A DNA stretch of 64,000 nucleotides, taken from assembly GCA_965242865.1 (NCBI GenBank), contig CBDETK010000013.1, positions 4,288,001 to 4,352,000 of the forward strand, in the 5' to 3' direction. This DNA is from Candidatus Latescibacterota bacterium (GTDB lineage Bacteria; Latescibacterota; UBA2968; UBA8231). Shown here one piece after another: positions 1-64,000 of the stretch. The notes beneath the pieces are model-generated. The model saw only the letters and a program-made list of their open reading frames with translations, was not told the DNA's origin and did not search any database. The position numbers and the translations under genes are program-made. Positions within the stretch are counted from its first letter, which is position 1; each line of letters starts with the position of its first letter.

Positions 1-648
1 GAGCTATGCGGTGGCACCCACGTGCGCTCGACCGGCGAGATCGGCGCGTTCGATTTGGTCGCCGAAAGCGGCATTGCCGCGGGCGTCCGCCGCAGCGAGG
101 CATTGACCGGCGCGGGTGCCGAGCGCGTCGCCCACCAGCGGCGGCAGGTATTGGCCGACTTGGGCACCCGACTCAACGCCGCGCCCGAAGCACTCGCCGA
201 CAAAATCGAGGCCCTCTTGGGGCGCAATCGCCAGTTGGAGCGCACCCTCGACGAATTGCGGCGTCGAGTGGCCGCGCTAGAGACGAGCGACCTGTCGAGT
301 GGAGCATGCCAAGTGCAAGGGGTTGCGGTCGTGGCGCGGCGCACCCAAGCAGAGGACGTGCCCAGCCTGCGGACCATGGCCGACGGATTGCGCGAGAGCT
401 TGGGGTCCGGGGTCGGCGTCTTGGGGGCGGATATCGGCGGCAAGGTTTCCTTTGTCGCCGTTGTCACCGACGACTTAATTGCAGGCCGAGGGCTAAAGGC
501 CGGCGACATTGTGCGCAGCGTGGCCCAGCTCGCCGGCGGGTCGGGAGGCGGCAAGGCGCACTTGGCCCAAGCCGGCGGACGCGACCCAGACAAACTCGAC
601 GCAGCCCTCAACCAAGTGGCGCGCATCGTCGAGCAGCAGCTAACCTAG
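1..648 (+). CDS. alaS: Alanine--tRNA ligase, C-terminal part (5'-truncated by window)
   Basis: Frame 1 opens with the editing motif ELCGGTH, then ESGIAAGVRR and the DHHA1 motif GGSGGGK..AQAGG; TAG at 646-648. Confidence 0.97.
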   Translation, partial: ELCGGTHVRSTGEIGAFDLVAESGIAAGVRRSEALTGAGAERVAHQRRQVLADLGTRLNAAPEALADKIEALLGRNRQLERTLDELRRRVAALETSDLSSGACQVQGVAVVARRTQAEDVPSLRTMADGLRESLGSGVGVLGADIGGKVSFVAVVTDDLIAGRGLKAGDIVRSVAQLAGGSGGGKAHLAQAGGRDPDKLDAALNQVARIVEQQLT

Positions 649-659
649 ACGAGCTCTTT

Positions 660-1406
660 GTGACTAGCAGGGTATTGCAGCACCTATTGGACAGCCGCCA
701 GCGGCGCGGCGCGGGCTACCTGCCCCTGCTGGACCCCGATCGGTTGGAGCTCGACGAATTGGAGGAGCGCGCCCAGCGTTGCGTTGTGGCCGGGGCCGAC
801 GCCATCCTCATCGGCACGAGCCTGATGTTCTCGTCGCGCAATGCGGTCTGCTTCGAGCGCGTCCGGGCGAAGGTCAATGTGCCGGTGATCAGCTTTCCCG
901 GCAGCGCGGGCCAGATGGTGCCGACGGCCGATGCCATCCTCTTCCTGTCGCTGGTGAGCGGGCGCAACCCCGAGTTCCTGATCGGCGAACACGTCAAGGC
1001 CGCCCCGTTAATCCGCGAGTACGGCATTGAGACCATCCCCACCGGATACATGCTGGTCGAGTCCGGGACCCTGACGTCCGTAGAGTTTATGAGCGATACC
1101 CGGCCCATTCCGCGCAACAAGCTCGACATTGCCATGGCCCACGCCTTGGCGGCCCAATACTTGGGCATGCAGCTCATTTACCTAGAGACCGGCAGCGGCG
1201 CGTGTGCTGCGGTGCCCGACGACATGGTGAGCGCGGTGGCCGGTTGCGTCTCCGTGCCGGTCGTCGTCGGCGGCGGCATTCGCGACCCAAAGGTGGCGCG
1301 GGCCAAGGTGGAGGCCGGCGCGGATTTCGTGGTCACGGGCAGCGTCGTCGAAGACGATCAGCAGCGCCTGTGTGCCCTCAGTCGAGCAGTCCACGCGAAA
1401 GAGTGA
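660..1406 (+). CDS. Geranylgeranylglyceryl/heptaprenylglyceryl phosphate synthase (group II-like)
   Basis: GTG at 660 within the long ORF; motifs LLDPD, FPG, DAILFLSLVSGRNP, PTGY, YLETGSGA and VGGGIR. Confidence 0.9.
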   Translation: MTSRVLQHLLDSRQRRGAGYLPLLDPDRLELDELEERAQRCVVAGADAILIGTSLMFSSRNAVCFERVRAKVNVPVISFPGSAGQMVPTADAILFLSLVSGRNPEFLIGEHVKAAPLIREYGIETIPTGYMLVESGTLTSVEFMSDTRPIPRNKLDIAMAHALAAQYLGMQLIYLETGSGACAAVPDDMVSAVAGCVSVPVVVGGGIRDPKVARAKVEAGADFVVTGSVVEDDQQRLCALSRAVHAKE

Positions 1407-1407
1407 T

Positions 1408-1434
1408 CTGGATTCCCGCTGTTGCGGGAATGAC
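1408..1434. repeat. dRS3/REP-like palindrome CTGGATTCCCGCTGTTGCGGGAATGAC
   Basis: ATTCCC-N8-GGGAAT core at 1412-1431 immediately after the stop codon; may act as a terminator or stabilising hairpin. Confidence 0.65.
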
Positions 1435-1518
1435 TCTTCACAGGCAAAGAGACGGTGCCGATGAACACATTCCATGCTTTTAAGTCATTTAGGACTGCTA
1501 TAGGAGTAGCAAGAGGCC

Positions 1519-1785
1519 ATGGTTGAAAAGACGGCCACGATCAACAATCCGCTAGGCATTCACGCTCGTCCGGCCGCGCTCTTGGTGCAGACAGCGGCGC
1601 AATTCAAGGCCGAGATTTATCTGTCCAAAGGCGATGTCGATGGGGTCAACGGCAAGAGCATCATGGGCGTGATGATGCTGGCGGCCGAGCAAGGGGCCCA
1701 AGTTGCGGTGCGGGCCGAGGGCGAGGACGAGGGCGCGGCTGTCGAGGCCATGGTCTCCCTGCTGGAGAGCACATTCGAGGGATAA
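1519..1785 (+). CDS. ptsH: Phosphocarrier protein HPr
   Basis: GIHARPAA (His15) and NGKSIMGVM (Ser46) motifs; 88 aa. Confidence 0.97.
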   Translation: MVEKTATINNPLGIHARPAALLVQTAAQFKAEIYLSKGDVDGVNGKSIMGVMMLAAEQGAQVAVRAEGEDEGAAVEAMVSLLESTFEG

Positions 1786-1787
1786 AC

Positions 1788-3554
1788 TTGACCACGACCA
1801 GCACCCATAAGGTTTTCAATGGTATATGCGTCTCCCCCGGCATTGGCATTGGCCGAGCGTTCGCCTACCACAAGCGGGCTCCGGTCATCACCCGCCGGCG
1901 CGTGGCGCAGCACCTCGTTGAGGAGGAGGTCGAGCGCTTTCGCAACATACTCCACCAAGCGGGCGACGAAATCCGGCGCATTCGCCGCTGGGTCGCCAGT
2001 GAGCAGGGCGAGGAGCTGGCGCAGATGTTCGACGCCCAACTCGCTATGCTAGAGGACCCATCCATCAAAGCGCAGACCGAGGCCTTGATACGCGAAGAAC
2101 ACTATTCGGCCGAGCGAGCGTACGCCGAGGAGTTGGAGAAAGTCAAAGAGGCCTTCGGCAACATTGAAAACGAATACCTGCGGGCGCGGATTAGCGATGT
2201 GGTAGATATCGAAAATCAGGTGTTGATGCGATTGGCCGGGGGCGAGGTCAAGGCGCTCGATTCGCTCCGCGCCAACGCGATCATCCTCGCGCACGACTTG
2301 CTGCCCTCGGAGATGGTGCGCCTAGAGCGCCGCCGGATCAAAGGCGTGGTGCTCGACGCTGGCGGCGCCGCGTCGCACGCAGCCATCATCGCTCGCTCGT
2401 TGCAGTTGCCCACGGTCGTCGGCACCGGCGATTGTTCGCGCCAAGTAACCGATGGCGACTTGGTCGTCGTTGATGGCAACGAAGGCCAGGTCCACCTGCG
2501 GCCCGATTCCCGCGGCGAGCGGCGCTATCGAGCGCGTCGCCGGCGTCAGCTCCGGCGCGAACGCACCTTGGAGCGGCGGCGCAACTTGCCCGCGGTCACC
2601 CGAGACGGGCAAGAAATCGCATTGATGGCCAACGTCGATGTGCAGACCGAAGTGCAGATGGCGCTCGACCACGGCGCTCGCGGCGTGGGCATGTACCGCA
2701 CCGAGTTTTTGTATCTCAATTACCGCTTGCCCGCTGAGGAGGAACAATTCAAGGTCTATTCCTCGATCGTCGAATCGCTGGCCCCGCATCCCGTGGTGAT
2801 CCGCACCATGGACTTGGGAGGAGACAAGCTGTCCCACGTCTTGGAGGTGCAGCCCGAAGCCAATCCCTTCTTGGGGTGGCGCGGCATCCGCATTTGCCTC
2901 GATGCCCCCGAGCTGTTCCAGACCCAGTTGCGCGCCCTGCTGAGGGCCGGCCTGCACGGCGAGGCTCAAATTTTGTTGCCGATGATATCGAGCTTGAACG
3001 AGCTGCGGCGCATCCGGGTGCTCGTGGAGGAAACCAAAGACGAGCTCCGCGCGGCCGGGCAGCCCTTTGCCGAGCATTGCAAGTTGGGCATCATGGTCGA
3101 AGTGCCGTCCGTGGCTTTGATGGCCGATCGCTTTGCCGGCGAAGTCGATTTTTTCAGCCTCGGCACCAACGATCTAACCCAATACGCGCTGGCGGTCGAT
3201 CGGGGCATGAGCAAAGTGGCGTGGCTCTACGACCCGTTTCACCCGGCGGTCTTGCGCTTGATCAAGATGGTCACCGACAGCGGCCAGCGCACCAACACCC
3301 CCGTGAGCATCTGCGGCGAGATGGCCGGTGACCCCTTGGCCACGACGCTCTTGCTCGGGCTCGGGCTGGATTGTCTGAGCCTAAGCCCCGGGCTCATCCC
3401 GGAAGTCAAGGAGGTCATTCGCCTCATCCGCGCGGAGAAGGCGCGGCAGATCGCCGACGAGTGCTTGGCCATGGACACCGGGGCCGAAGTGCGCCAGCAC
3501 TTGGAGGATACCGTCGGCGAGTACATGCCCTTCTGGCACCATAAGTCTCAGTGA
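1788..3554 (+). CDS. ptsI: PEP-protein phosphotransferase (PTS Enzyme I)
   Basis: [16 protein letters not shown] phospho-His motif, [36 protein letters not shown]. Confidence 0.97.
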
Positions 3555-3573
3555 AGGAGCGCGAGAATACACC

Positions 3574-4740
3574 ATGTCCAAATCCATGTTTACTTCCGAA
3601 TCCGTGTCCGAGGGGCACCCCGACAAAGTCGCCGACCAGATTTCCGACGCCGTCCTCGACGCCATGCTCGTCGAGGACCCCAACGCCCGGGTCGCCTGCG
3701 AGGCCCTCGTCACCACCGACCGAGTGGTCGTTGCCGGCGAGGTTAGAAGCAAGGCGCGCCTAGACGTTGAGGCCCTCGTCCGGCAGGTCATCGCCGATAT
3801 TGGCTACTGCGAGCCCGGGCAGGGCTTTGACTTTCGCTCGTGCAAAATCCTCGTGGCCTTGGGCCAGCAATCGCCCGATATAGCCCAAGGCGTCAACGCG
3901 GGCGAGGGGCTGCACAAGGAAGAGGGCGCGGGCGACCAAGGCATGATGTTTGGCTATGCCTGCCGCGAAACCCCGCAGCTCATGCCGCTGCCCATCATCC
4001 TCGCGCACGGGCTTATGCAGCGCCTGACGCGGCTGCGCCAAGGCGCGAACATTCCCTATCTGCGGCCGGACGCCAAGTCGCAAGTCACGGTCGAGTACGA
4101 CGGCGATCAGCCCGTGCGCGTAGGAGCCGTAGTCCTCTCGACCCAGCACGCCCCCGAGGCCCAGCACGCGCAGATCGAACAGGACATGATCGAGCAGGTC
4201 ATAAAAGAGGTAATCCCCGCCCGGCTGCTCGACGACGACACCCAATACCACGTCAATCCCACGGGTCGCTTCGTCATCGGGGGGCCGCCCGGCGACTGCG
4301 GATTGACTGGCCGCAAGATCATCGTCGATACGTACGGGGGCGCGTGTCCGCACGGCGGCGGAGCCTTTTCCGGCAAGGACCCCAGCAAGGTGGACCGCAG
4401 TGCCCACTACATGGCGCGCTACGTGGCCAAAAACGTGGTGGCCGCCCGCTTGGCCGCCCGCTGCCAAGTGCAACTGGCGTATGCCATTGGCGTGGCCGCG
4501 CCCGTATCTGTGCGGGTCGATACCTTTGGCACGGGCGTCGCGCCCGACGCGGAGATCGCCGCGGCCGTGCCCAAGGTGTTCGGCCTAACGCCCAAGGGCA
4601 TCATCGAGGCCCTTCAATTGAGGCGACCCATCTACCGAAAGACCACCAACTACGGCCACTTTGGACGCGAGGAACCCGAGTTCGTCTGGGAACGGACCGA
4701 CAAGGCCGAGTCGTTGCGTGGGGCCGTGGGGAGCAAATAG
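3574..4740 (+). CDS. metK: S-adenosylmethionine synthetase
   Basis: [35 protein letters not shown]. Confidence 0.99.
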
Positions 4741-4804
4741 ATTCCGGGAAGGCGGGTCGCTGGTGTCGTGTACTTAGAGGGCCATAACACAAAAGGAGAA
4801 AATC

Positions 4805-6613
4805 GTGAAAGTTGGTAAGCAGTTTATTGCAGTCTTTTTTGGCGTCGTCCTCACTTGCTTCGTCTATTCTTGCGAGAGCACCGACGATGGTTCGCCTACG
4901 GGTCCGATGCGTTCCGCCAAGCTGTCTAAATCTGGAGCGCAACCCAACTCAACCTCCCAGCGGAGAGCCGCTCGCGCCCACGCAGAACTGGAGCGCGCTC
5001 TATCGGACATTTACGATGCCAGCGAAGTTGACCTCGACCGCATTGACTTCTCCGAAGCCGACCGGCTCTACCGTTGGGCCATCTCCGCCGATCCGAGTAA
5101 TACTGAAGCCCAATTCGGTGCAGCGATTACCCGCTTGCTGGTCCTCGCCCTCAACGAGGATGTGCGTGCCGTCCAAGATTCGCTTGATGCCTACGTAGAT
5201 GGCGCGGCCGTTGGCGGGGTATTCCTCAGCTATCTGGATCTCGCCGCCACCACAGAGGCCGCTGGCAAGCTGCCGCTAATGACCGCTAAAATGACCCAAG
5301 AAGCCATAACGAACCCTCGCAAGGTCAGCGACTTTCAGGAGACGATCGCCGAGGAGATTCTGCCGGCCATTGACTATTCCTTGGAACGCCTCCAGATCGT
5401 CGAGGGCGACCTCGGTTTTACCTTTGAATTGACGCCGAAAATGCAGGGGGACGAATACGAGGAGGCGCGCGAAATTGACTTGGGCGAAGCCTATATGATT
5501 GACGCCCAACTCCGCTTACTCAAAGCCATCTTTCAAGTGGCCCTCGCCTATAATTTCGATTTCGAGGACAACGGTAGCTATGGATTTTTCGACGACGACA
5601 GCGATGAGAATCTCCTGCGGCAAATGGAGCGTCTAGGCAAGACAGGCCCTTTTATGACGCTGCGATCGCCCGACGCCATGCGCGATGCCAAAGCTTCAAT
5701 TTTGACGGCGATTGACAAAATTGAGGAGGGGCTGGGAGCCATTCGCATCGAGACCGACGACCAAGACGATGATATCATCCTCGCGGAAGACCTCGACGAC
5801 TTAGACGACCAAATTGACCTTTCGGACCGAGACGACTTTCCGGTCTTTTTCCGCGGAATCCGCTCCGTCAACACCGCCTTGCGCAAGGCCCGCCAAATCC
5901 TTGAAGGCACCGTCTGAATTGAAGCCAACTTCGACGGCGACGCGTACACGCCCAAACAGACTGTGATTTTCGATGTCGGCCAATTCTTCGACAATCCGGT
6001 TGAGGACTTGCGGACCTTACTGCCTTACCACACTTGGCATCTCGACCGGCTGCAAAATCGCAACTTTGCCGACGAGTTGGTATTGACCGACGCTGCGGGC
6101 AACGCTTTGGAGGACTCTCCACCGTTGGTCTTTCCCGACCCGTCCTTTGGCGGCGTTTTCAGCAATATCAGCACCAACGATCAGGCCCTCGACCTCTTCG
6201 GCATAAACGACGCCAACCACAATCAAAAGGACCTACTCTACGAACTTGGCCTAATTCGCTGGCGCGACGGAGGCATCGTCGTTACCAATAGAGCCCCGGC
6301 CGCTGTTGAGGTGAGCTACTCCGGCGAGTTGGTGAGAAACACGAGTCTGGAGTTCCACAGCGTGACCGTGAGGCGCTGGACCACGGGTCTAGACGTGGTG
6401 CGCAGCGAATTTGGCCGGCCGTTCAAGGGTGGGCGTTGGATGGGTCTAAATATTCTGAAAGACGGCAGATACATCTTCGACGAATGGTTGTGGCTGTGGA
6501 CCGAGGGAAATGCTTACGTCACCATTTACGACGACCGCTTGACCATTGATGTGCCGGAGGATTACCACACGCCTTGGGATGTGTACGGGTCCTACATTCT
6601 CGAATTGCCTTGA
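4805..6613 (+). pseudogene. Hypothetical acidic lipoprotein interrupted by one in-frame TGA at 5915-5917
   Basis: RBS AAAGGAG, lipobox-like FVYSC; ORFs 4805-5917 and 5963-6613 are in the same frame with an open linker (EGTV*IEANFDGDAYTPKQTVIFD). Confidence 0.6.
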
Positions 6614-6657
6614 AGTGGGGACCGATGCTCTTTGAGGTGGCGTTCCCGGTTATTTTA

Positions 6658-6706
6658 CGCGGGTCGTATTCCCTCGTGGGTGTGCGACCCGCGCTCCTTC
6701 TTTTTT
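6658..6706 (+). terminator. Putative intrinsic terminator
   Basis: CGCGGGTCGTA / TGCGACCCGCG stem followed by CTCCTTCTTTTTT. Confidence 0.45.
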
Positions 6707-8111
6707 GAGTTCTTTTTCTTCTTTTCGCTCTTGGCTCCTGTGGCTGTTGCTGGCCTGTGGCTGTAACGCGGTTTCCAGTAATGCCGCTCCGCTGGACGCG
6801 CTGGCCACCCTGTGGACCTCCCGCAGCGAACCTTGGTCCCATCCCGCCGCTATGGCTCGGACGCGACCCGCGCAGACAAAGCTCGAACTCAGCCACCATC
6901 TGTTGATTCGCTCCCGCAGCCGCGAAAGCTCCGCTTGGGGGCTGTCCGCCCGTCGAGATGTGCCTCTATTCCGGGGCGTCTTACGCTTGGAATTTCGCCA
7001 TGCGGATACGGCGGCCCGCCTTTCGTCTGGCTCGATTCGGTTTTCTACTCAACAGCACAATCCCAAGCTCTTTGACCTGAGTTATGGTCGGCCCTTCAGC
7101 CACCTAGATATGGGTTTTAAGGCGCGGCTGCGACCCTCCACTGCTGATCTTGAGGGGGCTGTCGGGCTCGGTGTAAAACTCCCGGCCAACTGGAACGCCG
7201 CGGTCCATTTTAGCCGTTATGCAGTAAATCAGCAGATCGCTTTCGATTTCAAATCCGACCGCATTGATGCAGGTATTGGGGGCCATCGCAGTGCCGGTGG
7301 CTTCACCTTGCAGGGCGGCGTTTTTGACAAAATCGCAATGAAGCTGCGTGGGGACTGGGGTGGTCTGTCGGTAGATTCTCGGGAGGAGGGCTATGCTCTG
7401 GCGCCGCAAACCGACTGGGGTACTTACGAAGGGGTAGCGACCTTCTCCATTACCCCCGCTTTATCTCTGCATACTAGGGGGCGTTACCGACAATTCTCCG
7501 CTCGGCCCGAAGGCACTTTGCAGGACCGGCGTTTCATGCGCAGCCGCGCCGAGGGACGCGATGCCGCTGGCTTTCTCACGGTGCGCTACGCCTCGCAACG
7601 GGACCGGGAAATGGCATGGGGTATTTTCGCCAATCGCGGCTCGATAGAGGCTCGCGGAGGTCGCTTGGAGAGTTGGCCCTTCATCAACAGCTTCGCCTCG
7701 GTTTTGGGCGGCAAGGACTGGTCGTTCTGGGGCGATGCAGACTTGCGCCTCTACGGCACTGATTTTCGTCTTCGCCGCCGCCATGCCCGCTGGCAGTTGG
7801 AAACGGCTACCCATCTTTTTTATTTGCACGGTAGCCTATCCACGACCTCGCGGGAGCGTAGAAAATTCAATTTTTTCAGTTTGTTCTTTCCCAAAAAGCA
7901 CCGGGCCGCCGGCACTTTTGGGGCTACGGTCCTAGACCTCGCTGTCCAGATTGAGTACCAGTTTTCCGCTTGGAGTTTGCGCTACTCGGTTGCCCAGCTT
8001 TTCCCACTGGATATGCGTTCCTCCTTTGCTTCGGCCGCCGAATCGGGCGAGGACAAGCGCGGCGGAAGCCAACAGCGGCTCAGCCTGACGTACACTCCCG
8101 ACATGAAATAA
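6705..8111 (+). CDS. Hypothetical outer-membrane beta-barrel-like protein
   Basis: N-terminal signal peptide; alternating hydrophobic/aromatic beta-strand pattern throughout, ending RLSLTY; start uncertain. Confidence 0.55.
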   Translation: MSSFSSFRSWLLWLLLACGCNAVSSNAAPLDALATLWTSRSEPWSHPAAMARTRPAQTKLELSHHLLIRSRSRESSAWGLSARRDVPLFRGVLRLEFRHADTAARLSSGSIRFSTQQHNPKLFDLSYGRPFSHLDMGFKARLRPSTADLEGAVGLGVKLPANWNAAVHFSRYAVNQQIAFDFKSDRIDAGIGGHRSAGGFTLQGGVFDKIAMKLRGDWGGLSVDSREEGYALAPQTDWGTYEGVATFSITPALSLHTRGRYRQFSARPEGTLQDRRFMRSRAEGRDAAGFLTVRYASQRDREMAWGIFANRGSIEARGGRLESWPFINSFASVLGGKDWSFWGDADLRLYGTDFRLRRRHARWQLETATHLFYLHGSLSTTSRERRKFNFFSLFFPKKHRAAGTFGATVLDLAVQIEYQFSAWSLRYSVAQLFPLDMRSSFASAAESGEDKRGGSQQRLSLTYTPDMK

Positions 8112-8288
8112 TCACAGGCGTTACGCGGTCTTGCCGAAGGCTCGCGGGTTGAGGTGGTACTCGACCGAGGCCAGTTGGCCGTGCGGCGAGCCGCCTGAAG
8201 CGGGAACCGCGATTTAGCGCTCGTAGTCTTTTTTTGTGAACCGCGAAAATTATCCGTATTTTCACACCCTTTTCAGAGAGGAAATCCC

Positions 8289-9671
8289 ATGCGGAAGTTG
8301 TGCTTTTCCCTGTTCATTTTGAGCCTCGCGGTGGCGGGCAATGCCCAGGCCAGCGACAACATGCAGCTTTTGCGCCAGATGAGCGATGGCTTTGCCGAAC
8401 TCGCCGCGCAGGTTAAGCACGGCGTCGTAAAAATCACGACCGAGGGCACCGAGGAGGGCCGCGTATTTGACCTGCCGTGGCGAAGGCCCTTCCGCGCCCC
8501 GGACCAATGGCACCGGGGCCAAGGCTCGGGCGTGATCGTCGAGTTGGATGGCCAGCAGTACATCATCACCAACAACCACGTGATTCGCAGCGCGGACAAC
8601 ATCCGCGTGGAAGCGACTGATTCGCGGTTTTTTGCCGCCGCGGTGGTCGGTCGCGATTCCTTGAGCGATGTGGCTGTGCTGAAGATCGACGCCGAAAGCC
8701 TGCCCACCTTGACCTTGGGCGACTCAGACCGGCTGCGCGAGGGCGAGTGGGTGATGGCCATAGGCAATCCCTTGGGCTTCGCTCACTCCGTGACGATGGG
8801 CACGGTCAGTGCGCTGGGGCGGGGTCGTTTCGGCCCTGAGTACGGCTCCTTCATCCAGACCGATGCCGCCCTCAACAAGGGCAACAGCGGCGGGGGCCTA
8901 ATCAACTTGCGCGGGGAGCTCGTGGGCCTCAACACCGCCATCTCCAGCAACGACGGCGGCAATATAGGCATTGGCTTTGCCATTCCGATCAACTTGGTCA
9001 AACACGTGGCCGAGCAGCTTATTGAGCACGGCGAGGTGCGGCGCGGTTTCCTCGGCGTGAGAATCGGCGACTTGGACCCGCTGTTGGCCGAAGCCCTGGG
9101 GCTGGACGACACCCGAGGCGTGTTGATCCGCAGCGTAAGCCCCGAGCGAGCAGCGGATAAGGCCGGCGTCAAACGAGACGACATCGTGCTCGAAGTCGAT
9201 GGGCAGCCCGTCCATAATACCGTCGATCTGAGGAGTCAGATCGGGCGCACCGCCCCGGGCGTGGAGGTCGAGTTGCTGGTGTTGCGCGAGGGCGCGAAGA
9301 AGCGCATCGCGGTCGAGTTGGAGGCTCTGACCGAGGAGGTCTTAGCCTCGGCCGCTGGTGCCCGCGATGCCAATGAGGCGCGTGGGCCGCTGGGGATCCG
9401 GGTGGAGAACCTAAAGGACGAGTGGGCGGAACGCTTGGGATACGAAGACGAAGTTGGGGTGTTGATCGTGCGGGTGGCCAGAGGCAGTGAGGCGGCCAAG
9501 CGGGGCTTGCGCCGATTGATGCTCATTCAGCAGATAAACGGCGAACAGGTGGAAACCGTAGCAGAGTACGAGGATGCGTTGGCAGCCATTGAGCCGGGGG
9601 ATGCGTTTATGATGCGGGTGCTGGGCGAGCAGGGGACGCGACTGGTGGGGTTGCGGATGCCGGCAAATTGA
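8289..9671 (+). CDS. htrA: HtrA/DegP/DegQ-family periplasmic serine protease with two PDZ domains
   Basis: Signal peptide, GSGVI, TNNHV (His), SDVAVLK (Asp), IQTDAALNKGNSGG (Ser), GIGFAIP. Confidence 0.95.
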   Translation: MRKLCFSLFILSLAVAGNAQASDNMQLLRQMSDGFAELAAQVKHGVVKITTEGTEEGRVFDLPWRRPFRAPDQWHRGQGSGVIVELDGQQYIITNNHVIRSADNIRVEATDSRFFAAAVVGRDSLSDVAVLKIDAESLPTLTLGDSDRLREGEWVMAIGNPLGFAHSVTMGTVSALGRGRFGPEYGSFIQTDAALNKGNSGGGLINLRGELVGLNTAISSNDGGNIGIGFAIPINLVKHVAEQLIEHGEVRRGFLGVRIGDLDPLLAEALGLDDTRGVLIRSVSPERAADKAGVKRDDIVLEVDGQPVHNTVDLRSQIGRTAPGVEVELLVLREGAKKRIAVELEALTEEVLASAAGARDANEARGPLGIRVENLKDEWAERLGYEDEVGVLIVRVARGSEAAKRGLRRLMLIQQINGEQVETVAEYEDALAAIEPGDAFMMRVLGEQGTRLVGLRMPAN

Positions 9672-11764
9672 GTATGCGCTCGCAAGCGATATGGCACCCG
9701 GCCGCGCGGGCCGTGTACATCCGCCTCAAATTCCACCTGACCAGCGCAGCAGTCAAAGGGCTGCTGCGCTGTGCTGCGAGTGGCCCGTACGAGGTGTATT
9801 TGAACGGCGAGTGCGTGGGCCGGGGCTTGGGGCCGGCCGTGGCCGAAGTGCCCGCGTGGGAGCGGTTCGCGCTGGAGGCCGCGCTGCAAGAGGGCGAAAA
9901 CGTGCTCTTAGTCTTTGCCATTGGCCACGGCGCAGCCGACTGGTTTTGTGCCGAGGGAAAAATCGAGCGCAGCGATGGGGCCGAGCAGGTGCTATACACG
10001 GGCGCGCCGTGGCAGGTGCAGCCGGCCCATGCTTGGCAAGGCCCGGCCGGCTACGTAGCCGCGTTGGAGCCGCCCGAGTGGCCCAAGGGGCAGTTTGCGG
10101 GATGGCGGGAAGCGGCCGTGGTGGCCGGCGTCGAGCCGAGGGATTGGTCGCCGTTGCCGGCCGAGGAAAGCATGGCGTCGGCGCGGGAAGTGGTGGCTTT
10201 TGGCGAGGTCGCCAGCGAGGAGACGCTCGAATGGATGGCGCACCCCGCCCCCATGCAGACCGCCAAGTGCGTGCGGCGGGAAGCGTTGCTGACCCCCGGT
10301 AAAACCCAGTGTTTGGTCCAGGCAACCGATCCCGCCCGAGCCGCGTATTTGATTTTGGACTTTGGGCGGCGGCTGCGCGGCTTCCCCCGGCTGCGGCTGC
10401 GGGGCCGATCTAGTGCGGTACTGGACCTAGGGTTTGCGCGGGCGTCGGGCGCGGTGGAAGCGCGCCTGCGCTACGAGTGCCGCGACGGGTTACAGGAGTG
10501 GACCGCGCCGCACTTGGCGACATGCCGCTACCTAGTGGTGCGAATCGGACCGTGCCCCGCCGAGGTAGAAATAGACAGCATCTTGCTGGTGGAGCGGCGC
10601 GTAGCGGTCGCGGGGCGCGGGTCCTTTATCACCGCAGACCAAGACTGGGAGCGGCTGTGGCGGACCGGCGAGCAAACCGTAGCCGCTAGCCGGCAAGAGG
10701 GGTACGCGCTCGGGGAAGACCGGATCCGCTGGGACCACTTCTACGTGTGGGCACTGAACGATTTGTCCACGACCGGCTGCGTGGATACCGCACGCGCCGT
10801 GCTGGCTGGCAGCAAAGCACCGCTTGGCGGGGAACAAGCCTGTTTCCACGCCCTGTTCGCCGAGTTGGCACAGCGGCACACCGGCGACCGAGCGGCTGCG
10901 GTCGCCAGCCTAGTGAGCGGCTTGCAAGCGGCCGAGGCCGCCCCGGCGACCGCTGCGACCGCGTTGCGCGCCGGGGCTTGGCAAGCGGTCGCCGCCTTGT
11001 GCCGGCGCACGGGCGACCGCCAGCGAGCCGCCCAATGCTTGCGTGCCTATCGCCGGGCGCGCCGGGGCTTGCAAGCCGCTTGGAGCGAGGAGCAGGGGCT
11101 TTTTGCCGAGGCTGCTGGGGCCGATGATTGCAGCCGCTGGGCGAATGCCTTGGTGCTCTACTTTGCTTTGGCCAACCCCAGCCAGCAGGTGCGGGTGGCG
11201 CAGCACCTCGCCGATGGCTCGGCGGACGAAGACGATTTGTGGCAGGCGTTTTTTATCGCCGGGGCGCTGTGGCGAGCGGATGCCGACGAGGCCGCCTTAG
11301 CGTACGTCCAGAGAAAGTGGGGCCGCTTGCTGGCGCGTCCGGGCCAGACGTGGGGCGAGAAGGCCGGCTCGTTGGCCGCGCAACCCGGGCCGGAGAGCTT
11401 GCTGGCGGCGCACGTGCTAGGGGTTGAGTCTAAGGCCGAGGGGATTTTGGCGATTCGCCCACAGTTGTCCGGGCTCGAACGCGCCGAAGGCGTCGTGCCC
11501 ACGCTATACGGCGATGTCGAGATCGCGTGGGGGGCATACAGCGGCGGCTTTTCCGCGCGCCTTGCCGTTCCGCACGACGGCCAAACGCACCTTGCCGTAC
11601 CCCGCTGCGGCAAGCGCTTCCCCCAAATCGAAATCAACGGCGAGACAGTGTGGCGCAATGAAAAGGTCCACCCCAACTTCCACGTGCAGAAACTAATCAG
11701 CCAAGCGGAGCGGGTGGTGATGGTATTGCGGCGGGCCGGCCGGTACGAAGTCTCGGTGGCGTAG
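9668..11764 (+). CDS. Alpha-L-rhamnosidase (GH78)-like protein, divergent
   Basis: N-terminal YEVYLNGE..G, ILDFGR..G.PRL, helical core, C-terminal IRPQLSGL..AEGVVPT.YG.VEIAW; catalytic motifs not recognisable. Confidence 0.65.
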   Translation: MSMRSQAIWHPAARAVYIRLKFHLTSAAVKGLLRCAASGPYEVYLNGECVGRGLGPAVAEVPAWERFALEAALQEGENVLLVFAIGHGAADWFCAEGKIERSDGAEQVLYTGAPWQVQPAHAWQGPAGYVAALEPPEWPKGQFAGWREAAVVAGVEPRDWSPLPAEESMASAREVVAFGEVASEETLEWMAHPAPMQTAKCVRREALLTPGKTQCLVQATDPARAAYLILDFGRRLRGFPRLRLRGRSSAVLDLGFARASGAVEARLRYECRDGLQEWTAPHLATCRYLVVRIGPCPAEVEIDSILLVERRVAVAGRGSFITADQDWERLWRTGEQTVAASRQEGYALGEDRIRWDHFYVWALNDLSTTGCVDTARAVLAGSKAPLGGEQACFHALFAELAQRHTGDRAAAVASLVSGLQAAEAAPATAATALRAGAWQAVAALCRRTGDRQRAAQCLRAYRRARRGLQAAWSEEQGLFAEAAGADDCSRWANALVLYFALANPSQQVRVAQHLADGSADEDDLWQAFFIAGALWRADADEAALAYVQRKWGRLLARPGQTWGEKAGSLAAQPGPESLLAAHVLGVESKAEGILAIRPQLSGLERAEGVVPTLYGDVEIAWGAYSGGFSARLAVPHDGQTHLAVPRCGKRFPQIEINGETVWRNEKVHPNFHVQKLISQAERVVMVLRRAGRYEVSVA

Positions 11765-11791
11765 CTGCTATCCTATACAATAATTTGCATA

Positions 11792-11826
11792 TTGACACGG
11801 TAATATAGTATAAATATGTTCAGTAT
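11792..11826 (+). promoter_or_regulatory. Sigma70-like promoter/operator of Panacea cassette 1
   Basis: TTGACA-N17-TATGTT; aligns without gaps to 15912-15946. Confidence 0.6.
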
Positions 11827-11859
11827 TGTAGTCCGTTGCTTTGCATAGGGAGAAAGAAT

Positions 11860-12360
11860 ATGGGATACCCAGCAAAAGCTATCGCCAACTATTTTCTGGA
11901 ACTAGCCGCCAAAGAGGGTGAGAAGATCACACCCCTCAAGATGCAAAAGCTAGTCTATATCGCTCACGGCTGGTATCTGGCTCTCTACGACGACCCCTTG
12001 GTTGACGACGAGTGTGCAGAAGCGTGGGAGTATGGTCCTGTTTTCCCCTCAATCTATCACGAGTTCAAGCATTTTGGCGGAGATCCCATCGCGGAACTAG
12101 CTGTTGATCTAGATTACAATGAGCTCTCAGAGGAATGGGAGGCCTGGAAGCCTCGCATTGACGGTAGAGACAAAAACACGCGGGCTTTCCTCAACCATAT
12201 CTGGAAACTGTACAAAGGTTTCACTGGAGGCCAATTATCTGCTTTAACCCATGAAGGAGGAACGCCTTGGGAGAAAACACGCAACGAAAAGGGGCGAATA
12301 AGAAACGCCCATATCGAGAATCAGGATATACAAGAATACTATAAAGGTCGTCTCAAATGA
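11860..12360 (+). CDS. Panacea-domain (DUF4065/SocA/GepA-like) antitoxin
   Basis: AIANYFL, ITPLKMQKLVYIAHGW, EAWEYGPV, LSALTH..GTPW. Confidence 0.9.
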   Translation: MGYPAKAIANYFLELAAKEGEKITPLKMQKLVYIAHGWYLALYDDPLVDDECAEAWEYGPVFPSIYHEFKHFGGDPIAELAVDLDYNELSEEWEAWKPRIDGRDKNTRAFLNHIWKLYKGFTGGQLSALTHEGGTPWEKTRNEKGRIRNAHIENQDIQEYYKGRLK

Positions 12361-12692
12361 CCATCGAGAATACAGAGGACTTCAAGCGAATCCCTACTGA
12401 AGACCCTTCAGAGGCCATGACACCCGAAGAATCTTTGCTTCGCCATGAGCGCCAGACACAGGCTCAAAACATAGGACGACTTGGTAAAATTTTCGGAAAC
12501 AAAGAGAATGCTCAAGGCTATCTCATTACAATTTTACTCCTAGCCTTTCTCATTCTATTGGCTGGACTAGCATACGTGGAATCTAGTATCCGAGCGGATC
12601 TAGCCAAAGGTCTTTTTACCCTCATGGCCTCTCTTGTAGGATACTTCGGGGGCAAAGCGGGCAGCAAAAATGGCGAGGCGTCCAAACCTTAA
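12357..12692 (+). CDS. Two-TM membrane protein, putative toxin partner of Panacea antitoxin 1
   Basis: ATGA overlap with the antitoxin; two hydrophobic segments (YLITILLLAFLILLAGLAYV; GLFTLMASLVGYFGG). Confidence 0.65.
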   Translation: MTIENTEDFKRIPTEDPSEAMTPEESLLRHERQTQAQNIGRLGKIFGNKENAQGYLITILLLAFLILLAGLAYVESSIRADLAKGLFTLMASLVGYFGGKAGSKNGEASKP

Positions 12693-12748
12693 ACACCCAT
12701 CCTCGATTTAACCCAAATACAAAAAGCGCAAAGTCTCCGCTAAAAATT

Positions 12749-13858
12749 TCAAGCGAGCAGGGACTCGACCCGCGCTGGCGTGAGCCGGTGGCCGAAAAGC
12801 GGCTGCGAGCGGGTGGAGGTTGAGCGCTGCCAAGTGGCAAAGAGCCCTCCGTCCGCTTCTGTTAGTACGGATGCGTAGCGCGAGCAGCCGGTCCCTTCCG
12901 GCGAGACGAAGAGCGGCTGGAGGCGGCTGAGGCGGTACAGGCGCGGAAACTGGCGATCGAAGCCATAAGCCAAGCCGCCCAATTCCTCGCAGGAGTACCC
13001 GCGCGGCCGGACGACCCCCCTGGCATGCGCTTTGAGCGGGCGCATAGACTCGGCCCCGTCGTAGAAATAGAGCGAGAGCGAGGGCAAACGAGCGAATGCG
13101 CCCACTTTGGGCACGGGCAGCCGGCAGGTGACGCGCACGGCCGCCACATCCCAAGTGGAGCCGCGGGGAAAGAAGTCGTGGTCGTGGCTTTCGCACGAAT
13201 GCGCCGCGAGGACGCCGCGGCCCGAAGTGCTCGCCGACCAAGTGCATGGGTGGGCGCAATACAGCAGCAGGGGTTGCCGACCCATCCCGGCCGAAAGGTT
13301 GGGGTCTTTGAGGTGTAGATAGGCGGGGTCATCGCTGGTCAGCAGCGGGGCAATCGACTGCTGTGGATCGAGCCGGTCGATGGAGGGGGCAGAGAAAGCG
13401 TCAATGCTCCAGACGCCGGTGCCCGGCTTCTGAAAAGCAGCGACGGGCCGAGGGTAAAGGCGAACTTTTTCAGTGGAGACCAGCACTTGAACGCGGCGTT
13501 TGGTGAGGCGCAGCGCACTGCCTTCAATGCTGAGCACGGCCGACTTGCAGTAGAGATCGGATTTGTCCCAAGTGCGAACCTCAGCAAAGCTCCGGCCGTG
13601 GTCCGTCGAGCGCAAAATGGCTAGGGCGCGGCCTCGGGGACCCGCGCTTAGCCCGGTGCGGCTGTCGCCGGCGTCGCGGTAGCGGCCAATGAGCCAGAGG
13701 CTGCCATCGTTGGGATCGCGCACCGAGTTGCCGCCGCCAAACCAGAAGCCATCGCGGTCCTTGGTCGGCTCGACGATGCGTCGGCCGCGCTTTTGGTTGA
13801 TGAGCTGAGTGCCGAGCCGGATGAGTTTGCGTTCGAGCGCGAGGGGTAGCTTGTCCAT
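12749..13858 (-). CDS. Hypothetical Asp-box (BNR) beta-propeller/sialidase-like protein
   Basis: Asp-box-like LRSTDHGRSF; long ORF preceded by a TTGACA-N17-CATACT-like promoter. Confidence 0.55.
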   Translation of the reverse strand: MDKLPLALERKLIRLGTQLINQKRGRRIVEPTKDRDGFWFGGGNSVRDPNDGSLWLIGRYRDAGDSRTGLSAGPRGRALAILRSTDHGRSFAEVRTWDKSDLYCKSAVLSIEGSALRLTKRRVQVLVSTEKVRLYPRPVAAFQKPGTGVWSIDAFSAPSIDRLDPQQSIAPLLTSDDPAYLHLKDPNLSAGMGRQPLLLYCAHPCTWSASTSGRGVLAAHSCESHDHDFFPRGSTWDVAAVRVTCRLPVPKVGAFARLPSLSLYFYDGAESMRPLKAHARGVVRPRGYSCEELGGLAYGFDRQFPRLYRLSRLQPLFVSPEGTGCSRYASVLTEADGGLFATWQRSTSTRSQPLFGHRLTPARVESLLA

Positions 13859-13921
13859 AGCAGAGCCGCGCTAAGTATGACGAAAAAGCCTCCGAACTGT
13901 CAAGCAAATGACCCATTGCCG

Positions 13922-14938
13922 TCAGGCATCCCAGCCGGCCAGTTCTTGGCGGGCGATGGCTGCCATGGCGTCGAGCCAAGCCGGGTGGTCGTTGAGGCAG
14001 GGCACTAAGTGAAACTGTTGGCCGCGCCCGCGGGAAAACAGCTCGGCCCCTTCGCGGCCAATTTCGTCGAGCGTCTCGAGACAGTCGGCGGTAAAGCCGG
14101 GGCAAACGGCGACTAAGCGACGCACGCCCTGCCCCCCGAGGCGCGCCAGCACGTCCTCGGTGTAAGGCTCTAGCCAAGGCTCTTTGCCAAAGCGCGATTG
14201 GAAGCCGTTGGTCCACTCGTCGTCCGCAAGGCCCAGGGCTGCGGCGAGCAGCCGCGCGGTTTCCTCGCATTGGCGGCGGTAGGGATCGCCTTCGGCGACG
14301 TAGCGCTGGGGAATGCCGTGGAAGGTGATTAGGTAGCGGTCGGGGGTCCAATGGAGGCGAGCGACCGCTTCGGCCACCGACTGCTTGAGCGCGTTGATGT
14401 ACGCGGGATGGGCTGCGTAGGGCGGGACGAAGCGCAGGGCCGGCATCTGGCGTTTGCGGTCAAAAAACCAAGGACAGCGCCGGCCCAAGGCCGCGCGGTT
14501 GACCGCGTCGTAGATCGAGCCGGAGGTGGCGCAGGAAAACTGCGGGTACATGGGAAAGACGAGGACGCGCTCGACGCCTTCCTCCTCTAGGGACTGGACC
14601 GCACGGGCAATGCTCGGCTCGCCGTAGCGCATGCCGAGCACGACCCGGTAGGCCGCGCCCAACCGCTCTTGCAAGCCGCGGGTCTGCGCTTGGGAATGGA
14701 CCAAGAGCGGCGAGCCTTCGTCGGTCCAGATATTGGCGTACAGGGCGGCCGAGCGTGCGGGGCGGCGGGTGAGGACCAAGAGATAGAGAATGGGATACCA
14801 CTTGAGCGGGTGGAGGTCGATGACGCGCGGGTCCGAGAGAAATTGGCGCAGATAGGGCCGCAGGGCGCGGGCGGTGGGTGCTTGCGGCGTGCCGAGCTGG
14901 GCGACGAGGACGCCAATTTTGGCTGCACTAGCGGGCAT
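13922..14938 (-). CDS. hemH: Ferrochelatase
   Basis: QLGTP, YLRQFLSDPRV, GMRYGEP, TFHGIP, FQSRFG.EPWLEPYT, DCLETL.EI; start at ATG 14938. Confidence 0.96.
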   Translation of the reverse strand: MPASAAKIGVLVAQLGTPQAPTARALRPYLRQFLSDPRVIDLHPLKWYPILYLLVLTRRPARSAALYANIWTDEGSPLLVHSQAQTRGLQERLGAAYRVVLGMRYGEPSIARAVQSLEEEGVERVLVFPMYPQFSCATSGSIYDAVNRAALGRRCPWFFDRKRQMPALRFVPPYAAHPAYINALKQSVAEAVARLHWTPDRYLITFHGIPQRYVAEGDPYRRQCEETARLLAAALGLADDEWTNGFQSRFGKEPWLEPYTEDVLARLGGQGVRRLVAVCPGFTADCLETLDEIGREGAELFSRGRGQQFHLVPCLNDHPAWLDAMAAIARQELAGWDA

Positions 14939-15026
14939 AAGCGGACGGTTGCTGGAGGGTGAGCGGCGACTTACCTTTGACAATAATTCTAGAACGCCAT
15001 CTTGAAAAGCCCGGAGGGAGAATAGA

Positions 15027-15743
15027 ATGCGTAGCATTTTCGCAGGCATTGAATACGCGGGGAAAAGTACGCTGGCCACCATGCTCGGGGAGTACTATCG
15101 GCACCGCCGCGTCCCCATCCACACCGACGATCACTTCACCATCCCCGATGCGTCGCTCAGCCCGGCGTCGCGCGCGCTCATGCTCGACCTACCCGACGAC
15201 ATGAAGGAGCGCGGGCAGCGGATGCAAATCCACTACCACGTAGAAATCATCAAAAAGTACGCCTGTCCGCTGATCGTGGGCTGGCACTTAGAGGAAGCCG
15301 TGTACACGCGCTTTTACGGCGACGACCCAGACAGCTTTTACTACCCGAACTTCCACTACGGCTTCCAGCGGCTCTATGAATCGCTGGTGCTAGAGGCCCA
15401 CCTGCCCGATGTGGTGCTATTCCACGTAACGGCCTCGGACGAGGAGATCGCCCGGCGGATGCAGGACAGCCCGCACGAATATCCGGTCGTGCGCCCCGAA
15501 CACATCGCCGAGGTCAAAGCGCATTTTGAAGCGGAGATCGCCGCGTCCCTGTTTACCCACCAAAACCGCACGGTCGTCTTAGACACCACCGGCAAGACGC
15601 CCGCGGAGTCGTTTGACGAGCTGTTGTTGGCGTCCGAGCCGCTGGTGACGATGGGCGAATTGGCCGTGCGCGCCATGGCAGTGCCGGAGGGCGAGTACGA
15701 AGTGGTGTACGAGCGCGGCGTCCGCAAGACGGTGCCCAAGTAG
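15027..15743 (+). CDS. P-loop nucleotide-kinase-like protein (thymidylate kinase-like fold)
   Basis: N-terminal IFAGIEYAGKSTL Walker A; RBS GGAGGGAG; substrate unknown. Confidence 0.65.
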   Translation: MRSIFAGIEYAGKSTLATMLGEYYRHRRVPIHTDDHFTIPDASLSPASRALMLDLPDDMKERGQRMQIHYHVEIIKKYACPLIVGWHLEEAVYTRFYGDDPDSFYYPNFHYGFQRLYESLVLEAHLPDVVLFHVTASDEEIARRMQDSPHEYPVVRPEHIAEVKAHFEAEIAASLFTHQNRTVVLDTTGKTPAESFDELLLASEPLVTMGELAVRAMAVPEGEYEVVYERGVRKTVPK

Positions 15744-15911
15744 CAGACTCCGCAGAAACTTTTTTGTGTTATCGGTCGTTGTACTTGGCCCATGGCTAGC
15801 GATTCGTACAATACCTTTAGATAAGATACTGATTGCTCGCCTCGCGTTATTTTTTATTTGAAGTTGAAGAGTCAAGAATTTTTCTAGCAAGTTAATTGCC
15901 TATTATTTTTC

Positions 15912-15946
15912 TTGACGCGGTGAAAGAGTGTACAGATGTTCAGTAT
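15912..15946 (+). promoter_or_regulatory. Promoter/operator of Panacea cassette 2
   Basis: TTGACG-N17-GATGTTCAGTAT; ungapped match to 11792-11826. Confidence 0.55.
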
Positions 15947-15971
15947 AACCCTCTAACCGATTGGCTGCATT

Positions 15972-16502
15972 ATGTATCCCTCTCTAGCAGTTGCTAATTA
16001 TTTCATTGATCTTGCTGAAAGAGATAATGAGCAAATAACGCCCATGAAGATGCAAAAATTGGTGTTCTTTGCTCATGGATGGCATCTTGCTTTTTATAAT
16101 GAACCTCTTATAAGGGAATACGTAGAGGCATGGACGTGGGGACCCGTTATTAGAGAACTGTACTTTGAGTTTCGCTGTTTTGGAAAAAGCCCAATTACGA
16201 AGAAAGGGATCACTTTCCAAGTCTCTGATTTCCTAGTCTTGGATTTTGAAACTCCGGAAATCGAGGATAAAGATGAAAAAGCCAAAGATACGATTAATGC
16301 CGTTTGGGAAGCTTATGGAAAGTACGATGGTTTAACTCTTGCAAATATGACACATGTAGAAGGAACTCCTTGGAAAGAGGTATGGGATAGCTTAGAAGAG
16401 CATGAGAAAGAGGGGATAGGCCCTAAATCCGTTGTGATAGACAATAAGATCATTAGAGATTACTTCTGTTCTCTTTTACAGAAGAGTCAAGGTACGGAAT
16501 AA
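15972..16502 (+). CDS. Second Panacea-domain (DUF4065) antitoxin
   Basis: AVANYFI, ITPMKMQKLVFFAHGW, EAWTWGPV, LANMTH.EGTPW; AT-rich. Confidence 0.9.
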   Translation: MYPSLAVANYFIDLAERDNEQITPMKMQKLVFFAHGWHLAFYNEPLIREYVEAWTWGPVIRELYFEFRCFGKSPITKKGITFQVSDFLVLDFETPEIEDKDEKAKDTINAVWEAYGKYDGLTLANMTHVEGTPWKEVWDSLEEHEKEGIGPKSVVIDNKIIRDYFCSLLQKSQGTE

Positions 16503-16951
16503 TGTCCTCTTCTAATAAAGCTGATCTTATACAGCAGTCGGTAGCTACATCGTCTCAAGAATCACATCACGAGGTTGATTCGAGCCTATATAATCAAGAA
16601 TTAAGCTTCCTCGACTTTCCCATGCCAGATCGGGCTATTGAAAAAATCGCCCTCCTTCAATTCAAACAAGACCTTGACGAACGGAAAAATTATGCAAAAA
16701 AAACATATCGACTTATCACTTATTCTCTACTTTTTATTCTTTTTATAACTTGTATGCACGGTTTTTCTCATTGGACTACATTTAAGGCATCTGATAATAT
16801 TTTATTGGCTTTAATTGGAGGCGTAACTGTAAACATATTGGGAACTTACTTCATTATCTTGAAGAATTTGTTCCCTCAATATCAAATCAAGGACTCCCTA
16901 ACCAAAGACTCTCTAAAGAAAATAATTGACGCCGCCTCTAGCTTGAAATAG
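16502..16951 (+). CDS. Two-TM membrane protein, putative toxin partner of Panacea antitoxin 2
   Basis: TAATG overlap; QDLDERKNYA helix followed by two hydrophobic segments ending KNLFP; very AT-rich. Confidence 0.65.
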   Translation: MSSSNKADLIQQSVATSSQESHHEVDSSLYNQELSFLDFPMPDRAIEKIALLQFKQDLDERKNYAKKTYRLITYSLLFILFITCMHGFSHWTTFKASDNILLALIGGVTVNILGTYFIILKNLFPQYQIKDSLTKDSLKKIIDAASSLK

Positions 16952-16979
16952 CGTCATTACCTCTATATAAATTTTACCT

Positions 16980-17333
16980 ATGAAAACCCTGCGTCCCGCA
17001 ACCACGTCTTTAGCCCTGCTGCTGGTCCTCGCCAGTAGCGGCGTACAGGTTTTCTGCGCTCCGGTCGCCGAGGCCGCGCCCATGGCCTGCCACGTCGCCA
17101 ATGCCTGCGGCGACGTGGGCCTGCAAGCAGGTTGTTGCTGTCTGCGCTCAGAAAATAGCGCGTCCCCTCAGTTCGTCCCCTTAGCCGAGCCGCCCTCGGT
17201 CCCCATGCCCTCGGGCGGCATGGCCGCGGCCGCTCCTGTGCTGCCTCGGTCGTCTGCGCTGGAGGTGCGGCCCAACCGCATTGCCCAGCCGCACCCCCCG
17301 CTCTTCCAGCTCTACTGTTCCTTCCTGATCTGA
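16980..17333 (+). CDS. Cys/Pro-rich exported leader protein upstream of the metal efflux operon (CutF/CruR-like, inferred)
   Basis: Signal-like N-terminus, CHVANAC and CCC, C-terminal QPHPPLFQLYCSFLI; TTGAAA-N17-TATAAA ends 8 nt before the ATG (near-leaderless). Confidence 0.7.
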   Translation: MKTLRPATTSLALLLVLASSGVQVFCAPVAEAAPMACHVANACGDVGLQAGCCCLRSENSASPQFVPLAEPPSVPMPSGGMAAAAPVLPRSSALEVRPNRIAQPHPPLFQLYCSFLI

Positions 17334-17416
17334 TCCTCGCCGCCCCGATTTCAGTCTCACACTCCACTCAATTTGCCGGGGCCGGTGCGCCAAGCTCGGC
17401 CCCCGTGCGGCGAGGA
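17334..17416 (+). promoter_or_regulatory. RBS-sequestering stem between leader ORF and cusC
   Basis: TCCTCGCCGC (17334-17343) is the exact reverse complement of GCGGCGAGGA (17407-17416), which covers most of the GAGGAG RBS; inner hairpin GGGGCCG/CGGCCCC. Confidence 0.65.
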
Positions 17417-17423
17417 GTATTGC

Positions 17424-18689
17424 ATGTCTAAAAATAGAACGGCCCTGCTGCTAGTCGGTCTGCTCGCAGGCCCGGTTTGGTCGCAGGAAGAAGCAGTGCT
17501 CGACCCCCGAGCCGAGCTCGCGGAGTACACGCGCTACGCCGAGCAGCACAACCCCCAGCTCAAGCAGGCTTTGGCGCGCTACAAAGCCGCCCTCGCAAAG
17601 GTGGCCCCGGCCAGTGCTTGGGCCGACCCGCGCCTGAGCTACGGCTATTTCGTGCGCCCGGTGGAGACGCGCACCGGCCCGCAAGAAATGCGCGTTAGCG
17701 CGGCGCAAACCTTCCCTTGGAAGGGCACGTTGGACCTCCAAGGGCAGATCGCCCAGCGAGAAGCCGAAGTTGAGGCCCACCGCTACGAGGCTGCGCGGCG
17801 GTCGCTGGTCTTTGAGGTCCAGGCCGCGTACTACGATTGCTACTTTTTGGCGCGCGCCATCGCCGTCACCGGGGGCAATGTGCGCCTGTTGTCTCACCTG
17901 GAAGAAGTGGGCCGCACCCGCTATCGCGGCGGCACCGGGGACCACGCGGCCGTGCTCAAGGCCCAGGTGGAATTGGGCCGCTTAGAAGATCAGCTCCGCA
18001 GCCTGCGTCAGCAGCAGCGTCCGACCTCGGCTCGGTTAAATGCGGCCCTCGGCCGCCGGGCGACCGCCCCAATAGCCGTGCCCGACTCGCTGCCCAAGGC
18101 CGCGTTGGAGCTAGACGAGGAGGTCCTAAAGGGCCGCTTGCGGTCCGCAAACCCAACGCTGCAAGTGCTGCAAGCACAAGCGCGGGCGCAGTCCCTCGGC
18201 GTCGAATTGGCCGGCAAGCGGTTCTACCCGGACCTAACGGTGAGTCTCGATTACATCCACATCGGAGCGGGCGGCGCGAACCCCCTGATGGCCATGGCGA
18301 CCGTCAACCTGCCCTTGTGGCGCTCGTCCTACAAAGCGAAAAAACGTGCGGCCAAGCTGAGCCATCAGGCCGCCTTGCAGGGCGTTGCAGACGCGGAAAA
18401 CAGGCTCATTGCCGAGCTGGAGTTGGCCCTGTATAAACAGCGCGACGCCCAAAGCCGCCGGGCACTCTACCGCGACAGCCTGCTGCCCAAGGCCGAACAG
18501 ATGCTCAACGTGACTCAACGCGCCTTTGCCGCGGACCGCAGCGATTTTTTAGCGGTCATCGACGCCCAACGCACCCTGCTAGCGTTCCAGCTAGCGTACG
18601 AACGCGCACACACCGACCAAGCCCTGCATTGGGCCGCGCTCGAAAAGCTGGTCGGCGCACTGGCAACCACAGAGGAAATCCACCCATGA
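17424..18689 (+). CDS. TolC-family outer-membrane factor of a heavy-metal RND system (CusC-like)
   Basis: Signal peptide, HNPQL, QTFPWKG, YPDL.V, NLPLW helical repeats; first gene of the CBA operon. Confidence 0.9.
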   Translation: MSKNRTALLLVGLLAGPVWSQEEAVLDPRAELAEYTRYAEQHNPQLKQALARYKAALAKVAPASAWADPRLSYGYFVRPVETRTGPQEMRVSAAQTFPWKGTLDLQGQIAQREAEVEAHRYEAARRSLVFEVQAAYYDCYFLARAIAVTGGNVRLLSHLEEVGRTRYRGGTGDHAAVLKAQVELGRLEDQLRSLRQQQRPTSARLNAALGRRATAPIAVPDSLPKAALELDEEVLKGRLRSANPTLQVLQAQARAQSLGVELAGKRFYPDLTVSLDYIHIGAGGANPLMAMATVNLPLWRSSYKAKKRAAKLSHQAALQGVADAENRLIAELELALYKQRDAQSRRALYRDSLLPKAEQMLNVTQRAFAADRSDFLAVIDAQRTLLAFQLAYERAHTDQALHWAALEKLVGALATTEEIHP

Positions 18690-20125
18690 AAGCGACAAAG
18701 CAAATAATGGCGACCGGCATCGCGGCCGGGATCGTCGGCTTGGCCGTGGGCTGGGAGTTGGGCGGCTCGGATGCCCCGCACGACCACGCCCCGGCGGCCG
18801 TTGCCGAGCAGGCCGAAACGTGGACCTGCTCAATGCACCCGCAGATCCGCCGGTCCGGGCCGGATCAGTGTCCAATCTGCGGGATGGACCTAATCCCAGT
18901 GACCGCGCCCGAGGAGGGCGACTCCTTGGCCCCGCGCCAGTTGCGCCTCTCGCTGGCCGCCCAGCAGTTGGCCAGCATCCAGACCGCGCCGGTCGAGCGT
19001 CGTGCCGCGCCGGTTGAGACGCGGATGGTTGGCAAGATCGCGGTCGACGAGACCCAAGTCCGCTCCATCACCGCGTGGGTCGCGGGCCGGATTGACCGGC
19101 TGTACGTGGACTACACGGGCGTGCGGGTCGAAGCGGGCGACCACATAGCCTATCTCTACAGTCCCGAGTTGTTGACCGCCCAAGAGGAGCTAATCCAAGC
19201 CCTGCGTGCCCGCGCCCGCGTCGCGTCGATTGGGCAGACCGCGCTGGTGGCGGCCGCGCGCGAAAAGCTGCGCTTGCTCGGACTGAAAGCGGAGCAAATC
19301 GAGCGCGTGGAGGACACCGGCCGCGCCTCCGACCAGCTAACGATCTACGCGCCCACCGGCGGCGTGGTCATAGAAAAGCATCTCAGCGAGGGCGCGTACG
19401 TGCAGACCGGGACGCCGATTTACACCATCGCAGACTTGTCGCGGCTGTGGCTAGATCTGCGCGCCTACGAGTCGGACCTGTCTTGGATCCACTACGGTCA
19501 AGCCGTCAAATTTTCGACCCAAGCCTATCCGGGTGAGGTGTTCACCGGCCAAATCTCTTTCATCGATCCCGTGCTGGACGAGCGCACGCGCACGGTGCGC
19601 GTGCGGGTCAACGTGGCGAATGAGCACGGTCGGCTGAAGCCGGGGATGCTGGTGTGGGCCGTGGCCCAAGCCGAGGTGGGGGCCAACGGACGCGCCCTGT
19701 CGCCCGCGCTCGTCGGCAAATGGATCAGCCCGATGCATCCTGAAATCGTCCGCGACCAGCCCGGCACCTGCGACATTTGCGGCATGGATCTAGTGCGCGC
19801 CGAAGAACTGGGCTATGGCACCGGCGACGAGGCGGGGCGCGAGCGACCGCTCGTGGTGCCGGCTTCGGCACCGCTGCTGACGGGCAAACGCGCCGTGGTG
19901 TACGTCGCGCTCGGCGAGGGCCTGTACGAGGGCCGCGAGGTCGTGCTCGGGCCGCGCGCCGGGGATTACTACTTGGTGCGCGAGGGCTTGCGCGAGGGCG
20001 AGCAAGTCGTAGTCAACGGCGCGTTCAAGATCGACAGTGCCCTCCAGATCCGCGCCCAGCCCAGTGCAATGTATCCAGCCGGCAGCGCGTCCTCCGCGCC
20101 CGAGCACCACCACGGAGGCCACTGA
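18686..20125 (+). CDS. cusB: CusB-like periplasmic adaptor with heavy-metal-binding domains
   Basis: WTCSMHPQI..CPICGMDL and WISPMHPEI..CDICGMDL; YSPELLTAQEE; LKPGM; His-rich tail. Confidence 0.9.
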   Translation: MKATKQIMATGIAAGIVGLAVGWELGGSDAPHDHAPAAVAEQAETWTCSMHPQIRRSGPDQCPICGMDLIPVTAPEEGDSLAPRQLRLSLAAQQLASIQTAPVERRAAPVETRMVGKIAVDETQVRSITAWVAGRIDRLYVDYTGVRVEAGDHIAYLYSPELLTAQEELIQALRARARVASIGQTALVAAAREKLRLLGLKAEQIERVEDTGRASDQLTIYAPTGGVVIEKHLSEGAYVQTGTPIYTIADLSRLWLDLRAYESDLSWIHYGQAVKFSTQAYPGEVFTGQISFIDPVLDERTRTVRVRVNVANEHGRLKPGMLVWAVAQAEVGANGRALSPALVGKWISPMHPEIVRDQPGTCDICGMDLVRAEELGYGTGDEAGRERPLVVPASAPLLTGKRAVVYVALGEGLYEGREVVLGPRAGDYYLVREGLREGEQVVVNGAFKIDSALQIRAQPSAMYPAGSASSAPEHHHGGH

Positions 20126-23100
20126 TGGAAGGGCAAAGCTCGCTACTCGACCGCGTGGTGCGCTTCTTTCTCACGCGCAAGTTGGTCGCCGCGATCATGC
20201 TGGTCGGCCTCGTGGCTTGGGGCCTTGCGGTCGCCCCCTTTGCTTGGGAACTGGCATGGCTGCCGCGCGACCCCGTGCCCGTAGATGCGATTCCAGACAT
20301 CGGCGAGAACCAACAGATCGTCTTCAGCGAGTGGCCGGGTCGCTCGCCGCAAGACGTGGAAGATCAGGTGACCTACCCGCTGACCACGGCGCTTTTGGGC
20401 GTCCCGGGCGTCGAGACGATCCGCAGCTTCTCGATGTTTGGCTTTTCGAGCATCTATGTGATTTTTGCCGAAGAGGTCGATTTTTATTGGTCGCGTTCCC
20501 GCATCCTCGAAAAACTCAACAGCCTGTCGGCCGGCCTCCTGCCCGAGGGCGTCCAGCCGGCCTTGGGGCCGGACGCAACGGCCTTGGGGCAGGTATTCTG
20601 GTACACCCTAGAGGGCCGCGACGAACAGGGTGCGCCCACCGGCGGCTGGGATTTGCACGAGCTGCGCCGCATTCAGGACTGGCAGGTGCGCTACGCCCTG
20701 TTGGCGGCCGAGGGGGTCAGCGAGGTGGCGTCTGTGGGCGGCTTCGTGCAGGAATACCAAATCGACGTCAATCCAGACGCATTGCGCGCTTATGGGGTGC
20801 AGCTCGACGAGGTCTTTCACGCGGTGCGCATGTCCAACCGGGATGTGGGGGCGCGCACGGTGGAACTGAATCGAGCCGAGTACGTCATCCGCGGCATCGG
20901 CTTTGTCAAAGGATTAGCCGATCTCGAAAACGCCGTCATTAAAGCGCGGAACAACGTCCCGATTTACGTCAAAAACGTCGCGCAGGTCGCGCTGGGGCCG
21001 GCGCTGCGGCGCGGCGCGTTGGACAAGGAAGGCGCGGAGGTGGTCGGCGGCGTGGTGGTGGCGCGCTTCGGCGCCAATCCGCTCGCGGCCATTGAAAGCG
21101 TCAAAGCCAAGATCGCAGAAATCGCCCCGAGCCTGCCCGCGAAAACCCTGCCCGACGGGCGGGTCAGCCAAGTGCAGGTGATCCCCTTTTACGATCGCGC
21201 CGGCTTGATCGAGGAGACGCTGGGCACGCTGGAACGCGCCCTGACCGAGGAGGTGCTGGTCACGGTGATCGTGGTGCTGGCCTTGGTGATGAACCTGCGC
21301 GGGGCCGTGCTGGTCTCCGGCCTGTTGCCGCTGGCCGTGCTCGCCTGCTTCGCCGCCATGAAGGTCTTTGGCATAGAAGCCAATATCGTCGCCCTGTCCG
21401 GCATTGCCATTGCCATCGGCACCATGGTCGACATGGGTATCGTCATCAGCGAGAACATCCTCAAGCACTTAGAGGATGCCGACGCCGAGGACGACCGCTT
21501 GGAAGTAGTCTTTCGCGCCACGCGCGAGGTCGGCGGGGCCGTGCTGACGGCCGTGCTCACCACGGTCGTAGGCTTTTTGCCGGTCTTCGCGATGGAAGGG
21601 GCCGAGGGCAAGCTCTTCGCGCCGCTGGCCTTTACCAAGACCTTTGCGCTGTTGGCCGCGGTGTGGCTGTCGCTGACGGCGTTGCCGGCCTTGGCGCACT
21701 GCGCGTTTGCCGTGCGCTTGCGGCGTTGGGCCCCGGGTCTTTGGGCCATCTGTGGCCTCGGGGTGGTCGTAACCCTGTCGGCGTGGGTCGGCCTGCTGCT
21801 AATCGCGATTGGGACGTATCACCTACTCGCCGCCCGCGTACCAGAGCGGGTGCGCTGGTGGGTGGCGCGAGGTGCTATCGCGGCTGCGGCCGGCGGGGTC
21901 GTCGCGGTGTTGGCCGAACACTGGTTGCCCCTAGGCCCGGAAAAGGGCGGCTGGCGCAATGTGCTCTTCGCCGCTGGATTGATCGGCGGCCTGTTGGCGT
22001 TTTTTCGCGTCTTACAAGGCGCGTTCCCCCGCGTGCTGCGGTGGTGCTTGGACCACAAGGGCTTGGCCCTGCTGTTCCCCGCGTTGCTGTTGCTGGCCGG
22101 GGCGTCCGCGTGGCTGGGGTTTGCCCGCGTCTTTGGCTTTATGCCGCCCTCCCTGCACAATACGACGCCTTTTGCGGCCCTCGCCGAGGCCCTGCCCGGG
22201 CTGGGCAAAGAGTTTATGCCTCCTCTCGACGAAGGGTCTTTCCTGTGGATGCCGACGACCATGCCCCACGCCTCCATCGGCGAGGTGCTCGACGTCCTGC
22301 AAAAGCAAAACGCGGCCATTGCGCAGATTCCCGAAGTGGAGTCGGCCGTGGGCAAGCTCGGCCGGGCGGAGACCCCGCTGGACCCCGCGCCGATTTCCAT
22401 GATTGAGACCATCGTCAACTACCGCGCGGAATACCTCACCGACGAGGCCGGTCGCCGCGCACTATTCGCTTTTGACGAGCGCGTCCCGGACCTGTTTCGC
22501 GCCCCCGATGGCACGCCCGCGCCCGCCCCGGATGGTGCGCCCTACACGGTGCCGGGCCGCTTTCTGCGCGACGAGGCCGACCGCCTCGTGCCCAGCGCAG
22601 ATGGGCGGCCTTTCCGCTTGTGGCGTCCGCCCTTGGACCCCGCGCTCAATCCGGGCCGGGCGGCTTGGCCGGGGATCCAAAGCCCGGACGATATATGGGC
22701 GGCGATCGCCCGGGCCGGCCAGATTCCCGGCTCTACTTCGGCGCCGAAGTTGCAGCCGATTGCCGCGCGGCTCGTCATGTTGCAGAGCGGGATGCGTGCG
22801 CCCATGGGCCTTGAGATCAAAGGCCCTAGCTTGGCGGCCATTGAGCGCGCCGGCTTGGCGCTGGAGCGCTTGCTCAAGGAAGTGCCCGGGGTCGAGGCCG
22901 CGACCGTGAACGCCGACCGCATCATCGGCAAGCCCTACTTGGAGATTCACATCAACCGCGAGGCCATTGCTCGCCACGGCATCCCCCTGCAAAAGGTGCA
23001 GGACGTAATTGAGATCGCCATCGGGGGCAAGCTGGTCACCACCACGGTGGAAGGCCGCGAGCGCTATCCCGTGCGAGTGCGCTACCTGCGCGAATTGCGC

Positions 23101-23985
23101 GACAGCGTCGAGGAGCTGGTGCGGATTCTGGTGCCCGCGCCGGACGGGGCGCAGATTCCCTTGGGCGAGCTGGCCGAGATTCGCTATGTGCGCGGCCCCC
23201 AAGTCATCAAGAGCGAGGACACGTTTTTGCTAGGCTATGTGCTCTTCGACAAGAAGCCGGGGTACGCCGAAGTCGAGGTGGTGGAAGCGTGTCGAGCGCA
23301 TTTGGCCAGCAAACGGGCCAGCGGCGATCTCGTGCTGGAGACCGGCGTCAGCTATACCTTCGCCGGTAGCTACGAAAACCAGTTGCGGGCGCAGAAGAAG
23401 CTCAACGTGCTGCTGCCGCTCGCGCTGGCGACGATCTTCCTCATCCTCTATTTCCAGTTTGGCAACGCGGCCACGGCGCTGATGGTCTTTTCCGGGGTTG
23501 CGGTGGCTTGGGCTGGCGGCTTTGCCATGTTGTGGCTCTACGGGCAGGAATGGTTTTTGGATTGCTCGGTCTTTGGCACGGAGCTGCGCGCCCTCTTCCA
23601 CGTCCGTCCCTTGAACTTGAGCGTGGCCGTGTGGGTGGGTTTTCTCGCGTTGTTTGGCATTGCCTCGGACAACGGCGTGATCGCGGCGACCTATCTGGGC
23701 CAAGTCTTCCGTACGCAAAAGCCAGCGACTGTCGAGGCGATTCGCCGCGCCGCGCTCGCCGCTGGGGTGCGGCGAATCCGCCCCTGTCTGATGACGGCAG
23801 CCACCACGATCTTGGCGCTGATCCCCGTGCTGACGGCGAGTGGACGCGGCGCAGACCTCATGCTGCCGATGGCCATTCCCACCTTCGGCGGCATGATTGC
23901 GGTGGTGCTGACCGCGCCGATTGTGCCGGTGCTCTACTGCGCGGTCGAGGAGTGGAAGCTGCGTTTTAGGCGAGCTCGCGGGTGA
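20125..23985 (+). CDS. cusA: CusA/CzcA-family Cu/Ag RND efflux transporter
   Basis: VDAIPDIGENQQIV, VEDQVTYPL, GIAIAIGTMVD, EFMPPLDEG, GFLALFGIA, RIRPCLMT; ATG at 20125 overlaps the cusB stop. Confidence 0.94.
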   Translation: MEGQSSLLDRVVRFFLTRKLVAAIMLVGLVAWGLAVAPFAWELAWLPRDPVPVDAIPDIGENQQIVFSEWPGRSPQDVEDQVTYPLTTALLGVPGVETIRSFSMFGFSSIYVIFAEEVDFYWSRSRILEKLNSLSAGLLPEGVQPALGPDATALGQVFWYTLEGRDEQGAPTGGWDLHELRRIQDWQVRYALLAAEGVSEVASVGGFVQEYQIDVNPDALRAYGVQLDEVFHAVRMSNRDVGARTVELNRAEYVIRGIGFVKGLADLENAVIKARNNVPIYVKNVAQVALGPALRRGALDKEGAEVVGGVVVARFGANPLAAIESVKAKIAEIAPSLPAKTLPDGRVSQVQVIPFYDRAGLIEETLGTLERALTEEVLVTVIVVLALVMNLRGAVLVSGLLPLAVLACFAAMKVFGIEANIVALSGIAIAIGTMVDMGIVISENILKHLEDADAEDDRLEVVFRATREVGGAVLTAVLTTVVGFLPVFAMEGAEGKLFAPLAFTKTFALLAAVWLSLTALPALAHCAFAVRLRRWAPGLWAICGLGVVVTLSAWVGLLLIAIGTYHLLAARVPERVRWWVARGAIAAAAGGVVAVLAEHWLPLGPEKGGWRNVLFAAGLIGGLLAFFRVLQGAFPRVLRWCLDHKGLALLFPALLLLAGASAWLGFARVFGFMPPSLHNTTPFAALAEALPGLGKEFMPPLDEGSFLWMPTTMPHASIGEVLDVLQKQNAAIAQIPEVESAVGKLGRAETPLDPAPISMIETIVNYRAEYLTDEAGRRALFAFDERVPDLFRAPDGTPAPAPDGAPYTVPGRFLRDEADRLVPSADGRPFRLWRPPLDPALNPGRAAWPGIQSPDDIWAAIARAGQIPGSTSAPKLQPIAARLVMLQSGMRAPMGLEIKGPSLAAIERAGLALERLLKEVPGVEAATVNADRIIGKPYLEIHINREAIARHGIPLQKVQDVIEIAIGGKLVTTTVEGRERYPVRVRYLRELRDSVEELVRILVPAPDGAQIPLGELAEIRYVRGPQVIKSEDTFLLGYVLFDKKPGYAEVEVVEACRAHLASKRASGDLVLETGVSYTFAGSYENQLRAQKKLNVLLPLALATIFLILYFQFGNAATALMVFSGVAVAWAGGFAMLWLYGQEWFLDCSVFGTELRALFHVRPLNLSVAVWVGFLALFGIASDNGVIAATYLGQVFRTQKPATVEAIRRAALAAGVRRIRPCLMTAATTILALIPVLTASGRGADLMLPMAIPTFGGMIAVVLTAPIVPVLYCAVEEWKLRFRRARG

Positions 23986-24289
23986 GAGGGACAGTTTTCG
24001 TTGGTAAGGGTGTTAGATATGTAGTAGCGGCACGAAGGCAGAGCCGCAGGAGAACGGAGGAAGGCCAGTGTCCGGCGCGATCCTGATTTATGAGACTGCC
24101 TTGGCTAAAAAAATCGTTAGGGGTTGACAGGGATCACAGGGTAGAGGAGGTTTTAATCAGATGAGAACCTCGTTGCTTTGATGCCTTTTGCATCTCTTCC
24201 GTTCTTGACAGTCCTTCGGTCGGGAATCCGACGGGTTCGCAATTTGGGTTTTACCCAGATTGTCCACAGGATATAGCTTGGAGTGTAGC

Positions 24290-26050
24290 ATGGGCAAAGC
24301 TGAAAATGGCCGGAACGGTCTCGTATTTCCTTCAAAAGACGACTCTTACTCAGAAGAACTGAAACAGCACCTTCAAGATGCTGGTTTCTGCGAGGCGGAT
24401 CAGAGGTGGCTAGTACAAGTCTTTGAACGTCCCGACTGTTTTGGCGACTCTGATTCTAATAGTGCCTCTATCTTCAAAGATGGTTTTGAGGACAGTTTTG
24501 AATATGTCCTGCCCAACATCTTGAAAGGCTTAAAAGGAGAAGGACAAGTTCAGATTGAGAAAGAGAAAGATCGTCAAACCCGCTTGGCATTTCTTTTTAG
24601 TGCTATGCTTGGCTTTGGACCTGGGTATTTAGGTGAGACGATTCAGCCCAATGCTAAGCCTGTGGGATCGGACGGCGTCTGGGATGTTCCGCAATGGGCT
24701 GACGAGTTTCAAAGGCAGGCAAAATTTTGCGCTGAGCGTTTGGATTGGAACAGACTAAAGTCGTCTATTCATAAACTTGATAATTTGCTTCGATTTCTTT
24801 TTCCAAATGGTATGCCTTTAGTAAAGGTCGTTGATCTCAGCCCCTTGGATCCGATTCAACGACGAAGCTGGTCCAGCGATGATTTTGAAGATCCCAAACA
24901 GCTCGAATTCTGGTTGATCCAGCGATTTCGTTCAGGCACAGACCATAGCAGCACAATCCGCTTAGATACGTTACTGGAACATTTTTCCGATGTGCCAGAA
25001 GATGTTTTAGGCGGTAAGATTCTCGGACTCTTGAATGCTATTGGTTATGCCTTGAATATGGCCGGTTTAGATTACCTGAGTGACGGATGGCGGGTTGTTG
25101 CACGCGAGTTAATTCCATTCTTGGAACTTTTGGACGAGAAAGAACCAGAGTCGAAACAGGAACGCTCCCCATTGACTAAAGCTTGGTGGCGATTAGCCAA
25201 GATAATTTACAGCGGGAGTATCGGCGGCTTGGAATCTGAACTCTCTCCAGAACTGAGAAATCGGCTCGTCGAAAGTGCCGCTAGGCATATCGGAATGTTG
25301 CGGGCGGTGTTGCGGGATAGCCCAAAAGTATTTGAGGAGGAAAATTCGACCGGAGAAGTGTGCGATTTTTACAGAAAGGCATTTGATGTTTTGCTGAATT
25401 TTGCCGACCCGTGGAAACGCCTGAAGCCTTTATTGCTAGCGTTTACGGAGATGAATGTGCCGGCCGTTACATCCGATCTTCGCCCTTGGGGCGAACTTGG
25501 AAGAGAGGCCCCTCCTCATCCGTATAGTAAAATACCTCTGTGGATCGAAATCGCCATGTATCCTCAGAACCTGCGGGCAGAACTGGACCGAGATCCGCAC
25601 TTGCAGGATTTGCGTGAAGAGCTCGCCAAGTTTTGCCTTGGATGGCTCAAAACCCAAAAAAACGACACAAATGCCAATCGTGAAGAGCTTGTAGAACCTC
25701 GGCCTATATGGCGGCAGTGCTACGTACAGGCATTGACGGTTCTGCGCGTTAATCCCGGCGGGAGGGCTCATAGAACGTTGTTTTGGCTCTCTAAAAATGA
25801 TCCCGATGAAGAGTGCCGAAAATTGGCTAAAAGGGCACATAGACAGATTCGGCATATAGACCGGAGAAAACCGAATTTAGAGCGTGGTGCATCGCCTCGT
25901 CGTCCCCTATTTGAGGCGTTTTGGTGGCTTCGCCAAGCTCACCTTTTGACTCTTGGAAAAGAAATTGATGAGGCTGGTGCTATGCGAACACGTCGAAAAG
26001 AACTGCATCGAACAAGAGAGAAAGAGGATCGTCTCAATTGGAAAGTATAG
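24290..26050 (+). CDS. Hypothetical alpha-helical protein (586 aa) with HEAT-like C-terminal segment
   Basis: Long ORF in a lower-GC tract, RBS GGAG; LFWLSKNDPDEECRKLAKRA resembles a HEAT repeat; no family recognised. Confidence 0.7.
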   Translation: MGKAENGRNGLVFPSKDDSYSEELKQHLQDAGFCEADQRWLVQVFERPDCFGDSDSNSASIFKDGFEDSFEYVLPNILKGLKGEGQVQIEKEKDRQTRLAFLFSAMLGFGPGYLGETIQPNAKPVGSDGVWDVPQWADEFQRQAKFCAERLDWNRLKSSIHKLDNLLRFLFPNGMPLVKVVDLSPLDPIQRRSWSSDDFEDPKQLEFWLIQRFRSGTDHSSTIRLDTLLEHFSDVPEDVLGGKILGLLNAIGYALNMAGLDYLSDGWRVVARELIPFLELLDEKEPESKQERSPLTKAWWRLAKIIYSGSIGGLESELSPELRNRLVESAARHIGMLRAVLRDSPKVFEEENSTGEVCDFYRKAFDVLLNFADPWKRLKPLLLAFTEMNVPAVTSDLRPWGELGREAPPHPYSKIPLWIEIAMYPQNLRAELDRDPHLQDLREELAKFCLGWLKTQKNDTNANREELVEPRPIWRQCYVQALTVLRVNPGGRAHRTLFWLSKNDPDEECRKLAKRAHRQIRHIDRRKPNLERGASPRRPLFEAFWWLRQAHLLTLGKEIDEAGAMRTRRKELHRTREKEDRLNWKV

Positions 26051-26096
26051 TGTTCCCGTGAGACGATGAATTCCCACGAGAAAGGAGGTGATCGAG

Positions 26097-26267
26097 ATGG
26101 CTAAATCCCATAGCGGAGGCGGTAAAGCTGGTGCTGACAATCGCGCCAATCAGTTGAACCCCAATAACGATGTTTATTGGCAAGAGCGAGGCCACAAGCA
26201 GAGGCCCGATGATTGGGAATCGCGTAAAAGTCAAGGCCAGCAGAACCCCAAAGACAAGGGCAAGTGA
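26097..26267 (+). CDS. Small 56-aa protein with DNRANQLNPNN..YWQ.RG...RPDDW motif (not in ORF track)
   Basis: Strong RBS AAAGGAGGTG 6 nt before ATG; MAKSHSGGGKAGADNRANQLNPNNDVYWQERGHKQRPDDWESRKSQGQQNPKDKGK; followed by a hairpin. Confidence 0.8.
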   Translation: MAKSHSGGGKAGADNRANQLNPNNDVYWQERGHKQRPDDWESRKSQGQQNPKDKGK

Positions 26268-26274
26268 TTGAGTA

Positions 26275-26317
26275 GTAGGGGGTGACCGCTGTATTTCTTT
26301 TAATGGTCGCCCCCTAC
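26275..26317. terminator. GTAG-bounded hairpin (REP-like or terminator)
   Basis: GTAGGGGGTGACC / GGTCGCCCCCTAC 13-bp stem with one G-U pair and a 17-nt loop. Confidence 0.55.
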
Positions 26318-26474
26318 CAATCCGCCTCATACTTGTTTTTCTCGATGCGTCGCACTTCGCGGCTCAATAGTCGCATTCTGATCCTTTTAGGATCGTGCTA
26401 TGACGCGCTTTTCAAGACACTAGCAGGGCGATATAGGATCGTCCCTGTGAGATCAATTGTGAAAAGGAGAAGTC

Positions 26475-28031
26475 ATGATCAAGCTACATTTCTTTGGAGG
26501 TGCCAACGAGGTTGGTGCTTCCTGTACGTTAGTCGAGATCGACGGATACCGTATTCTGGTAGATGCAGGCATTCGAATGGGACTTGAGAAAAGTTCAAAG
26601 TACCCTGATTTCGATGCTTTGGACAAACCCGATGCTCTACTGTTGACCCACGCTCATAGCGACCACACGGTTACTCTGCCTGTGCTTGCACAGAAGAACA
26701 GGTTGCCCGAAAAGGTGTACTGTACGCCTGTGACGCGAGAGATTGCATGGGTGCTGTTAGACGATGCTGTGAAACGGGAAGAGCGTGAGTCGCCTGAGCT
26801 ACCTGAGTACACTTTTAACGATGTTCGTGAAGCCTTAAGCCGCATGGAGTTGGTGAAGTGGATGAGACCCGTACCGATATGCGATGGCGTGACAGCTACG
26901 TGGATTCGCGCCGGTCACATTTTGGGCGCGGCAATGATCTATATCCAGGGCAAGCGGGAAAGTATTCTGATGACAGGTGATGTATCGACTGCCGATCAGT
27001 TGACTATTCCCGGCATGGTTATTCCAGAGCAGTGTCGTCCCGATGTGGTAGTGATGGAATCGACTTACGGCAATCGCCGACATAAAAATCGCGCACAACA
27101 AGAAGCTGCGCTTGTACGGGATGTGGCCAAGGTGGTTAAAGCAGGAGGCAAAGTGCTAATCCCAGCGTTTGCCGTGGCCCGTTCTCAGGAGGTCATTCAG
27201 CTCTTGAAACGGAAGCAGATTCCGGTGTACGTTGATGGGATGGTGCAAAAGGTCAATGAGGTATATTCGCGTTTTGTTCGTGATCTCTCGCCGTCCTTGC
27301 AATACAAAGCGAAAGACGGTGAGGATATTTTTTACTCATCTTTCGTGGAGAAGGTGAATCCAAACAAGCGCGATAGCATTTTGTCTGGGTCTCCCTGTTG
27401 TATTGTGGCGTCTTCGGGGATGCTGAACGGTGGTATGTCGAATTATTACGCCAAGCGTTTAGCTGGTGATCCGAAGAATCTGATCGCAATTACGGGTTAT
27501 CAGGCTGAAGGAACTCCTGGCCGCAAGTTGCAGGATGAGCATGTCCTGAATCTTGATGGACAGGAGGTGAGGGTAAAATGCAAAGTGAAGCGATACTCTC
27601 TTTCGGCTCACGCGGATCAGAAAGAACTGACGGAATTGGTCGAGAAACTGAATCCGCACACATGCTTTCTCGTACACGGTGATGACCCCGCGAGGAAGAA
27701 CTTAGCTGAATCCGTGCGAAAAAGGTCTCCGGCTGTGGATGTGCAACTCCCCGAAAATAACGGCGAATATACCTACACTAAACGAGCAGGCATTGCAGAA
27801 GGAAGACGGCTCCGTCTTGACAATCTCTCTGAGGTATATGCCTATCTGATGGCAAGAGGAGCGAAGGGGCCATTTCGCGTGCGAGAATTGGCCGAGATAT
27901 GGTTTGGAACAGAGAGGACGACGCTAAAAAAAGAGAAGCTGTTTGGGTTGCTTTTAGCGTTGGATTGGCAAACGCTTTTTGTACGAGACAGCCAATCACC
28001 CGATCTGTTCCGTTTGAGACGAACTGTTTAA
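26475..28031 (+). CDS. Metallo-beta-lactamase beta-CASP family nuclease (Ysh1/CPSF-73-like)
   Basis: GGANEVGAS, VDAG, THAHSDH, AGHILG, TGD, MESTYG, ASSGML.GG, GYQAEGT, SAHAD, VHGD; C-terminal extension. Confidence 0.92.
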   Translation: MIKLHFFGGANEVGASCTLVEIDGYRILVDAGIRMGLEKSSKYPDFDALDKPDALLLTHAHSDHTVTLPVLAQKNRLPEKVYCTPVTREIAWVLLDDAVKREERESPELPEYTFNDVREALSRMELVKWMRPVPICDGVTATWIRAGHILGAAMIYIQGKRESILMTGDVSTADQLTIPGMVIPEQCRPDVVVMESTYGNRRHKNRAQQEAALVRDVAKVVKAGGKVLIPAFAVARSQEVIQLLKRKQIPVYVDGMVQKVNEVYSRFVRDLSPSLQYKAKDGEDIFYSSFVEKVNPNKRDSILSGSPCCIVASSGMLNGGMSNYYAKRLAGDPKNLIAITGYQAEGTPGRKLQDEHVLNLDGQEVRVKCKVKRYSLSAHADQKELTELVEKLNPHTCFLVHGDDPARKNLAESVRKRSPAVDVQLPENNGEYTYTKRAGIAEGRRLRLDNLSEVYAYLMARGAKGPFRVRELAEIWFGTERTTLKKEKLFGLLLALDWQTLFVRDSQSPDLFRLRRTV

Positions 28032-28049
28032 GCGCAGTTCAGAACCTGA

Positions 28050-28090
28050 AGAAGTGCCCCGGCAAAAGCTGTCGGGGCACTTCTCATTTT
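28050..28090 (+). terminator. Intrinsic terminator
   Basis: AGAAGTGCCCCGGCA / TGTCGGGGCACTTCT stem followed by CATTTT. Confidence 0.75.
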
Positions 28091-28163
28091 ATAGCAGAGA
28101 TAATCTTGCCAGCAATGGGGATTCCAAAAAGATCACCGCGCCGTTTCTACTCCTGTGAATACG

Positions 28164-28788
28164 TCATAGCCGGGCGGCTGCGTCCTGTGCGGCACCGAGT
28201 GCGCGCAATGGCACGACCTTGACCTGTGCGTCAAGGGCGTATGACTTCTGGCCGGGGTACACGATAATGACCCGTTCGAGCTTTAGATCGTCGAGGGCCG
28301 TGCGGATGGAGCGGGTCAGGCGCGGCGCGTCCGTGCGCTTGCATTCGACGCCTAGCCAGCGGCCATTCTGGCGCAGCACGAGGTCTATTTCAGCCCCCTG
28401 ATGGGTGCTCCAGAAAAAGGCCTCCTCCGGCTGCAGCAAGGCAAGCAACTGCTCGATGACAAAACCCTCCCACGACGCGCCGAGGCTGGGGTGGTTCATC
28501 AGTTCGCCCTCCGTCCGAATGGCGAGCAACTGGTGCAATAGAGTCCGGTCGCCGCTGCACTTCGTCTATGACGACGAGACCGCGTAGCGTCTCCAGCGCG
28601 GTCATTGGCTGATCGAGCCGAGCGAGGCTGACCGGATCCTCCAAGTCAAAGTAGTTGGCTGAATCCTCCCGCACGAACTGGCGGGCGAGGGTGGTTTTGC
28701 CGCATTGGCGCGGGCCGACGAGCAGCACCAACGGGCTTCTGGACAGGGCCGTATGCAAACGATCAATGGGCTGTGGGCGCGGAATCAT
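28164..28788 (-). pseudogene. AAA_14/DUF4143 ATPase with large internal deletion and frameshift
   Basis: N-part GPRQCGKTT..IDEVQRRPD joins out of frame to C-part LHQLL..GASWEGFVIE..AEIDL..ECK; junction near 28541-28549. Confidence 0.85.
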
Positions 28789-28801
28789 ACGCCAAAATAT
28801 A

Positions 28802-28834
28802 ATGAAAATCGACAGGGCGAGCACCGATTTTCAT
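28802..28834. promoter_or_regulatory. 10-bp inverted repeat upstream of the DUF4143 pseudogene
   Basis: ATGAAAATCG-N13-CGATTTTCAT next to a minus-strand TATATT 7 nt before the ATG; operator, or terminator of the Rieske gene. Confidence 0.45.
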
Positions 28835-28866
28835 GGTTAAAGCCCATCTGAGTGTTCGGCGCGTTC

Positions 28867-30687
28867 TCAATCGTCGTCTTCGCGCTCGCTGAGCAGCTCG
28901 CCGCGCTGGAGCCGCTCGGCGTTTTGGGTGGACCAGAGGATGTTCTTCATCACCTTTTGCGCGGTGATGTAGCGGGTTGCGGCCAACAGGTGGACGCGCT
29001 TTTCCGCCGGGTCGCTGCTCAAGTCGTAGTGCCGGAACGCGGCTTCGAGCACTTGGAACATGTGCAACTCAGCGTCTTCGCGGAGCATGATGTGGGCCAA
29101 GGCGTGGCGGAGCTGGGTGATATCGCGCTCTTCTGCGAGATACTGGCTGACGAGGAGCTCGGCCTCAAAGACCTTTTGGAAGTCGGCCAATTCCCCTAAG
29201 CGCTGGAGCATGGCCTCGCTGGAGGCGAAGTCCTCGCCAAGCGTTTGTCCAAGCTGGGGGACGCGCGCGGCCGGCATGTTGAGCCAGCGCAGGTACGTGA
29301 GAAAGACTGCGCCGTGGAAAATGGCACGCAACAGCTCCTTGCTGGCGGCGTAGTGGAAGGCCGCGTATAGCGCGTGGGCGTAGGAGTAGATGTTGGCCAC
29401 GTCGTGCCAATCGCCCTCGTTTTTGAGGTGGAAGCGCAGGGTGCGCAATGCGCTGGCATAGGTCATGGCGCGGCAGAGCTGGGTCGGCGGCACGCCGGCG
29501 CGCAGAGCCTTTTCGACGCGGGCGAGGATGGGTTCAAAGTCGTCGCCGAGCATGACTTGGGCAAAGGCGGAGATGTCGAGGGAGGCTTCGTTGCGCTGGT
29601 TGTCCTCCCAGATCGCGTCTAGGCGCGAGAAAATGCTTTCCAAGGCCGGCAGGCTGTCGGCCCAGCGCGAAGTCTCTTCGTGGCGAGTGCGGCTGACCAA
29701 ATCAACGACGATCGGGCGGAGGATCTCGTGGGCGCCGACCCAGTCCACGTAGTTGAGGGCCTCGAACATCTTGTTGGCAAAGTCGAGGGCATGCCCGTCG
29801 CCAGTGAAGTAGAAGTCCGTGGCGGCCGTAAAGACAAAATCCGCGAGGGTTTCCCGGCCGCAGTCGCGGTCGTGCAAGGTGAGCAAGATGCGCTCGGCCG
29901 CGCCGTGGTGCCGCTGATCGACAAAGGTGCGAAACCAGCGCTTGAGGGTGGCCAAATTTTGGTCGCCCTCGGTGCGGGGAAAGGGGAAGCGCTGGCGGCG
30001 CGACGAGCCAGAGGTGCGCCGCGCAATCTGGGTCAAGCCGTGGACGAGGAAGAGATTTTGGTCGGCCTCGGCAATGTCGTCCCACAAGTTCGCCGCGAGG
30101 GTTAGGATGGCGACGCCCGACGACCAGCCTTCGCTGGTTTTGTGCGCGCCGTAGTAAAGGCCCTGCTGGATGATTTCCTGTGGGGTGGCCCCGGTCTGGC
30201 GGAGGGCGGCGACCGCTTTGGCGATGAGGAAGGAACTGCGGTCCTTGAGCCCTTGCTCGAGGGTGCGCTTGCCGCGCGCCACGAGCCGCCGGCGGGCCTC
30301 TTCCCGCTCGCCGGGCGGGATGCCGACCCAGGCGCACCCGTCGTCGCGCACCTCCACGGGAAAGGCTTTTAGGTCGTCGCCCGAAGTCAGCAGGCAGCCG
30401 CCGGTCTTCAGGTCGAATTCCCAGTGGTGCCAGTGGCATATAAGCACCCCGTCGCGGATGCTGCCTTTGGACATGGGGTAGCCCATGTGCGGGCAGCGAT
30501 TGTCAACGGCGTGCAAGGACCCCTCGTAGAGAAAAACCGCGAGGTGAATGCCTGCGACGGTAAAGGCCCGGCCCTCGCCGGCGGCAAATTCGCGGGCCGG
30601 TGCGAGCCGGTGATAGACGCAGGCCGCTGGGTCGACATCAATCGGCGGCCGCACTTGGCTTAGGTCGAGCTGTGGAGCGGTGGACAT
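28867..30687 (-). CDS. Rieske [2Fe-2S] domain fused to a large helical domain of unknown function
   Basis: NRCPHMG...ICHWHHWEFDL Rieske ligands; start MSTAPQ after RBS GGAGG; the upstream part of the listed 928-aa ORF is antisense shadow. Confidence 0.88.
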   Translation of the reverse strand: MSTAPQLDLSQVRPPIDVDPAACVYHRLAPAREFAAGEGRAFTVAGIHLAVFLYEGSLHAVDNRCPHMGYPMSKGSIRDGVLICHWHHWEFDLKTGGCLLTSGDDLKAFPVEVRDDGCAWVGIPPGEREEARRRLVARGKRTLEQGLKDRSSFLIAKAVAALRQTGATPQEIIQQGLYYGAHKTSEGWSSGVAILTLAANLWDDIAEADQNLFLVHGLTQIARRTSGSSRRQRFPFPRTEGDQNLATLKRWFRTFVDQRHHGAAERILLTLHDRDCGRETLADFVFTAATDFYFTGDGHALDFANKMFEALNYVDWVGAHEILRPIVVDLVSRTRHEETSRWADSLPALESIFSRLDAIWEDNQRNEASLDISAFAQVMLGDDFEPILARVEKALRAGVPPTQLCRAMTYASALRTLRFHLKNEGDWHDVANIYSYAHALYAAFHYAASKELLRAIFHGAVFLTYLRWLNMPAARVPQLGQTLGEDFASSEAMLQRLGELADFQKVFEAELLVSQYLAEERDITQLRHALAHIMLREDAELHMFQVLEAAFRHYDLSSDPAEKRVHLLAATRYITAQKVMKNILWSTQNAERLQRGELLSEREDDD

Positions 30688-30940
30688 GAGGGTTGCCTCC
30701 TGTTCCTGTAGAAGAATGGATGGGTGGCAGGAATATGCGCGATTGGGTGGTGGGAGGCCAACCGGGGGCGGGGGGGGTGTGTTGACGTACGGGGGTGAGG
30801 GGGGGCATGTTCTGGAGGATGGGGTTGTTTTGTTTGTGAAACCTGTACAGCACGGGGACGGATCCGCCCCGCCCCTGAAACCCGCACAGGGGCGGGTTTC
30901 TACGGGGGGGTTGGGCAGCAAATAAAAAAAGGAGGTTTTT

Positions 30941-31435
30941 ATGACGTTGCGAATTCTGTTGGTGGGCGCGCTTTTTTTGGGGGGGGTGGTTGCCGAAGAG
31001 GGGGGGGCGCGGAGCAAGCGCGTGAGGCAGGTTCCCAATGGCTCGGCCGCGAGCTGCAACACCTGCCACACGGCGGGCAGTGGATCGCCGCTCAATCCGT
31101 TTGGCGTGGAGACCCTAAATTTCCTCACCTCGGCTGGTCCCGCCGGGGACGTGATTTGGGGGCCAGTGCTGGCGGCCTTGGACTCTGATGGCGACGGCGC
31201 GGCCAATGGCGCGGAACTGGGCGACCCCGACGGCACTTGGGTGGTGGGCGATCCCAATCCCGAAGGGACGCACGACGATGACGTAAAGGAAGACCCCGAC
31301 GAAGGCGATTCTACCGCCGGGCAGGTGTTCAATCCCGGCGATCCCGACAGCACCCCGCCGCTCGCGCCGCACGACACGGCGGTTGGGGAAGCGACTTGGG
31401 CATGGATCAAGCAGCGGCTGGACGCCCTCGACTGA
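30941..31435 (+). CDS. Secreted CxxCH (c-type heme) protein with temptin-like DSDGDG..NG.ELGDP domain and C-terminal W-x-x-I-K tail
   Basis: RBS AAGGAGG, signal peptide, CNTCH, NPFG, LDSDGDGAANGAELGDPDG, tail TAVGEATWAWIKQRLD. Confidence 0.75.
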   Translation: MTLRILLVGALFLGGVVAEEGGARSKRVRQVPNGSAASCNTCHTAGSGSPLNPFGVETLNFLTSAGPAGDVIWGPVLAALDSDGDGAANGAELGDPDGTWVVGDPNPEGTHDDDVKEDPDEGDSTAGQVFNPGDPDSTPPLAPHDTAVGEATWAWIKQRLDALD

Positions 31436-31477
31436 GGCGGGGCGGATGCGGCGGTTGAGTTGCGAGGTGGCAAGGTG

Positions 31478-33709
31478 ATGGAAAACAGCAGAGAGCAGCA
31501 TTTCGCCATTGAGGGCATGCACTGCGCGGGCTGCGTGCGGCAGGTCGAGCAGCAGGTGGCTGGTTTGGCCGGCGTGGAACAGGCCGACGTGAACTTGGCG
31601 ACCGAGCAGATGGCCGTGCGCTTTGACCCGGCGGCTGTAGATGAGGAAAGCATTGCCGCGGCCGTGGCAAAAGCGGGGTTTGCGGCGCGGCTGCAAGCAT
31701 CCGAAGCCGAAGGGGCCGCTAGGCGTCAGGCGCGCAAGCAGGCCGCGCTCGCCGCGCAGGCCGGGGCCTTGCGGTGGGCGGCTGCGTTTTGGCTGCCGCT
31801 CTTCGCGGTGGAGATGGCCGAGCAGCTGGGCGCATCGCTGGCAGCCCTGTCCTTGGCCCAGCATCCGTTGCGGGTGGGCGTTTTGCACCTGCTGTTGGTG
31901 CTGCCGGTGCTGTGGGTGGGCCGCTCGATTTACGTTGAGGGGGGACAGGCTTTGTGGCGCGGTCGCCCCAACATGTTTTCGCTAATCGCCATTGGCACGG
32001 CCGCGGCTTGGCTCTACAGTGCTTGGGGGTTGGGGACCGTCGTCGTGGGGGTCGCCGCGGAGTTTGACTCCTATTTCCCGTCGGTTGCCACGATCGTCTC
32101 CTTTATGCTGATGGGCCGCTATCTCGAAGCGCGGTCGCGGTTGCGGGCCGAGGAGGCGATAGGTGCTCTGCTGCAACTCAAACCCGACACGGCGATGCTC
32201 GTCACCGGCGATGGAACGCGAGAAATTGCAGCCGACGCCATTGCGGTGGGCGACTGCCTGCGCGTGCGCCCGGGCGAGCGCGTCCCCGCCGATGGCGAAG
32301 TCGTCGAAGGAAGTTCTACGGTGGATGAGTCCCTGCTGACCGGCGAGTCGCTGCCGGTGGCCAAGGCCCCGGGCGATGCCGTCACCGGCGGCAGCCTCAA
32401 CGGCGCGGGTGCGCTCGTGGTGCGGGCAACGCGCCGGGCCGAGGACGCGCTGCTAATGCAAATGGTGCGCTTAGTCGAAGCCGCACAGGCCGGCAAGGCA
32501 CCGATTGCCCGCCTAGCCGATGTGGTAGCCGGGTATTTTGTACCGGCCGTACTGGCCCTAGGCCTAGTGGCGGCCGGGGGTTGGCTGTGGGCCGGGGAGA
32601 GCGTGAGCTTTGCGTTGCAGGTTTTCGTGGCCGTGTTGATCATCGCCTGCCCGTGTAGCTTGGGCTTGGCCACGCCGGCCGCCATTATGGTCGGCACGGG
32701 CCGGGGCGCGCATTTGGGCATCTTGTTCAAAAGCCCGGAAGTGCTGGAAACAGCGCACAAAACAGATGCCGTGGTGCTGGACAAAACCGGCACCGTCACC
32801 GAGGGGCGGCCGCAGGTGGTGGGAGTAGAGCCGCTAAACGGAGGCCGCGCCGACGAGGTGCTGCGCTTGGCCGCGGCCGTGGAGCGCGGCTCCGAGCATC
32901 CGCTGGCCGCGGCGATTGTGACTGCCGCCGCCGAGCGGGGCTTGGCCGTGCCAAAGGCGAGCGAAGTGGTGGCGAGCCCGGGCCAAGGGGCGCGGGCCGA
33001 GGTGGAAGGCGCGGCCGTGGCGGTGGGCAATCGCGCCATGATGGCAACGGAGGGTATTCGCCTAGACGAAGACAGCGATCCGGCGGCCACGGCCACGGTC
33101 GCGTGGGTCGCAGCCGCTGGATCGCTGGTCGGCCGGGTGTCTTTGGCCGACCGTCCCCGCCCGCAGAGCAAGGACGACGTGGCTCGATTGCGCCGAGGCG
33201 GCTTGGAGGTGGTAATGCTCACGGGCGACAGTCGTCCGGCCGCGGAGGCCGTGGCGCGTCAAGTGGGGATTGGAACCGTACATGCCGAGGTCTTGCCCGC
33301 AGACAAGGCGGCGGTTGTGCGGGCCTTGCAGGCCGAGGGCCGTTGCGTAGCCATGGTCGGCGATGGGATCAACGACGCGCCGGCACTGGCCGCGGCCGAT
33401 GTGGGCATGGCCTTTGCCACGGGGACGGATGTGGCGGCCGCGTCGGCGCCCGTGGTGCTCATGCACAGTCGGTTGGCGGATGTGGCGCGTGCGCTTGAAC
33501 TGAGCCGAGCGGTTGTGCGGACCATAAAGCAGAATTTGTTCTGGGCATTTTTTTACAACGCCGCGGGCATTCCAGTGGCCGCGGGCGCGCTGTACCTATT
33601 CGGCGGCCCGTTGCTCAATCCGATGCTGGCGAGCTTGGCGATGGCCTTTTCGTCGGTGTCCGTGGTGATGAACGCGCTCCGGTTGCGGCGCTTTGCTCAA
33701 AGCCGCTGA
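31478..33709 (+). CDS. copA: Cu(I)/Ag(I)-transporting P1B-type ATPase
   Basis: [34 protein letters not shown] and MAFSS motifs. Confidence 0.95.
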
Positions 33710-33734
33710 TCCGGGGTTCGGTTAGGAGGCTGCT

Positions 33735-34967
33735 ATGGCTACAATCATGATGGTTGGGGCGTTTGACACCAAGGGCGCGGAGTACGCCTTCTTGCGCGCG
33801 CAGATTTTGGCCCGGGGCCACGAAGTGCTGGCCGTGAACACGGGCGTTGTGGGCGGGTGCGACGCCTTTGCGGTGGATGTGGAGGCCAGCGCGGTGGCCG
33901 CGGCGGGTGGCGCGTCGCTGGAGTCGTTGCGCGCGGCCGGCGACCGCGGGGCCGCCATGAAGGCCATGGGGGCGGGCGCGGCCAAGGTGGCGGCGCAAGG
34001 GTACGCCGCGGGCCGGTTTGACGGCATTGTCGGCATGGGCGGGTCTGGCGGTAGCAGCGTGGTGACCGCGGCCATGCGCGCCCTGCCGGTGGGAGTGCCC
34101 AAGGTATGCGTTTCGACCGTGGCGGCCGGCGACACGGCCGCATACGTGGGCAGCAAGGACGTCGTGCTCATTCCGTCGATTGTGGATGTGGCCGGGGTCA
34201 ACCGGATTTCGCGGGTAATTTTCACGCGGGCTGCGGGCGCGATCTGCGGCATGGTCGAAGCCGAGCCCGCCCCGGCTGACGACGACAAGCCGATCGTCGC
34301 GGCCTCGATGTTTGGCAACACCACCGAATGCGTGAACGCCTGCAGCGAAGCCCTGTCGGCGAGCGGGTACGAGGTTTTGGTTTTTCACGCCACGGGCACC
34401 GGCGGCCGCACCATGGAGTCGCTCATCGACGAGGGCTTAGTGGATGCGGTGCTGGACATCACCACCACGGAGTGGGCCGACGAAGTGTGCGGCGGTGTCT
34501 TCAGCGCGGGGCCAGACCGCTTGAGCGCGGCGGGCCGGGCGGGTTTGCCCCAGTTGGTGGTCCCCGGCTGCGTGGATATGGCCAATTTTGGCGGCATGGA
34601 CACCGTGCCGCCCCAGTACAAGGACGGCACGCGGCTCTTTTACGAGTGGAATCCAGCCGTGACCTTGATGCGCACCAATGCCGAAGAGAACGCGCTTATG
34701 GGCCGGATATTTGCCGAAAAGCTCAACGCGGCCCAAGGCCCGGTCGCCGTGCTCATTCCGCTCAGGGGCGTGTCGATCCTCGATGGCGACGGCGAGCTGT
34801 TTTGCGACCGCCAAGCCAACCGCGCCTTTGGCGACGCCCTCAAAGCCAATTTGGACGCGGGCATCCTCGTCCGCGAAGTCGATTACAACATCAACGATCC
34901 AGCGTTTGCAGCCGCAGCGACCGCGCTGCTGCTAACGCTGATTGCCGAGAAAGCAGGAGCGTTATGA
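33735..34967 (+). CDS. UPF0261 / Tm-1-like ATP-binding domain protein
   Basis: FDTKGAE, GGSGGS, LPVGVPK, SMFGNTT, FHATGTGG, DITTTE, PGCVDMANF, TLMRT. Confidence 0.9.
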   Translation: MATIMMVGAFDTKGAEYAFLRAQILARGHEVLAVNTGVVGGCDAFAVDVEASAVAAAGGASLESLRAAGDRGAAMKAMGAGAAKVAAQGYAAGRFDGIVGMGGSGGSSVVTAAMRALPVGVPKVCVSTVAAGDTAAYVGSKDVVLIPSIVDVAGVNRISRVIFTRAAGAICGMVEAEPAPADDDKPIVAASMFGNTTECVNACSEALSASGYEVLVFHATGTGGRTMESLIDEGLVDAVLDITTTEWADEVCGGVFSAGPDRLSAAGRAGLPQLVVPGCVDMANFGGMDTVPPQYKDGTRLFYEWNPAVTLMRTNAEENALMGRIFAEKLNAAQGPVAVLIPLRGVSILDGDGELFCDRQANRAFGDALKANLDAGILVREVDYNINDPAFAAAATALLLTLIAEKAGAL

Positions 34968-35377
34968 GCGAGAAAAAGACCTTTGTGCAATGCGCCGACG
35001 TGGAGACCCAAGTCTTTGACTGGGGCCGCTTAAACTGGCTTTCCGAGCCGCTGGTGACGGCGGCCGAGCACTTTAGCTGCGGCGTGGTGGAGCTGGCCCC
35101 GGGCCAGGGGCACGTGCGTCACAACCATCCGTATAGCGAGGAGATCCTCTACGTGATAGAAGGCACTGGAATTCAGACGGTGGAACTGGAGTCCGGGACG
35201 CTCGAAAAAGAGATTGGCCCGGGCGAGCTGGTACACATTCCAACGGCCGCGTATCACTCGACCGTGAATAGCGGCGAGGAGACGATGAAGCTGATCGCGG
35301 TATATGCGCCGTTTGGACCGGAGGCCGAGTTGCGGAAGATGGATGGGGTGCAGATAGAAAAGGCGCGCAACGGATAG
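34964..35377 (+). CDS. Cupin-domain protein
   Basis: [19 protein letters not shown] and IPTAAYHST metal-binding motifs; ATGA coupling. Confidence 0.88.
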
Positions 35378-35382
35378 CGGTC

Positions 35383-36210
35383 ATGGCGTTTACAAGAGAA
35401 GAAGTGCTCACGCGGTTGCGGCGGAACATGGCGGCTGGGATTCCCATTATCGGCGCGGGCGCTGGGACCGGGATCAGCGCGAAGTTCGAGGAAGCCGGCG
35501 GCGTTGACTTGATCGTCATTTACAATTCCGGGCGATTTCGCATGGCGGGCCGGGGGTCGCTGGCGGGGACCATGCCTTATGGGGACGCCAACGCGATTGT
35601 GATGGACATGGCCGGGGAGGTGTTGACGGTGGTGGAGGATACGCCGGTGCTGGCTGGCGTGTGCGGGACGGATCCGTTCCGGCAGATGGAGGTTTTCCTG
35701 CGCGAGGTTGCGGCCATTGGGTTTTCCGGGGTGCAGAACTTTCCGACTGTGGGGCTGATTGACGGGTTGTATCGGCAAAACTTGGAGGAGACCGGAATGG
35801 GGTATGGAATGGAGGTGGAGATGATCCGCACCGCGCACGAGTTGGGGTTGTTGACGACGCCTTACGCCTTTAATCCGGCCGAGGGCGAGCAAATGGCAGC
35901 GGCCGGGGCCGACATTGTGGTGGCGCATACCGGGCTTACGACCAAGGGCGCGATTGGCGCGACGACCGCCCTGACGTTGGAGGAATCGGTGGGAGTTGTG
36001 CAGGCGATATGCGATGCGGCGCGCGGCGCGGCCGAGGAAGTGATTGTGCTGTGCCACGGGGGGCCGATTTCAGAGCCGGCCGACGCCGAGTACGTGTTGC
36101 AAAACACCACGGGGGTCAATGGCTTCTACGGCGCGTCGAGCATGGAGCGCTTGCCGGTGGAGGTGGCCATTACCGAGCACGTGAAGCAGTACAAGGCCAT
36201 CCGCTTTTAA
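35383..36210 (+). CDS. TIM-barrel protein of the PEP-hydrolase-like / Tm-1 C-terminal family
   Basis: [59 protein letters not shown]. Confidence 0.92.
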
Positions 36211-36223
36211 GCCGGCCCTGTCG

Positions 36224-36754
36224 ATGCGCCCCTTGCGCAAAGTTGAAGTGAAGCGGCTCTTTGCCGACGCAGCGCAACGCTATCCGCCCAAGGCGGAGCT
36301 GGCCTTTCTGTTGCAGAGCGTTGAAGACCCGCTCAATGTCGGCTCGATGTTTCGCATTGCCGATGCGTGTGGAGCGCGGGAGCTGGTTTTTACGGGGGTG
36401 ACGCCGGCGCCGCCGCACGTGGATATTGAGCGCACGGCTCGGGGCCACGAGCGGCGCGTGGCTTGGCGGCGGATCGGGCGCATGGACGAGGCGGCGCATG
36501 CACTGCGGGACGAAGGGTATCACTTGGTGGCGTTGGAAGTGGTGCAGGGGGCGGTGTGCTATTTGGAATACGATTTCCCGGACAAAGTGTGTTTGGTGCT
36601 CGGCAACGAGACCAAGGGCGTCTATCGACAGACCTTGGCGTTGTGCCATGGGGCGGTCTATATCCCCATGTACGGCAAGGGGCCGTCGATGAATGTTCAC
36701 GTGGCCGGAGCGTTGGTGGCGTATCAGGCGTTGATCGCGGATGAACGTGGATGA
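36224..36754 (+). CDS. SpoU/TrmH-family RNA 2'-O-methyltransferase
   Basis: DPLNVGSMFRIADA, VLGNETKG, IPMYG..SMNV SPOUT motifs. Confidence 0.9.
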   Translation: MRPLRKVEVKRLFADAAQRYPPKAELAFLLQSVEDPLNVGSMFRIADACGARELVFTGVTPAPPHVDIERTARGHERRVAWRRIGRMDEAAHALRDEGYHLVALEVVQGAVCYLEYDFPDKVCLVLGNETKGVYRQTLALCHGAVYIPMYGKGPSMNVHVAGALVAYQALIADERG

Positions 36755-36773
36755 TGCGGATGGACGCGGAATA
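36736..36773 (+). repeat. Degenerate ~10-nt tandem repeat (CGCGGATGAA-like, 4 units)
   Basis: CGCGGATGAA CGTGGATGA TGCGGATGGA CGCGGAATA spanning the trmH stop. Confidence 0.5.
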
Positions 36774-36842
36774 GTATGTACGAGACGATTTACCTCTATG
36801 AAGTGCCAAAGCGAATTGATCAGCGAGGCTATTGACCAAACC

Positions 36843-38114
36843 ATGATCGACACAACCCAACTCATCTCGTCCATCCAAGCGGGTGAAGATACTAAGCTCG
36901 AACTCAAGGAGGTCGTATTTCGGGGAGAACGGATTGGGTTTGCCCGAGAAGAGGGACGCACCGCGTCGAAACTCGCCGAGGTCTTCGTCAGCATGGCCAA
37001 TGCGGAAGGAGGCTCGGTCGTAATGGGCGTCCGGGACTCGGACCGCATCCCGGTTGGCATCCCCCCCGAAAAGCGCGATCTCTTGGAGCAATTTGTCGTC
37101 AATGTGGCGGCCCATAACTGCAATCCAATGATCATCCCGGGGTTGGATTGGGAATACCTGCCCGGAGAAGACGGACATCCCGCCCTGTGCTTAATCGTTG
37201 AAATCCCCCCGTCCAAGCTCGACGTACACCAGACGAGCGATGGGCGTTTCCTCCAGCGCGTCGGCAGCCACCGCCAGTTGATCCCGGCCGAACGACTGGC
37301 CCGCATGTTGACGGAGCGTCGCTTGGCTAGCCCGTTTGAGGAGCGCCCCATGGTCGGTAGCAGCCTTGACGACTTGGACACAACCCGCCTTGAACAGTAC
37401 TTCAGCCGACGCTTCCCCGATTGGTCCACGCCAGCAGACTGGGCTTCCACGCTGGCGGCGCACAAACTTGCTGCGATCTCAAAGACGGGGGCCACGCCGA
37501 CGCACTTGGGCATCCTGCTCTTTGCCAAGCAGCCCGAGCAGTACATTTCCGGCGCGTACATCGATCTGGCCGTGTACCACCACGACATTCCCGATGGCAA
37601 CACCGTGGATAGCCGGCAAATCACCGGGCCGTTACCCGAGCAAATCGCCAAGGTCGTGTCGTACTTTCAAGCCTCTCCTTTGACGCCCATCGCTTCGCGG
37701 AAAAGCGGCGATGGGCGACGGGATTATCCCAGCTACCGATACACTGCACTCCAAGAAGCCGTTGTAAACGCCGTCATTCATCGGGATTATGGAGTGGCCG
37801 GATCGCAGATCATCATTCGCATGTTCCTCGACCGCATTGAGTTTCAAAATCCCGGGGCGCTCTACAACACCTTGACCATTGAAAACTTGTACGCTGGGTG
37901 TCAGCCGGCTCGCCGGAATCAGTTTCTCACCGGCTTCATGCGCTACTACGAAAGCCCGGTCACAGGCTCTAGTTTTTTGGAAGCGCGAGGCGAGGGGTTT
38001 TTGAATTTGGTCCGCGACAGCTTGCGTTTGTCGGGGCGGCGACCGGAACTAGAACAGATCGGGGCGGCGACGAAGTTGACGATCTACGCGGCGCAATACC
38101 CGGAGCTGGCGTAG
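36843..38114 (+). CDS. Schlafen AlbA_2 domain plus HATPase_c_4 (RecG-C-like) protein
   Basis: GEDTKLELKE, MANAEGG..VMGVRD, QRVGS; EAVVNAVIHRDY, IEFQNPG, RRNQFL, EARGEG; start could be further upstream. Confidence 0.88.
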   Translation: MIDTTQLISSIQAGEDTKLELKEVVFRGERIGFAREEGRTASKLAEVFVSMANAEGGSVVMGVRDSDRIPVGIPPEKRDLLEQFVVNVAAHNCNPMIIPGLDWEYLPGEDGHPALCLIVEIPPSKLDVHQTSDGRFLQRVGSHRQLIPAERLARMLTERRLASPFEERPMVGSSLDDLDTTRLEQYFSRRFPDWSTPADWASTLAAHKLAAISKTGATPTHLGILLFAKQPEQYISGAYIDLAVYHHDIPDGNTVDSRQITGPLPEQIAKVVSYFQASPLTPIASRKSGDGRRDYPSYRYTALQEAVVNAVIHRDYGVAGSQIIIRMFLDRIEFQNPGALYNTLTIENLYAGCQPARRNQFLTGFMRYYESPVTGSSFLEARGEGFLNLVRDSLRLSGRRPELEQIGAATKLTIYAAQYPELA

Positions 38115-38174
38115 GGGATGGCCTAATGCTCCGGCAATGTCGGAAACGACTTAGAGAGCTATTGTAGTGCGAGT

Positions 38175-39713
38175 TCACCGGATGCGCTCTTTTTGCTTGC
38201 GTGCGAAAAGGCGGATCTGCTGTTGAGCCGCAAGTGAATCTCCCGCTTCTCGGTAGGCTACGGCCAAACCATAATGGGCACCGACATAGGTGGAATCGGC
38301 CCGTAAAACCGCCTTAAAATCGTCGATGGCCTCCCGGGCATGGCCCTCGCGCAGTTTGGCATTACCGAGGCCGTTTATCGCGTCGATGTAGTTGTCCTTT
38401 ATCGCCAGCGCGCGTTCATAGGCAGCGTGCGCCTGCACTGGATAGTCTTTCATCAAATAGGCGTTGCCGAGATTAAACCACGCCAGCGCATAGTCCTCGT
38501 CTAAAGTCAGGGCTTGGCGATAGGCTGTGATGGCATCGTCAACCCGTTGCAGCCGCATATAGGCCGTGCCCAAATTCTGCCAAGCCTGTATCTGGGCGGG
38601 GTTGATCTTGAGCGAGGCTTTGTACTCTTGAGTTGCCATTTCTGCAAAACCGAGCTTTGCGTAGATCGCGCCCAAGTTATAGCGGGCTACGGCATCGTCG
38701 GCGTGGCCTTTGAGGCGCAAACGCTGATCGCGAATGGTATCGGAATGCGGATGAAGGTGCTTGAACAGCTCGATCTGCCGCTGCCCTTCCTCGGCCTTTC
38801 CCAGCTTTACATACACTTTGGATAGGGTCAAGTGCGCTTCTGGATAGGCCGGGTCGAGAGCGATGCTTTGCTCTAGTACCGCGGCGGCTTCGGCCTCCTT
38901 GCCTTGGCGGGCGAGCACCATCCCTAGCCCATTTAGTGCCTCTACGTACGCGGAATCGCGCTCAATGGTCGTGCGAAAGGCGGCCTCCGCTTCTGCGAGG
39001 CGATTCAGCCGCAGGTAGATGTGCCCTAACGCCGTGCGGTAGCGGGGACGCTTAGGCTCTATTTTGACGGCTTTGCGCGCCATGTCCACGGCTCGTTTGC
39101 ATTGCCCCATCTTGGCACAGTACATCTCGCCCAGACTGTAGTACACCAACGCGTACTCCGGGTCTATTTCCAGTGCTCGCTGCATCTGCTGGGCGGCGGT
39201 CTCGTAGTCGTGATCGCGGGCATGTGCCACGCCTAGATTGTAGTGGTCTGGAGCGTGATTGGGGGCCAATTGCAACGCCTTGGCAAACGTCGCCCGCGCC
39301 TTGGCATCGTCGTCCGTGCGCAAATAGAGTTGGCCGAGCTGGCGATAGGCCGCTGCGCGGTCGGGCGCGAGCGCAATGGCCTTGCGATATACGGCCAACG
39401 CCCGTTTCAATTCGCCCTGCCGGGTCAGGACTTCTCCGGCCCCTAGCAATGCTTCTACGTGCAACGAGTCGATGCGGAAGGTCTCGCTGAAATGCTTCAA
39501 CGCTTCCCCATACACGGCGTGTTTTAAGTAGAACGTCCCTAGTTCGTAGTGTGCTACTGCGTCGCTGGAATCGGCGCGAATGCGATCCAAATAGCTCCGT
39601 TCTACCGTGCGCGGGTCTTCCTCTACCTCTATCACCGGAGCCTCTTCTAACGCGCCATCGCAGCCAAAAGCCGTTATCCACGCCAGCCACAGCACCCCGT
39701 TAAATTTTTTCAC
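38175..39713 (-). CDS. TPR-repeat lipoprotein
   Basis: Lipobox AFGC; many tandem 34-aa TPR units (A.YNLG..Y, AL.IDP.Y). Confidence 0.92.
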   Translation of the reverse strand: MKKFNGVLWLAWITAFGCDGALEEAPVIEVEEDPRTVERSYLDRIRADSSDAVAHYELGTFYLKHAVYGEALKHFSETFRIDSLHVEALLGAGEVLTRQGELKRALAVYRKAIALAPDRAAAYRQLGQLYLRTDDDAKARATFAKALQLAPNHAPDHYNLGVAHARDHDYETAAQQMQRALEIDPEYALVYYSLGEMYCAKMGQCKRAVDMARKAVKIEPKRPRYRTALGHIYLRLNRLAEAEAAFRTTIERDSAYVEALNGLGMVLARQGKEAEAAAVLEQSIALDPAYPEAHLTLSKVYVKLGKAEEGQRQIELFKHLHPHSDTIRDQRLRLKGHADDAVARYNLGAIYAKLGFAEMATQEYKASLKINPAQIQAWQNLGTAYMRLQRVDDAITAYRQALTLDEDYALAWFNLGNAYLMKDYPVQAHAAYERALAIKDNYIDAINGLGNAKLREGHAREAIDDFKAVLRADSTYVGAHYGLAVAYREAGDSLAAQQQIRLFARKQKERIR

Positions 39714-41418
39714 GTTTGCCTTGCGCTTTTGCGGATTTCTGGCCCGCGGGCTCGCGGATGGTGAGGAATTGATCGACGGCCACGTCCTCCAACACCTGCG
39801 TCATTCCACTCGGCCAGCTAATCTCCACCCGGTCCACCCGCCTGTGCTGCCCTAAGCCAAAGTGTACCCGTAGCGCGTTCTGCGACAGATACGAACTGCC
39901 CGAACGCACTTCTTCGACTTGGCGCAGGTCGCTGGCGACCACCCGGATGCGTGCGCCAATGCCGTCGCGATTGCTGCGGGTGCCCACGGCGCGCACGGAC
40001 AGCCAGTGCTGGCGGTTTCCGCCGTCGTTGCGCAGTAGCAGGCCGCGCTGGTTGTTGTTGGCCACGAACAGGTCGAGGTCGCCATCGTTGTCGTAGTCGG
40101 CGGTGGTTGACCCGCGCCCGACCGCGGCGGTGGCTAGTCCCGGCGAGTCCGCGCTGACGTCGGTGAACGTGCCGTCATGGTCGTTGTGGAACAGCTGATC
40201 CCGTTGCGCGTAGGAAGGCCCGGCGCGGTCGATGATTTCTATATTCGGTTCGACGTGTCCGTTGGCTAGGAACAGGTCGAGGTATCCGTCGTTGTCGTAG
40301 TCGAAAAAGTCCGTGCCAAAGGTCAGGGTCGAGAAGGTCGATTCGGCTAGTTTGGACTCGTGGATCTGGTCCTTAAACACACCGCTCCGCTCGTTTTTTA
40401 ACAAGCGACAGTGCTCCCACTGGAAGTTGCAGACGACGATGTCGAGGTGGTCGTCGCGGTCGTAGTCGCCAAAGTCTGTGCCCATGCCGGCCTCGGGTTT
40501 GCCGTCCGGGCTGAAGGCGACGCCGGCCTTCAGCCCAATATTGGAAAACCGCGTCCCTCCCTCGTTGCGAAAGAGGAAGTTCGGGGTCATGTCGTTGGCG
40601 ACGAATAGATCGGCATCGCCGTCTTCGTCGTAATCGCCAAATACCACGCCGAGCTGCCGGCCGCGGTCGTTGTAAACGCCCATTTCTTCGGTTGCGTCGG
40701 CAAACGTTCCATTGCCCTCATTGCGGTACATAATCCCCGACGCGCCCTCGTACTGGCCGGGTCCGCAATAGACTCGGATGGAACCGTGCCTGCACTCTTG
40801 GTGGTTTTCGAGGGTAAAATCGGTATTGTTGGCCGCGTATAGGTCGAGGTCGCCGTCGTTGTCGATGTCGGCAAAGGCCGCGCTCATGCTCAAGCGCTCG
40901 TCGCCGACGCCAGCGGTCGCTGTTGCATCGACAAACGAACCGTCGCTGCCATTGCGATACAACACATTGGGGCCGAAGTTCGTGACGTAGAGATCTACAT
41001 GCCCGTCGTTGTCGTAATCTCCCGCGCATACGCCCATGCCATACCCTTCATCGCCGACCCCGGCGTCCACTTCCTCGAATTTCCCATGGCCTGTGTTTCG
41101 ATACAGGACGTTTTTCGGAACGCGCCGCTCCAAAAAACCCGGCAATACGGCCCCATTGACCAAGTATAGGTCTTCGTCGCCGTCGCGGTCGTAGTCGATA
41201 AAAGCCGCTCCCGAACCATAAGCCTCCACGTAGTAGAAACGACCGCTGCCGCCGTTTACATGGGTAAAATGGATGCCGGCCGCGGTCGTGGCATCGACGA
41301 ATTTTGGTTTGGACGCCGTGGCTGCTGGCACTGGAGCGGGCGTTTCACTCGCGCACCCCGCGATCAGTGCCATACTCCAGCTAAAGAAAACCGCAACAAT
41401 GAGCATAGGGAATTTCAT
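39700..41418 (-). CDS. CRTAC1-family lipoprotein (FG-GAP/VCBS repeats plus ASPIC/UnbV)
   Basis: Lipobox IAGC; repeated DYDNDGxxDL; C-terminal SNRDGIGARI..GSSYLSQN..HFGLG..WPSG. Confidence 0.93.
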   Translation of the reverse strand: MKFPMLIVAVFFSWSMALIAGCASETPAPVPAATASKPKFVDATTAAGIHFTHVNGGSGRFYYVEAYGSGAAFIDYDRDGDEDLYLVNGAVLPGFLERRVPKNVLYRNTGHGKFEEVDAGVGDEGYGMGVCAGDYDNDGHVDLYVTNFGPNVLYRNGSDGSFVDATATAGVGDERLSMSAAFADIDNDGDLDLYAANNTDFTLENHQECRHGSIRVYCGPGQYEGASGIMYRNEGNGTFADATEEMGVYNDRGRQLGVVFGDYDEDGDADLFVANDMTPNFLFRNEGGTRFSNIGLKAGVAFSPDGKPEAGMGTDFGDYDRDDHLDIVVCNFQWEHCRLLKNERSGVFKDQIHESKLAESTFSTLTFGTDFFDYDNDGYLDLFLANGHVEPNIEIIDRAGPSYAQRDQLFHNDHDGTFTDVSADSPGLATAAVGRGSTTADYDNDGDLDLFVANNNQRGLLLRNDGGNRQHWLSVRAVGTRSNRDGIGARIRVVASDLRQVEEVRSGSSYLSQNALRVHFGLGQHRRVDRVEISWPSGMTQVLEDVAVDQFLTIREPAGQKSAKAQGKREKI

Positions 41419-41466
41419 TGATCGACGCCGACATCAGACCGCACGAGGGCCGTTGCCCTGTGGGTG

Positions 41467-44121
41467 CTATTGCAATCCGGCAAACATGCTCAGAAACAGC
41501 ACCAGATCGGTCGTCGTCTCGTCGCGGAAATCGCGCCGCTCCCAGCGCCCGCCGATGTTGGTCATCAGGCGATAGCCCAGATAGTCCGAGCGATTGGATA
41601 GCTGGGCGGCAATCACGAACTGTTCAAAATCATCTACATATCCGGCGGGCAGTGGATCGGTGCGCGCGACCATATTCCTGAAAATCTCGTACTCGATGCC
41701 GGCCTCCAAGCGCATCGTACTGAGCAGCTCCTGCTGCCACACGAAGAAGAAAATTTCCGATAGCTCGTTATTGGCCAGCTCGTTTTTATTGGTGGGCGAG
41801 CGCCGCTTGTAGAGCTGTTTCCACTTGGGCCACAGCACGTGCTTACCCACCGGAATGGGCAGGTCCGCCTTGGTGATCAGCGCGAGGAGTTGCTCGTCCT
41901 GCCAGTTCGCTGGCGGCGGATCTCCGCGCTGCTGATAGAACTCGTACTTCAGCTTGGTTGCCAGATTGAGCGGGGCGTATTTGCGGGTTCGCGCACTCAG
42001 GAAGGTGGTGTTGATCAGCGCATTCTGTGCAATCATGGGATCGACGAAGGGGCGCATATCGCCCCGCGTGCGCGGACTCTGCACCCACAGAATGATGTTG
42101 TCGGGAATGTTATCCTCGACGCGGCGAAGGCCATTGTAGAGCTGGACCTGCAAACCATGCCGAGGCACCTCGTGAGTCAGAGTGAACAGACCGTAGAGCG
42201 ACTTGTTGCGGCGATTGCTGCTCAGCAGCCACTCGCGCATGCGCCCGACCATTATGCGACTGCCCGGCTTGAGTTCGACGCCACCGTAGAAGTTGTAACC
42301 GCGGTGGTCGCGAGGATACGGGTAGTCCGCTTCCTCGTCGTTCTCAAAGCGGTCGATCACGGTATTGTTGTTCATGTCCGTGCCGTAGAGAAAGTCGAGT
42401 GGCTCGACGTCGTAGCGCACAAAGGGTTCTAGATAGTCCGGCATGCCGTTGTCGTTCTGATTGAAATCCGACACTAAGTCGTTGTTCTCGTCGTAGCCGG
42501 GAAAGACGGCCACGTCGGCCCGCTGGATCAGCAGGCGCTCCGACGAGGAGCTGCTGAAGGCGCGCCGGCGCCAGTCGGGAAAGCGGTCTTGGTCGTCGTT
42601 GTCATCGACGAATTCATAGACGTTGTTCACAGCACTTTCGTAGTTGATGCGCCCGTTGCTGTCGGGCACGAACATAAATGTTTGATAGCCCGGATCCATG
42701 CTAAAAATTTCGCCATAAGCAAACCACGGGTACACATTGTGCGACGCCGTTGCATAGTAGCCCTCTGCGCTCTCTTTCCCCAGCGCCTGATTGTAGGTGA
42801 AGTTCTGGTTGGGGAAGCGGCGGTACTTGCGGTTAATGTTGTATTCGGCACGCAAGTTAAACCCGCCGAAGAGGTCGTCGATTTCCATGGTGAGACCGGC
42901 GACCTCGTTGGCTGTCGGCAAGCCGTAGCTAAAGCGCACCACGCGCTGGTTGGAGCCGTCCTTGATGTTTTTCGCTGCCCGGGTGACTGGCAAAAATACA
43001 GGCTCACCCGTGTTGTTGACCTGCATATTGGAGGTGACTTCAACGGCGTAGTCATTGGCTAGGACCAATTCGATCTCGATCTGTTTAATTTCCTTGAAGT
43101 CGATGATCTCGTCTTCCCCGGGAATGGGCGTGAAGTCGCGCTCGATGTCGTAGGTAATGATGATGTTGTTGCCGCCGCTGGCCTCCCAGCGTCCCTGCCG
43201 CCGGATGCCGCCATCTACCAGTGCTCGGTCGGAAATTTCGGGATGCTCCACGCCATTGATGTACACGCGGTGCAAAAAGAGCAACGCCCCGCCTTCACCG
43301 TCCTCGGGTGAATCGTCGGACAGACGCACTAGGAGGCGCTGCACGTTGCCCGCCTGCAGGTTGCCGCCGAGCGTGCCCTTGAGCGAGTTGTTGCCAAAGC
43401 TCTCCGAGCTGTTCCAGTGGCCGGCGTTGACGTAAGTGGTGCCCAGCCTAATAAAATCGCCGATCTGAGCCGTGCCGCGCAGACCGAGCAGATTGGTGAA
43501 GATCGTCCGCACCGTAGCCCCTTGGTCGCGGTTAGTCGCCGTGGCGGCTAAAGCGGGGTTGTCCGTGCGCGAGGCGAGTAGCGTTAGGGCGTATTTGTCG
43601 GAGAGGAAATCCCACTGCAAGCCGTTGAACAGCGGCTTGGAAAAGGTCATCGGCGTCAGGGTGGTCCTTAGCTGCTCGCCCACGGTCAACGCGATATGGT
43701 ATTGGCCCTGCGACGCCGTTGAAATGACGAGGTTGTTGAACCAGTTGTTGAACTCCACAGACTTGTCGATCGCACTGCCCGTTTCCGTGGGGTGCTGCTG
43801 CGCCCACTCGTAGATCTTCCAGCCTCGCGTGATGTAATTGCCGTAGAGATCGTAAAATCGTTGGCCTTGCAGCACGATGTCGGTATAGCGCTCGTAGCGA
43901 TCCTTGGCGTAGTTGGTGTACTCCCAGTTTTTCCATCCGTAAATATCGTAGAGCGTCTGGGGCAGATACCATTTCCGCATCGTCGGCGTGATGGTCTGGG
44001 GTGCTATCCGCACCCCACTGGTTATATAAGGGTTGAGAAAGCCCGATTGCAGGCCTTCGGCTAACACTCCACCGGCCAAAAGACAACCCGTTAGCAGAGC
44101 ACCGAAAAACTTCCGGCCCAT
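41467..44121 (-). CDS. Hypothetical 884-aa exported protein, probable outer-membrane beta-barrel with Ca-binding-like loops
   Basis: Signal peptide; aromatic amphipathic strands ending LFLSMFAGLQ; DDNDDQD, DENND, NQNDNG and DMNNN loops. Confidence 0.65.
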   Translation of the reverse strand: MGRKFFGALLTGCLLAGGVLAEGLQSGFLNPYITSGVRIAPQTITPTMRKWYLPQTLYDIYGWKNWEYTNYAKDRYERYTDIVLQGQRFYDLYGNYITRGWKIYEWAQQHPTETGSAIDKSVEFNNWFNNLVISTASQGQYHIALTVGEQLRTTLTPMTFSKPLFNGLQWDFLSDKYALTLLASRTDNPALAATATNRDQGATVRTIFTNLLGLRGTAQIGDFIRLGTTYVNAGHWNSSESFGNNSLKGTLGGNLQAGNVQRLLVRLSDDSPEDGEGGALLFLHRVYINGVEHPEISDRALVDGGIRRQGRWEASGGNNIIITYDIERDFTPIPGEDEIIDFKEIKQIEIELVLANDYAVEVTSNMQVNNTGEPVFLPVTRAAKNIKDGSNQRVVRFSYGLPTANEVAGLTMEIDDLFGGFNLRAEYNINRKYRRFPNQNFTYNQALGKESAEGYYATASHNVYPWFAYGEIFSMDPGYQTFMFVPDSNGRINYESAVNNVYEFVDDNDDQDRFPDWRRRAFSSSSSERLLIQRADVAVFPGYDENNDLVSDFNQNDNGMPDYLEPFVRYDVEPLDFLYGTDMNNNTVIDRFENDEEADYPYPRDHRGYNFYGGVELKPGSRIMVGRMREWLLSSNRRNKSLYGLFTLTHEVPRHGLQVQLYNGLRRVEDNIPDNIILWVQSPRTRGDMRPFVDPMIAQNALINTTFLSARTRKYAPLNLATKLKYEFYQQRGDPPPANWQDEQLLALITKADLPIPVGKHVLWPKWKQLYKRRSPTNKNELANNELSEIFFFVWQQELLSTMRLEAGIEYEIFRNMVARTDPLPAGYVDDFEQFVIAAQLSNRSDYLGYRLMTNIGGRWERRDFRDETTTDLVLFLSMFAGLQ

Positions 44122-44162
44122 TTGTTCCCTCCCTTTTTACCGCTGTGCAACACGGACGTTTG

Positions 44163-46475
44163 TTAATAGGCCAAACTAAGGGTGCGATATACCGACTGGT
44201 CTCCAGAGTCGGCTTCTAGCTGGATGCGGCAGATATACACCCCGGGTGGTAAAACCGCTCCCGCATCGTCCCGGCCATCCCACGCAAAACCCGTGACGCC
44301 TTGGTCGAGCGTCCGTAGGTGCGATCCGGTTAGGTCGTAAATATCTACGTTGGGATGGCCCTCAACTTGGACGACGATAAAGTTGATTCGCGCTTCGTCG
44401 TTTACGCCATCGCCGTTGGGCGTGACGACCGGAGTCACCTGCACATTGCGCAGCAAAACTCCACCGGGCACCTCGGGCACAAAGACTATCATTGAGCGCG
44501 GCTCCAAGGGTTCGACGCCTTGGCGCACATTCTGCTGGCTGTCCCCGGCCCAAGCCTCAAAGAGAGTGGCATTGGCCGTTACCTGCGCGGTAAACAGCAC
44601 TTCCACTGAATCCGCCCGCACTCGCTCCGGCAATCCGACCCTTAGCAGCCCGTCCGCCAATTCAACTTCCCTCGGCTGCACCCGCTGGCCGCCGACTCGG
44701 ACGCCCACCTCTTGCACCGCGCCCGGCACTTGGATAAAGACCTCGTCAAAGCCTTGGTCGTTGCGCACAAAGGTCGGTTGCAGCAAATACGTAAAGCGCT
44801 GCAGCGAATCTAGCCCGACCTCGCGCGGCAATATGCGCGCCGCAATGCCACCGCTGACGAGCGGGTCGTCGAATTCCAGCGTCAGGGAGCGCAGCACCGG
44901 CGTTAGTTGCGGATCGTCGTTGGCCAGTCGAACCTGCAGTTGCAGAAATTGTCTGGGCGTGGGCGAGAGGAAGGCCTCCGCGGGAAAATCGTAAGGCTGG
45001 CTCCAGCCGCTCCAGTCCGGCCCTTTGAGCTTGAGGATGTCGATGCGCCCGCGCACGCTCTTGGGCAGCTTACCAAAACGGGCCGAATCCAGTTCCGTGC
45101 CGTTTTTGTGGTAGTACTTCTTCAGCAATTCAAAGGTATTGCCCGTCTGCGAGCGAATTTCGATTTGCGTACCGGCGGGTAAATCGGCGTCCCACGACAG
45201 CTTGCTCACGCTCTTCATGGCTCCTAGGTCAATGAAGTCCGACACCATTTCCGTCGCCGCCACGTGCCCTTCGCCGTGGAGGATGTATTCAAAAACCGAC
45301 TGGCGGATCTGTAGGCGAGCCGGAATGCCGCTGCGGTGGTAGAAGATGTAGCGGATTTTCCGCAGCGGGAATGCAAAGTGATACGACTGCTGGAAGGGCA
45401 GTATGTCGTTGAATACGTCGCTGAGTTCTTGGTAGTCAAAGTTGCTGCGGATGCGGTCGCTAGTCAGGCCGCTGGCCGGCGTGCCGTCGGAGGTGGTGAG
45501 GACAAATAGCTTGGCTCCGTTGGATGTGCTGCCGCGAGACCCTTCTTCGACCGTCAGGTCTAGGTGGGAAAGGTGGTCCACCCAGAACGTGGCCCCCAAA
45601 TCCCATTCAAACCAATCGCCGTCTTCGACGTAGGTCCTGAGATTGCCCTCCTTGGCTTGATCGCCGCCGACCGCAACCCGCCAGTTGGTATTGATATCCC
45701 CGTCAAAGATCGCCCCGATCTTATCGCCGCTCCGCCCCGCTCGCACCGACCCGCCCCGTTCCACCGTATTTATGGCGAGGTTATCTCCGAGTGCATCCAC
45801 TTCGATCTCAGCCAGCGCCGCGCCCGGATTTTTTTCCGTGGGCACGAGGCGCACGTGATGGACGAGGGCAAAGTCTAGCGTGTCTTGCTCAATGAGATGT
45901 TCGCCGCTGGCCTGACCGAACTCAATTCGCGTTAGATCGACCTCGAAAATGCGCTCCACATTGGGTTTTGTCGTGATGGCGACTGGATTGTAGGTTACGC
46001 CAAAACGAGTATCTACTCCGTTGCTTATGTAAGCAGTGAAATTGCGAAAGGGCTTGGCGTCGAGTTCGTCTGGAAAGACTAAGCGCAACTTGCGCGCCAA
46101 TACCGGCCGACCGAGGTCGATTTCGATCCACCAATTTTCCAGCGGATCGTCGGCGGATGGCTGCCACCAAGTCGATGGGTCTTGGTCGATGATGTTAGCC
46201 GCATCTTGGGCGTTTGAGTTGACTTGGCGGATGCCCCCAAAAACCTGTTTCTTGCCCTCACTATGGGAAAACTCTGCGGCATCGGCCACGGCGTTTATAT
46301 TGCGGCGCATCCGCGCTAGGCGAATGCTGCCGTCGGTGGCAATTTCCAGCGTCCCCTTGGGAATGGCCCATGTCTGCCAGTCCGCGGGGCTACTCAGGTG
46401 CAGTTCGTCGGCATAGGCACCGGCTGCACACAAGGTGGCGACGAACAAAAGGCGAGTCGCAGCAAATGTTCTCAT
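44163..46475 (-). CDS. Exported protein with discoidin-like modules and TPNGDG/FlgD-Ig C-terminal domain (paralogue 3)
   Basis: Start MRTFAA; WIEIDLG and FEWDLG modules, WSGWSQP, VTPNGDGVND..IYDLTG..WDGRD..PGVY..SLAY. Confidence 0.8.
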   Translation of the reverse strand: MRTFAATRLLFVATLCAAGAYADELHLSSPADWQTWAIPKGTLEIATDGSIRLARMRRNINAVADAAEFSHSEGKKQVFGGIRQVNSNAQDAANIIDQDPSTWWQPSADDPLENWWIEIDLGRPVLARKLRLVFPDELDAKPFRNFTAYISNGVDTRFGVTYNPVAITTKPNVERIFEVDLTRIEFGQASGEHLIEQDTLDFALVHHVRLVPTEKNPGAALAEIEVDALGDNLAINTVERGGSVRAGRSGDKIGAIFDGDINTNWRVAVGGDQAKEGNLRTYVEDGDWFEWDLGATFWVDHLSHLDLTVEEGSRGSTSNGAKLFVLTTSDGTPASGLTSDRIRSNFDYQELSDVFNDILPFQQSYHFAFPLRKIRYIFYHRSGIPARLQIRQSVFEYILHGEGHVAATEMVSDFIDLGAMKSVSKLSWDADLPAGTQIEIRSQTGNTFELLKKYYHKNGTELDSARFGKLPKSVRGRIDILKLKGPDWSGWSQPYDFPAEAFLSPTPRQFLQLQVRLANDDPQLTPVLRSLTLEFDDPLVSGGIAARILPREVGLDSLQRFTYLLQPTFVRNDQGFDEVFIQVPGAVQEVGVRVGGQRVQPREVELADGLLRVGLPERVRADSVEVLFTAQVTANATLFEAWAGDSQQNVRQGVEPLEPRSMIVFVPEVPGGVLLRNVQVTPVVTPNGDGVNDEARINFIVVQVEGHPNVDIYDLTGSHLRTLDQGVTGFAWDGRDDAGAVLPPGVYICRIQLEADSGDQSVYRTLSLAY

Positions 46476-46494
46476 GGTACATCCTCGAAAGCGT

Positions 46495-48444
46495 TTAGTA
46501 GGCCACCGCAATGACGTGCGTGCGCGTGAAGTCGCCTGCATCCGTCTCGACGGAAAGTCGGGCGAGGTATAAGCCCGGTGCGACATGCTCCGCCCCCTCT
46601 CCCCGTCCGTCCCACTCTTCGACGTAACGTCCTTCGCTTCTAAAATCGGCCGATAGCGTTCGCACTTTGCGCCCGCGCAAATCGTAGATTTCAAAGACCA
46701 CTTGGCTGGCTTGGACGCCGAGCAGTGAATAGGCCAGTTCAAGGGTGTCGTTGCGCCCGTCGCCATTCGGTGTCACTACGGTTGACCCCACATCTAATGC
46801 GCTCAGCACATCTAACTCCGTGCTCAGTGCCAGCACCTCGATGGAATTGGTCGATACCGCTGCGTTGGCATCGCCGGGATCGATAGATTGGGGCTGTCCT
46901 TCCCCCCCCACGACAAACACCTCGCCCTGAAACAGCGCATTAAAACTGAAGACGCCCGTTTTGAACAGCAGCCGCAACGGCCTATTGTCTTCGGCCACGA
47001 TGCGGTTGGACGGAAAGTAGATGATCAGTTCCCCCTGTTTTTCCGCGATGCTGTCGGGCACCACCGCGACCAAGGGATCGCCCATTTCCAGTCCGATAAA
47101 CTGGGCGCGGGCCGGGGTTTGCAGCCTCAAAGCGTCAAAACCCGACTTGGTCGCTGACTCAAAGGCGGCCCGCACGTCAAACGTGAAGACGCGCTCCTCG
47201 CCCAAGGGCACTTCCGTCTTGCGTCCAAGCGGCTGTGGCTCGTCCTGTAATGCGACCTCTCCGACAATTGCATCGACCAGCAAAGGCGAGTATTCGACGA
47301 CCAGCGAATCCATCCGGCTGTACGTGAACAAATCCTCGCTCTCCATCGTGAAATTGACTTTGAGGTACTGCCGATTATCCGGCGAAAGGATCTCGATGGC
47401 CTCGCCGCCAGACGCTTTTTGCGGCACCGACCAGAAGCTCCAGTTATCTACATCGGGCCGCTCAGGTCCCCGCGCTCCAGGGCGCACATAATCGTCGCGC
47501 GGTGCTCTATCCCATTTGGCAAAACTCACTTCGCGTTCGGTCCTCAGCTCGGTGTAGATGGTGTAGATGTATGGCGTATCGTCCCGGCCGGTCTGTGTTT
47601 CCAGCGAAAAGGAGATGGGATTTTCTGCCAAAAGTTCGGATTCGCTGTCGATGCTCTCTTTGGCGAACCCATTGAAATAAGGGATGACCCGCCCTAAGTT
47701 GACCGGCTCGCCGATGTCGATCACCTTGGAGATGTATTGCGATTTTTGCACAAAGCCCTCGCCATAAAACTCCACCTCGGCGATAACGCCTAGTTCTGGG
47801 AAGTTTAGAAAAATGAACTGCAAGGGCTGGGTGGGAAAACGAGCATTGGCAATGCGCGTGGTTTGGTTGAGATTCTGCTCTAGTAAAAGGTCGAATTGCC
47901 CCTGCTTAAAGTGCTCTCCATCAATTGCAGCCCAAACTTCGTACAGCTTGGGATAGGCGTTTTTGAGCGGTAAACCCGGGGTGATCCGCTTGCGGTCATC
48001 GGTCTGAGTGCGCCCTTCTGCTGGGGGAAAAAAGCGGATGCGTTTGATGGGCAATTCCCAACCTAGGTTGTAGTAATAATAGCCGGAGACAATGGCCACG
48101 GACCGGGTCGTGTCACCATCGACTGTCTGTTGAAAGCCGTTGTCTCCCAAGACCTCGGGCTGGCCGGGAATGAGGCGTGCGGCCTGCGGCCCGGCCCGCT
48201 CTCCCCCCCAGACGTTGCCGAAAACATCGGTGCGCGAGCTACCCTTCTTCTCGCCCAGCGCGATATTGACCGCTGGGTCCAATTCGTAGGGCTGTAGGCT
48301 GCCATCTACGACCCACATACCGCCCATCAACTCTGCTAGGTCTTCCCAGCCGTTGTCGCCGGTGCCGAGCACCAATCGCTCTACCTGTGCTGCTGCAAAA
48401 CAAGGGGCCAAGAGCAAAAGAGCTAGTGCCGCTGTGTGCTTCAT
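46495..48444 (-). CDS. Exported protein with discoidin-like module and TPNGDG/FlgD-Ig C-terminal domain (paralogue 2)
   Basis: Signal peptide; AEVEFYGEG, WSFWSVP, VTPNGDGRND..IYDLRG..WDGR..PGLY..AVAY. Confidence 0.8.
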   Translation of the reverse strand: MKHTAALALLLLAPCFAAAQVERLVLGTGDNGWEDLAELMGGMWVVDGSLQPYELDPAVNIALGEKKGSSRTDVFGNVWGGERAGPQAARLIPGQPEVLGDNGFQQTVDGDTTRSVAIVSGYYYYNLGWELPIKRIRFFPPAEGRTQTDDRKRITPGLPLKNAYPKLYEVWAAIDGEHFKQGQFDLLLEQNLNQTTRIANARFPTQPLQFIFLNFPELGVIAEVEFYGEGFVQKSQYISKVIDIGEPVNLGRVIPYFNGFAKESIDSESELLAENPISFSLETQTGRDDTPYIYTIYTELRTEREVSFAKWDRAPRDDYVRPGARGPERPDVDNWSFWSVPQKASGGEAIEILSPDNRQYLKVNFTMESEDLFTYSRMDSLVVEYSPLLVDAIVGEVALQDEPQPLGRKTEVPLGEERVFTFDVRAAFESATKSGFDALRLQTPARAQFIGLEMGDPLVAVVPDSIAEKQGELIIYFPSNRIVAEDNRPLRLLFKTGVFSFNALFQGEVFVVGGEGQPQSIDPGDANAAVSTNSIEVLALSTELDVLSALDVGSTVVTPNGDGRNDTLELAYSLLGVQASQVVFEIYDLRGRKVRTLSADFRSEGRYVEEWDGRGEGAEHVAPGLYLARLSVETDAGDFTRTHVIAVAY

Positions 48445-48475
48445 GCTCAGTTTCTCGCGTTTGATGGGTATTACA

Positions 48476-50383
48476 TCAATAGGCCACGTGGATCAGGCGC
48501 GTGCGCTGGACTTCGTCGGCCGCCGCTTCTACCAAAGCTCGGGCGATGTAGGTCCCCGGTGGCACTTGAGTGCCGGCATTGTTCGTTCCGTCCCAGTGCC
48601 ACTGGGTATAACGTCCGGCGGTCAGTGCATCGGAGAGCACGTTTTTTATCAATCGCCCCGAAAGATCGTACACGAGGAGTTCGGTCGCGGCGGGCTGCAC
48701 CAAATGGATGAGCACAAAGGAGAAGACGGACGCATCGTTTATGCCATCGCCGTTGGGCGTTATAATCGGCGGGGCAACGGAAAAGGACTGCAACACGCTT
48801 TCGCCGCTGGCGAGGAAAATCACCTCCTGCGAATCCGTGCCCACTTCCCGCGTTGCGTCGCCCTCGGCAATGCGCTGGGGAAGGCTGCCGGTCGTATCCA
48901 GAAGCTGTCCCGTAAACTGAGTCGCAAAGAGCAGGGCCTGCGAGCGAAACGTAATCCGCAGACGCACATCTTGGCCGGTGCTAATGCGCCGGGACGGGAA
49001 ATAAACGCGCAAACCCGTGTCGTCTAAGCGCACGCTATCCGGCGGGGTCTCCGCCAGTTCGTCTCCCATTTCGAGCTTGAGAAACTCGGGCTGTCTCAGC
49101 GTTGAGATGCGCACGCCGTCAAAGCCCGTTCCGTCGCCTAAGTCGGCCCTTATGTCGTAGGTAAAAACCGTATCCCGGCCGGCCGGAACGGACGCGCGCC
49201 CACCGGCCGGAAAGGGATCGTCCAATAGGGCTACTTCGCTCAGTGCCAGCGCGGCCAGCGGCGGCGTATGCACGATGGCCAAACTATCGACCTGCATGCT
49301 CGCGGAGGTATTGCCTTCAAAGCGCAGACGCACCTGAAAAAAATCGCGCGGCCCCGGTAGATCCAGCGGAATGGAGTACGTGCCGCTGGAGTCGGCGATG
49401 AGTGGCTCCGTCCAAGAGGACCAGTGCGTGGCGTCCGGGCGAATGCTGCCCTTGAGGATCGACGGTAGATCGTCGTACTCTTCTTTGCTGACCAACACTT
49501 CCGACTGGGTTTCTACGTCGGCGATCTGGTAGTAGTCGAGCGGGGTTTCATCGACGCCGTTGCGCATCTGCACGATCACCCGCACAGGCTCATCGGCACC
49601 CGCGTTGCTTTCGCTCGCCTCAGACAGCGAAACTTTGCGGGCGCGAAAACTCAAGGCGCCGTAGTTGACAGGCTGGGCAAACTGGACGAGCTGGGTTTCG
49701 TAGAGCCCGCGCGGCACAAAGCCTTCGCCGTGGACCTCGATTTCCGCCAGTTCAAAGGGGTTCGGTGAAAGCACTCTGAGCTGAATAAAGCGCACCAGTT
49801 GGGTTGGGAAGCGCACATCTACTCTTGGGTCGCGGTTGATGGTCACTTGGCGCACGGCCTCGTAAACGGGCGAGTCATTGGCGTCGAAAGTACGCCCGTC
49901 ATTGAGTGATATTTCGTAGCCAGCGACGAACTCATCCTCTCCTTCACGGGGATAAAAAACAACCTGGCTAACTGGAAACGAAGCCCCGAGATCGAGAAAA
50001 AAAATGCGACCGCGCTGATTGACCCCCACTTCCTTAAAGCGATTTTCCGTGCTGGTCGCGCCATCCCCATCGACGAGGACCTCAGACCCCTCAATGCCCC
50101 GCGCCGAATTGTTCCACACCCGTCCGTTGCCTTCGGCGATAAAGCTGCTGGGTGCGCCGACCCCCCAGACGATGAACTGTGTTATATTTTGTTCCAGCGA
50201 AAAGCTGGCCGGCCCCAAGACCTGTCCGGCTCCTACGACGACCCCCGCCATAGTCTGCGCCGGCTCCTCCCAGACTTGCCCACCCAAGCCGACTCCCCAG
50301 ACATCGGCTCGCAGTTCCGCTGGCCTAATGCAGAACGACAGGGCCAGCCCGACCAAAGCAGTTCGCCCAAAGGAAGCCATCAT
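48476..50383 (-). CDS. Exported protein with discoidin-like module and TPNGDG/FlgD-Ig C-terminal domain (paralogue 1)
   Basis: Signal peptide; FLDLG, AEIEVHGEG, WSSWTEP, ITPNGDGIND..VYDLSG..WDGT..PGTY..HVAY. Confidence 0.8.
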   Translation of the reverse strand: MMASFGRTALVGLALSFCIRPAELRADVWGVGLGGQVWEEPAQTMAGVVVGAGQVLGPASFSLEQNITQFIVWGVGAPSSFIAEGNGRVWNNSARGIEGSEVLVDGDGATSTENRFKEVGVNQRGRIFFLDLGASFPVSQVVFYPREGEDEFVAGYEISLNDGRTFDANDSPVYEAVRQVTINRDPRVDVRFPTQLVRFIQLRVLSPNPFELAEIEVHGEGFVPRGLYETQLVQFAQPVNYGALSFRARKVSLSEASESNAGADEPVRVIVQMRNGVDETPLDYYQIADVETQSEVLVSKEEYDDLPSILKGSIRPDATHWSSWTEPLIADSSGTYSIPLDLPGPRDFFQVRLRFEGNTSASMQVDSLAIVHTPPLAALALSEVALLDDPFPAGGRASVPAGRDTVFTYDIRADLGDGTGFDGVRISTLRQPEFLKLEMGDELAETPPDSVRLDDTGLRVYFPSRRISTGQDVRLRITFRSQALLFATQFTGQLLDTTGSLPQRIAEGDATREVGTDSQEVIFLASGESVLQSFSVAPPIITPNGDGINDASVFSFVLIHLVQPAATELLVYDLSGRLIKNVLSDALTAGRYTQWHWDGTNNAGTQVPPGTYIARALVEAAADEVQRTRLIHVAY

Positions 50384-51243
50384 TGCCTATTTACCAGCTC
50401 GGGCGGTGGCTGAAACCCCTTAAACACCGCGCGCTGAAAGTGAAAGGTTAGATCTTTGGTCTCCACCGGCTCGTTGCGGTAGTTGTATCGCAATGCAATA
50501 TCTCGGATGTGGACGGAAAACTCCGTCACGTCGGGTGCCAGACTCGGAAAAACGACAAAACCCTCTGCCTCTTGGCCACTGAAGACGATCTGCTCCTGAA
50601 ACAGAGTGCGCCCGAGCACGTCTTCGCGCTCGTTAAAACGCCGGTATTCGTTGCCGGCATATCCCTGAATAAACGAATAGTAATACTCCAGAATCTGCAG
50701 TGGTTCTAAAGGTGCGTACTGGCGATACCCGTCCTTTGAAATCAGCTCGATTTTGAGGGGATCGACGCCGACTTTGGGGTAAGCGTAGTTTTTAACTTTT
50801 AGCAGCCATACGCTGTGTTTGGGCGGTGTCCACTCTTCGCCCATGCGCTTCCAGTTGCCGAAAGTATAGGGGTTGGTCGATGCGGGCCCTTGCGTGGATT
50901 GCTGTGGGAATTTGCGGTTCAATTCGGCGTCGGTCATGGGGCGCAGACCGATTTCCAGACGCTCGAATGAATAGGTGATCAGGCCATCGTCTTTAATGAC
51001 CATATCGGCTTCCTGCTGTCCCTGTGGAGCGGGCTGAATTGGCCCGTCGAAATAACGCCCGCATCCTGCCAACATCGCTAGGGAACAAAGCCACCAACCG
51101 AACCGTAAGTACGCGACCCTTGCTTTGCGTCCGCCTTTTCTGCTGTTCCCGTTGCGTCCGGGACCGCGGGCGTCCCGCCCTCGACGAGGGCAAGGTGACT
51201 GCGATCCTTGGAAGGCGGAGGGCTGGTGTCGCGTAGTAAACAT
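50380..51243 (-). CDS. Hypothetical lipoprotein (Ig-like beta-sandwich suspected)
   Basis: Lipobox LAGC; ATGA coupling to the next gene; nearest usable ATG upstream of the hydrophobic segment is 51243. Confidence 0.7.
   Translation of the reverse strand: MFTTRHQPSAFQGSQSPCPRRGRDARGPGRNGNSRKGGRKARVAYLRFGWWLCSLAMLAGCGRYFDGPIQPAPQGQQEADMVIKDDGLITYSFERLEIGLRPMTDAELNRKFPQQSTQGPASTNPYTFGNWKRMGEEWTPPKHSVWLLKVKNYAYPKVGVDPLKIELISKDGYRQYAPLEPLQILEYYYSFIQGYAGNEYRRFNEREDVLGRTLFQEQIVFSGQEAEGFVVFPSLAPDVTEFSVHIRDIALRYNYRNEPVETKDLTFHFQRAVFKGFQPPPELVNRQ
51160..51190. repeat. REP-like GC-rich palindromic element
   Basis: GGGACCGCGGGCGTCCCGCCCTCGACGAGGG; contains GGGAC/GTCCC and CCCTC/GAGGG stems. Confidence 0.45.
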
Positions 51244-51281
51244 CGCATTAACCTTGGGAAGGGGACATTGCACTGGTGGTC

Positions 51282-51311
51282 ATTGGGCGGCGGCAGAGGC
51301 CGCCGCCCAAT
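51282..51311. other. Perfect 13-bp intergenic hairpin without U-tract
   Basis: ATTGGGCGGCGGC-AGAG-GCCGCCGCCCAAT just downstream of the 51334-52260 gene. Confidence 0.7.
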
Positions 51312-51333
51312 CTGTGGCCAAAGGACCGTTCGG

Positions 51334-52260
51334 CTAGTCGCTGAAGGTCGCTTTGATTTTTGCCCAGCTCTCGGATTCCACGGAGGTGCCCCCGCCGTCG
51401 GCGCGATCGTACTCGTCTGCGCCTAGCAGCGTGTATTCCGAGCAGACATCGCAGTTGCCCGAAGCACCGTCCTCGCCGGCGGTTGCCAACTGATGCGTGC
51501 GGCGGTCTTCGGGGTTATCCGCTTCGTTCAACTGGTAGGTCAGGCGGATGAGCTGCCCAGCCTCGTTTTCGTGGCGGATGCTGTTGTCCGGCCCGTCCAA
51601 CGACGCGTAATCCCAGAGGGGGATGCTGTATTCGTAGTTGACCGTGACGTTGGTCGAACCCGTGGTCGCTCCCGGAGGATTGGTCGTCACTCTGGACTCG
51701 GCAAATTCGTCCATCCAGTGGATTTCCTCGACGACCTGCCAGCGCAACCACCACGAGCCGTCGCCGCCATAAGGCGTTTCATAGATCCCGGGGACCGGCA
51801 AGTGCATGGTGAATTGCTGCCCCTCGGCGCGCGTGCCCGACTCGCCGTCGCCGTCGTGCGGACCGCCGCTGGCATTGGCGTCGGTGATGATCTCGAGATC
51901 GTCGTCGCGCCAGCCATCGTCAAATACGTCCGAAGTGACGACTAGGGTGTCGTCGGTGGCGCGGACAAATCCGTAGAGCTTGTTGTCGCGGTCCGTGCCC
52001 GTCCACGCCGTCATGATGGCCACGTCGAGATCGCTCTTGTCCAGCACTTCGGCCTTCTGGATTTCATACATCTCGTCGGGACCAACGGTGAAAATGTCGT
52101 CGAACCACGCCCAGTCGCTAGCGTCGCCATCAATGGTGATGGTGACGTCAGCAGGCACCTCCAAGGCGAAGTAGCCAATGCCGTTGGCATTGGACTGGCC
52201 CCAAGCGAAGCTAGCCAGTGACGCGGATAACATTGCGGCTATGAGTGCGTTCTTGCGCAT
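51334..52260 (-). CDS. Secreted acidic CBM9/DOMON-like protein with C-terminal W-x-x-I-K tail
   Basis: RBS TAAGGAG, signal peptide, ITIDGDASDW, LYGFVRATDD, DDLEI.TDAN, YEYSIP; tail TSVESESWAKIKATFSD. Confidence 0.75.
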   Translation of the reverse strand: MRKNALIAAMLSASLASFAWGQSNANGIGYFALEVPADVTITIDGDASDWAWFDDIFTVGPDEMYEIQKAEVLDKSDLDVAIMTAWTGTDRDNKLYGFVRATDDTLVVTSDVFDDGWRDDDLEIITDANASGGPHDGDGESGTRAEGQQFTMHLPVPGIYETPYGGDGSWWLRWQVVEEIHWMDEFAESRVTTNPPGATTGSTNVTVNYEYSIPLWDYASLDGPDNSIRHENEAGQLIRLTYQLNEADNPEDRRTHQLATAGEDGASGNCDVCSEYTLLGADEYDRADGGGTSVESESWAKIKATFSD

Positions 52261-52410
52261 GTTTTTCTCCTTATCGGATAGGATAGAGATATTGTGAGAG
52301 AATAGAGATGTTGCTCTTAGCTGCTGCTGCGAATGCTGTGTCCATTTACCTCCTTCCGCATTTTAGAGTAGAGGGGTCCGGGCTCGTCTATGCGTGGAAA
52401 CGCAGAGCCG

Positions 52411-54123
52411 CTACTTTTCCAAGTTAGACAGGGCCTGTTCGTCGATAACTATCTCAGCCCTGTATTTATGCCTCAGCTCAGCTAGGTATCTATCAAAGCC
52501 TTCTTCAACCGCGTGCCGATGGGCATAGCGCAATTGACGCCATATTCTAGACTGCACCTTGGGTGCAGAAAAAGAGAGGGTTTTTTCCGGGCGCATCGCC
52601 AGCACTTTGAGGACGAGGTAGCCCGTCGTATCGCCGCTCAACTGGATGGGGAGCGGCCCCTTGATGCCGCCAACCGACATGCCCCGCACGGCCTGGATCA
52701 TGGTCGCCATAGCGCCTTGGGCCGTTGCTGTGTCAGCAAGCGCGAAATTAAATATGTCGAACTGGCGTACGCGCCCGTTAAATGCCGGGTACTCGCGCAT
52801 GATCTCGGCCATATCCTCACCGGCGCGTACGCGCCGGGCAATGGCGTGTGAAGCCGTTTCCGAATCGACCAGTGCGCCAGCAAAGAATGTGTGCATCGGC
52901 AGCGTGAATTCGTCTGCTAAGTCCCGATATAGAGTGCGTAGCTGATCCTCGGTGACGAAGCGCGATTCTACTTCTGTTCGCCGTAGCAGCTCGGCCATGG
53001 CTTTTTCGCGCTTATCCCGCACGTACTCAACCATAGCCTGCTCGCGGTCCAACCCTCGTTGCCGGGCCAGCCGGGGCAGCAGGATGTTGCGCAGTGCTTC
53101 GTCTTGGGCAAATTCGACCACGGCGGTACTGTCTATGGCGTGGGGACGACGCCTCGGTTCGGCCTCCTCTACCAAAGCCATGTACGCGCTCAGGTCGATG
53201 CGCCCGCCACGGTAGCGCAGCAGGACGTGCGCGTGGTCTCCTGCTTCTAGCACCGGCACACCGTCTTCGGCCAATCGCCCCCGCTGTAGCAATACGCCCA
53301 ATACCTGTGTATCTACTGAAAAACCAAAGTGCGTTTTCTGGTCGGCTAAGTATTTGGCCCAGCGATCCTTTTTTTGCTGCTTTTTCAGCGTTTGGCGAAG
53401 CATCTTCTGTTGACGCTCAAAACGGACGGAGCGCTCTTCATCGGCCCTGATTAGGTGGTAGGTTCCCTGCGGGTTGAGGTACGGTTCGGACACTTGGCCG
53501 ACCTGCAGGCGAAAAAGCTCGGCGACAAACCCGCTGTGCTGTGCTTCTTCCTCCTGCCAGAACCCCATATCGCCACCTTTGGCCGCCGATGAGCGATCGA
53601 GGGACTGCTCGTGCGCCAGTACTGCAAAATCGGCCCCTTGCCGCAGCCGCGCTTGGATGGCCCGGGCTTCTTCGAGGCTGCCTACCTGAATGTGACTCGC
53701 CCGCAGCTCCCGCTTTTTGTGCAATCCGCTCTGGTGAAAATGCGACCAAAGCTCCTCTTCCGATATAGAGACATCGCCCGTGACTTCCCCGTACAAACGC
53801 TCAACGAGTCGCCGGTCGCGTGCCTGTTGTACGCGGGCGACTACGTCGGGATGCTGATCCAAGCCCTTTGCCCTAGCCTCTAAGACCAGCAGCTTGCGGT
53901 CGATAAAAGGCTGGAGCATTTCTCGCGCATTACCTGCTGCAAAACGACGCATAGTGCGCTCGGCGCGGAGCAAGTCATCTACCAAAATGACCTCGCTCCC
54001 GACTCTGGCCAGCACGGCTGAATTCACGGCCCATGAATCGACCGCCGTTAGCCCGACCATCGCCGTTACAGCGCAAACCAGCACTCCTTTTGTCGCCGCC
54101 AATCCAATGCTCATAAGCCGCAT
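52411..54123 (-). CDS. Parvulin-type peptidyl-prolyl isomerase / SurA-PrsA-like chaperone
   Basis: Signal peptide; RASHIQV, GADFAVLA..SLD..AKGGDMG, VSEP, YHLI; second degenerate PPIase module. Confidence 0.88.
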   Translation of the reverse strand: MRLMSIGLAATKGVLVCAVTAMVGLTAVDSWAVNSAVLARVGSEVILVDDLLRAERTMRRFAAGNAREMLQPFIDRKLLVLEARAKGLDQHPDVVARVQQARDRRLVERLYGEVTGDVSISEEELWSHFHQSGLHKKRELRASHIQVGSLEEARAIQARLRQGADFAVLAHEQSLDRSSAAKGGDMGFWQEEEAQHSGFVAELFRLQVGQVSEPYLNPQGTYHLIRADEERSVRFERQQKMLRQTLKKQQKKDRWAKYLADQKTHFGFSVDTQVLGVLLQRGRLAEDGVPVLEAGDHAHVLLRYRGGRIDLSAYMALVEEAEPRRRPHAIDSTAVVEFAQDEALRNILLPRLARQRGLDREQAMVEYVRDKREKAMAELLRRTEVESRFVTEDQLRTLYRDLADEFTLPMHTFFAGALVDSETASHAIARRVRAGEDMAEIMREYPAFNGRVRQFDIFNFALADTATAQGAMATMIQAVRGMSVGGIKGPLPIQLSGDTTGYLVLKVLAMRPEKTLSFSAPKVQSRIWRQLRYAHRHAVEEGFDRYLAELRHKYRAEIVIDEQALSNLEK

Positions 54124-54248
54124 AGCCGTATTACAACCTTGGGAATGTCCGTCTCGTACAGGGTTTGTAGCATCGAAGATGAAAAGAGGGTATAAAAAAA
54201 AAGCCCTGTGTCAAGCGGCGCTCTTCCACGTCGAGCTACCAATACGCC

Positions 54249-55817
54249 CTACGTGTGCGCTTGCTCTAGAGCGGCGTACTCGCCGATGCGCTCGTCGTAC
54301 GCGGCGACGGCCCTTGGCTCCGGCTCGATGGTTGATCCGGCGACCGGCTGGGCGAATGGCTCAACGACTTCCGCCCACGAAGGCGCGTGACCGGCGGCGG
54401 ATTGGTGGGCGTGGGCGGCGCGCAAGGCCGCGCCTAGGGCCGCCGAATTGGTCGTCTCAAAGCGGTGGACCGGGCAGTTGTGGACGTTGGCGAAGACGCG
54501 CAGAATTTCGGCGTTGGCCGACGCGCCGCCGGTGACGTAGAGCGAGGAAATTTCTACCCCCATCCAACGCGCGTGGATGCGCGAGGAAAAGGCTTGGGCT
54601 TCGATGACGGCGCGAACATTGGCCGGCGCGTCGGCCGGGTCGAGGTTTTGGCGCACGACGTTGGCTTGGGGGACTTTGGGGACGATTTCCGGCGCAAAGT
54701 AAGGCAGCATGAGCGCGCCGTTGTTGCCCGGGGGGGTGGCGCGTAGGGCGTGGGTGAACTGATCCCAGTTCAGGCCGAATTGGTCGCGCACGGCCTCGCG
54801 GGCCAAGCTGCCGTTGAGATAGCAAGTCAGGGCCATGTAGTGCGCGTCGTCGGGCGAGGCAAAGACCGCGCCCTCGCCAGCGGCGGAAGTGCGCGGCTGG
54901 TCTAGGCAGGCGAACAGGGTGTCCGAAGTGCCCAAGCTCAGGGCGACTTGCCCGGGGGCGACGAGCCCGAGGCCGATGAGGCTGCACGGATTGTCGCCCG
55001 AAAAGGGCAACGCGAGGCAGTCGTCGGCAAAGCCGTAGCGACCTACGTAATACGGACTGATGGGGCCGACGGGCTGGCCAGCGGGGGTGATGGGTAGGAG
55101 TTTGGCGGCTAAGCCGGGGGCGGTAGCGTCGAGTGCGCGTGGGCTCCACTGGCGCGTGGCAATGTCCATCAAGTTGGTGCCGCTGCCGTCGCCCGAATCA
55201 ACGCCGACGAGCCGTCCAGCGAGCAGGCTGGCGACGTAGGAGCTGACCAAGCCGATGTGCGTAGTGTTGGCGTACGCGGCGGGTTCGGTTTGGTAAAACT
55301 TGCGAATCTGCGGGCCGCTGAAGCGCTCAAAGGCCGGGTTGCCCGTGAGCGCGCGCAGGTTTTCGCGCCCGCCGACGCCCGCTTCGATCTCGGCGCATTG
55401 CGAGGCCGTGGAAGTGTCCATCCATACAGGGGCTGTCGGGCGGGCGAAGATGGCGGCGAGTTGGTTTTTGAGCGGCTGGCTGGGCGACAGACGCGCTAGG
55501 GCTGGGCGGGCGTTGGCGTTGAGATAGACGGTGCCGTGCTGCTGGCCGCTGCCGGCGACCGCCCGCACTGCGCTGAGGTCGTGGCCTTGGGCGGCGAGCG
55601 TTTGCAGGAGCAAGTCTAGTGCTTCGGCCCACATCAGGGGTGCGCTGTGGACCACGCCCGCGCCGAGGTCGAGGACGCCGTTGACGACCCCGTACGTGGC
55701 TTTGAAGTGCTCGTCGAAGTTGACGGACGCCTCCGCGACGATGGTGCGCTGGTCTGCGTCGATGAGCAGGCCGGTGATGGATTGAGTGCTAGCGTCGATG
55801 CCCAAATAGTTGCTCAT
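54249..55817 (-). CDS. xylB: Xylulokinase (FGGY family, eukaryote-like subtype)
   Basis: LGIDASTQS, GSGQQHGTVY, VWMDTST, ERFSGPQIRK, GDNP, SLGTSDT, TGGASAN. Confidence 0.85.
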   Translation of the reverse strand: MSNYLGIDASTQSITGLLIDADQRTIVAEASVNFDEHFKATYGVVNGVLDLGAGVVHSAPLMWAEALDLLLQTLAAQGHDLSAVRAVAGSGQQHGTVYLNANARPALARLSPSQPLKNQLAAIFARPTAPVWMDTSTASQCAEIEAGVGGRENLRALTGNPAFERFSGPQIRKFYQTEPAAYANTTHIGLVSSYVASLLAGRLVGVDSGDGSGTNLMDIATRQWSPRALDATAPGLAAKLLPITPAGQPVGPISPYYVGRYGFADDCLALPFSGDNPCSLIGLGLVAPGQVALSLGTSDTLFACLDQPRTSAAGEGAVFASPDDAHYMALTCYLNGSLAREAVRDQFGLNWDQFTHALRATPPGNNGALMLPYFAPEIVPKVPQANVVRQNLDPADAPANVRAVIEAQAFSSRIHARWMGVEISSLYVTGGASANAEILRVFANVHNCPVHRFETTNSAALGAALRAAHAHQSAAGHAPSWAEVVEPFAQPVAGSTIEPEPRAVAAYDERIGEYAALEQAHT

Positions 55818-55890
55818 AGGAGTGCCCCAACGTAGTTTTTGTGAGCTAATCACACTCAAATTAACAAACGCGCTGGGGAGAACAAAACCA

Positions 55891-57207
55891 ATGGAGGCAT
55901 TGGCGGTGCAGCCCGAAATCGCGGGGACGCTGGCAACGGTGGACCCGCAAGTCGAGGCCATCATTCGCGCTGAAAACAGACGTCAGCACAACAAAATTCG
56001 CCTAATCCCATCTGAAAATTACGCCAGTCAAGCCGTGCTTGAAGCGAGCGGTTCAATCCTGACGAATAAGTATTCCGAAGGGTACGCGGGTGCGCGCTAC
56101 TACGAGGGCCAGCGAGAAATCGACAAGATCGAGCGGCTTTGCATTGAGCGCGCCCAGGAGGTTTTTGGGGCCGAGCACGTCAATGTGCAGCCCTATTCGG
56201 GGTCGCCGGCCAATCAGGCCGTGTACGTCGGCCTCTGCCAGCCGGGCGATGCGGTCATGGGCTTGGCGCTGGCGCACGGAGGTCATCTGACGCACGGCGA
56301 CCGCGTTAGCATCTCGGGGATGCACTACAAGTCCGTGCAATACGGAGTGGACCGGGACACCGGCCAAATCGACTTCGACCAAGTCGAATCGCTGGCTAAA
56401 GAGCACCGGCCCAAGCTGATCTTCTGTGGGGGCACGGCCTATCCGCGCATCATTGACTTTGTGCGCTTTGCCGAGATCGGGCATTCGGTGGGGGCCATCG
56501 TGGTCGCCGACATCGCGCATATTGCTGGGTTGGTGGCCGCCGGAGTGCATCCCAGCCCGGTGCCGCACGTAGATGTGGTAACTACTACTACTCACAAGTC
56601 GCTGCGGGGGCCGCGCGGCGGCATGATCTTGTGCCGGGCGCAGTACGCGGAAGCCCTCGATAAAGCGGTGTTTCCCGGCTTGCAGGGCGGGCCGCACAAC
56701 AACACCACGGCGGCGATTGCCGTGGTGCTCAAGGAGGCGACGAGCGCGGAGTTTAAGCGGTATGCCCAGCAGACGGTCGCCAATGCCCAGACCTTGGCCG
56801 CCGCTCTGGCGGCGCGGGGGTTTGCCCTCAGCTCGGGCGGCACCGACAATCACCTGATCCTCATGGACATGACCCATAAAGGCGTTACGGGTTACGCGAT
56901 GGCCAAGGCACTGGACGCTTCGGGCATCGTCTGCAATTTCAACCGCGTGCCCTTTGATCTGCGCCCGGCGCGCAAGCCCAGCGGCATCCGCATCGGCACG
57001 CCGGCGATTACCAGCCGGGGCTTTGGCGCGGAGGAGATGGAGCAGTTGGCCGAGTGGATCGATCGGGTCGCCGAGGTCCGGTCCAATAGAGCACTGGAAC
57101 TCAATGACCGCAAAGCGGAGTACGCCGAGGTGGCGGCTGAGGTGCGGGCACTCTGCGCCCACTTCCCAGCCCCCGGCTTACTCTACGACCGCGGGGGACG
57201 GCCCTAG
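55891..57207 (+). CDS. glyA: Serine hydroxymethyltransferase
   Basis: LIPSENY, NKYSEGY, NVQPYSGS, GGHLTHG, TTTHKSLRGPRGG, GTDNH, SGIRIGTP. Confidence 0.98.
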   Translation: MEALAVQPEIAGTLATVDPQVEAIIRAENRRQHNKIRLIPSENYASQAVLEASGSILTNKYSEGYAGARYYEGQREIDKIERLCIERAQEVFGAEHVNVQPYSGSPANQAVYVGLCQPGDAVMGLALAHGGHLTHGDRVSISGMHYKSVQYGVDRDTGQIDFDQVESLAKEHRPKLIFCGGTAYPRIIDFVRFAEIGHSVGAIVVADIAHIAGLVAAGVHPSPVPHVDVVTTTTHKSLRGPRGGMILCRAQYAEALDKAVFPGLQGGPHNNTTAAIAVVLKEATSAEFKRYAQQTVANAQTLAAALAARGFALSSGGTDNHLILMDMTHKGVTGYAMAKALDASGIVCNFNRVPFDLRPARKPSGIRIGTPAITSRGFGAEEMEQLAEWIDRVAEVRSNRALELNDRKAEYAEVAAEVRALCAHFPAPGLLYDRGGRP

Positions 57208-57209
57208 AG

Positions 57210-58409
57210 ATGAATATATACCAAGAACTAGGCGTCGAGCCGATTATCAACGCCGTAGGGCCGGCGACGCGATTGAGTGGATCCATTATGCGCCCGGAGG
57301 TGGCCGAGGCCATGCGGCAGGCTTCGGAGTGCTGCGTGGATATAGCGCAAATGCAGGCGCGGGCCGGGGAAGTGATCGCCGAGGTCACGGGTGCCGAGGC
57401 CGGGTATGTGACCAGTGGGGCCGCGGCGGGCTTGTTGCTGGGGACAGCCGCTTGCGTGACCGGATTGGATCCGGGAAAGATGAATCGCTTGCCGGATACG
57501 TCCGGGATGAAAAACGAAGTGATCATGGCGCGCAGCCACCGAAATTTCTACGACCACGCAGTGCGCTCGGTGGGGATCGAACTGGTGGAGGTGGGGATCG
57601 CCGACCGCTTTTCCGGGGCGGGTGTGCGCGATGCCGAAGGATGGGAGATCGAGGCGGCGATTGGCGAGCGGACGGCGGCCATCGTGTACGTGGCGTACGC
57701 GCACACGCAGCCAGCGCTGGAGGTGGTGGTGGCCGCGGCGCGCAAGGGTGGGGTGCCGGTGATCGTGGATGCGGCTGGGCAGTTGCCGCCGGCGAGCAAC
57801 TTGCAGCAGTTTATCGCGGCTGGGGCCGATCTGGTGGCCTTTAGCGGCGGCAAGGCACTCGGTGGGCCGCAGGCTTCGGGGATTTTGTGCGGTCGGCGGG
57901 AGTTGATCGCCGCGGCCGCGCTACAGCACCAAGACCTCGACGTGATGCCCGAGTTGTGGGACCCGCCGGCGAGCTTGATCGACAAGTCGCAGCTACCCGG
58001 TGCTCCGCAGCATGGCATTGGGCGGCCCTGCAAGGTCGGCAAGGAGGAGATCGCGGGATTGGTGAAGGCGCTGCGTCTTTTTGTGGCCGAAGACCCGGGG
58101 GCGCGGCGGCAGCGCTGGCAGGTGCTGATGGAGGAACTGGTCGCCGCGTGTGGTGCGTTGCGCTGTGCTGAGATCGCGGTGGCAGCCGACCGCAAGCGCA
58201 CCGAGATTCCGACTGCGCGGTTGGTGCTCGACGAGGAGGCCGCGGGCATGACGGCACTGGAACTGGTCAAAGCGCTACAGGAAGGCCAGCCCCAGATCGC
58301 TGCGAATCCAACAGATGTTTACGAAGGGGTCGTGATTTTTGGGCCGATGTGCCTCAAGGAGGGCGAGCCGGAGCAGATTGGGCGTCGGCTGCGGGAACTG
58401 CTCGGCTGA
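57210..58409 (+). CDS. SelA-like PLP enzyme (DgaE / D-glucosaminate-6-phosphate ammonia-lyase family)
   Basis: IINAVG..T.LSGS, TSGAAAG, VDAA, FSGGK.LGGPQASG, GIGRPCKVGKEE; 399 aa, lacks the SelA N-terminal domain. Confidence 0.85.
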   Translation: MNIYQELGVEPIINAVGPATRLSGSIMRPEVAEAMRQASECCVDIAQMQARAGEVIAEVTGAEAGYVTSGAAAGLLLGTAACVTGLDPGKMNRLPDTSGMKNEVIMARSHRNFYDHAVRSVGIELVEVGIADRFSGAGVRDAEGWEIEAAIGERTAAIVYVAYAHTQPALEVVVAAARKGGVPVIVDAAGQLPPASNLQQFIAAGADLVAFSGGKALGGPQASGILCGRRELIAAAALQHQDLDVMPELWDPPASLIDKSQLPGAPQHGIGRPCKVGKEEIAGLVKALRLFVAEDPGARRQRWQVLMEELVAACGALRCAEIAVAADRKRTEIPTARLVLDEEAAGMTALELVKALQEGQPQIAANPTDVYEGVVIFGPMCLKEGEPEQIGRRLRELLG

Positions 58410-58579
58410 AACGGTGCTCTGAGCGCAAGCGAAAAGGCAGGAAAGCTGAACCGTTGACCGCGTTGGGTTAAGGCGATTTTAGACTGCGAGCAAGCAGTCG
58501 ATTTTTGTTGACGCGGCTCCATCTCGTCCTGTATGTTCATAAGAACACCCCCAAACCCCACGAAAGGAGAGCAGTGATT

Positions 58580-58918
58580 ATGGCTACTGTGCCCCCGACG
58601 ATTGAAGAGCGTCTAGCCCGGCTCGAAGGCGTGTACGATCACCTTGCATCCAAAGCAGACCTTGCTGAGTTGAGAGCGGTCTTAAAGGACGATATTGCAC
58701 GCTTACAGGCTGGTACTGCGCGGGTAGAGAGCGGCCTCAAGGAGGATATTGCGCGCTTGCAGGCCGAGATTACGCGGATTGAGAGCGGCCTCAAAGATGA
58801 TATTGCGCGCTTACAGGCCGAGATGGCCGAGCTCAAGGGGAGCGTCAAAATTCTGGTTGTAGTGATGACTTCCGGTTTAGCTCTGCTGAATATCGTTTTG
58901 CGGTTCTGGCCTTCGTAA
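58580..58918 (+). CDS. Coiled-coil protein with C-terminal TM anchor (DUF1640/CCDC90/Bdr-like)
   Basis: RBS AAAGGAG; HLASKADL neck motif, three LK[DE]DIARLQA repeats, hydrophobic C-terminus. Confidence 0.8.
   Translation: MATVPPTIEERLARLEGVYDHLASKADLAELRAVLKDDIARLQAGTARVESGLKEDIARLQAEITRIESGLKDDIARLQAEMAELKGSVKILVVVMTSGLALLNIVLRFWPS
58681..58826 (+). repeat. Intragenic 54-bp tandem repeat
   Basis: GATATTGC anchors at 58691, 58745 and 58799. Confidence 0.85.
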
Positions 58919-59038
58919 GCCCGCGCCTACGCTGAAAGCGTAATTCCACGACGTCGCCGCCGGCGATCTCCGCGGCAAAACGCCACTCCGACGACAGCCA
59001 AATCCGCGCTGCCTTCCTATTCATACACGTAAATACTA

Positions 59039-60013
59039 CTAAAACTTCGCCCCCCAGTAAGCGGCACCGAGCAGCGCGGTCTTGTCGTTGAGTACGACGT
59101 GGACGGGCATGGACGCGAGGGGCGTGCTCATGCGGCCCTTGTCCATAAAGCCCTCCATAAAGCGGCCGTCGCGCAACTTGGCGAGAATTTTGGGCGCGAT
59201 GCCCCCGCCGACGAAAACCCCCCCCGACGACATCAGCTTTAGTGCCAAGTTCCCCGCCTCGCGGCCATAGAGGAGCGCGAACAGATCGAGGGCCGTTACG
59301 GCCAGCGCAGAGTGGCCTTCGAGGCCGGCGCGTGCGATGGCGTCGGCGCGGTCAGGCGGTGTGGCCGCTGGGGCCAAAGAGGCGTCCGTGCGGTCGGGAT
59401 GCCGAGTACACAGAAAGTCGTAGATCGCGGCCAAGCCTTGGCCCGACAGCACCCGTTCCCAGCTAACGTGGCCGTAGTGCTCGTTGAGAAAACGCCAGAG
59501 CGCGACTTCGAGCGCGGAACTCGGCCCAAAGGTCGAGTGGCCGCCCTCGGAAGCAATGGCTGCGTAGCTCCCTGCGGCCCAGCACAAGCCGCCCTCGCCC
59601 AGCCCGGTGCCGGCGGCAATGACGGCGATGTTGCCCGTTGGGTCGCGCCGACCTTCGTTGAGCGGACACAGGTCGTCCGGCCCCAGTGCCAAGGTGCCGT
59701 AGGAAGTCGCTTGCAGGTCGTTGAGTAGATGAACGTCGGTCCCGTTGAGCACGGCCGAAATTTCGCTGGGGTCGATGAGCCAAGGCAGGTTGACGGCGCG
59801 GACGGGAAGCTGATGGACGGGGCCGGGCACGCCCAAGACCGTGCGGCTGGGCACGATTTGCGCCTCGTCGGCAAAGGCTTTGATCAGCGCCCCGGCACTG
59901 GGGTAGGACGCCGTTTGGTAGCGTCGCTCGACCAAGGGGTTGAAGCCTTGGGCGGCTGGGTCAAAGGCGGCGAGGTACGTTTTGGTGCCGCCGACATCAC
60001 CGGCGATAATCAC
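59039..60013 (-). CDS. glk: Glucokinase
   Basis: GDVGGTKT, GVPGP, LLNDLQA, AGTGLG, SEGGH, ERVLSG, GGGIAPK; GTG 60013 preferred over TTG 60034. Confidence 0.95.
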   Translation of the reverse strand: MIIAGDVGGTKTYLAAFDPAAQGFNPLVERRYQTASYPSAGALIKAFADEAQIVPSRTVLGVPGPVHQLPVRAVNLPWLIDPSEISAVLNGTDVHLLNDLQATSYGTLALGPDDLCPLNEGRRDPTGNIAVIAAGTGLGEGGLCWAAGSYAAIASEGGHSTFGPSSALEVALWRFLNEHYGHVSWERVLSGQGLAAIYDFLCTRHPDRTDASLAPAATPPDRADAIARAGLEGHSALAVTALDLFALLYGREAGNLALKLMSSGGVFVGGGIAPKILAKLRDGRFMEGFMDKGRMSTPLASMPVHVVLNDKTALLGAAYWGAKF

Positions 60014-60086
60014 AAGGAGCTCCACTTTCTCCAAGCCGCGCCGACCGGATAGAAGGGGACTGGGCTGCGTTCGTTGTTAGACAAAT

Positions 60087-60115
60087 AAAAAAGGCCACAG
60101 CGTCCGCCATGGCCT
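60087..60115 (-). terminator. Intrinsic terminator in the glk upstream region
   Basis: Minus strand AGGCCATGGCG-GA-CGCTGTGGCCT followed by a T-run. Confidence 0.55.
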
Positions 60116-60251
60116 CCCACACCGCCTCGTGTGAGTTGTCCAAATATACAAGCGTGGGCGCAAATCAACAAGCCGATTGCGCCGCTCAAGGCGTGGTGCG
60201 CGGACGCCCGGCCGTTGCTATATTACGCAGTTAGCTTTTGAGCGAGGAAAT

Positions 60252-61193
60252 ATGAATCGGTATTTGGTCACGGGTGGGGCGGGGTTTATTGGTTCTCACC
60301 TCTGTCAGCGCTTGTGTGCAGAAGGGTACGCAGTGCGAGTTCTGGACGATTTGAGCACGGGCCGGCGCGAAAACTTGGCCGCTATCCGCGACGAGATAGA
60401 GTTCGTCGAGGGCGACATCCGCGACGCGGCCTTGCTGGCCGAGGTGGTGCAGCAGGTCGATTGCGTCCTGCACCAAGCCGCCATCGGCTCAGTGCCCGCT
60501 TCGGTCGAGCAACCCCTCGTCGATCAGGCGGTCAACGCCGTGGGTACGCTGCAGCTGTTGGAAGCGGCGCGGCAAGCCGGGGTCGGCCGCGTGGTTTTTG
60601 CCAGTTCGGCCGCCGTGTATGGCAACAACCCGCAAATGCCCAAGCGCGAGGACATGCCGCCCGAGCCCGAGGCCCCCTACGCGATCTCCAAGGCCATGGG
60701 CGAACACTACGCCCGCGTGTACAGCCAGACGTACGGTCTGGAGGTGGTTGGCCTGCGCTACTTCAATGTCTTTGGTCCGCGGCAGGTGCCGTCTTCGCCG
60801 TACTCGGGCGTCATCTCGATTTTTGTCGAGCGGATGCGCGCCGGCGAGGCGCCCACCATTTTTGGCGACGGCCACCAAGTGCGCGATTACGTCTATGTCG
60901 GCGATGTGGTAGAGGCCAATATGAGGGCCAGTACTACTCCGGGCGTTGCCGGGCGGATGTACAATATCGGCGGCGGCCGCAGCGCGTCGCTGCTCGAATT
61001 GATCGCCGCGCTCAACCAAATTTTGGCGACCGAGTTGACGCCGGTGTTCGCCGCGCCGCGCGTGGGGGATATCCGCTTCTCGTCAGCCGATATATCGCGC
61101 GCCCGGGCCGAGTTGGGGTACGAGCCGCGGGTTGGGCTGGTCGAGGGGTTGGAGCGGACCATTGCGGCGCACGGCAATAAGAGGGATCGCTAG
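60252..61193 (+). CDS. NAD-dependent nucleotide-sugar epimerase (WbpP/GalE-like extended SDR)
   Basis: TGGAGFIGSH, HQAA, SSAAVYG, YAISK, LRYFNVFGPRQ. Confidence 0.93.
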   Translation: MNRYLVTGGAGFIGSHLCQRLCAEGYAVRVLDDLSTGRRENLAAIRDEIEFVEGDIRDAALLAEVVQQVDCVLHQAAIGSVPASVEQPLVDQAVNAVGTLQLLEAARQAGVGRVVFASSAAVYGNNPQMPKREDMPPEPEAPYAISKAMGEHYARVYSQTYGLEVVGLRYFNVFGPRQVPSSPYSGVISIFVERMRAGEAPTIFGDGHQVRDYVYVGDVVEANMRASTTPGVAGRMYNIGGGRSASLLELIAALNQILATELTPVFAAPRVGDIRFSSADISRARAELGYEPRVGLVEGLERTIAAHGNKRDR

Positions 61194-61194
61194 C

Positions 61195-62370
61195 GTGCCA
61201 ACCATCGTCGATGGCAAAAAGCGCATCCCCTTTATGCGGGGGATGCTGGTACACTACCTCATTGAGCGCGGCTTCGGCTACGAAGACGCCCGCGCTGTGG
61301 CCAATGCGGTGCGGGTGTCGTTGGGGAAAGCAGAGCTCGTGCGCAAAAAGGACATGGTGCAACTCGTCGGTAAGGCCATTCGCAAGGGGTTCGGCCCGTA
61401 CGAGGCCGGCGACCTAATTTTCTGGGAGCGCCAGCCCACCACCATCATCGTCGAGGGCAAGAGTGGGTCGCGGCCTTTTTCCAAGGAGTTGCTGTCAAAT
61501 TCCATTCAGGCGTCTGGGCTGTCGCCAGATCAGAGCTACGAGATTGCACAGACGATTGAAGCCCGCTTGATAGACCAGCGCCGCCAGCACATCGCGCACT
61601 CGGAGTTGGAGGAGCTGGCGGCCGAACTGATCGAAACGTCCTTTGACAAGTCCTTTGCCGAGCGCTACCGCTTGTGGCATGCTTGGGGCGACGTCGATAA
61701 ACCCCTGATCATCCTCATCGGGGGTGCCAGTGGGGTGGGCAAGACCACGTTGGCGATTTCACTGGCCAACTTGCTCAATATTCCTCGGGTGGTAGCGACC
61801 GACGATTTGCGCCAAGTCATGCGCTTGACGCTGGCGCAGGAGCTGATGCCGGCCCTGCATACCTCCTCGTACACCGCGTGGAAGGTTGCTCCGGCGGTCG
61901 GTCATCTCGACGCGGTCATTGCCGGGTTTCTAGAGCAGGCGCGCAGCGTCTGCATTGGGGTCAAGGCCATCATCAGCCGCTGCATTGAGGAAAACACCAG
62001 CGTCATCATCGACGGCGTACACCTAATCAGCGACCTGCTGGGCTTAGAGGGATACGCTGGCGATGCCTTTATCACGCCAGTCTGTTTGGAGCTTCCCGGG
62101 CGCGCGGCCCTTGAGAATCGCTTTGCCCAGCGCGCCAGCGAGGCGCCGTCGCGCGCGGCCCATCGCTACATGGAGCACTTGGAGGATATTCTCAAAATTC
62201 AGGACTATCTCGTCGAAACGAGTGCCGCCCACGGCATTCCCGTGATTACCACGACCTCGGTAGAGAGCCTGACCAGCGAGGCCGCCATCGCGGTGAGCGA
62301 GCAGCTGCAGGAGCAGGAGGAAATCCGCAAAGCCCTGAGTGTGCTCCGCAAAAAGCGCGCGGCCCGGTGA
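61195..62370 (+). CDS. 2-phosphoglycerate kinase-like protein (ATP-cone-like domains plus P-loop)
   Basis: PFMRG.L and PFSKELL cone-like starts; LIGGASGVGKTT, TDDLRQVMR, LHTSSY, IIDGVH; GTG start. Confidence 0.82.
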   Translation: MPTIVDGKKRIPFMRGMLVHYLIERGFGYEDARAVANAVRVSLGKAELVRKKDMVQLVGKAIRKGFGPYEAGDLIFWERQPTTIIVEGKSGSRPFSKELLSNSIQASGLSPDQSYEIAQTIEARLIDQRRQHIAHSELEELAAELIETSFDKSFAERYRLWHAWGDVDKPLIILIGGASGVGKTTLAISLANLLNIPRVVATDDLRQVMRLTLAQELMPALHTSSYTAWKVAPAVGHLDAVIAGFLEQARSVCIGVKAIISRCIEENTSVIIDGVHLISDLLGLEGYAGDAFITPVCLELPGRAALENRFAQRASEAPSRAAHRYMEHLEDILKIQDYLVETSAAHGIPVITTTSVESLTSEAAIAVSEQLQEQEEIRKALSVLRKKRAAR

Positions 62371-62446
62371 CGCCCGCTCGTTGGTTCGCCCCGTGCTCGA
62401 TTGTATTGTATATTCCAAAAGCGGTTAAACGCGCAACCAAGTTAGG

Positions 62447-62896
62447 ATGGCAATGCTAAACAAAAAGAAGAAAGGGGCTGCCGCTGCCAGCAACGGCCAA
62501 GCACTCAATACGATTATCGGCCGAGGTAGCTGCTTTGAAGGCAAGTTGACGGTGGAAAACAGCGTCCGAATAGACGGCGTATTCAAGGGCGAGCTGATCT
62601 GCACCGGGGAGCTGACGATCAGCCAGTCGGGCGAGGTGGATGCTGCTGTGCAGTGCAAAAACGCGTACATCGATGGCGTCGTAAATGGGTCCGTGCGCGC
62701 CGATAAGGTGCGGTTGGATACGCAGACGCGCTTTACCGGCGACGTGCATACGGACTCGTTTACGGTTTCCGAGGGTGCGATCTTCCACGGCTCTTGTTCG
62801 ATGGAACGCAAGAAGAAGAGCGAGCCGCCGCCGGGTGCCGACGCTGCGGCCAAGCCCTCAGTGCCGAAGACTGGCCCCCAAGTCCAAAAGAAATAG
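62447..62896 (+). CDS. Bactofilin (polymer-forming cytoskeletal protein, CcmA family)
   Basis: TIIGRG..FEGKL, VRIDG.FKG, IDG.VNG, EGAIFHGSCSM. Confidence 0.93.
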   Translation: MAMLNKKKKGAAAASNGQALNTIIGRGSCFEGKLTVENSVRIDGVFKGELICTGELTISQSGEVDAAVQCKNAYIDGVVNGSVRADKVRLDTQTRFTGDVHTDSFTVSEGAIFHGSCSMERKKKSEPPPGADAAAKPSVPKTGPQVQKK

Positions 62897-62921
62897 CGTT
62901 TTCCCCCCTCGTTTTCGCGTG

Positions 62922-62962
62922 AAAAATCCATCGGCACCGCGCACGGTCGATGGATTTTTTTT
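62922..62962. terminator. Intrinsic terminator (possibly bidirectional)
   Basis: AAAAATCCATCGGC / GTCGATGGATTTTT stem with T-run. Confidence 0.75.
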
Positions 62963-62969
62963 ATTGTCC

Positions 62970-64000
62970 ATGAGCCAACGAGACCATCCCGCGTCCAAGC
63001 GCCGCCGCCACCGCCGCTCGGCCCCCATAGAGGAGATCGCGGTCCCCCCGAGTACTCGGCAACCACCGGCAAAAGGCGCGGGGTCGATGCGAGGCTGGTG
63101 GCGCGCGTCGCCGGTGTTCCGCGCGTACATCTTTCTCGGCAGCATTGCCGCCATTTTGGCCTTCCTACTGTACAACGAGCTGATCATCGCCGAATTGCGC
63201 GAACACGAAAAGAGCCGGGTCGATCTCTACGTGCACCTGATCTCGTTCACCCCTCAGGCATCGGAAGGCCAGATTCCCACCCTCTTCACCGAGGTGATCA
63301 CCAAGGTGGATTTTCCGCGCATCATCACCAATCACCGCGGCGAGATCATTCAGGCCGAGGGCATTGATACGTCGAGTTTCTGGGACCACTGGGCATTTTG
63401 GCGCAGGGAAGCGGCAGACGCGGACGCCGCTTCAACCGCTCAGTTGTACGAGCTAATCGAGGAAATGGACCGCCAGAACCCGCCGATTCCCTTTTATTGG
63501 TCGCCCGAGACCTTGGGGCGGCTCTACCGCGAGGAAGGCCGCGTCATCGTCGCGGATACGCAGGGGGCCGTTGCGGTGTGGCAGGGAACGGGCCTGCCCG
63601 CGAGCCGCGACTCTTCGGCGGCCGCTCGCGCCGAGGTGCAACGAGCGTTGCCGGCGCTGGAGGCCGGAGAACCGCTGGCCTTCAGCATACCGGCCGCTGG
63701 CTTGAGTTACCTGCATTGGGACGGGACCAACGCGGTCATCACAGACGCCGAGGGCCAATTTAGGGCTTGGGTCGGGGCTGGGTTGCCGCTTCTGAGCGAC
63801 GCCCCTAGCCAAGCGTCCCAAGAGCAGCTCCGGGCCTTTGTCGATAGCTTGGCCAGCCAACGCGCGCCGCTGGCGTTCAGGATCCCGACCGAGCACTACA
63901 TCCACTACGGCGATACGAGCTTAGTCGGCCGCATTTCTCTGGCCCCTTTCGTGCAGAGCGGCGTGTTGTTTCTCTTTCTGCTCGTCGGCTACATTGGCTA
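62970..64000 (+). CDS. Membrane sensor, probable histidine kinase N-terminus (3'-truncated by window)
   Basis: Open frame from ATG 62970 to the window end; TM1 YIFLGSIAAILAFLLY, periplasmic region, HYGD...APFVQ and TM2 as in FCB sensor kinases; kinase core not in window. Confidence 0.65.
   Translation, partial: MSQRDHPASKRRRHRRSAPIEEIAVPPSTRQPPAKGAGSMRGWWRASPVFRAYIFLGSIAAILAFLLYNELIIAELREHEKSRVDLYVHLISFTPQASEGQIPTLFTEVITKVDFPRIITNHRGEIIQAEGIDTSSFWDHWAFWRREAADADAASTAQLYELIEEMDRQNPPIPFYWSPETLGRLYREEGRVIVADTQGAVAVWQGTGLPASRDSSAAARAEVQRALPALEAGEPLAFSIPAAGLSYLHWDGTNAVITDAEGQFRAWVGAGLPLLSDAPSQASQEQLRAFVDSLASQRAPLAFRIPTEHYIHYGDTSLVGRISLAPFVQSGVLFLFLLVGYIG

Follow-up and report, generated by a model that had tools for sequence, protein, structure and literature searches.

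A conserved cysteine-rich leader peptide and a Shine–Dalgarno-masking helix form a candidate translational gate for a CusCBA-type efflux operon in Latescibacterota

Introduction

How might a Cu/Ag efflux pump be controlled where a search of its surroundings turns up no classical regulator gene? The question is raised by a locus of a Latescibacterota bacterium. The window analyzed here is a stretch of 64,000 nucleotides and contains, on the + strand, a gene for a CusC-like outer-membrane efflux protein of the OEP/TolC family (OEP, PF02321; 17424..18689). It is followed on the same strand by genes for a CusB-like adaptor with HMBD domains (HlyD_D23; 18629..20125, longest ORF) and a CusA-like HME-RND pump (TIGR00914; 20137..23985); the starts of both are approximate. 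The best relative of the RND protein among solved structures in the PDB is E. coli CusA (600 bits, with ZneA at 406 bits). All three methionines of the CusA triad, which we take to be Met573, Met623 and Met672 in a numbering that agrees with the chain offset, align to methionines in the pump. The naming of these genes as cusCBA in a preliminary description of the locus is borne out by the OEP, the adaptor with its HMBD domains and the pump with its Met triad, and on these sequence comparisons the operon is a CusCBA-type (Cu/Ag) HME-RND efflux system.

A search for MerR/CueR, CsoR and two-component domains gave none in the 31 ORFs of at least 110 residues over 1–46.7 kb of the window, or in 12 small intergenic ORFs and one 164-aa ORF between 8 and 36.5 kb. 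The earlier remark that no CueR, CsoR or CusRS gene lies nearby therefore stands for these 31 ORFs plus the 13 others.

The preliminary description placed a candidate metal-sensing leader-peptide switch in front of the operon. A model for such a switch is CutF, which in the accounts cited has a Sec signal, a Cys motif and, at the C-terminus, a stalling motif, together with a stem-loop that masks the SD (PMC9973294; 10.1101/2025.02.05.636593). Here we ask whether the upstream ORF (uORF) and the spacer behind it could act as a translational gate for the cusCBA-like operon, with an exported metal sensor or arrest peptide as its moving part. We put the probability of this reading at roughly 45%.

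Results

A conserved uORF family precedes the pump operon

The uORF (P0001; 16980..17333, + strand) runs from ATG to a TGA stop at 17331–17333 and encodes 117 residues. The preliminary description of a signal-like ORF with Cys clusters was confirmed. Residues 1–32 (16980..17075, +), as read from the sequence, resemble a signal peptide, with K2 and R5, a hydrophobic stretch at L11–A18 and A30-E-A32. They are followed by a Cys cluster (17088..17141, +) made up of C37-x5-C43, which is C37-H-V-A-N-A-C43 in the window copy, and C52-C53-C54. A Pro/Ala/Ser-rich linker (17142..17294, +) leads to the C-terminal dodecapeptide P106-P-L-F-Q-L-Y-C-S-F-L-I117 (17295..17330, +), a candidate arrest or pausing module. 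The translated end reads PPLFQLYCSFLI / QPHPPLFQLYCSFLI, and QPHPPLFQLYCSFLI is the ending that had been noted before.

The uORF is a real conserved gene family. Searches returned 55 relatives of the peptide, and a profile raised the total to 70 clusters. The uORF is kept in 26 loci and the family always stands in front of an OEP-MFP-RND operon, in a synteny common to the window and 24 Latescibacterota-type loci; the CusC-like protein is 80–87% identical across 24 loci and collinear from residue 1. The dN/dS ratio of the whole uORF is 0.31. Although 30 of the 55 database entries are 82–85 residues long, an internal start at Met35 was rejected, since the N-terminal 34 residues are encoded in frame in every sufficiently long locus and the signal-like N-terminus is under purifying selection (dN/dS 0.26). 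An antisense ORF (16978–17367) was taken as spurious because the synonymous-site pattern matches the + frame. Only 28 nt separate the preceding stop codon from the uORF ATG; they hold a TATA-like run and no SD. A sigma-70 promoter scan in front of the uORF returned no site. The region upstream differs in related loci and is longer there.

The family has no counterpart among the Pfam and NCBIfam families. A CD59 match of two members (E = 0.0058) was put down to chance, arising from Cys content. For DUF2946 (PF11162), P0001 gave no match at E ≤ 0.01 and neither of two member sets (21 and 27 sequences) gave one at E ≤ 10; CzcI, used as a positive control, matched at E = 0.026. A tblastn search of the peptide against 72,556 plasmids was empty. 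A language-model neighbour search returned unnamed clusters only, with DUF8199, DUF6769, DUF2946 and DUF6660 at 0.93–0.94 and few shared features; in one neighbour cluster (score 0.93, 106/256 shared features) 23% of members carry DUF2946. These neighbours are weak leads.

Other identities for the product were considered. A lipoprotein was rejected, as the window copy and one relative have Ser or Gly where the Cys would follow the hydrophobic run. A RiPP precursor and a PEP-CTERM-like C-terminal sorting signal were rejected because maturation genes are absent nearby. The rejection also rests on the lack of NCBIfam sorting-domain matches and on a hydrophobic end of only 10 residues with no basic tail.

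The C-terminus of the peptide is under extreme selection

Selection is unevenly spread along the peptide. C37 and C52–C54 are invariant in 27/27 aligned family members, and the Cys-cluster segment has a dN/dS of 0.28. A C-A-P-C motif at the end of the signal region is common in relatives; the window copy is without its second Cys. The linker is weakly conserved in sequence (dN/dS 0.45) and conserved in length, so that CCC stands 63–70 residues before the C-terminus in 17/17 family members. In an AlphaFold model (mean pLDDT 52.8), built on a shallow alignment of 27 sequences, residues 5–19 form the sole helix and the linker, at a pLDDT of about 45–50, has no secondary structure. Apart from the signal helix, the uORF product is thus predicted to be disordered.

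The last 12 codons have a dN/dS of 0.03 at a dS of 0.31. Among the last 10 codons, nine vary synonymously, and a single non-synonymous change is found among 26 sequences. The dodecapeptide is identical even between loci sharing only 34% identity overall. It is under extreme selection at the level of the peptide, not of the nucleotides, and in this it shows one trait of regulatory arrest peptides, a conserved C-terminal segment selected for its amino acids. When distant members are included, the consensus becomes L-[FY]-x-[LMF]-x-x-[SAC]-[FYL]-L-I-stop, with H, N or S in place of the motif Cys. The motif PPL-x4-C-x-FLI put forward earlier was therefore too narrow. The absence of a RAPP motif, also noted there, holds: the only PP is at residues 106–107, followed by 10 non-Pro residues of which the last is Ile. 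During a stall at PP alone, these 10 residues would not yet have been synthesized; their conservation as peptide therefore implies that they act once made, whether in the tunnel while the ribosome is at the stop codon or as part of the peptide after its release.

A helix anchored at the uORF stop codon masks the cusC Shine–Dalgarno sequence

The 10 nucleotides that begin at the first base 3′ of the uORF stop codon (17334..17343, +; TCCTCGCCGC; anti-SD) are the exact complement of 17407..17416 (+; GCGGCGAGGA), in agreement with the perfect pairing to the cusC RBS reported previously. The latter arm overlaps the SD GAGGAG (17412–17417), 6 nt 5′ of the ATG at 17424. With both strands counted together, the 10-mer of the helix occurs three times in the window, where 0.29 occurrences are expected, and two of the three are the arms themselves. 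The stop-proximal segment out-binds 440/440 neighbourhood control segments for the SD; across the comparisons made, controls that bound the SD equally well numbered 0/440, 0/440, 2/440 and 3/440. The minimum free energy (MFE) fold of 17320–17440 includes the helix (−41.8 kcal/mol, z = −2.75).

All 25 MFE folds, those of the window and of 24 species-level loci, contain the helix, even though the spacer between the uORF and the cusC-like gene varies from 90 nt (window) to 187 nt and holds unrelated inserts. Its 5′ arm starts at the first base after the stop in all 25, whether the stop is TGA (21) or TAA (4). When the ensembles span the region between 200 nt upstream and ATG+60, 23/25 sequences are expected to form at least 8.3 of the 10 helix pairs; the helix is weak in two loci, L002 (4.4/10) and L014 (1.2/10). 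RNAalifold recovers the helix unguided. Of the helix cells, 98.8% are paired, and the changes in the 5′ arm are all C↔U opposite G. In L022, the 5′ arm is longer and the 3′ arm carries a T→G change, which together give a helix of about 12–13 bp with one mismatch. Double-sided covariation was found at 0/10 pairs of the helix, both arms being almost invariant; the 3′ arm is constrained regardless of pairing because it is the SD. The comparison of anti-SD and SD in homologues, proposed earlier as a check, thus upheld the conservation of the helix but yielded no covariation.

In two distant loci, L025 and L026, the SD pairs with the last uORF codons in short-context folds only (z = −1.3 and −0.4). 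This pairing is matched or beaten by 57/440 and 131/381 control segments, respectively, and disappears when the context is long, with 0.8 and 0.6 of 12 pairs expected. This distant clade therefore gives the architecture no robust independent confirmation.

The geometry of the helix bears on the first alternative, plain unregulated translational coupling combined with a functional periplasmic Cys-rich peptide, which we regard as possible though doubtful. Each ribosome that finishes the uORF would briefly open the helix, which would couple production of the pump to translation of the uORF at a low, fixed ratio. The helix geometry suits any terminating ribosome, so that neither arrest nor metal would be necessary. 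The released peptide would be a Cu/Ag-binding accessory or chaperone of the pump, and its hydrophobic C-terminus a docking motif, a PDZ-protease ligand or a degradation tag (φ-x-φ-COOH). PDZ proteases bind hydrophobic C-terminal ligands, which the ending S-F-L-I-COOH resembles, and the conserved Cys cluster likewise fits a functional peptide. CzcI-type small proteins upstream of czcCBA are discussed, in the source as cited, as regulators or accessory proteins (PMC9973294). However, the AlphaFold model has no folded domain, 12 invariant residues exceed what a tag needs, and the peptide is not related to CzcI (hhalign probability 1.8%) or to any Pfam or NCBIfam family. A linker conserved in length and free in sequence is also better explained by a co-translational ruler, as the translational gate would have it.

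The spacer contains further conserved elements

Within the closing helix, the folds contain an inner hairpin (17375..17406, +) with double-sided changes at 4 of 11 pairs (UA↔CG in six sequences and GC↔AU in three). Between the 5′ arm and this hairpin lies a C/A-rich tract (17353..17376, +; AGTCTCACACTCCACTCAATTTGC) that is predicted to be single-stranded, is unpaired in the folds and is nearly invariant in alignment A3; it may be a standby site or rut-like. It sits just 3′ of the strongest C>G segment of the uORF 3′ end, which reaches about 15–18 nt past the stop. In each of the 12 sequences scanned, out of 27 (the window and 26 loci), the strongest such 78-nt segment begins 57–81 nt before the uORF stop, with 36–53% C and 9–15% G. 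An Rfam scan of 16800–17600 at E ≤ 1 gave no match.

These features could instead suit transcriptional attenuation of the CruR type as the main output, with the helix secondary. The C-rich, G-poor uORF 3′ end and spacer would be a Rho loading site, and ribosome occupancy at the uORF end would decide whether Rho terminates transcription before the cusC-like gene. The C>G segment in all 12 sequences, the conserved unpaired tract and the precedent of CruR, as far as its cited description goes (PMC9426467), are in keeping with this. Yet the C excess arises largely from the Pro, Leu, Ser and Phe codons of the conserved peptide, several loci (L002, L014 and L015) carry long structured G-rich inserts in the spacer, and the most conserved RNA feature is the SD-masking helix. 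Attenuation in the leading role is improbable. Weakest of all is the idea that the helix serves mRNA stability or processing, or simply follows from conserved sequence, next to an unrelated secreted protein with no link to the cusC-like gene: the lack of double-sided covariation and of a robust equivalent in the distant clade would fit, but a 5′ arm that abuts the stop in 25/25 sequences and pairs with the SD core, a helix retained across very different spacers, its compensating extension in L022 and the poorer binding of the SD by control segments make this very improbable.

Comparison with known leader peptides

The translational gate has its closest parallel in Rhodobacter capsulatus CutF, a DUF2946-like protein encoded upstream of cutO. 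In both cases, following the published description in the parts cited, an ORF of fewer than 150 residues precedes a periplasmic copper-defence gene, and the product has a Sec-type signal, which here is a signal-like N-terminus, a Cys motif in the part that is, or here would be, exported, and a conserved PP-containing C-terminal motif (PMC9973294). In both, a stem-loop masks the SD of the downstream gene; that of CutF opens when a ribosome is held at the end of the uORF, and the stem-loop found here lies within reach of a ribosome in that position. The spacing from Cys motif to C-terminal motif is also defined, at 45 residues in CutF and 63–70 here. The two differ in several respects. CutF has CxxxC, whereas the window copy has CCC and C-x5-C, with neither CXXC nor CxxxC. 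CutF has a PPP run; here PP lies 11–12 residues before the end and an invariant non-proline decapeptide follows, so that any stall would have to take place at the stop codon or beside it rather than on a PPP run. The long-range helix closes around a variable domain of 63–160 nt, unlike in CutF, the target is an RND pump rather than a multicopper oxidase, and the family has no DUF2946 match.

Among the neighbours of CutF-like genes, Ozturk et al. report the OEP genes of RND pumps as the most frequent, and their rule-based CutF-like set of 2023 additionally required jackhmmer recovery from CutF seeds, as the cited portion of the paper states (PMC9973294). The four rules describe the present peptide: 117 residues, a signal-like N-terminus, PP at −12/−11 and an OEP gene 90 nt downstream. 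The distinct class claimed in the preliminary description thus stands as regards the missing DUF2946 match and RAPP motif, but the peptide fits the four CutF-like rules of Ozturk et al., insofar as these are given in the text cited.

Bordetella pertussis CruR (DUF2946, upstream of bfrG) shares with the present peptide, on the published details cited, a Cys-containing uORF at the head of a copper-related operon, a C>G-rich 3′ end and a poorly structured product (PMC9426467). In that account CruR has CXXC and a RAPP motif three residues from the end, and it works through Rho-dependent termination, independently of its signal peptide, with copper relieving the stall (PMC9426467). Here an SD-masking helix is present and RAPP is absent; no PPP or Pro-rich motif stands at the very end either.

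Cupriavidus metallidurans CzcI is likewise a small signal-like ORF directly before an HME-RND operon, czcCBA, and is listed without a terminal Pro motif in the material cited (PMC9973294). The similarity of CzcI (pMOL30) to the family amounts to an hhalign probability of 1.8% over 15 columns, in the hydrophobic N-terminal signal region only. CzcI weakly matches DUF2946 and the present family does not. The czc locus has its own CzcRS two-component system, in contrast to the regulator domains not found near the operon described here.

Secretion-monitoring and ligand-sensing arrest peptides include SecM, VemP and MifM, with TnaC and SpeFL as examples that act at the termination stage. The family resembles them in a conserved C-terminal segment of about the length from the peptidyl-transferase centre to the constriction, in peptide-level selection and in an N-terminal export signal that would couple a stall to translocation. 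It is a trait of this type of peptide that the stalled ribosome remodels the downstream mRNA and the next gene is expressed. In contrast to these peptides, the motif here is unrelated, the target is a metal pump and not secretion machinery, and the arrest is a proposal. We know of no arrest peptide with this C-terminal motif.

Discussion

The comparative sequence data support a real, selected device. The uORF product would most likely be an arrest peptide or exported metal sensor that resembles CutF and has a C-terminal motif of a new kind. A gate that depends on translation of the uORF is highly probable and well supported. Given such a gate, the chances that the C-terminus acts in the tunnel are about even, and given arrest, modulation by metal is likely. 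The analysis shows the gene family with its synteny, the conserved helix and where it lies, selection on the peptide, the conserved spacing and a prediction of disorder; that the ribosome pauses or arrests, that metal is the ligand and in which direction regulation runs is what we infer.

In the proposed mechanism, the SD of the cusC-like gene would be locked, in free mRNA, in the 10-bp G+C-rich helix whose partner strand is the 10 nt right after the uORF stop codon. A ribosome whose A site contains this stop codon would have those 10 nt inside its mRNA channel; counted from the first nucleotide of the P-site codon, the anti-SD core UCCUC occupies positions +7 to +11. Only while one ribosome stands in this position would the SD become accessible to another. 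The product of the uORF would be an exported, unstructured, Cys-rich peptide, and its invariant last 12 residues would most likely slow termination or release inside the exit tunnel. The length-conserved linker would keep CCC 63–70 residues from the C-terminus, and at that moment the cluster would be coming out of SecYEG into the periplasm. On the model of Rhodobacter CutF, Cu(I) or Ag(I) bound to the emerging thiols may prolong the pause, and a longer pause would turn on translation of the pump without a transcription factor. The most detailed version of this model, a new exported leader-peptide family in which the decapeptide L-F-x-L-x-x-S-φ-L-I arrests at termination, a ruler sets CCC at the mouth of SecYEG and Cu(I)/Ag(I) opens the cusC RBS, is tentative and, taken as a whole, rather unlikely.

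If only plain coupling operates, the locus would be an ordinary though neat example of translational coupling. If the proposed mechanism holds, the principle of CutF and CruR, a nascent exported peptide as metal sensor, would apply to a family unrelated in sequence, to an RND pump of three parts and to a phylum that is uncultured and little studied. It would bring a new arrest motif whose site of action has to be the stop codon instead of a run of prolines. Since the terminating ribosome would have the anti-SD precisely within its mRNA channel and the linker keeps its length, it would also offer an unusually clean natural design for studying how signals from outside the membrane reach the peptidyl-transferase centre. 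For the bacterium, the mechanism would explain how a Cu/Ag pump is controlled without a nearby regulator of the CusRS or CueR type; in its most detailed version, a new class of arrest motif would exert translational control over an RND efflux pump across the membrane and without a regulator.

The uORF and its gene family

The uORF lies at 16980–17333 on the + strand, encodes a 117-residue product (P0001) and ends in a TGA stop. As the preliminary description had it, the N-terminus is signal-like (K2/R5, then a hydrophobic run L11–A18), the cysteines are clustered (C37-H-V-A-N-A-C43 and C52-C53-C54, followed by a Pro/Ala/Ser-rich stretch), and the end is proline-rich (...Q-P-H-P-P-L-F-Q-L-Y-C-S-F-L-I). 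A word-indexed search gave 55 relatives, each at least 65% identical, and a profile search of 1.84 billion representatives gave 20 proteins at E≤0.001. In a 5.8-billion set, 70 clusters matched the family profile; the named ones are all 'hypothetical' and none of the 70 carries a Pfam domain. Thirty of the first 55 relatives are annotated as 82–85 residues, gene callers having begun at Met35. Met35 was rejected as the true start: residues 1–34 are in frame in every locus long enough and have a dN/dS of 0.26.

A genome scan recovered 26 related loci, 24 close (66–81% identity; MAGs labelled Latescibacterota, some Gemmatimonadetes/-ota) and two distant (34% identity). The order p369–ferrochelatase–p238–uORF–OEP–adaptor–RND, in which p369 and p238 are upstream neighbour genes, is kept wherever the contig permits, and the uORF is less conserved (66–81%) than its neighbours (75–96%). 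Judged by sequence comparison, the uORF is a real, conserved gene family.

Most of the close loci carry a conserved block ∼30–110 nt upstream of the uORF start (TTGAAA, 17 nt, TAGTCT, a hairpin CTCGGC...GCCGAG, ∼15 nt without an SD, ATG), which may be the native uORF promoter and leader. The window copy lacks the block, as do loci L005, L014 and L019. In the window it is replaced by an A+T-rich (∼38% G+C) two-gene insertion between p238 and the uORF (15972–16951), containing a SocA/Panacea-domain antitoxin-like gene (15972–16502) and an overlapping 149-residue ORF with hydrophobic stretches and no known family; this insertion is present at the junction in the window genome only (0/26 related loci). 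Locus L021 has ∼5.6 kb between p238 (2–400) and the uORF (6001), compared with ∼70–300 nt in most loci, and the junction may be a recurrent insertion site, as in the window. A lower-G+C segment at 11836–12692, with a second SocA/Panacea-domain gene (11836–12360) and an overlapping 111-residue ORF of no family, seems to be another copy of this type of two-gene module.

A conserved predicted helix masks the SD of the pump operon

The ten bases directly after the TGA stop (17334–17343, + strand, TCCTCGCCGC) are the exact reverse complement of 17407–17416 (+ strand, GCGGCGAGGA), which bears out the complementarity to the cusC RBS proposed earlier. The 3′ arm overlaps the SD, GAGGAG, which lies 6 nt before the ATG at 17424. 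The 10-mer occurs three times in the 64 kb on both strands, two of the occurrences being the helix arms, against 0.29 expected, and none of 440 neighbourhood control windows matches the stop-proximal window in binding the SD window; the perfect complementarity is therefore not explained by chance. In the MFE fold of 17320–17440 (−41.8 kcal/mol, z = −2.75), the helix closes a domain that contains an inner hairpin.

For comparison, the stretch from stop codon to ATG+12 was folded in the window and in each of the 24 close loci. All 25 MFE structures pair the stop-adjacent 10 nt with the SD region, despite spacers of 90–187 nt with unrelated inserts. The 5′ arm directly follows the stop in all sequences, whether TGA (21) or TAA (4). 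Unguided RNAalifold on a MAFFT alignment returned the same closing helix, in which 98.8% of cells are paired by pair counting; four pairs are invariant, four change in one strand only, in each case C↔U facing G, and two have isolated mismatches. On the anti-SD/SD covariation suggested as a check in homologues, the same counting over the alignment shows kept pairing but no double-sided change in the closing helix, and no true covariation there. The inner hairpin covaries, with double changes in 4 of 11 pairs. In locus L022 the 5′ arm is extended and the 3′ arm has a T→G change, which together give a longer helix of ∼12–13 bp with one mismatch. Partition-function folds that begin 200 nt upstream and run to ATG+60 give an expected 8.3 or more of the 10 helix pairs in 23/25 sequences; L002 (4.4/10) and L014 (1.2/10) fall below this. 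The uORF/spacer region matches no Rfam family, and a robust equivalent of the closing helix was not found in the distant clade.

The spacer has features of its own. A G-poor, C/A-rich, nearly invariant tract at 17353–17376, AGTCTCACACTCCACTCAATTTGC, with equivalents in 23 loci, lies between the variable spacer part and the inner hairpin and is predicted to be unpaired. It contains ACTCC, complementary to the SD, and could be a standby site, a Rho loading site or an alternative SD partner. GACCACT/CCACTGA heptamer repeats form long hairpins inside the closing-helix loop of three loci (approximately L014:6370–6480, L015:6370–6475 and L022:6375–6440); the runs may be a small repeat element tolerating, or targeting, the spacer.

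A bacterial ribosome that holds the stop codon in its A site covers the mRNA as far as about +15, counted from the first P-site nucleotide, and melts it at about +11. Nucleotides 1–5 of the 5′ arm are the anti-SD core, U[C/U]CUC, which lies at +7 to +11, so that a ribosome sitting on the uORF stop would free exactly the SD of the cusC-like gene. A ribosome on the PP codons, 30–33 nt upstream, would fall short of the helix. A gate in which pump translation requires a ribosome at the uORF stop is well supported, with a probability of about four in five.

The C-terminus is selected as peptide

Nei–Gojobori dN/dS was calculated for the window and 23 loci, leaving out L017, whose N-terminus is cut by the contig end. 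The ratio is 0.26 in the signal region, 0.28 in the Cys region, 0.45 in the linker and 0.03 in the last 12 codons (dS 0.31). Synonymous variants occur at 9 of the last 10 codon positions, compared with one non-synonymous change among 26 sequences, so that C-terminal selection is on the peptide and not the RNA. The 34%-identical loci have exactly the same segment, P-P-L-F-Q-L-Y-C-S-F-L-I. In the most distant members the pattern L-[FY]-x-[LMF]-x-x-[SAC]-[FYL]-L-I persists, and H, N or S stands in place of Cys113. G21, C37, C52–54, L108, L116 and I117 are invariant in 27 aligned members. From the CCC cluster to the C-terminus there are 63–70 residues in 17/17 members, even though the linker can hardly be aligned and contains indels. 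AlphaFold2 with the family alignment, which is shallow, predicted only the signal helix (5–19), with a mean pLDDT of 52.8.

When the ribosome is on PP, the following ten residues are still unmade, and the conservation of this decapeptide thus requires that it act once made, whether within the exit tunnel while the ribosome is at the stop codon or as released peptide. Action in the tunnel best explains, taken jointly, the peptide-level invariance, the ruler-like linker, the predicted disorder and the exact helix placement. A serious rival is that the released peptide uses its C-terminus for docking or in degradation. A Rho layer at the uORF 3′ end or spacer is possible; the strongest C>G window begins 57–81 nt before the stop in 12/12 sequences examined of 27, and the conserved C/A-rich tract at 17353–17376 is predicted to be unpaired.

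The downstream pump and its surroundings

The helix precedes an OEP/TolC-family gene (17424–18689, + strand), a CusB-like adaptor with HMBD domains and a CusA/CzcA-family RND pump, in agreement with the expected cusCBA. The closest solved relative of the pump is E. coli CusA (600 bits; ZneA, 406 bits), and all three CusA-triad methionines align to Met, the triad numbering agreeing with the 7-residue chain offset; 'cusCBA-like' is therefore a fair operon label. The pump (20137–23985) has 1282 residues compared with 1047–1054 for E. coli CusA, and its segments ∼520–685 and 764–844 have no alignment to CusA.

Neither a MerR/CueR or CsoR domain nor a two-component domain turned up among 31 ORFs of 110 residues or more across 1–46.7 kb, or among 12 small intergenic ORFs and one 164-residue ORF across 8–36.5 kb, and the reported lack of a nearby CueR/CsoR/CusRS gene holds for both sets. 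A low-G+C island at 24000–28100 (47–50% vs ∼65% around) contains a 596-residue protein of no known family (24260–26050) and a beta-CASP/metallo-beta-lactamase RNase-like gene (26475–28031). Another metal-related locus (30941–33709) begins 7.5 kb past the pump. It encodes a 164-residue secreted-looking protein that has a C-N-T-C-H motif and a Temptin_C domain (30941–31435), followed by a heavy-metal P-type ATPase with an HMA domain (31460–33709).

Relation to CutF, CruR and CzcI

CutF carries, besides a Sec signal, a CxxxC motif and, at the C-terminus, a PPP/Pro-rich motif; binding of Cu in co-translational export lengthens stalling, and the stalled ribosome melts a stem-loop masking the cutO SD (PMC9973294; 10.1101/2025.02.05.636593). 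CruR has CXXC and RAPP motifs and acts via Rho (PMC9426467). The uORF family differs from both in its Cys motif and in having neither RAPP, as first noted, nor PPP at its end. It fits the four rules for the 'CutF-like' set of Ozturk et al. (PMC9973294), and is thereby a candidate for that set, which was further defined by jackhmmer recovery from CutF seeds. The survey found RND-pump OEP genes to be the commonest downstream neighbour of genes so defined; the general idea is therefore already in print there as a prediction. The family shows no similarity to CzcI (hhalign 1.8%) and no DUF2946 match even at E≤10, the positive control CzcI giving E = 0.026. Literature searches on terms other than the motif or phylum name found no description of the motif or family.

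The uORF and helix are thus best described as working like CutF while not being a detectable DUF2946 member. Metal sensing by the leader peptide is suggested by its invariant thiols, by the Cu/Ag type of the pump, by the lack of a regulator among the ORFs scanned and by analogy. In front of this RND pump, the uORF and its helix form a device that is real and conserved.
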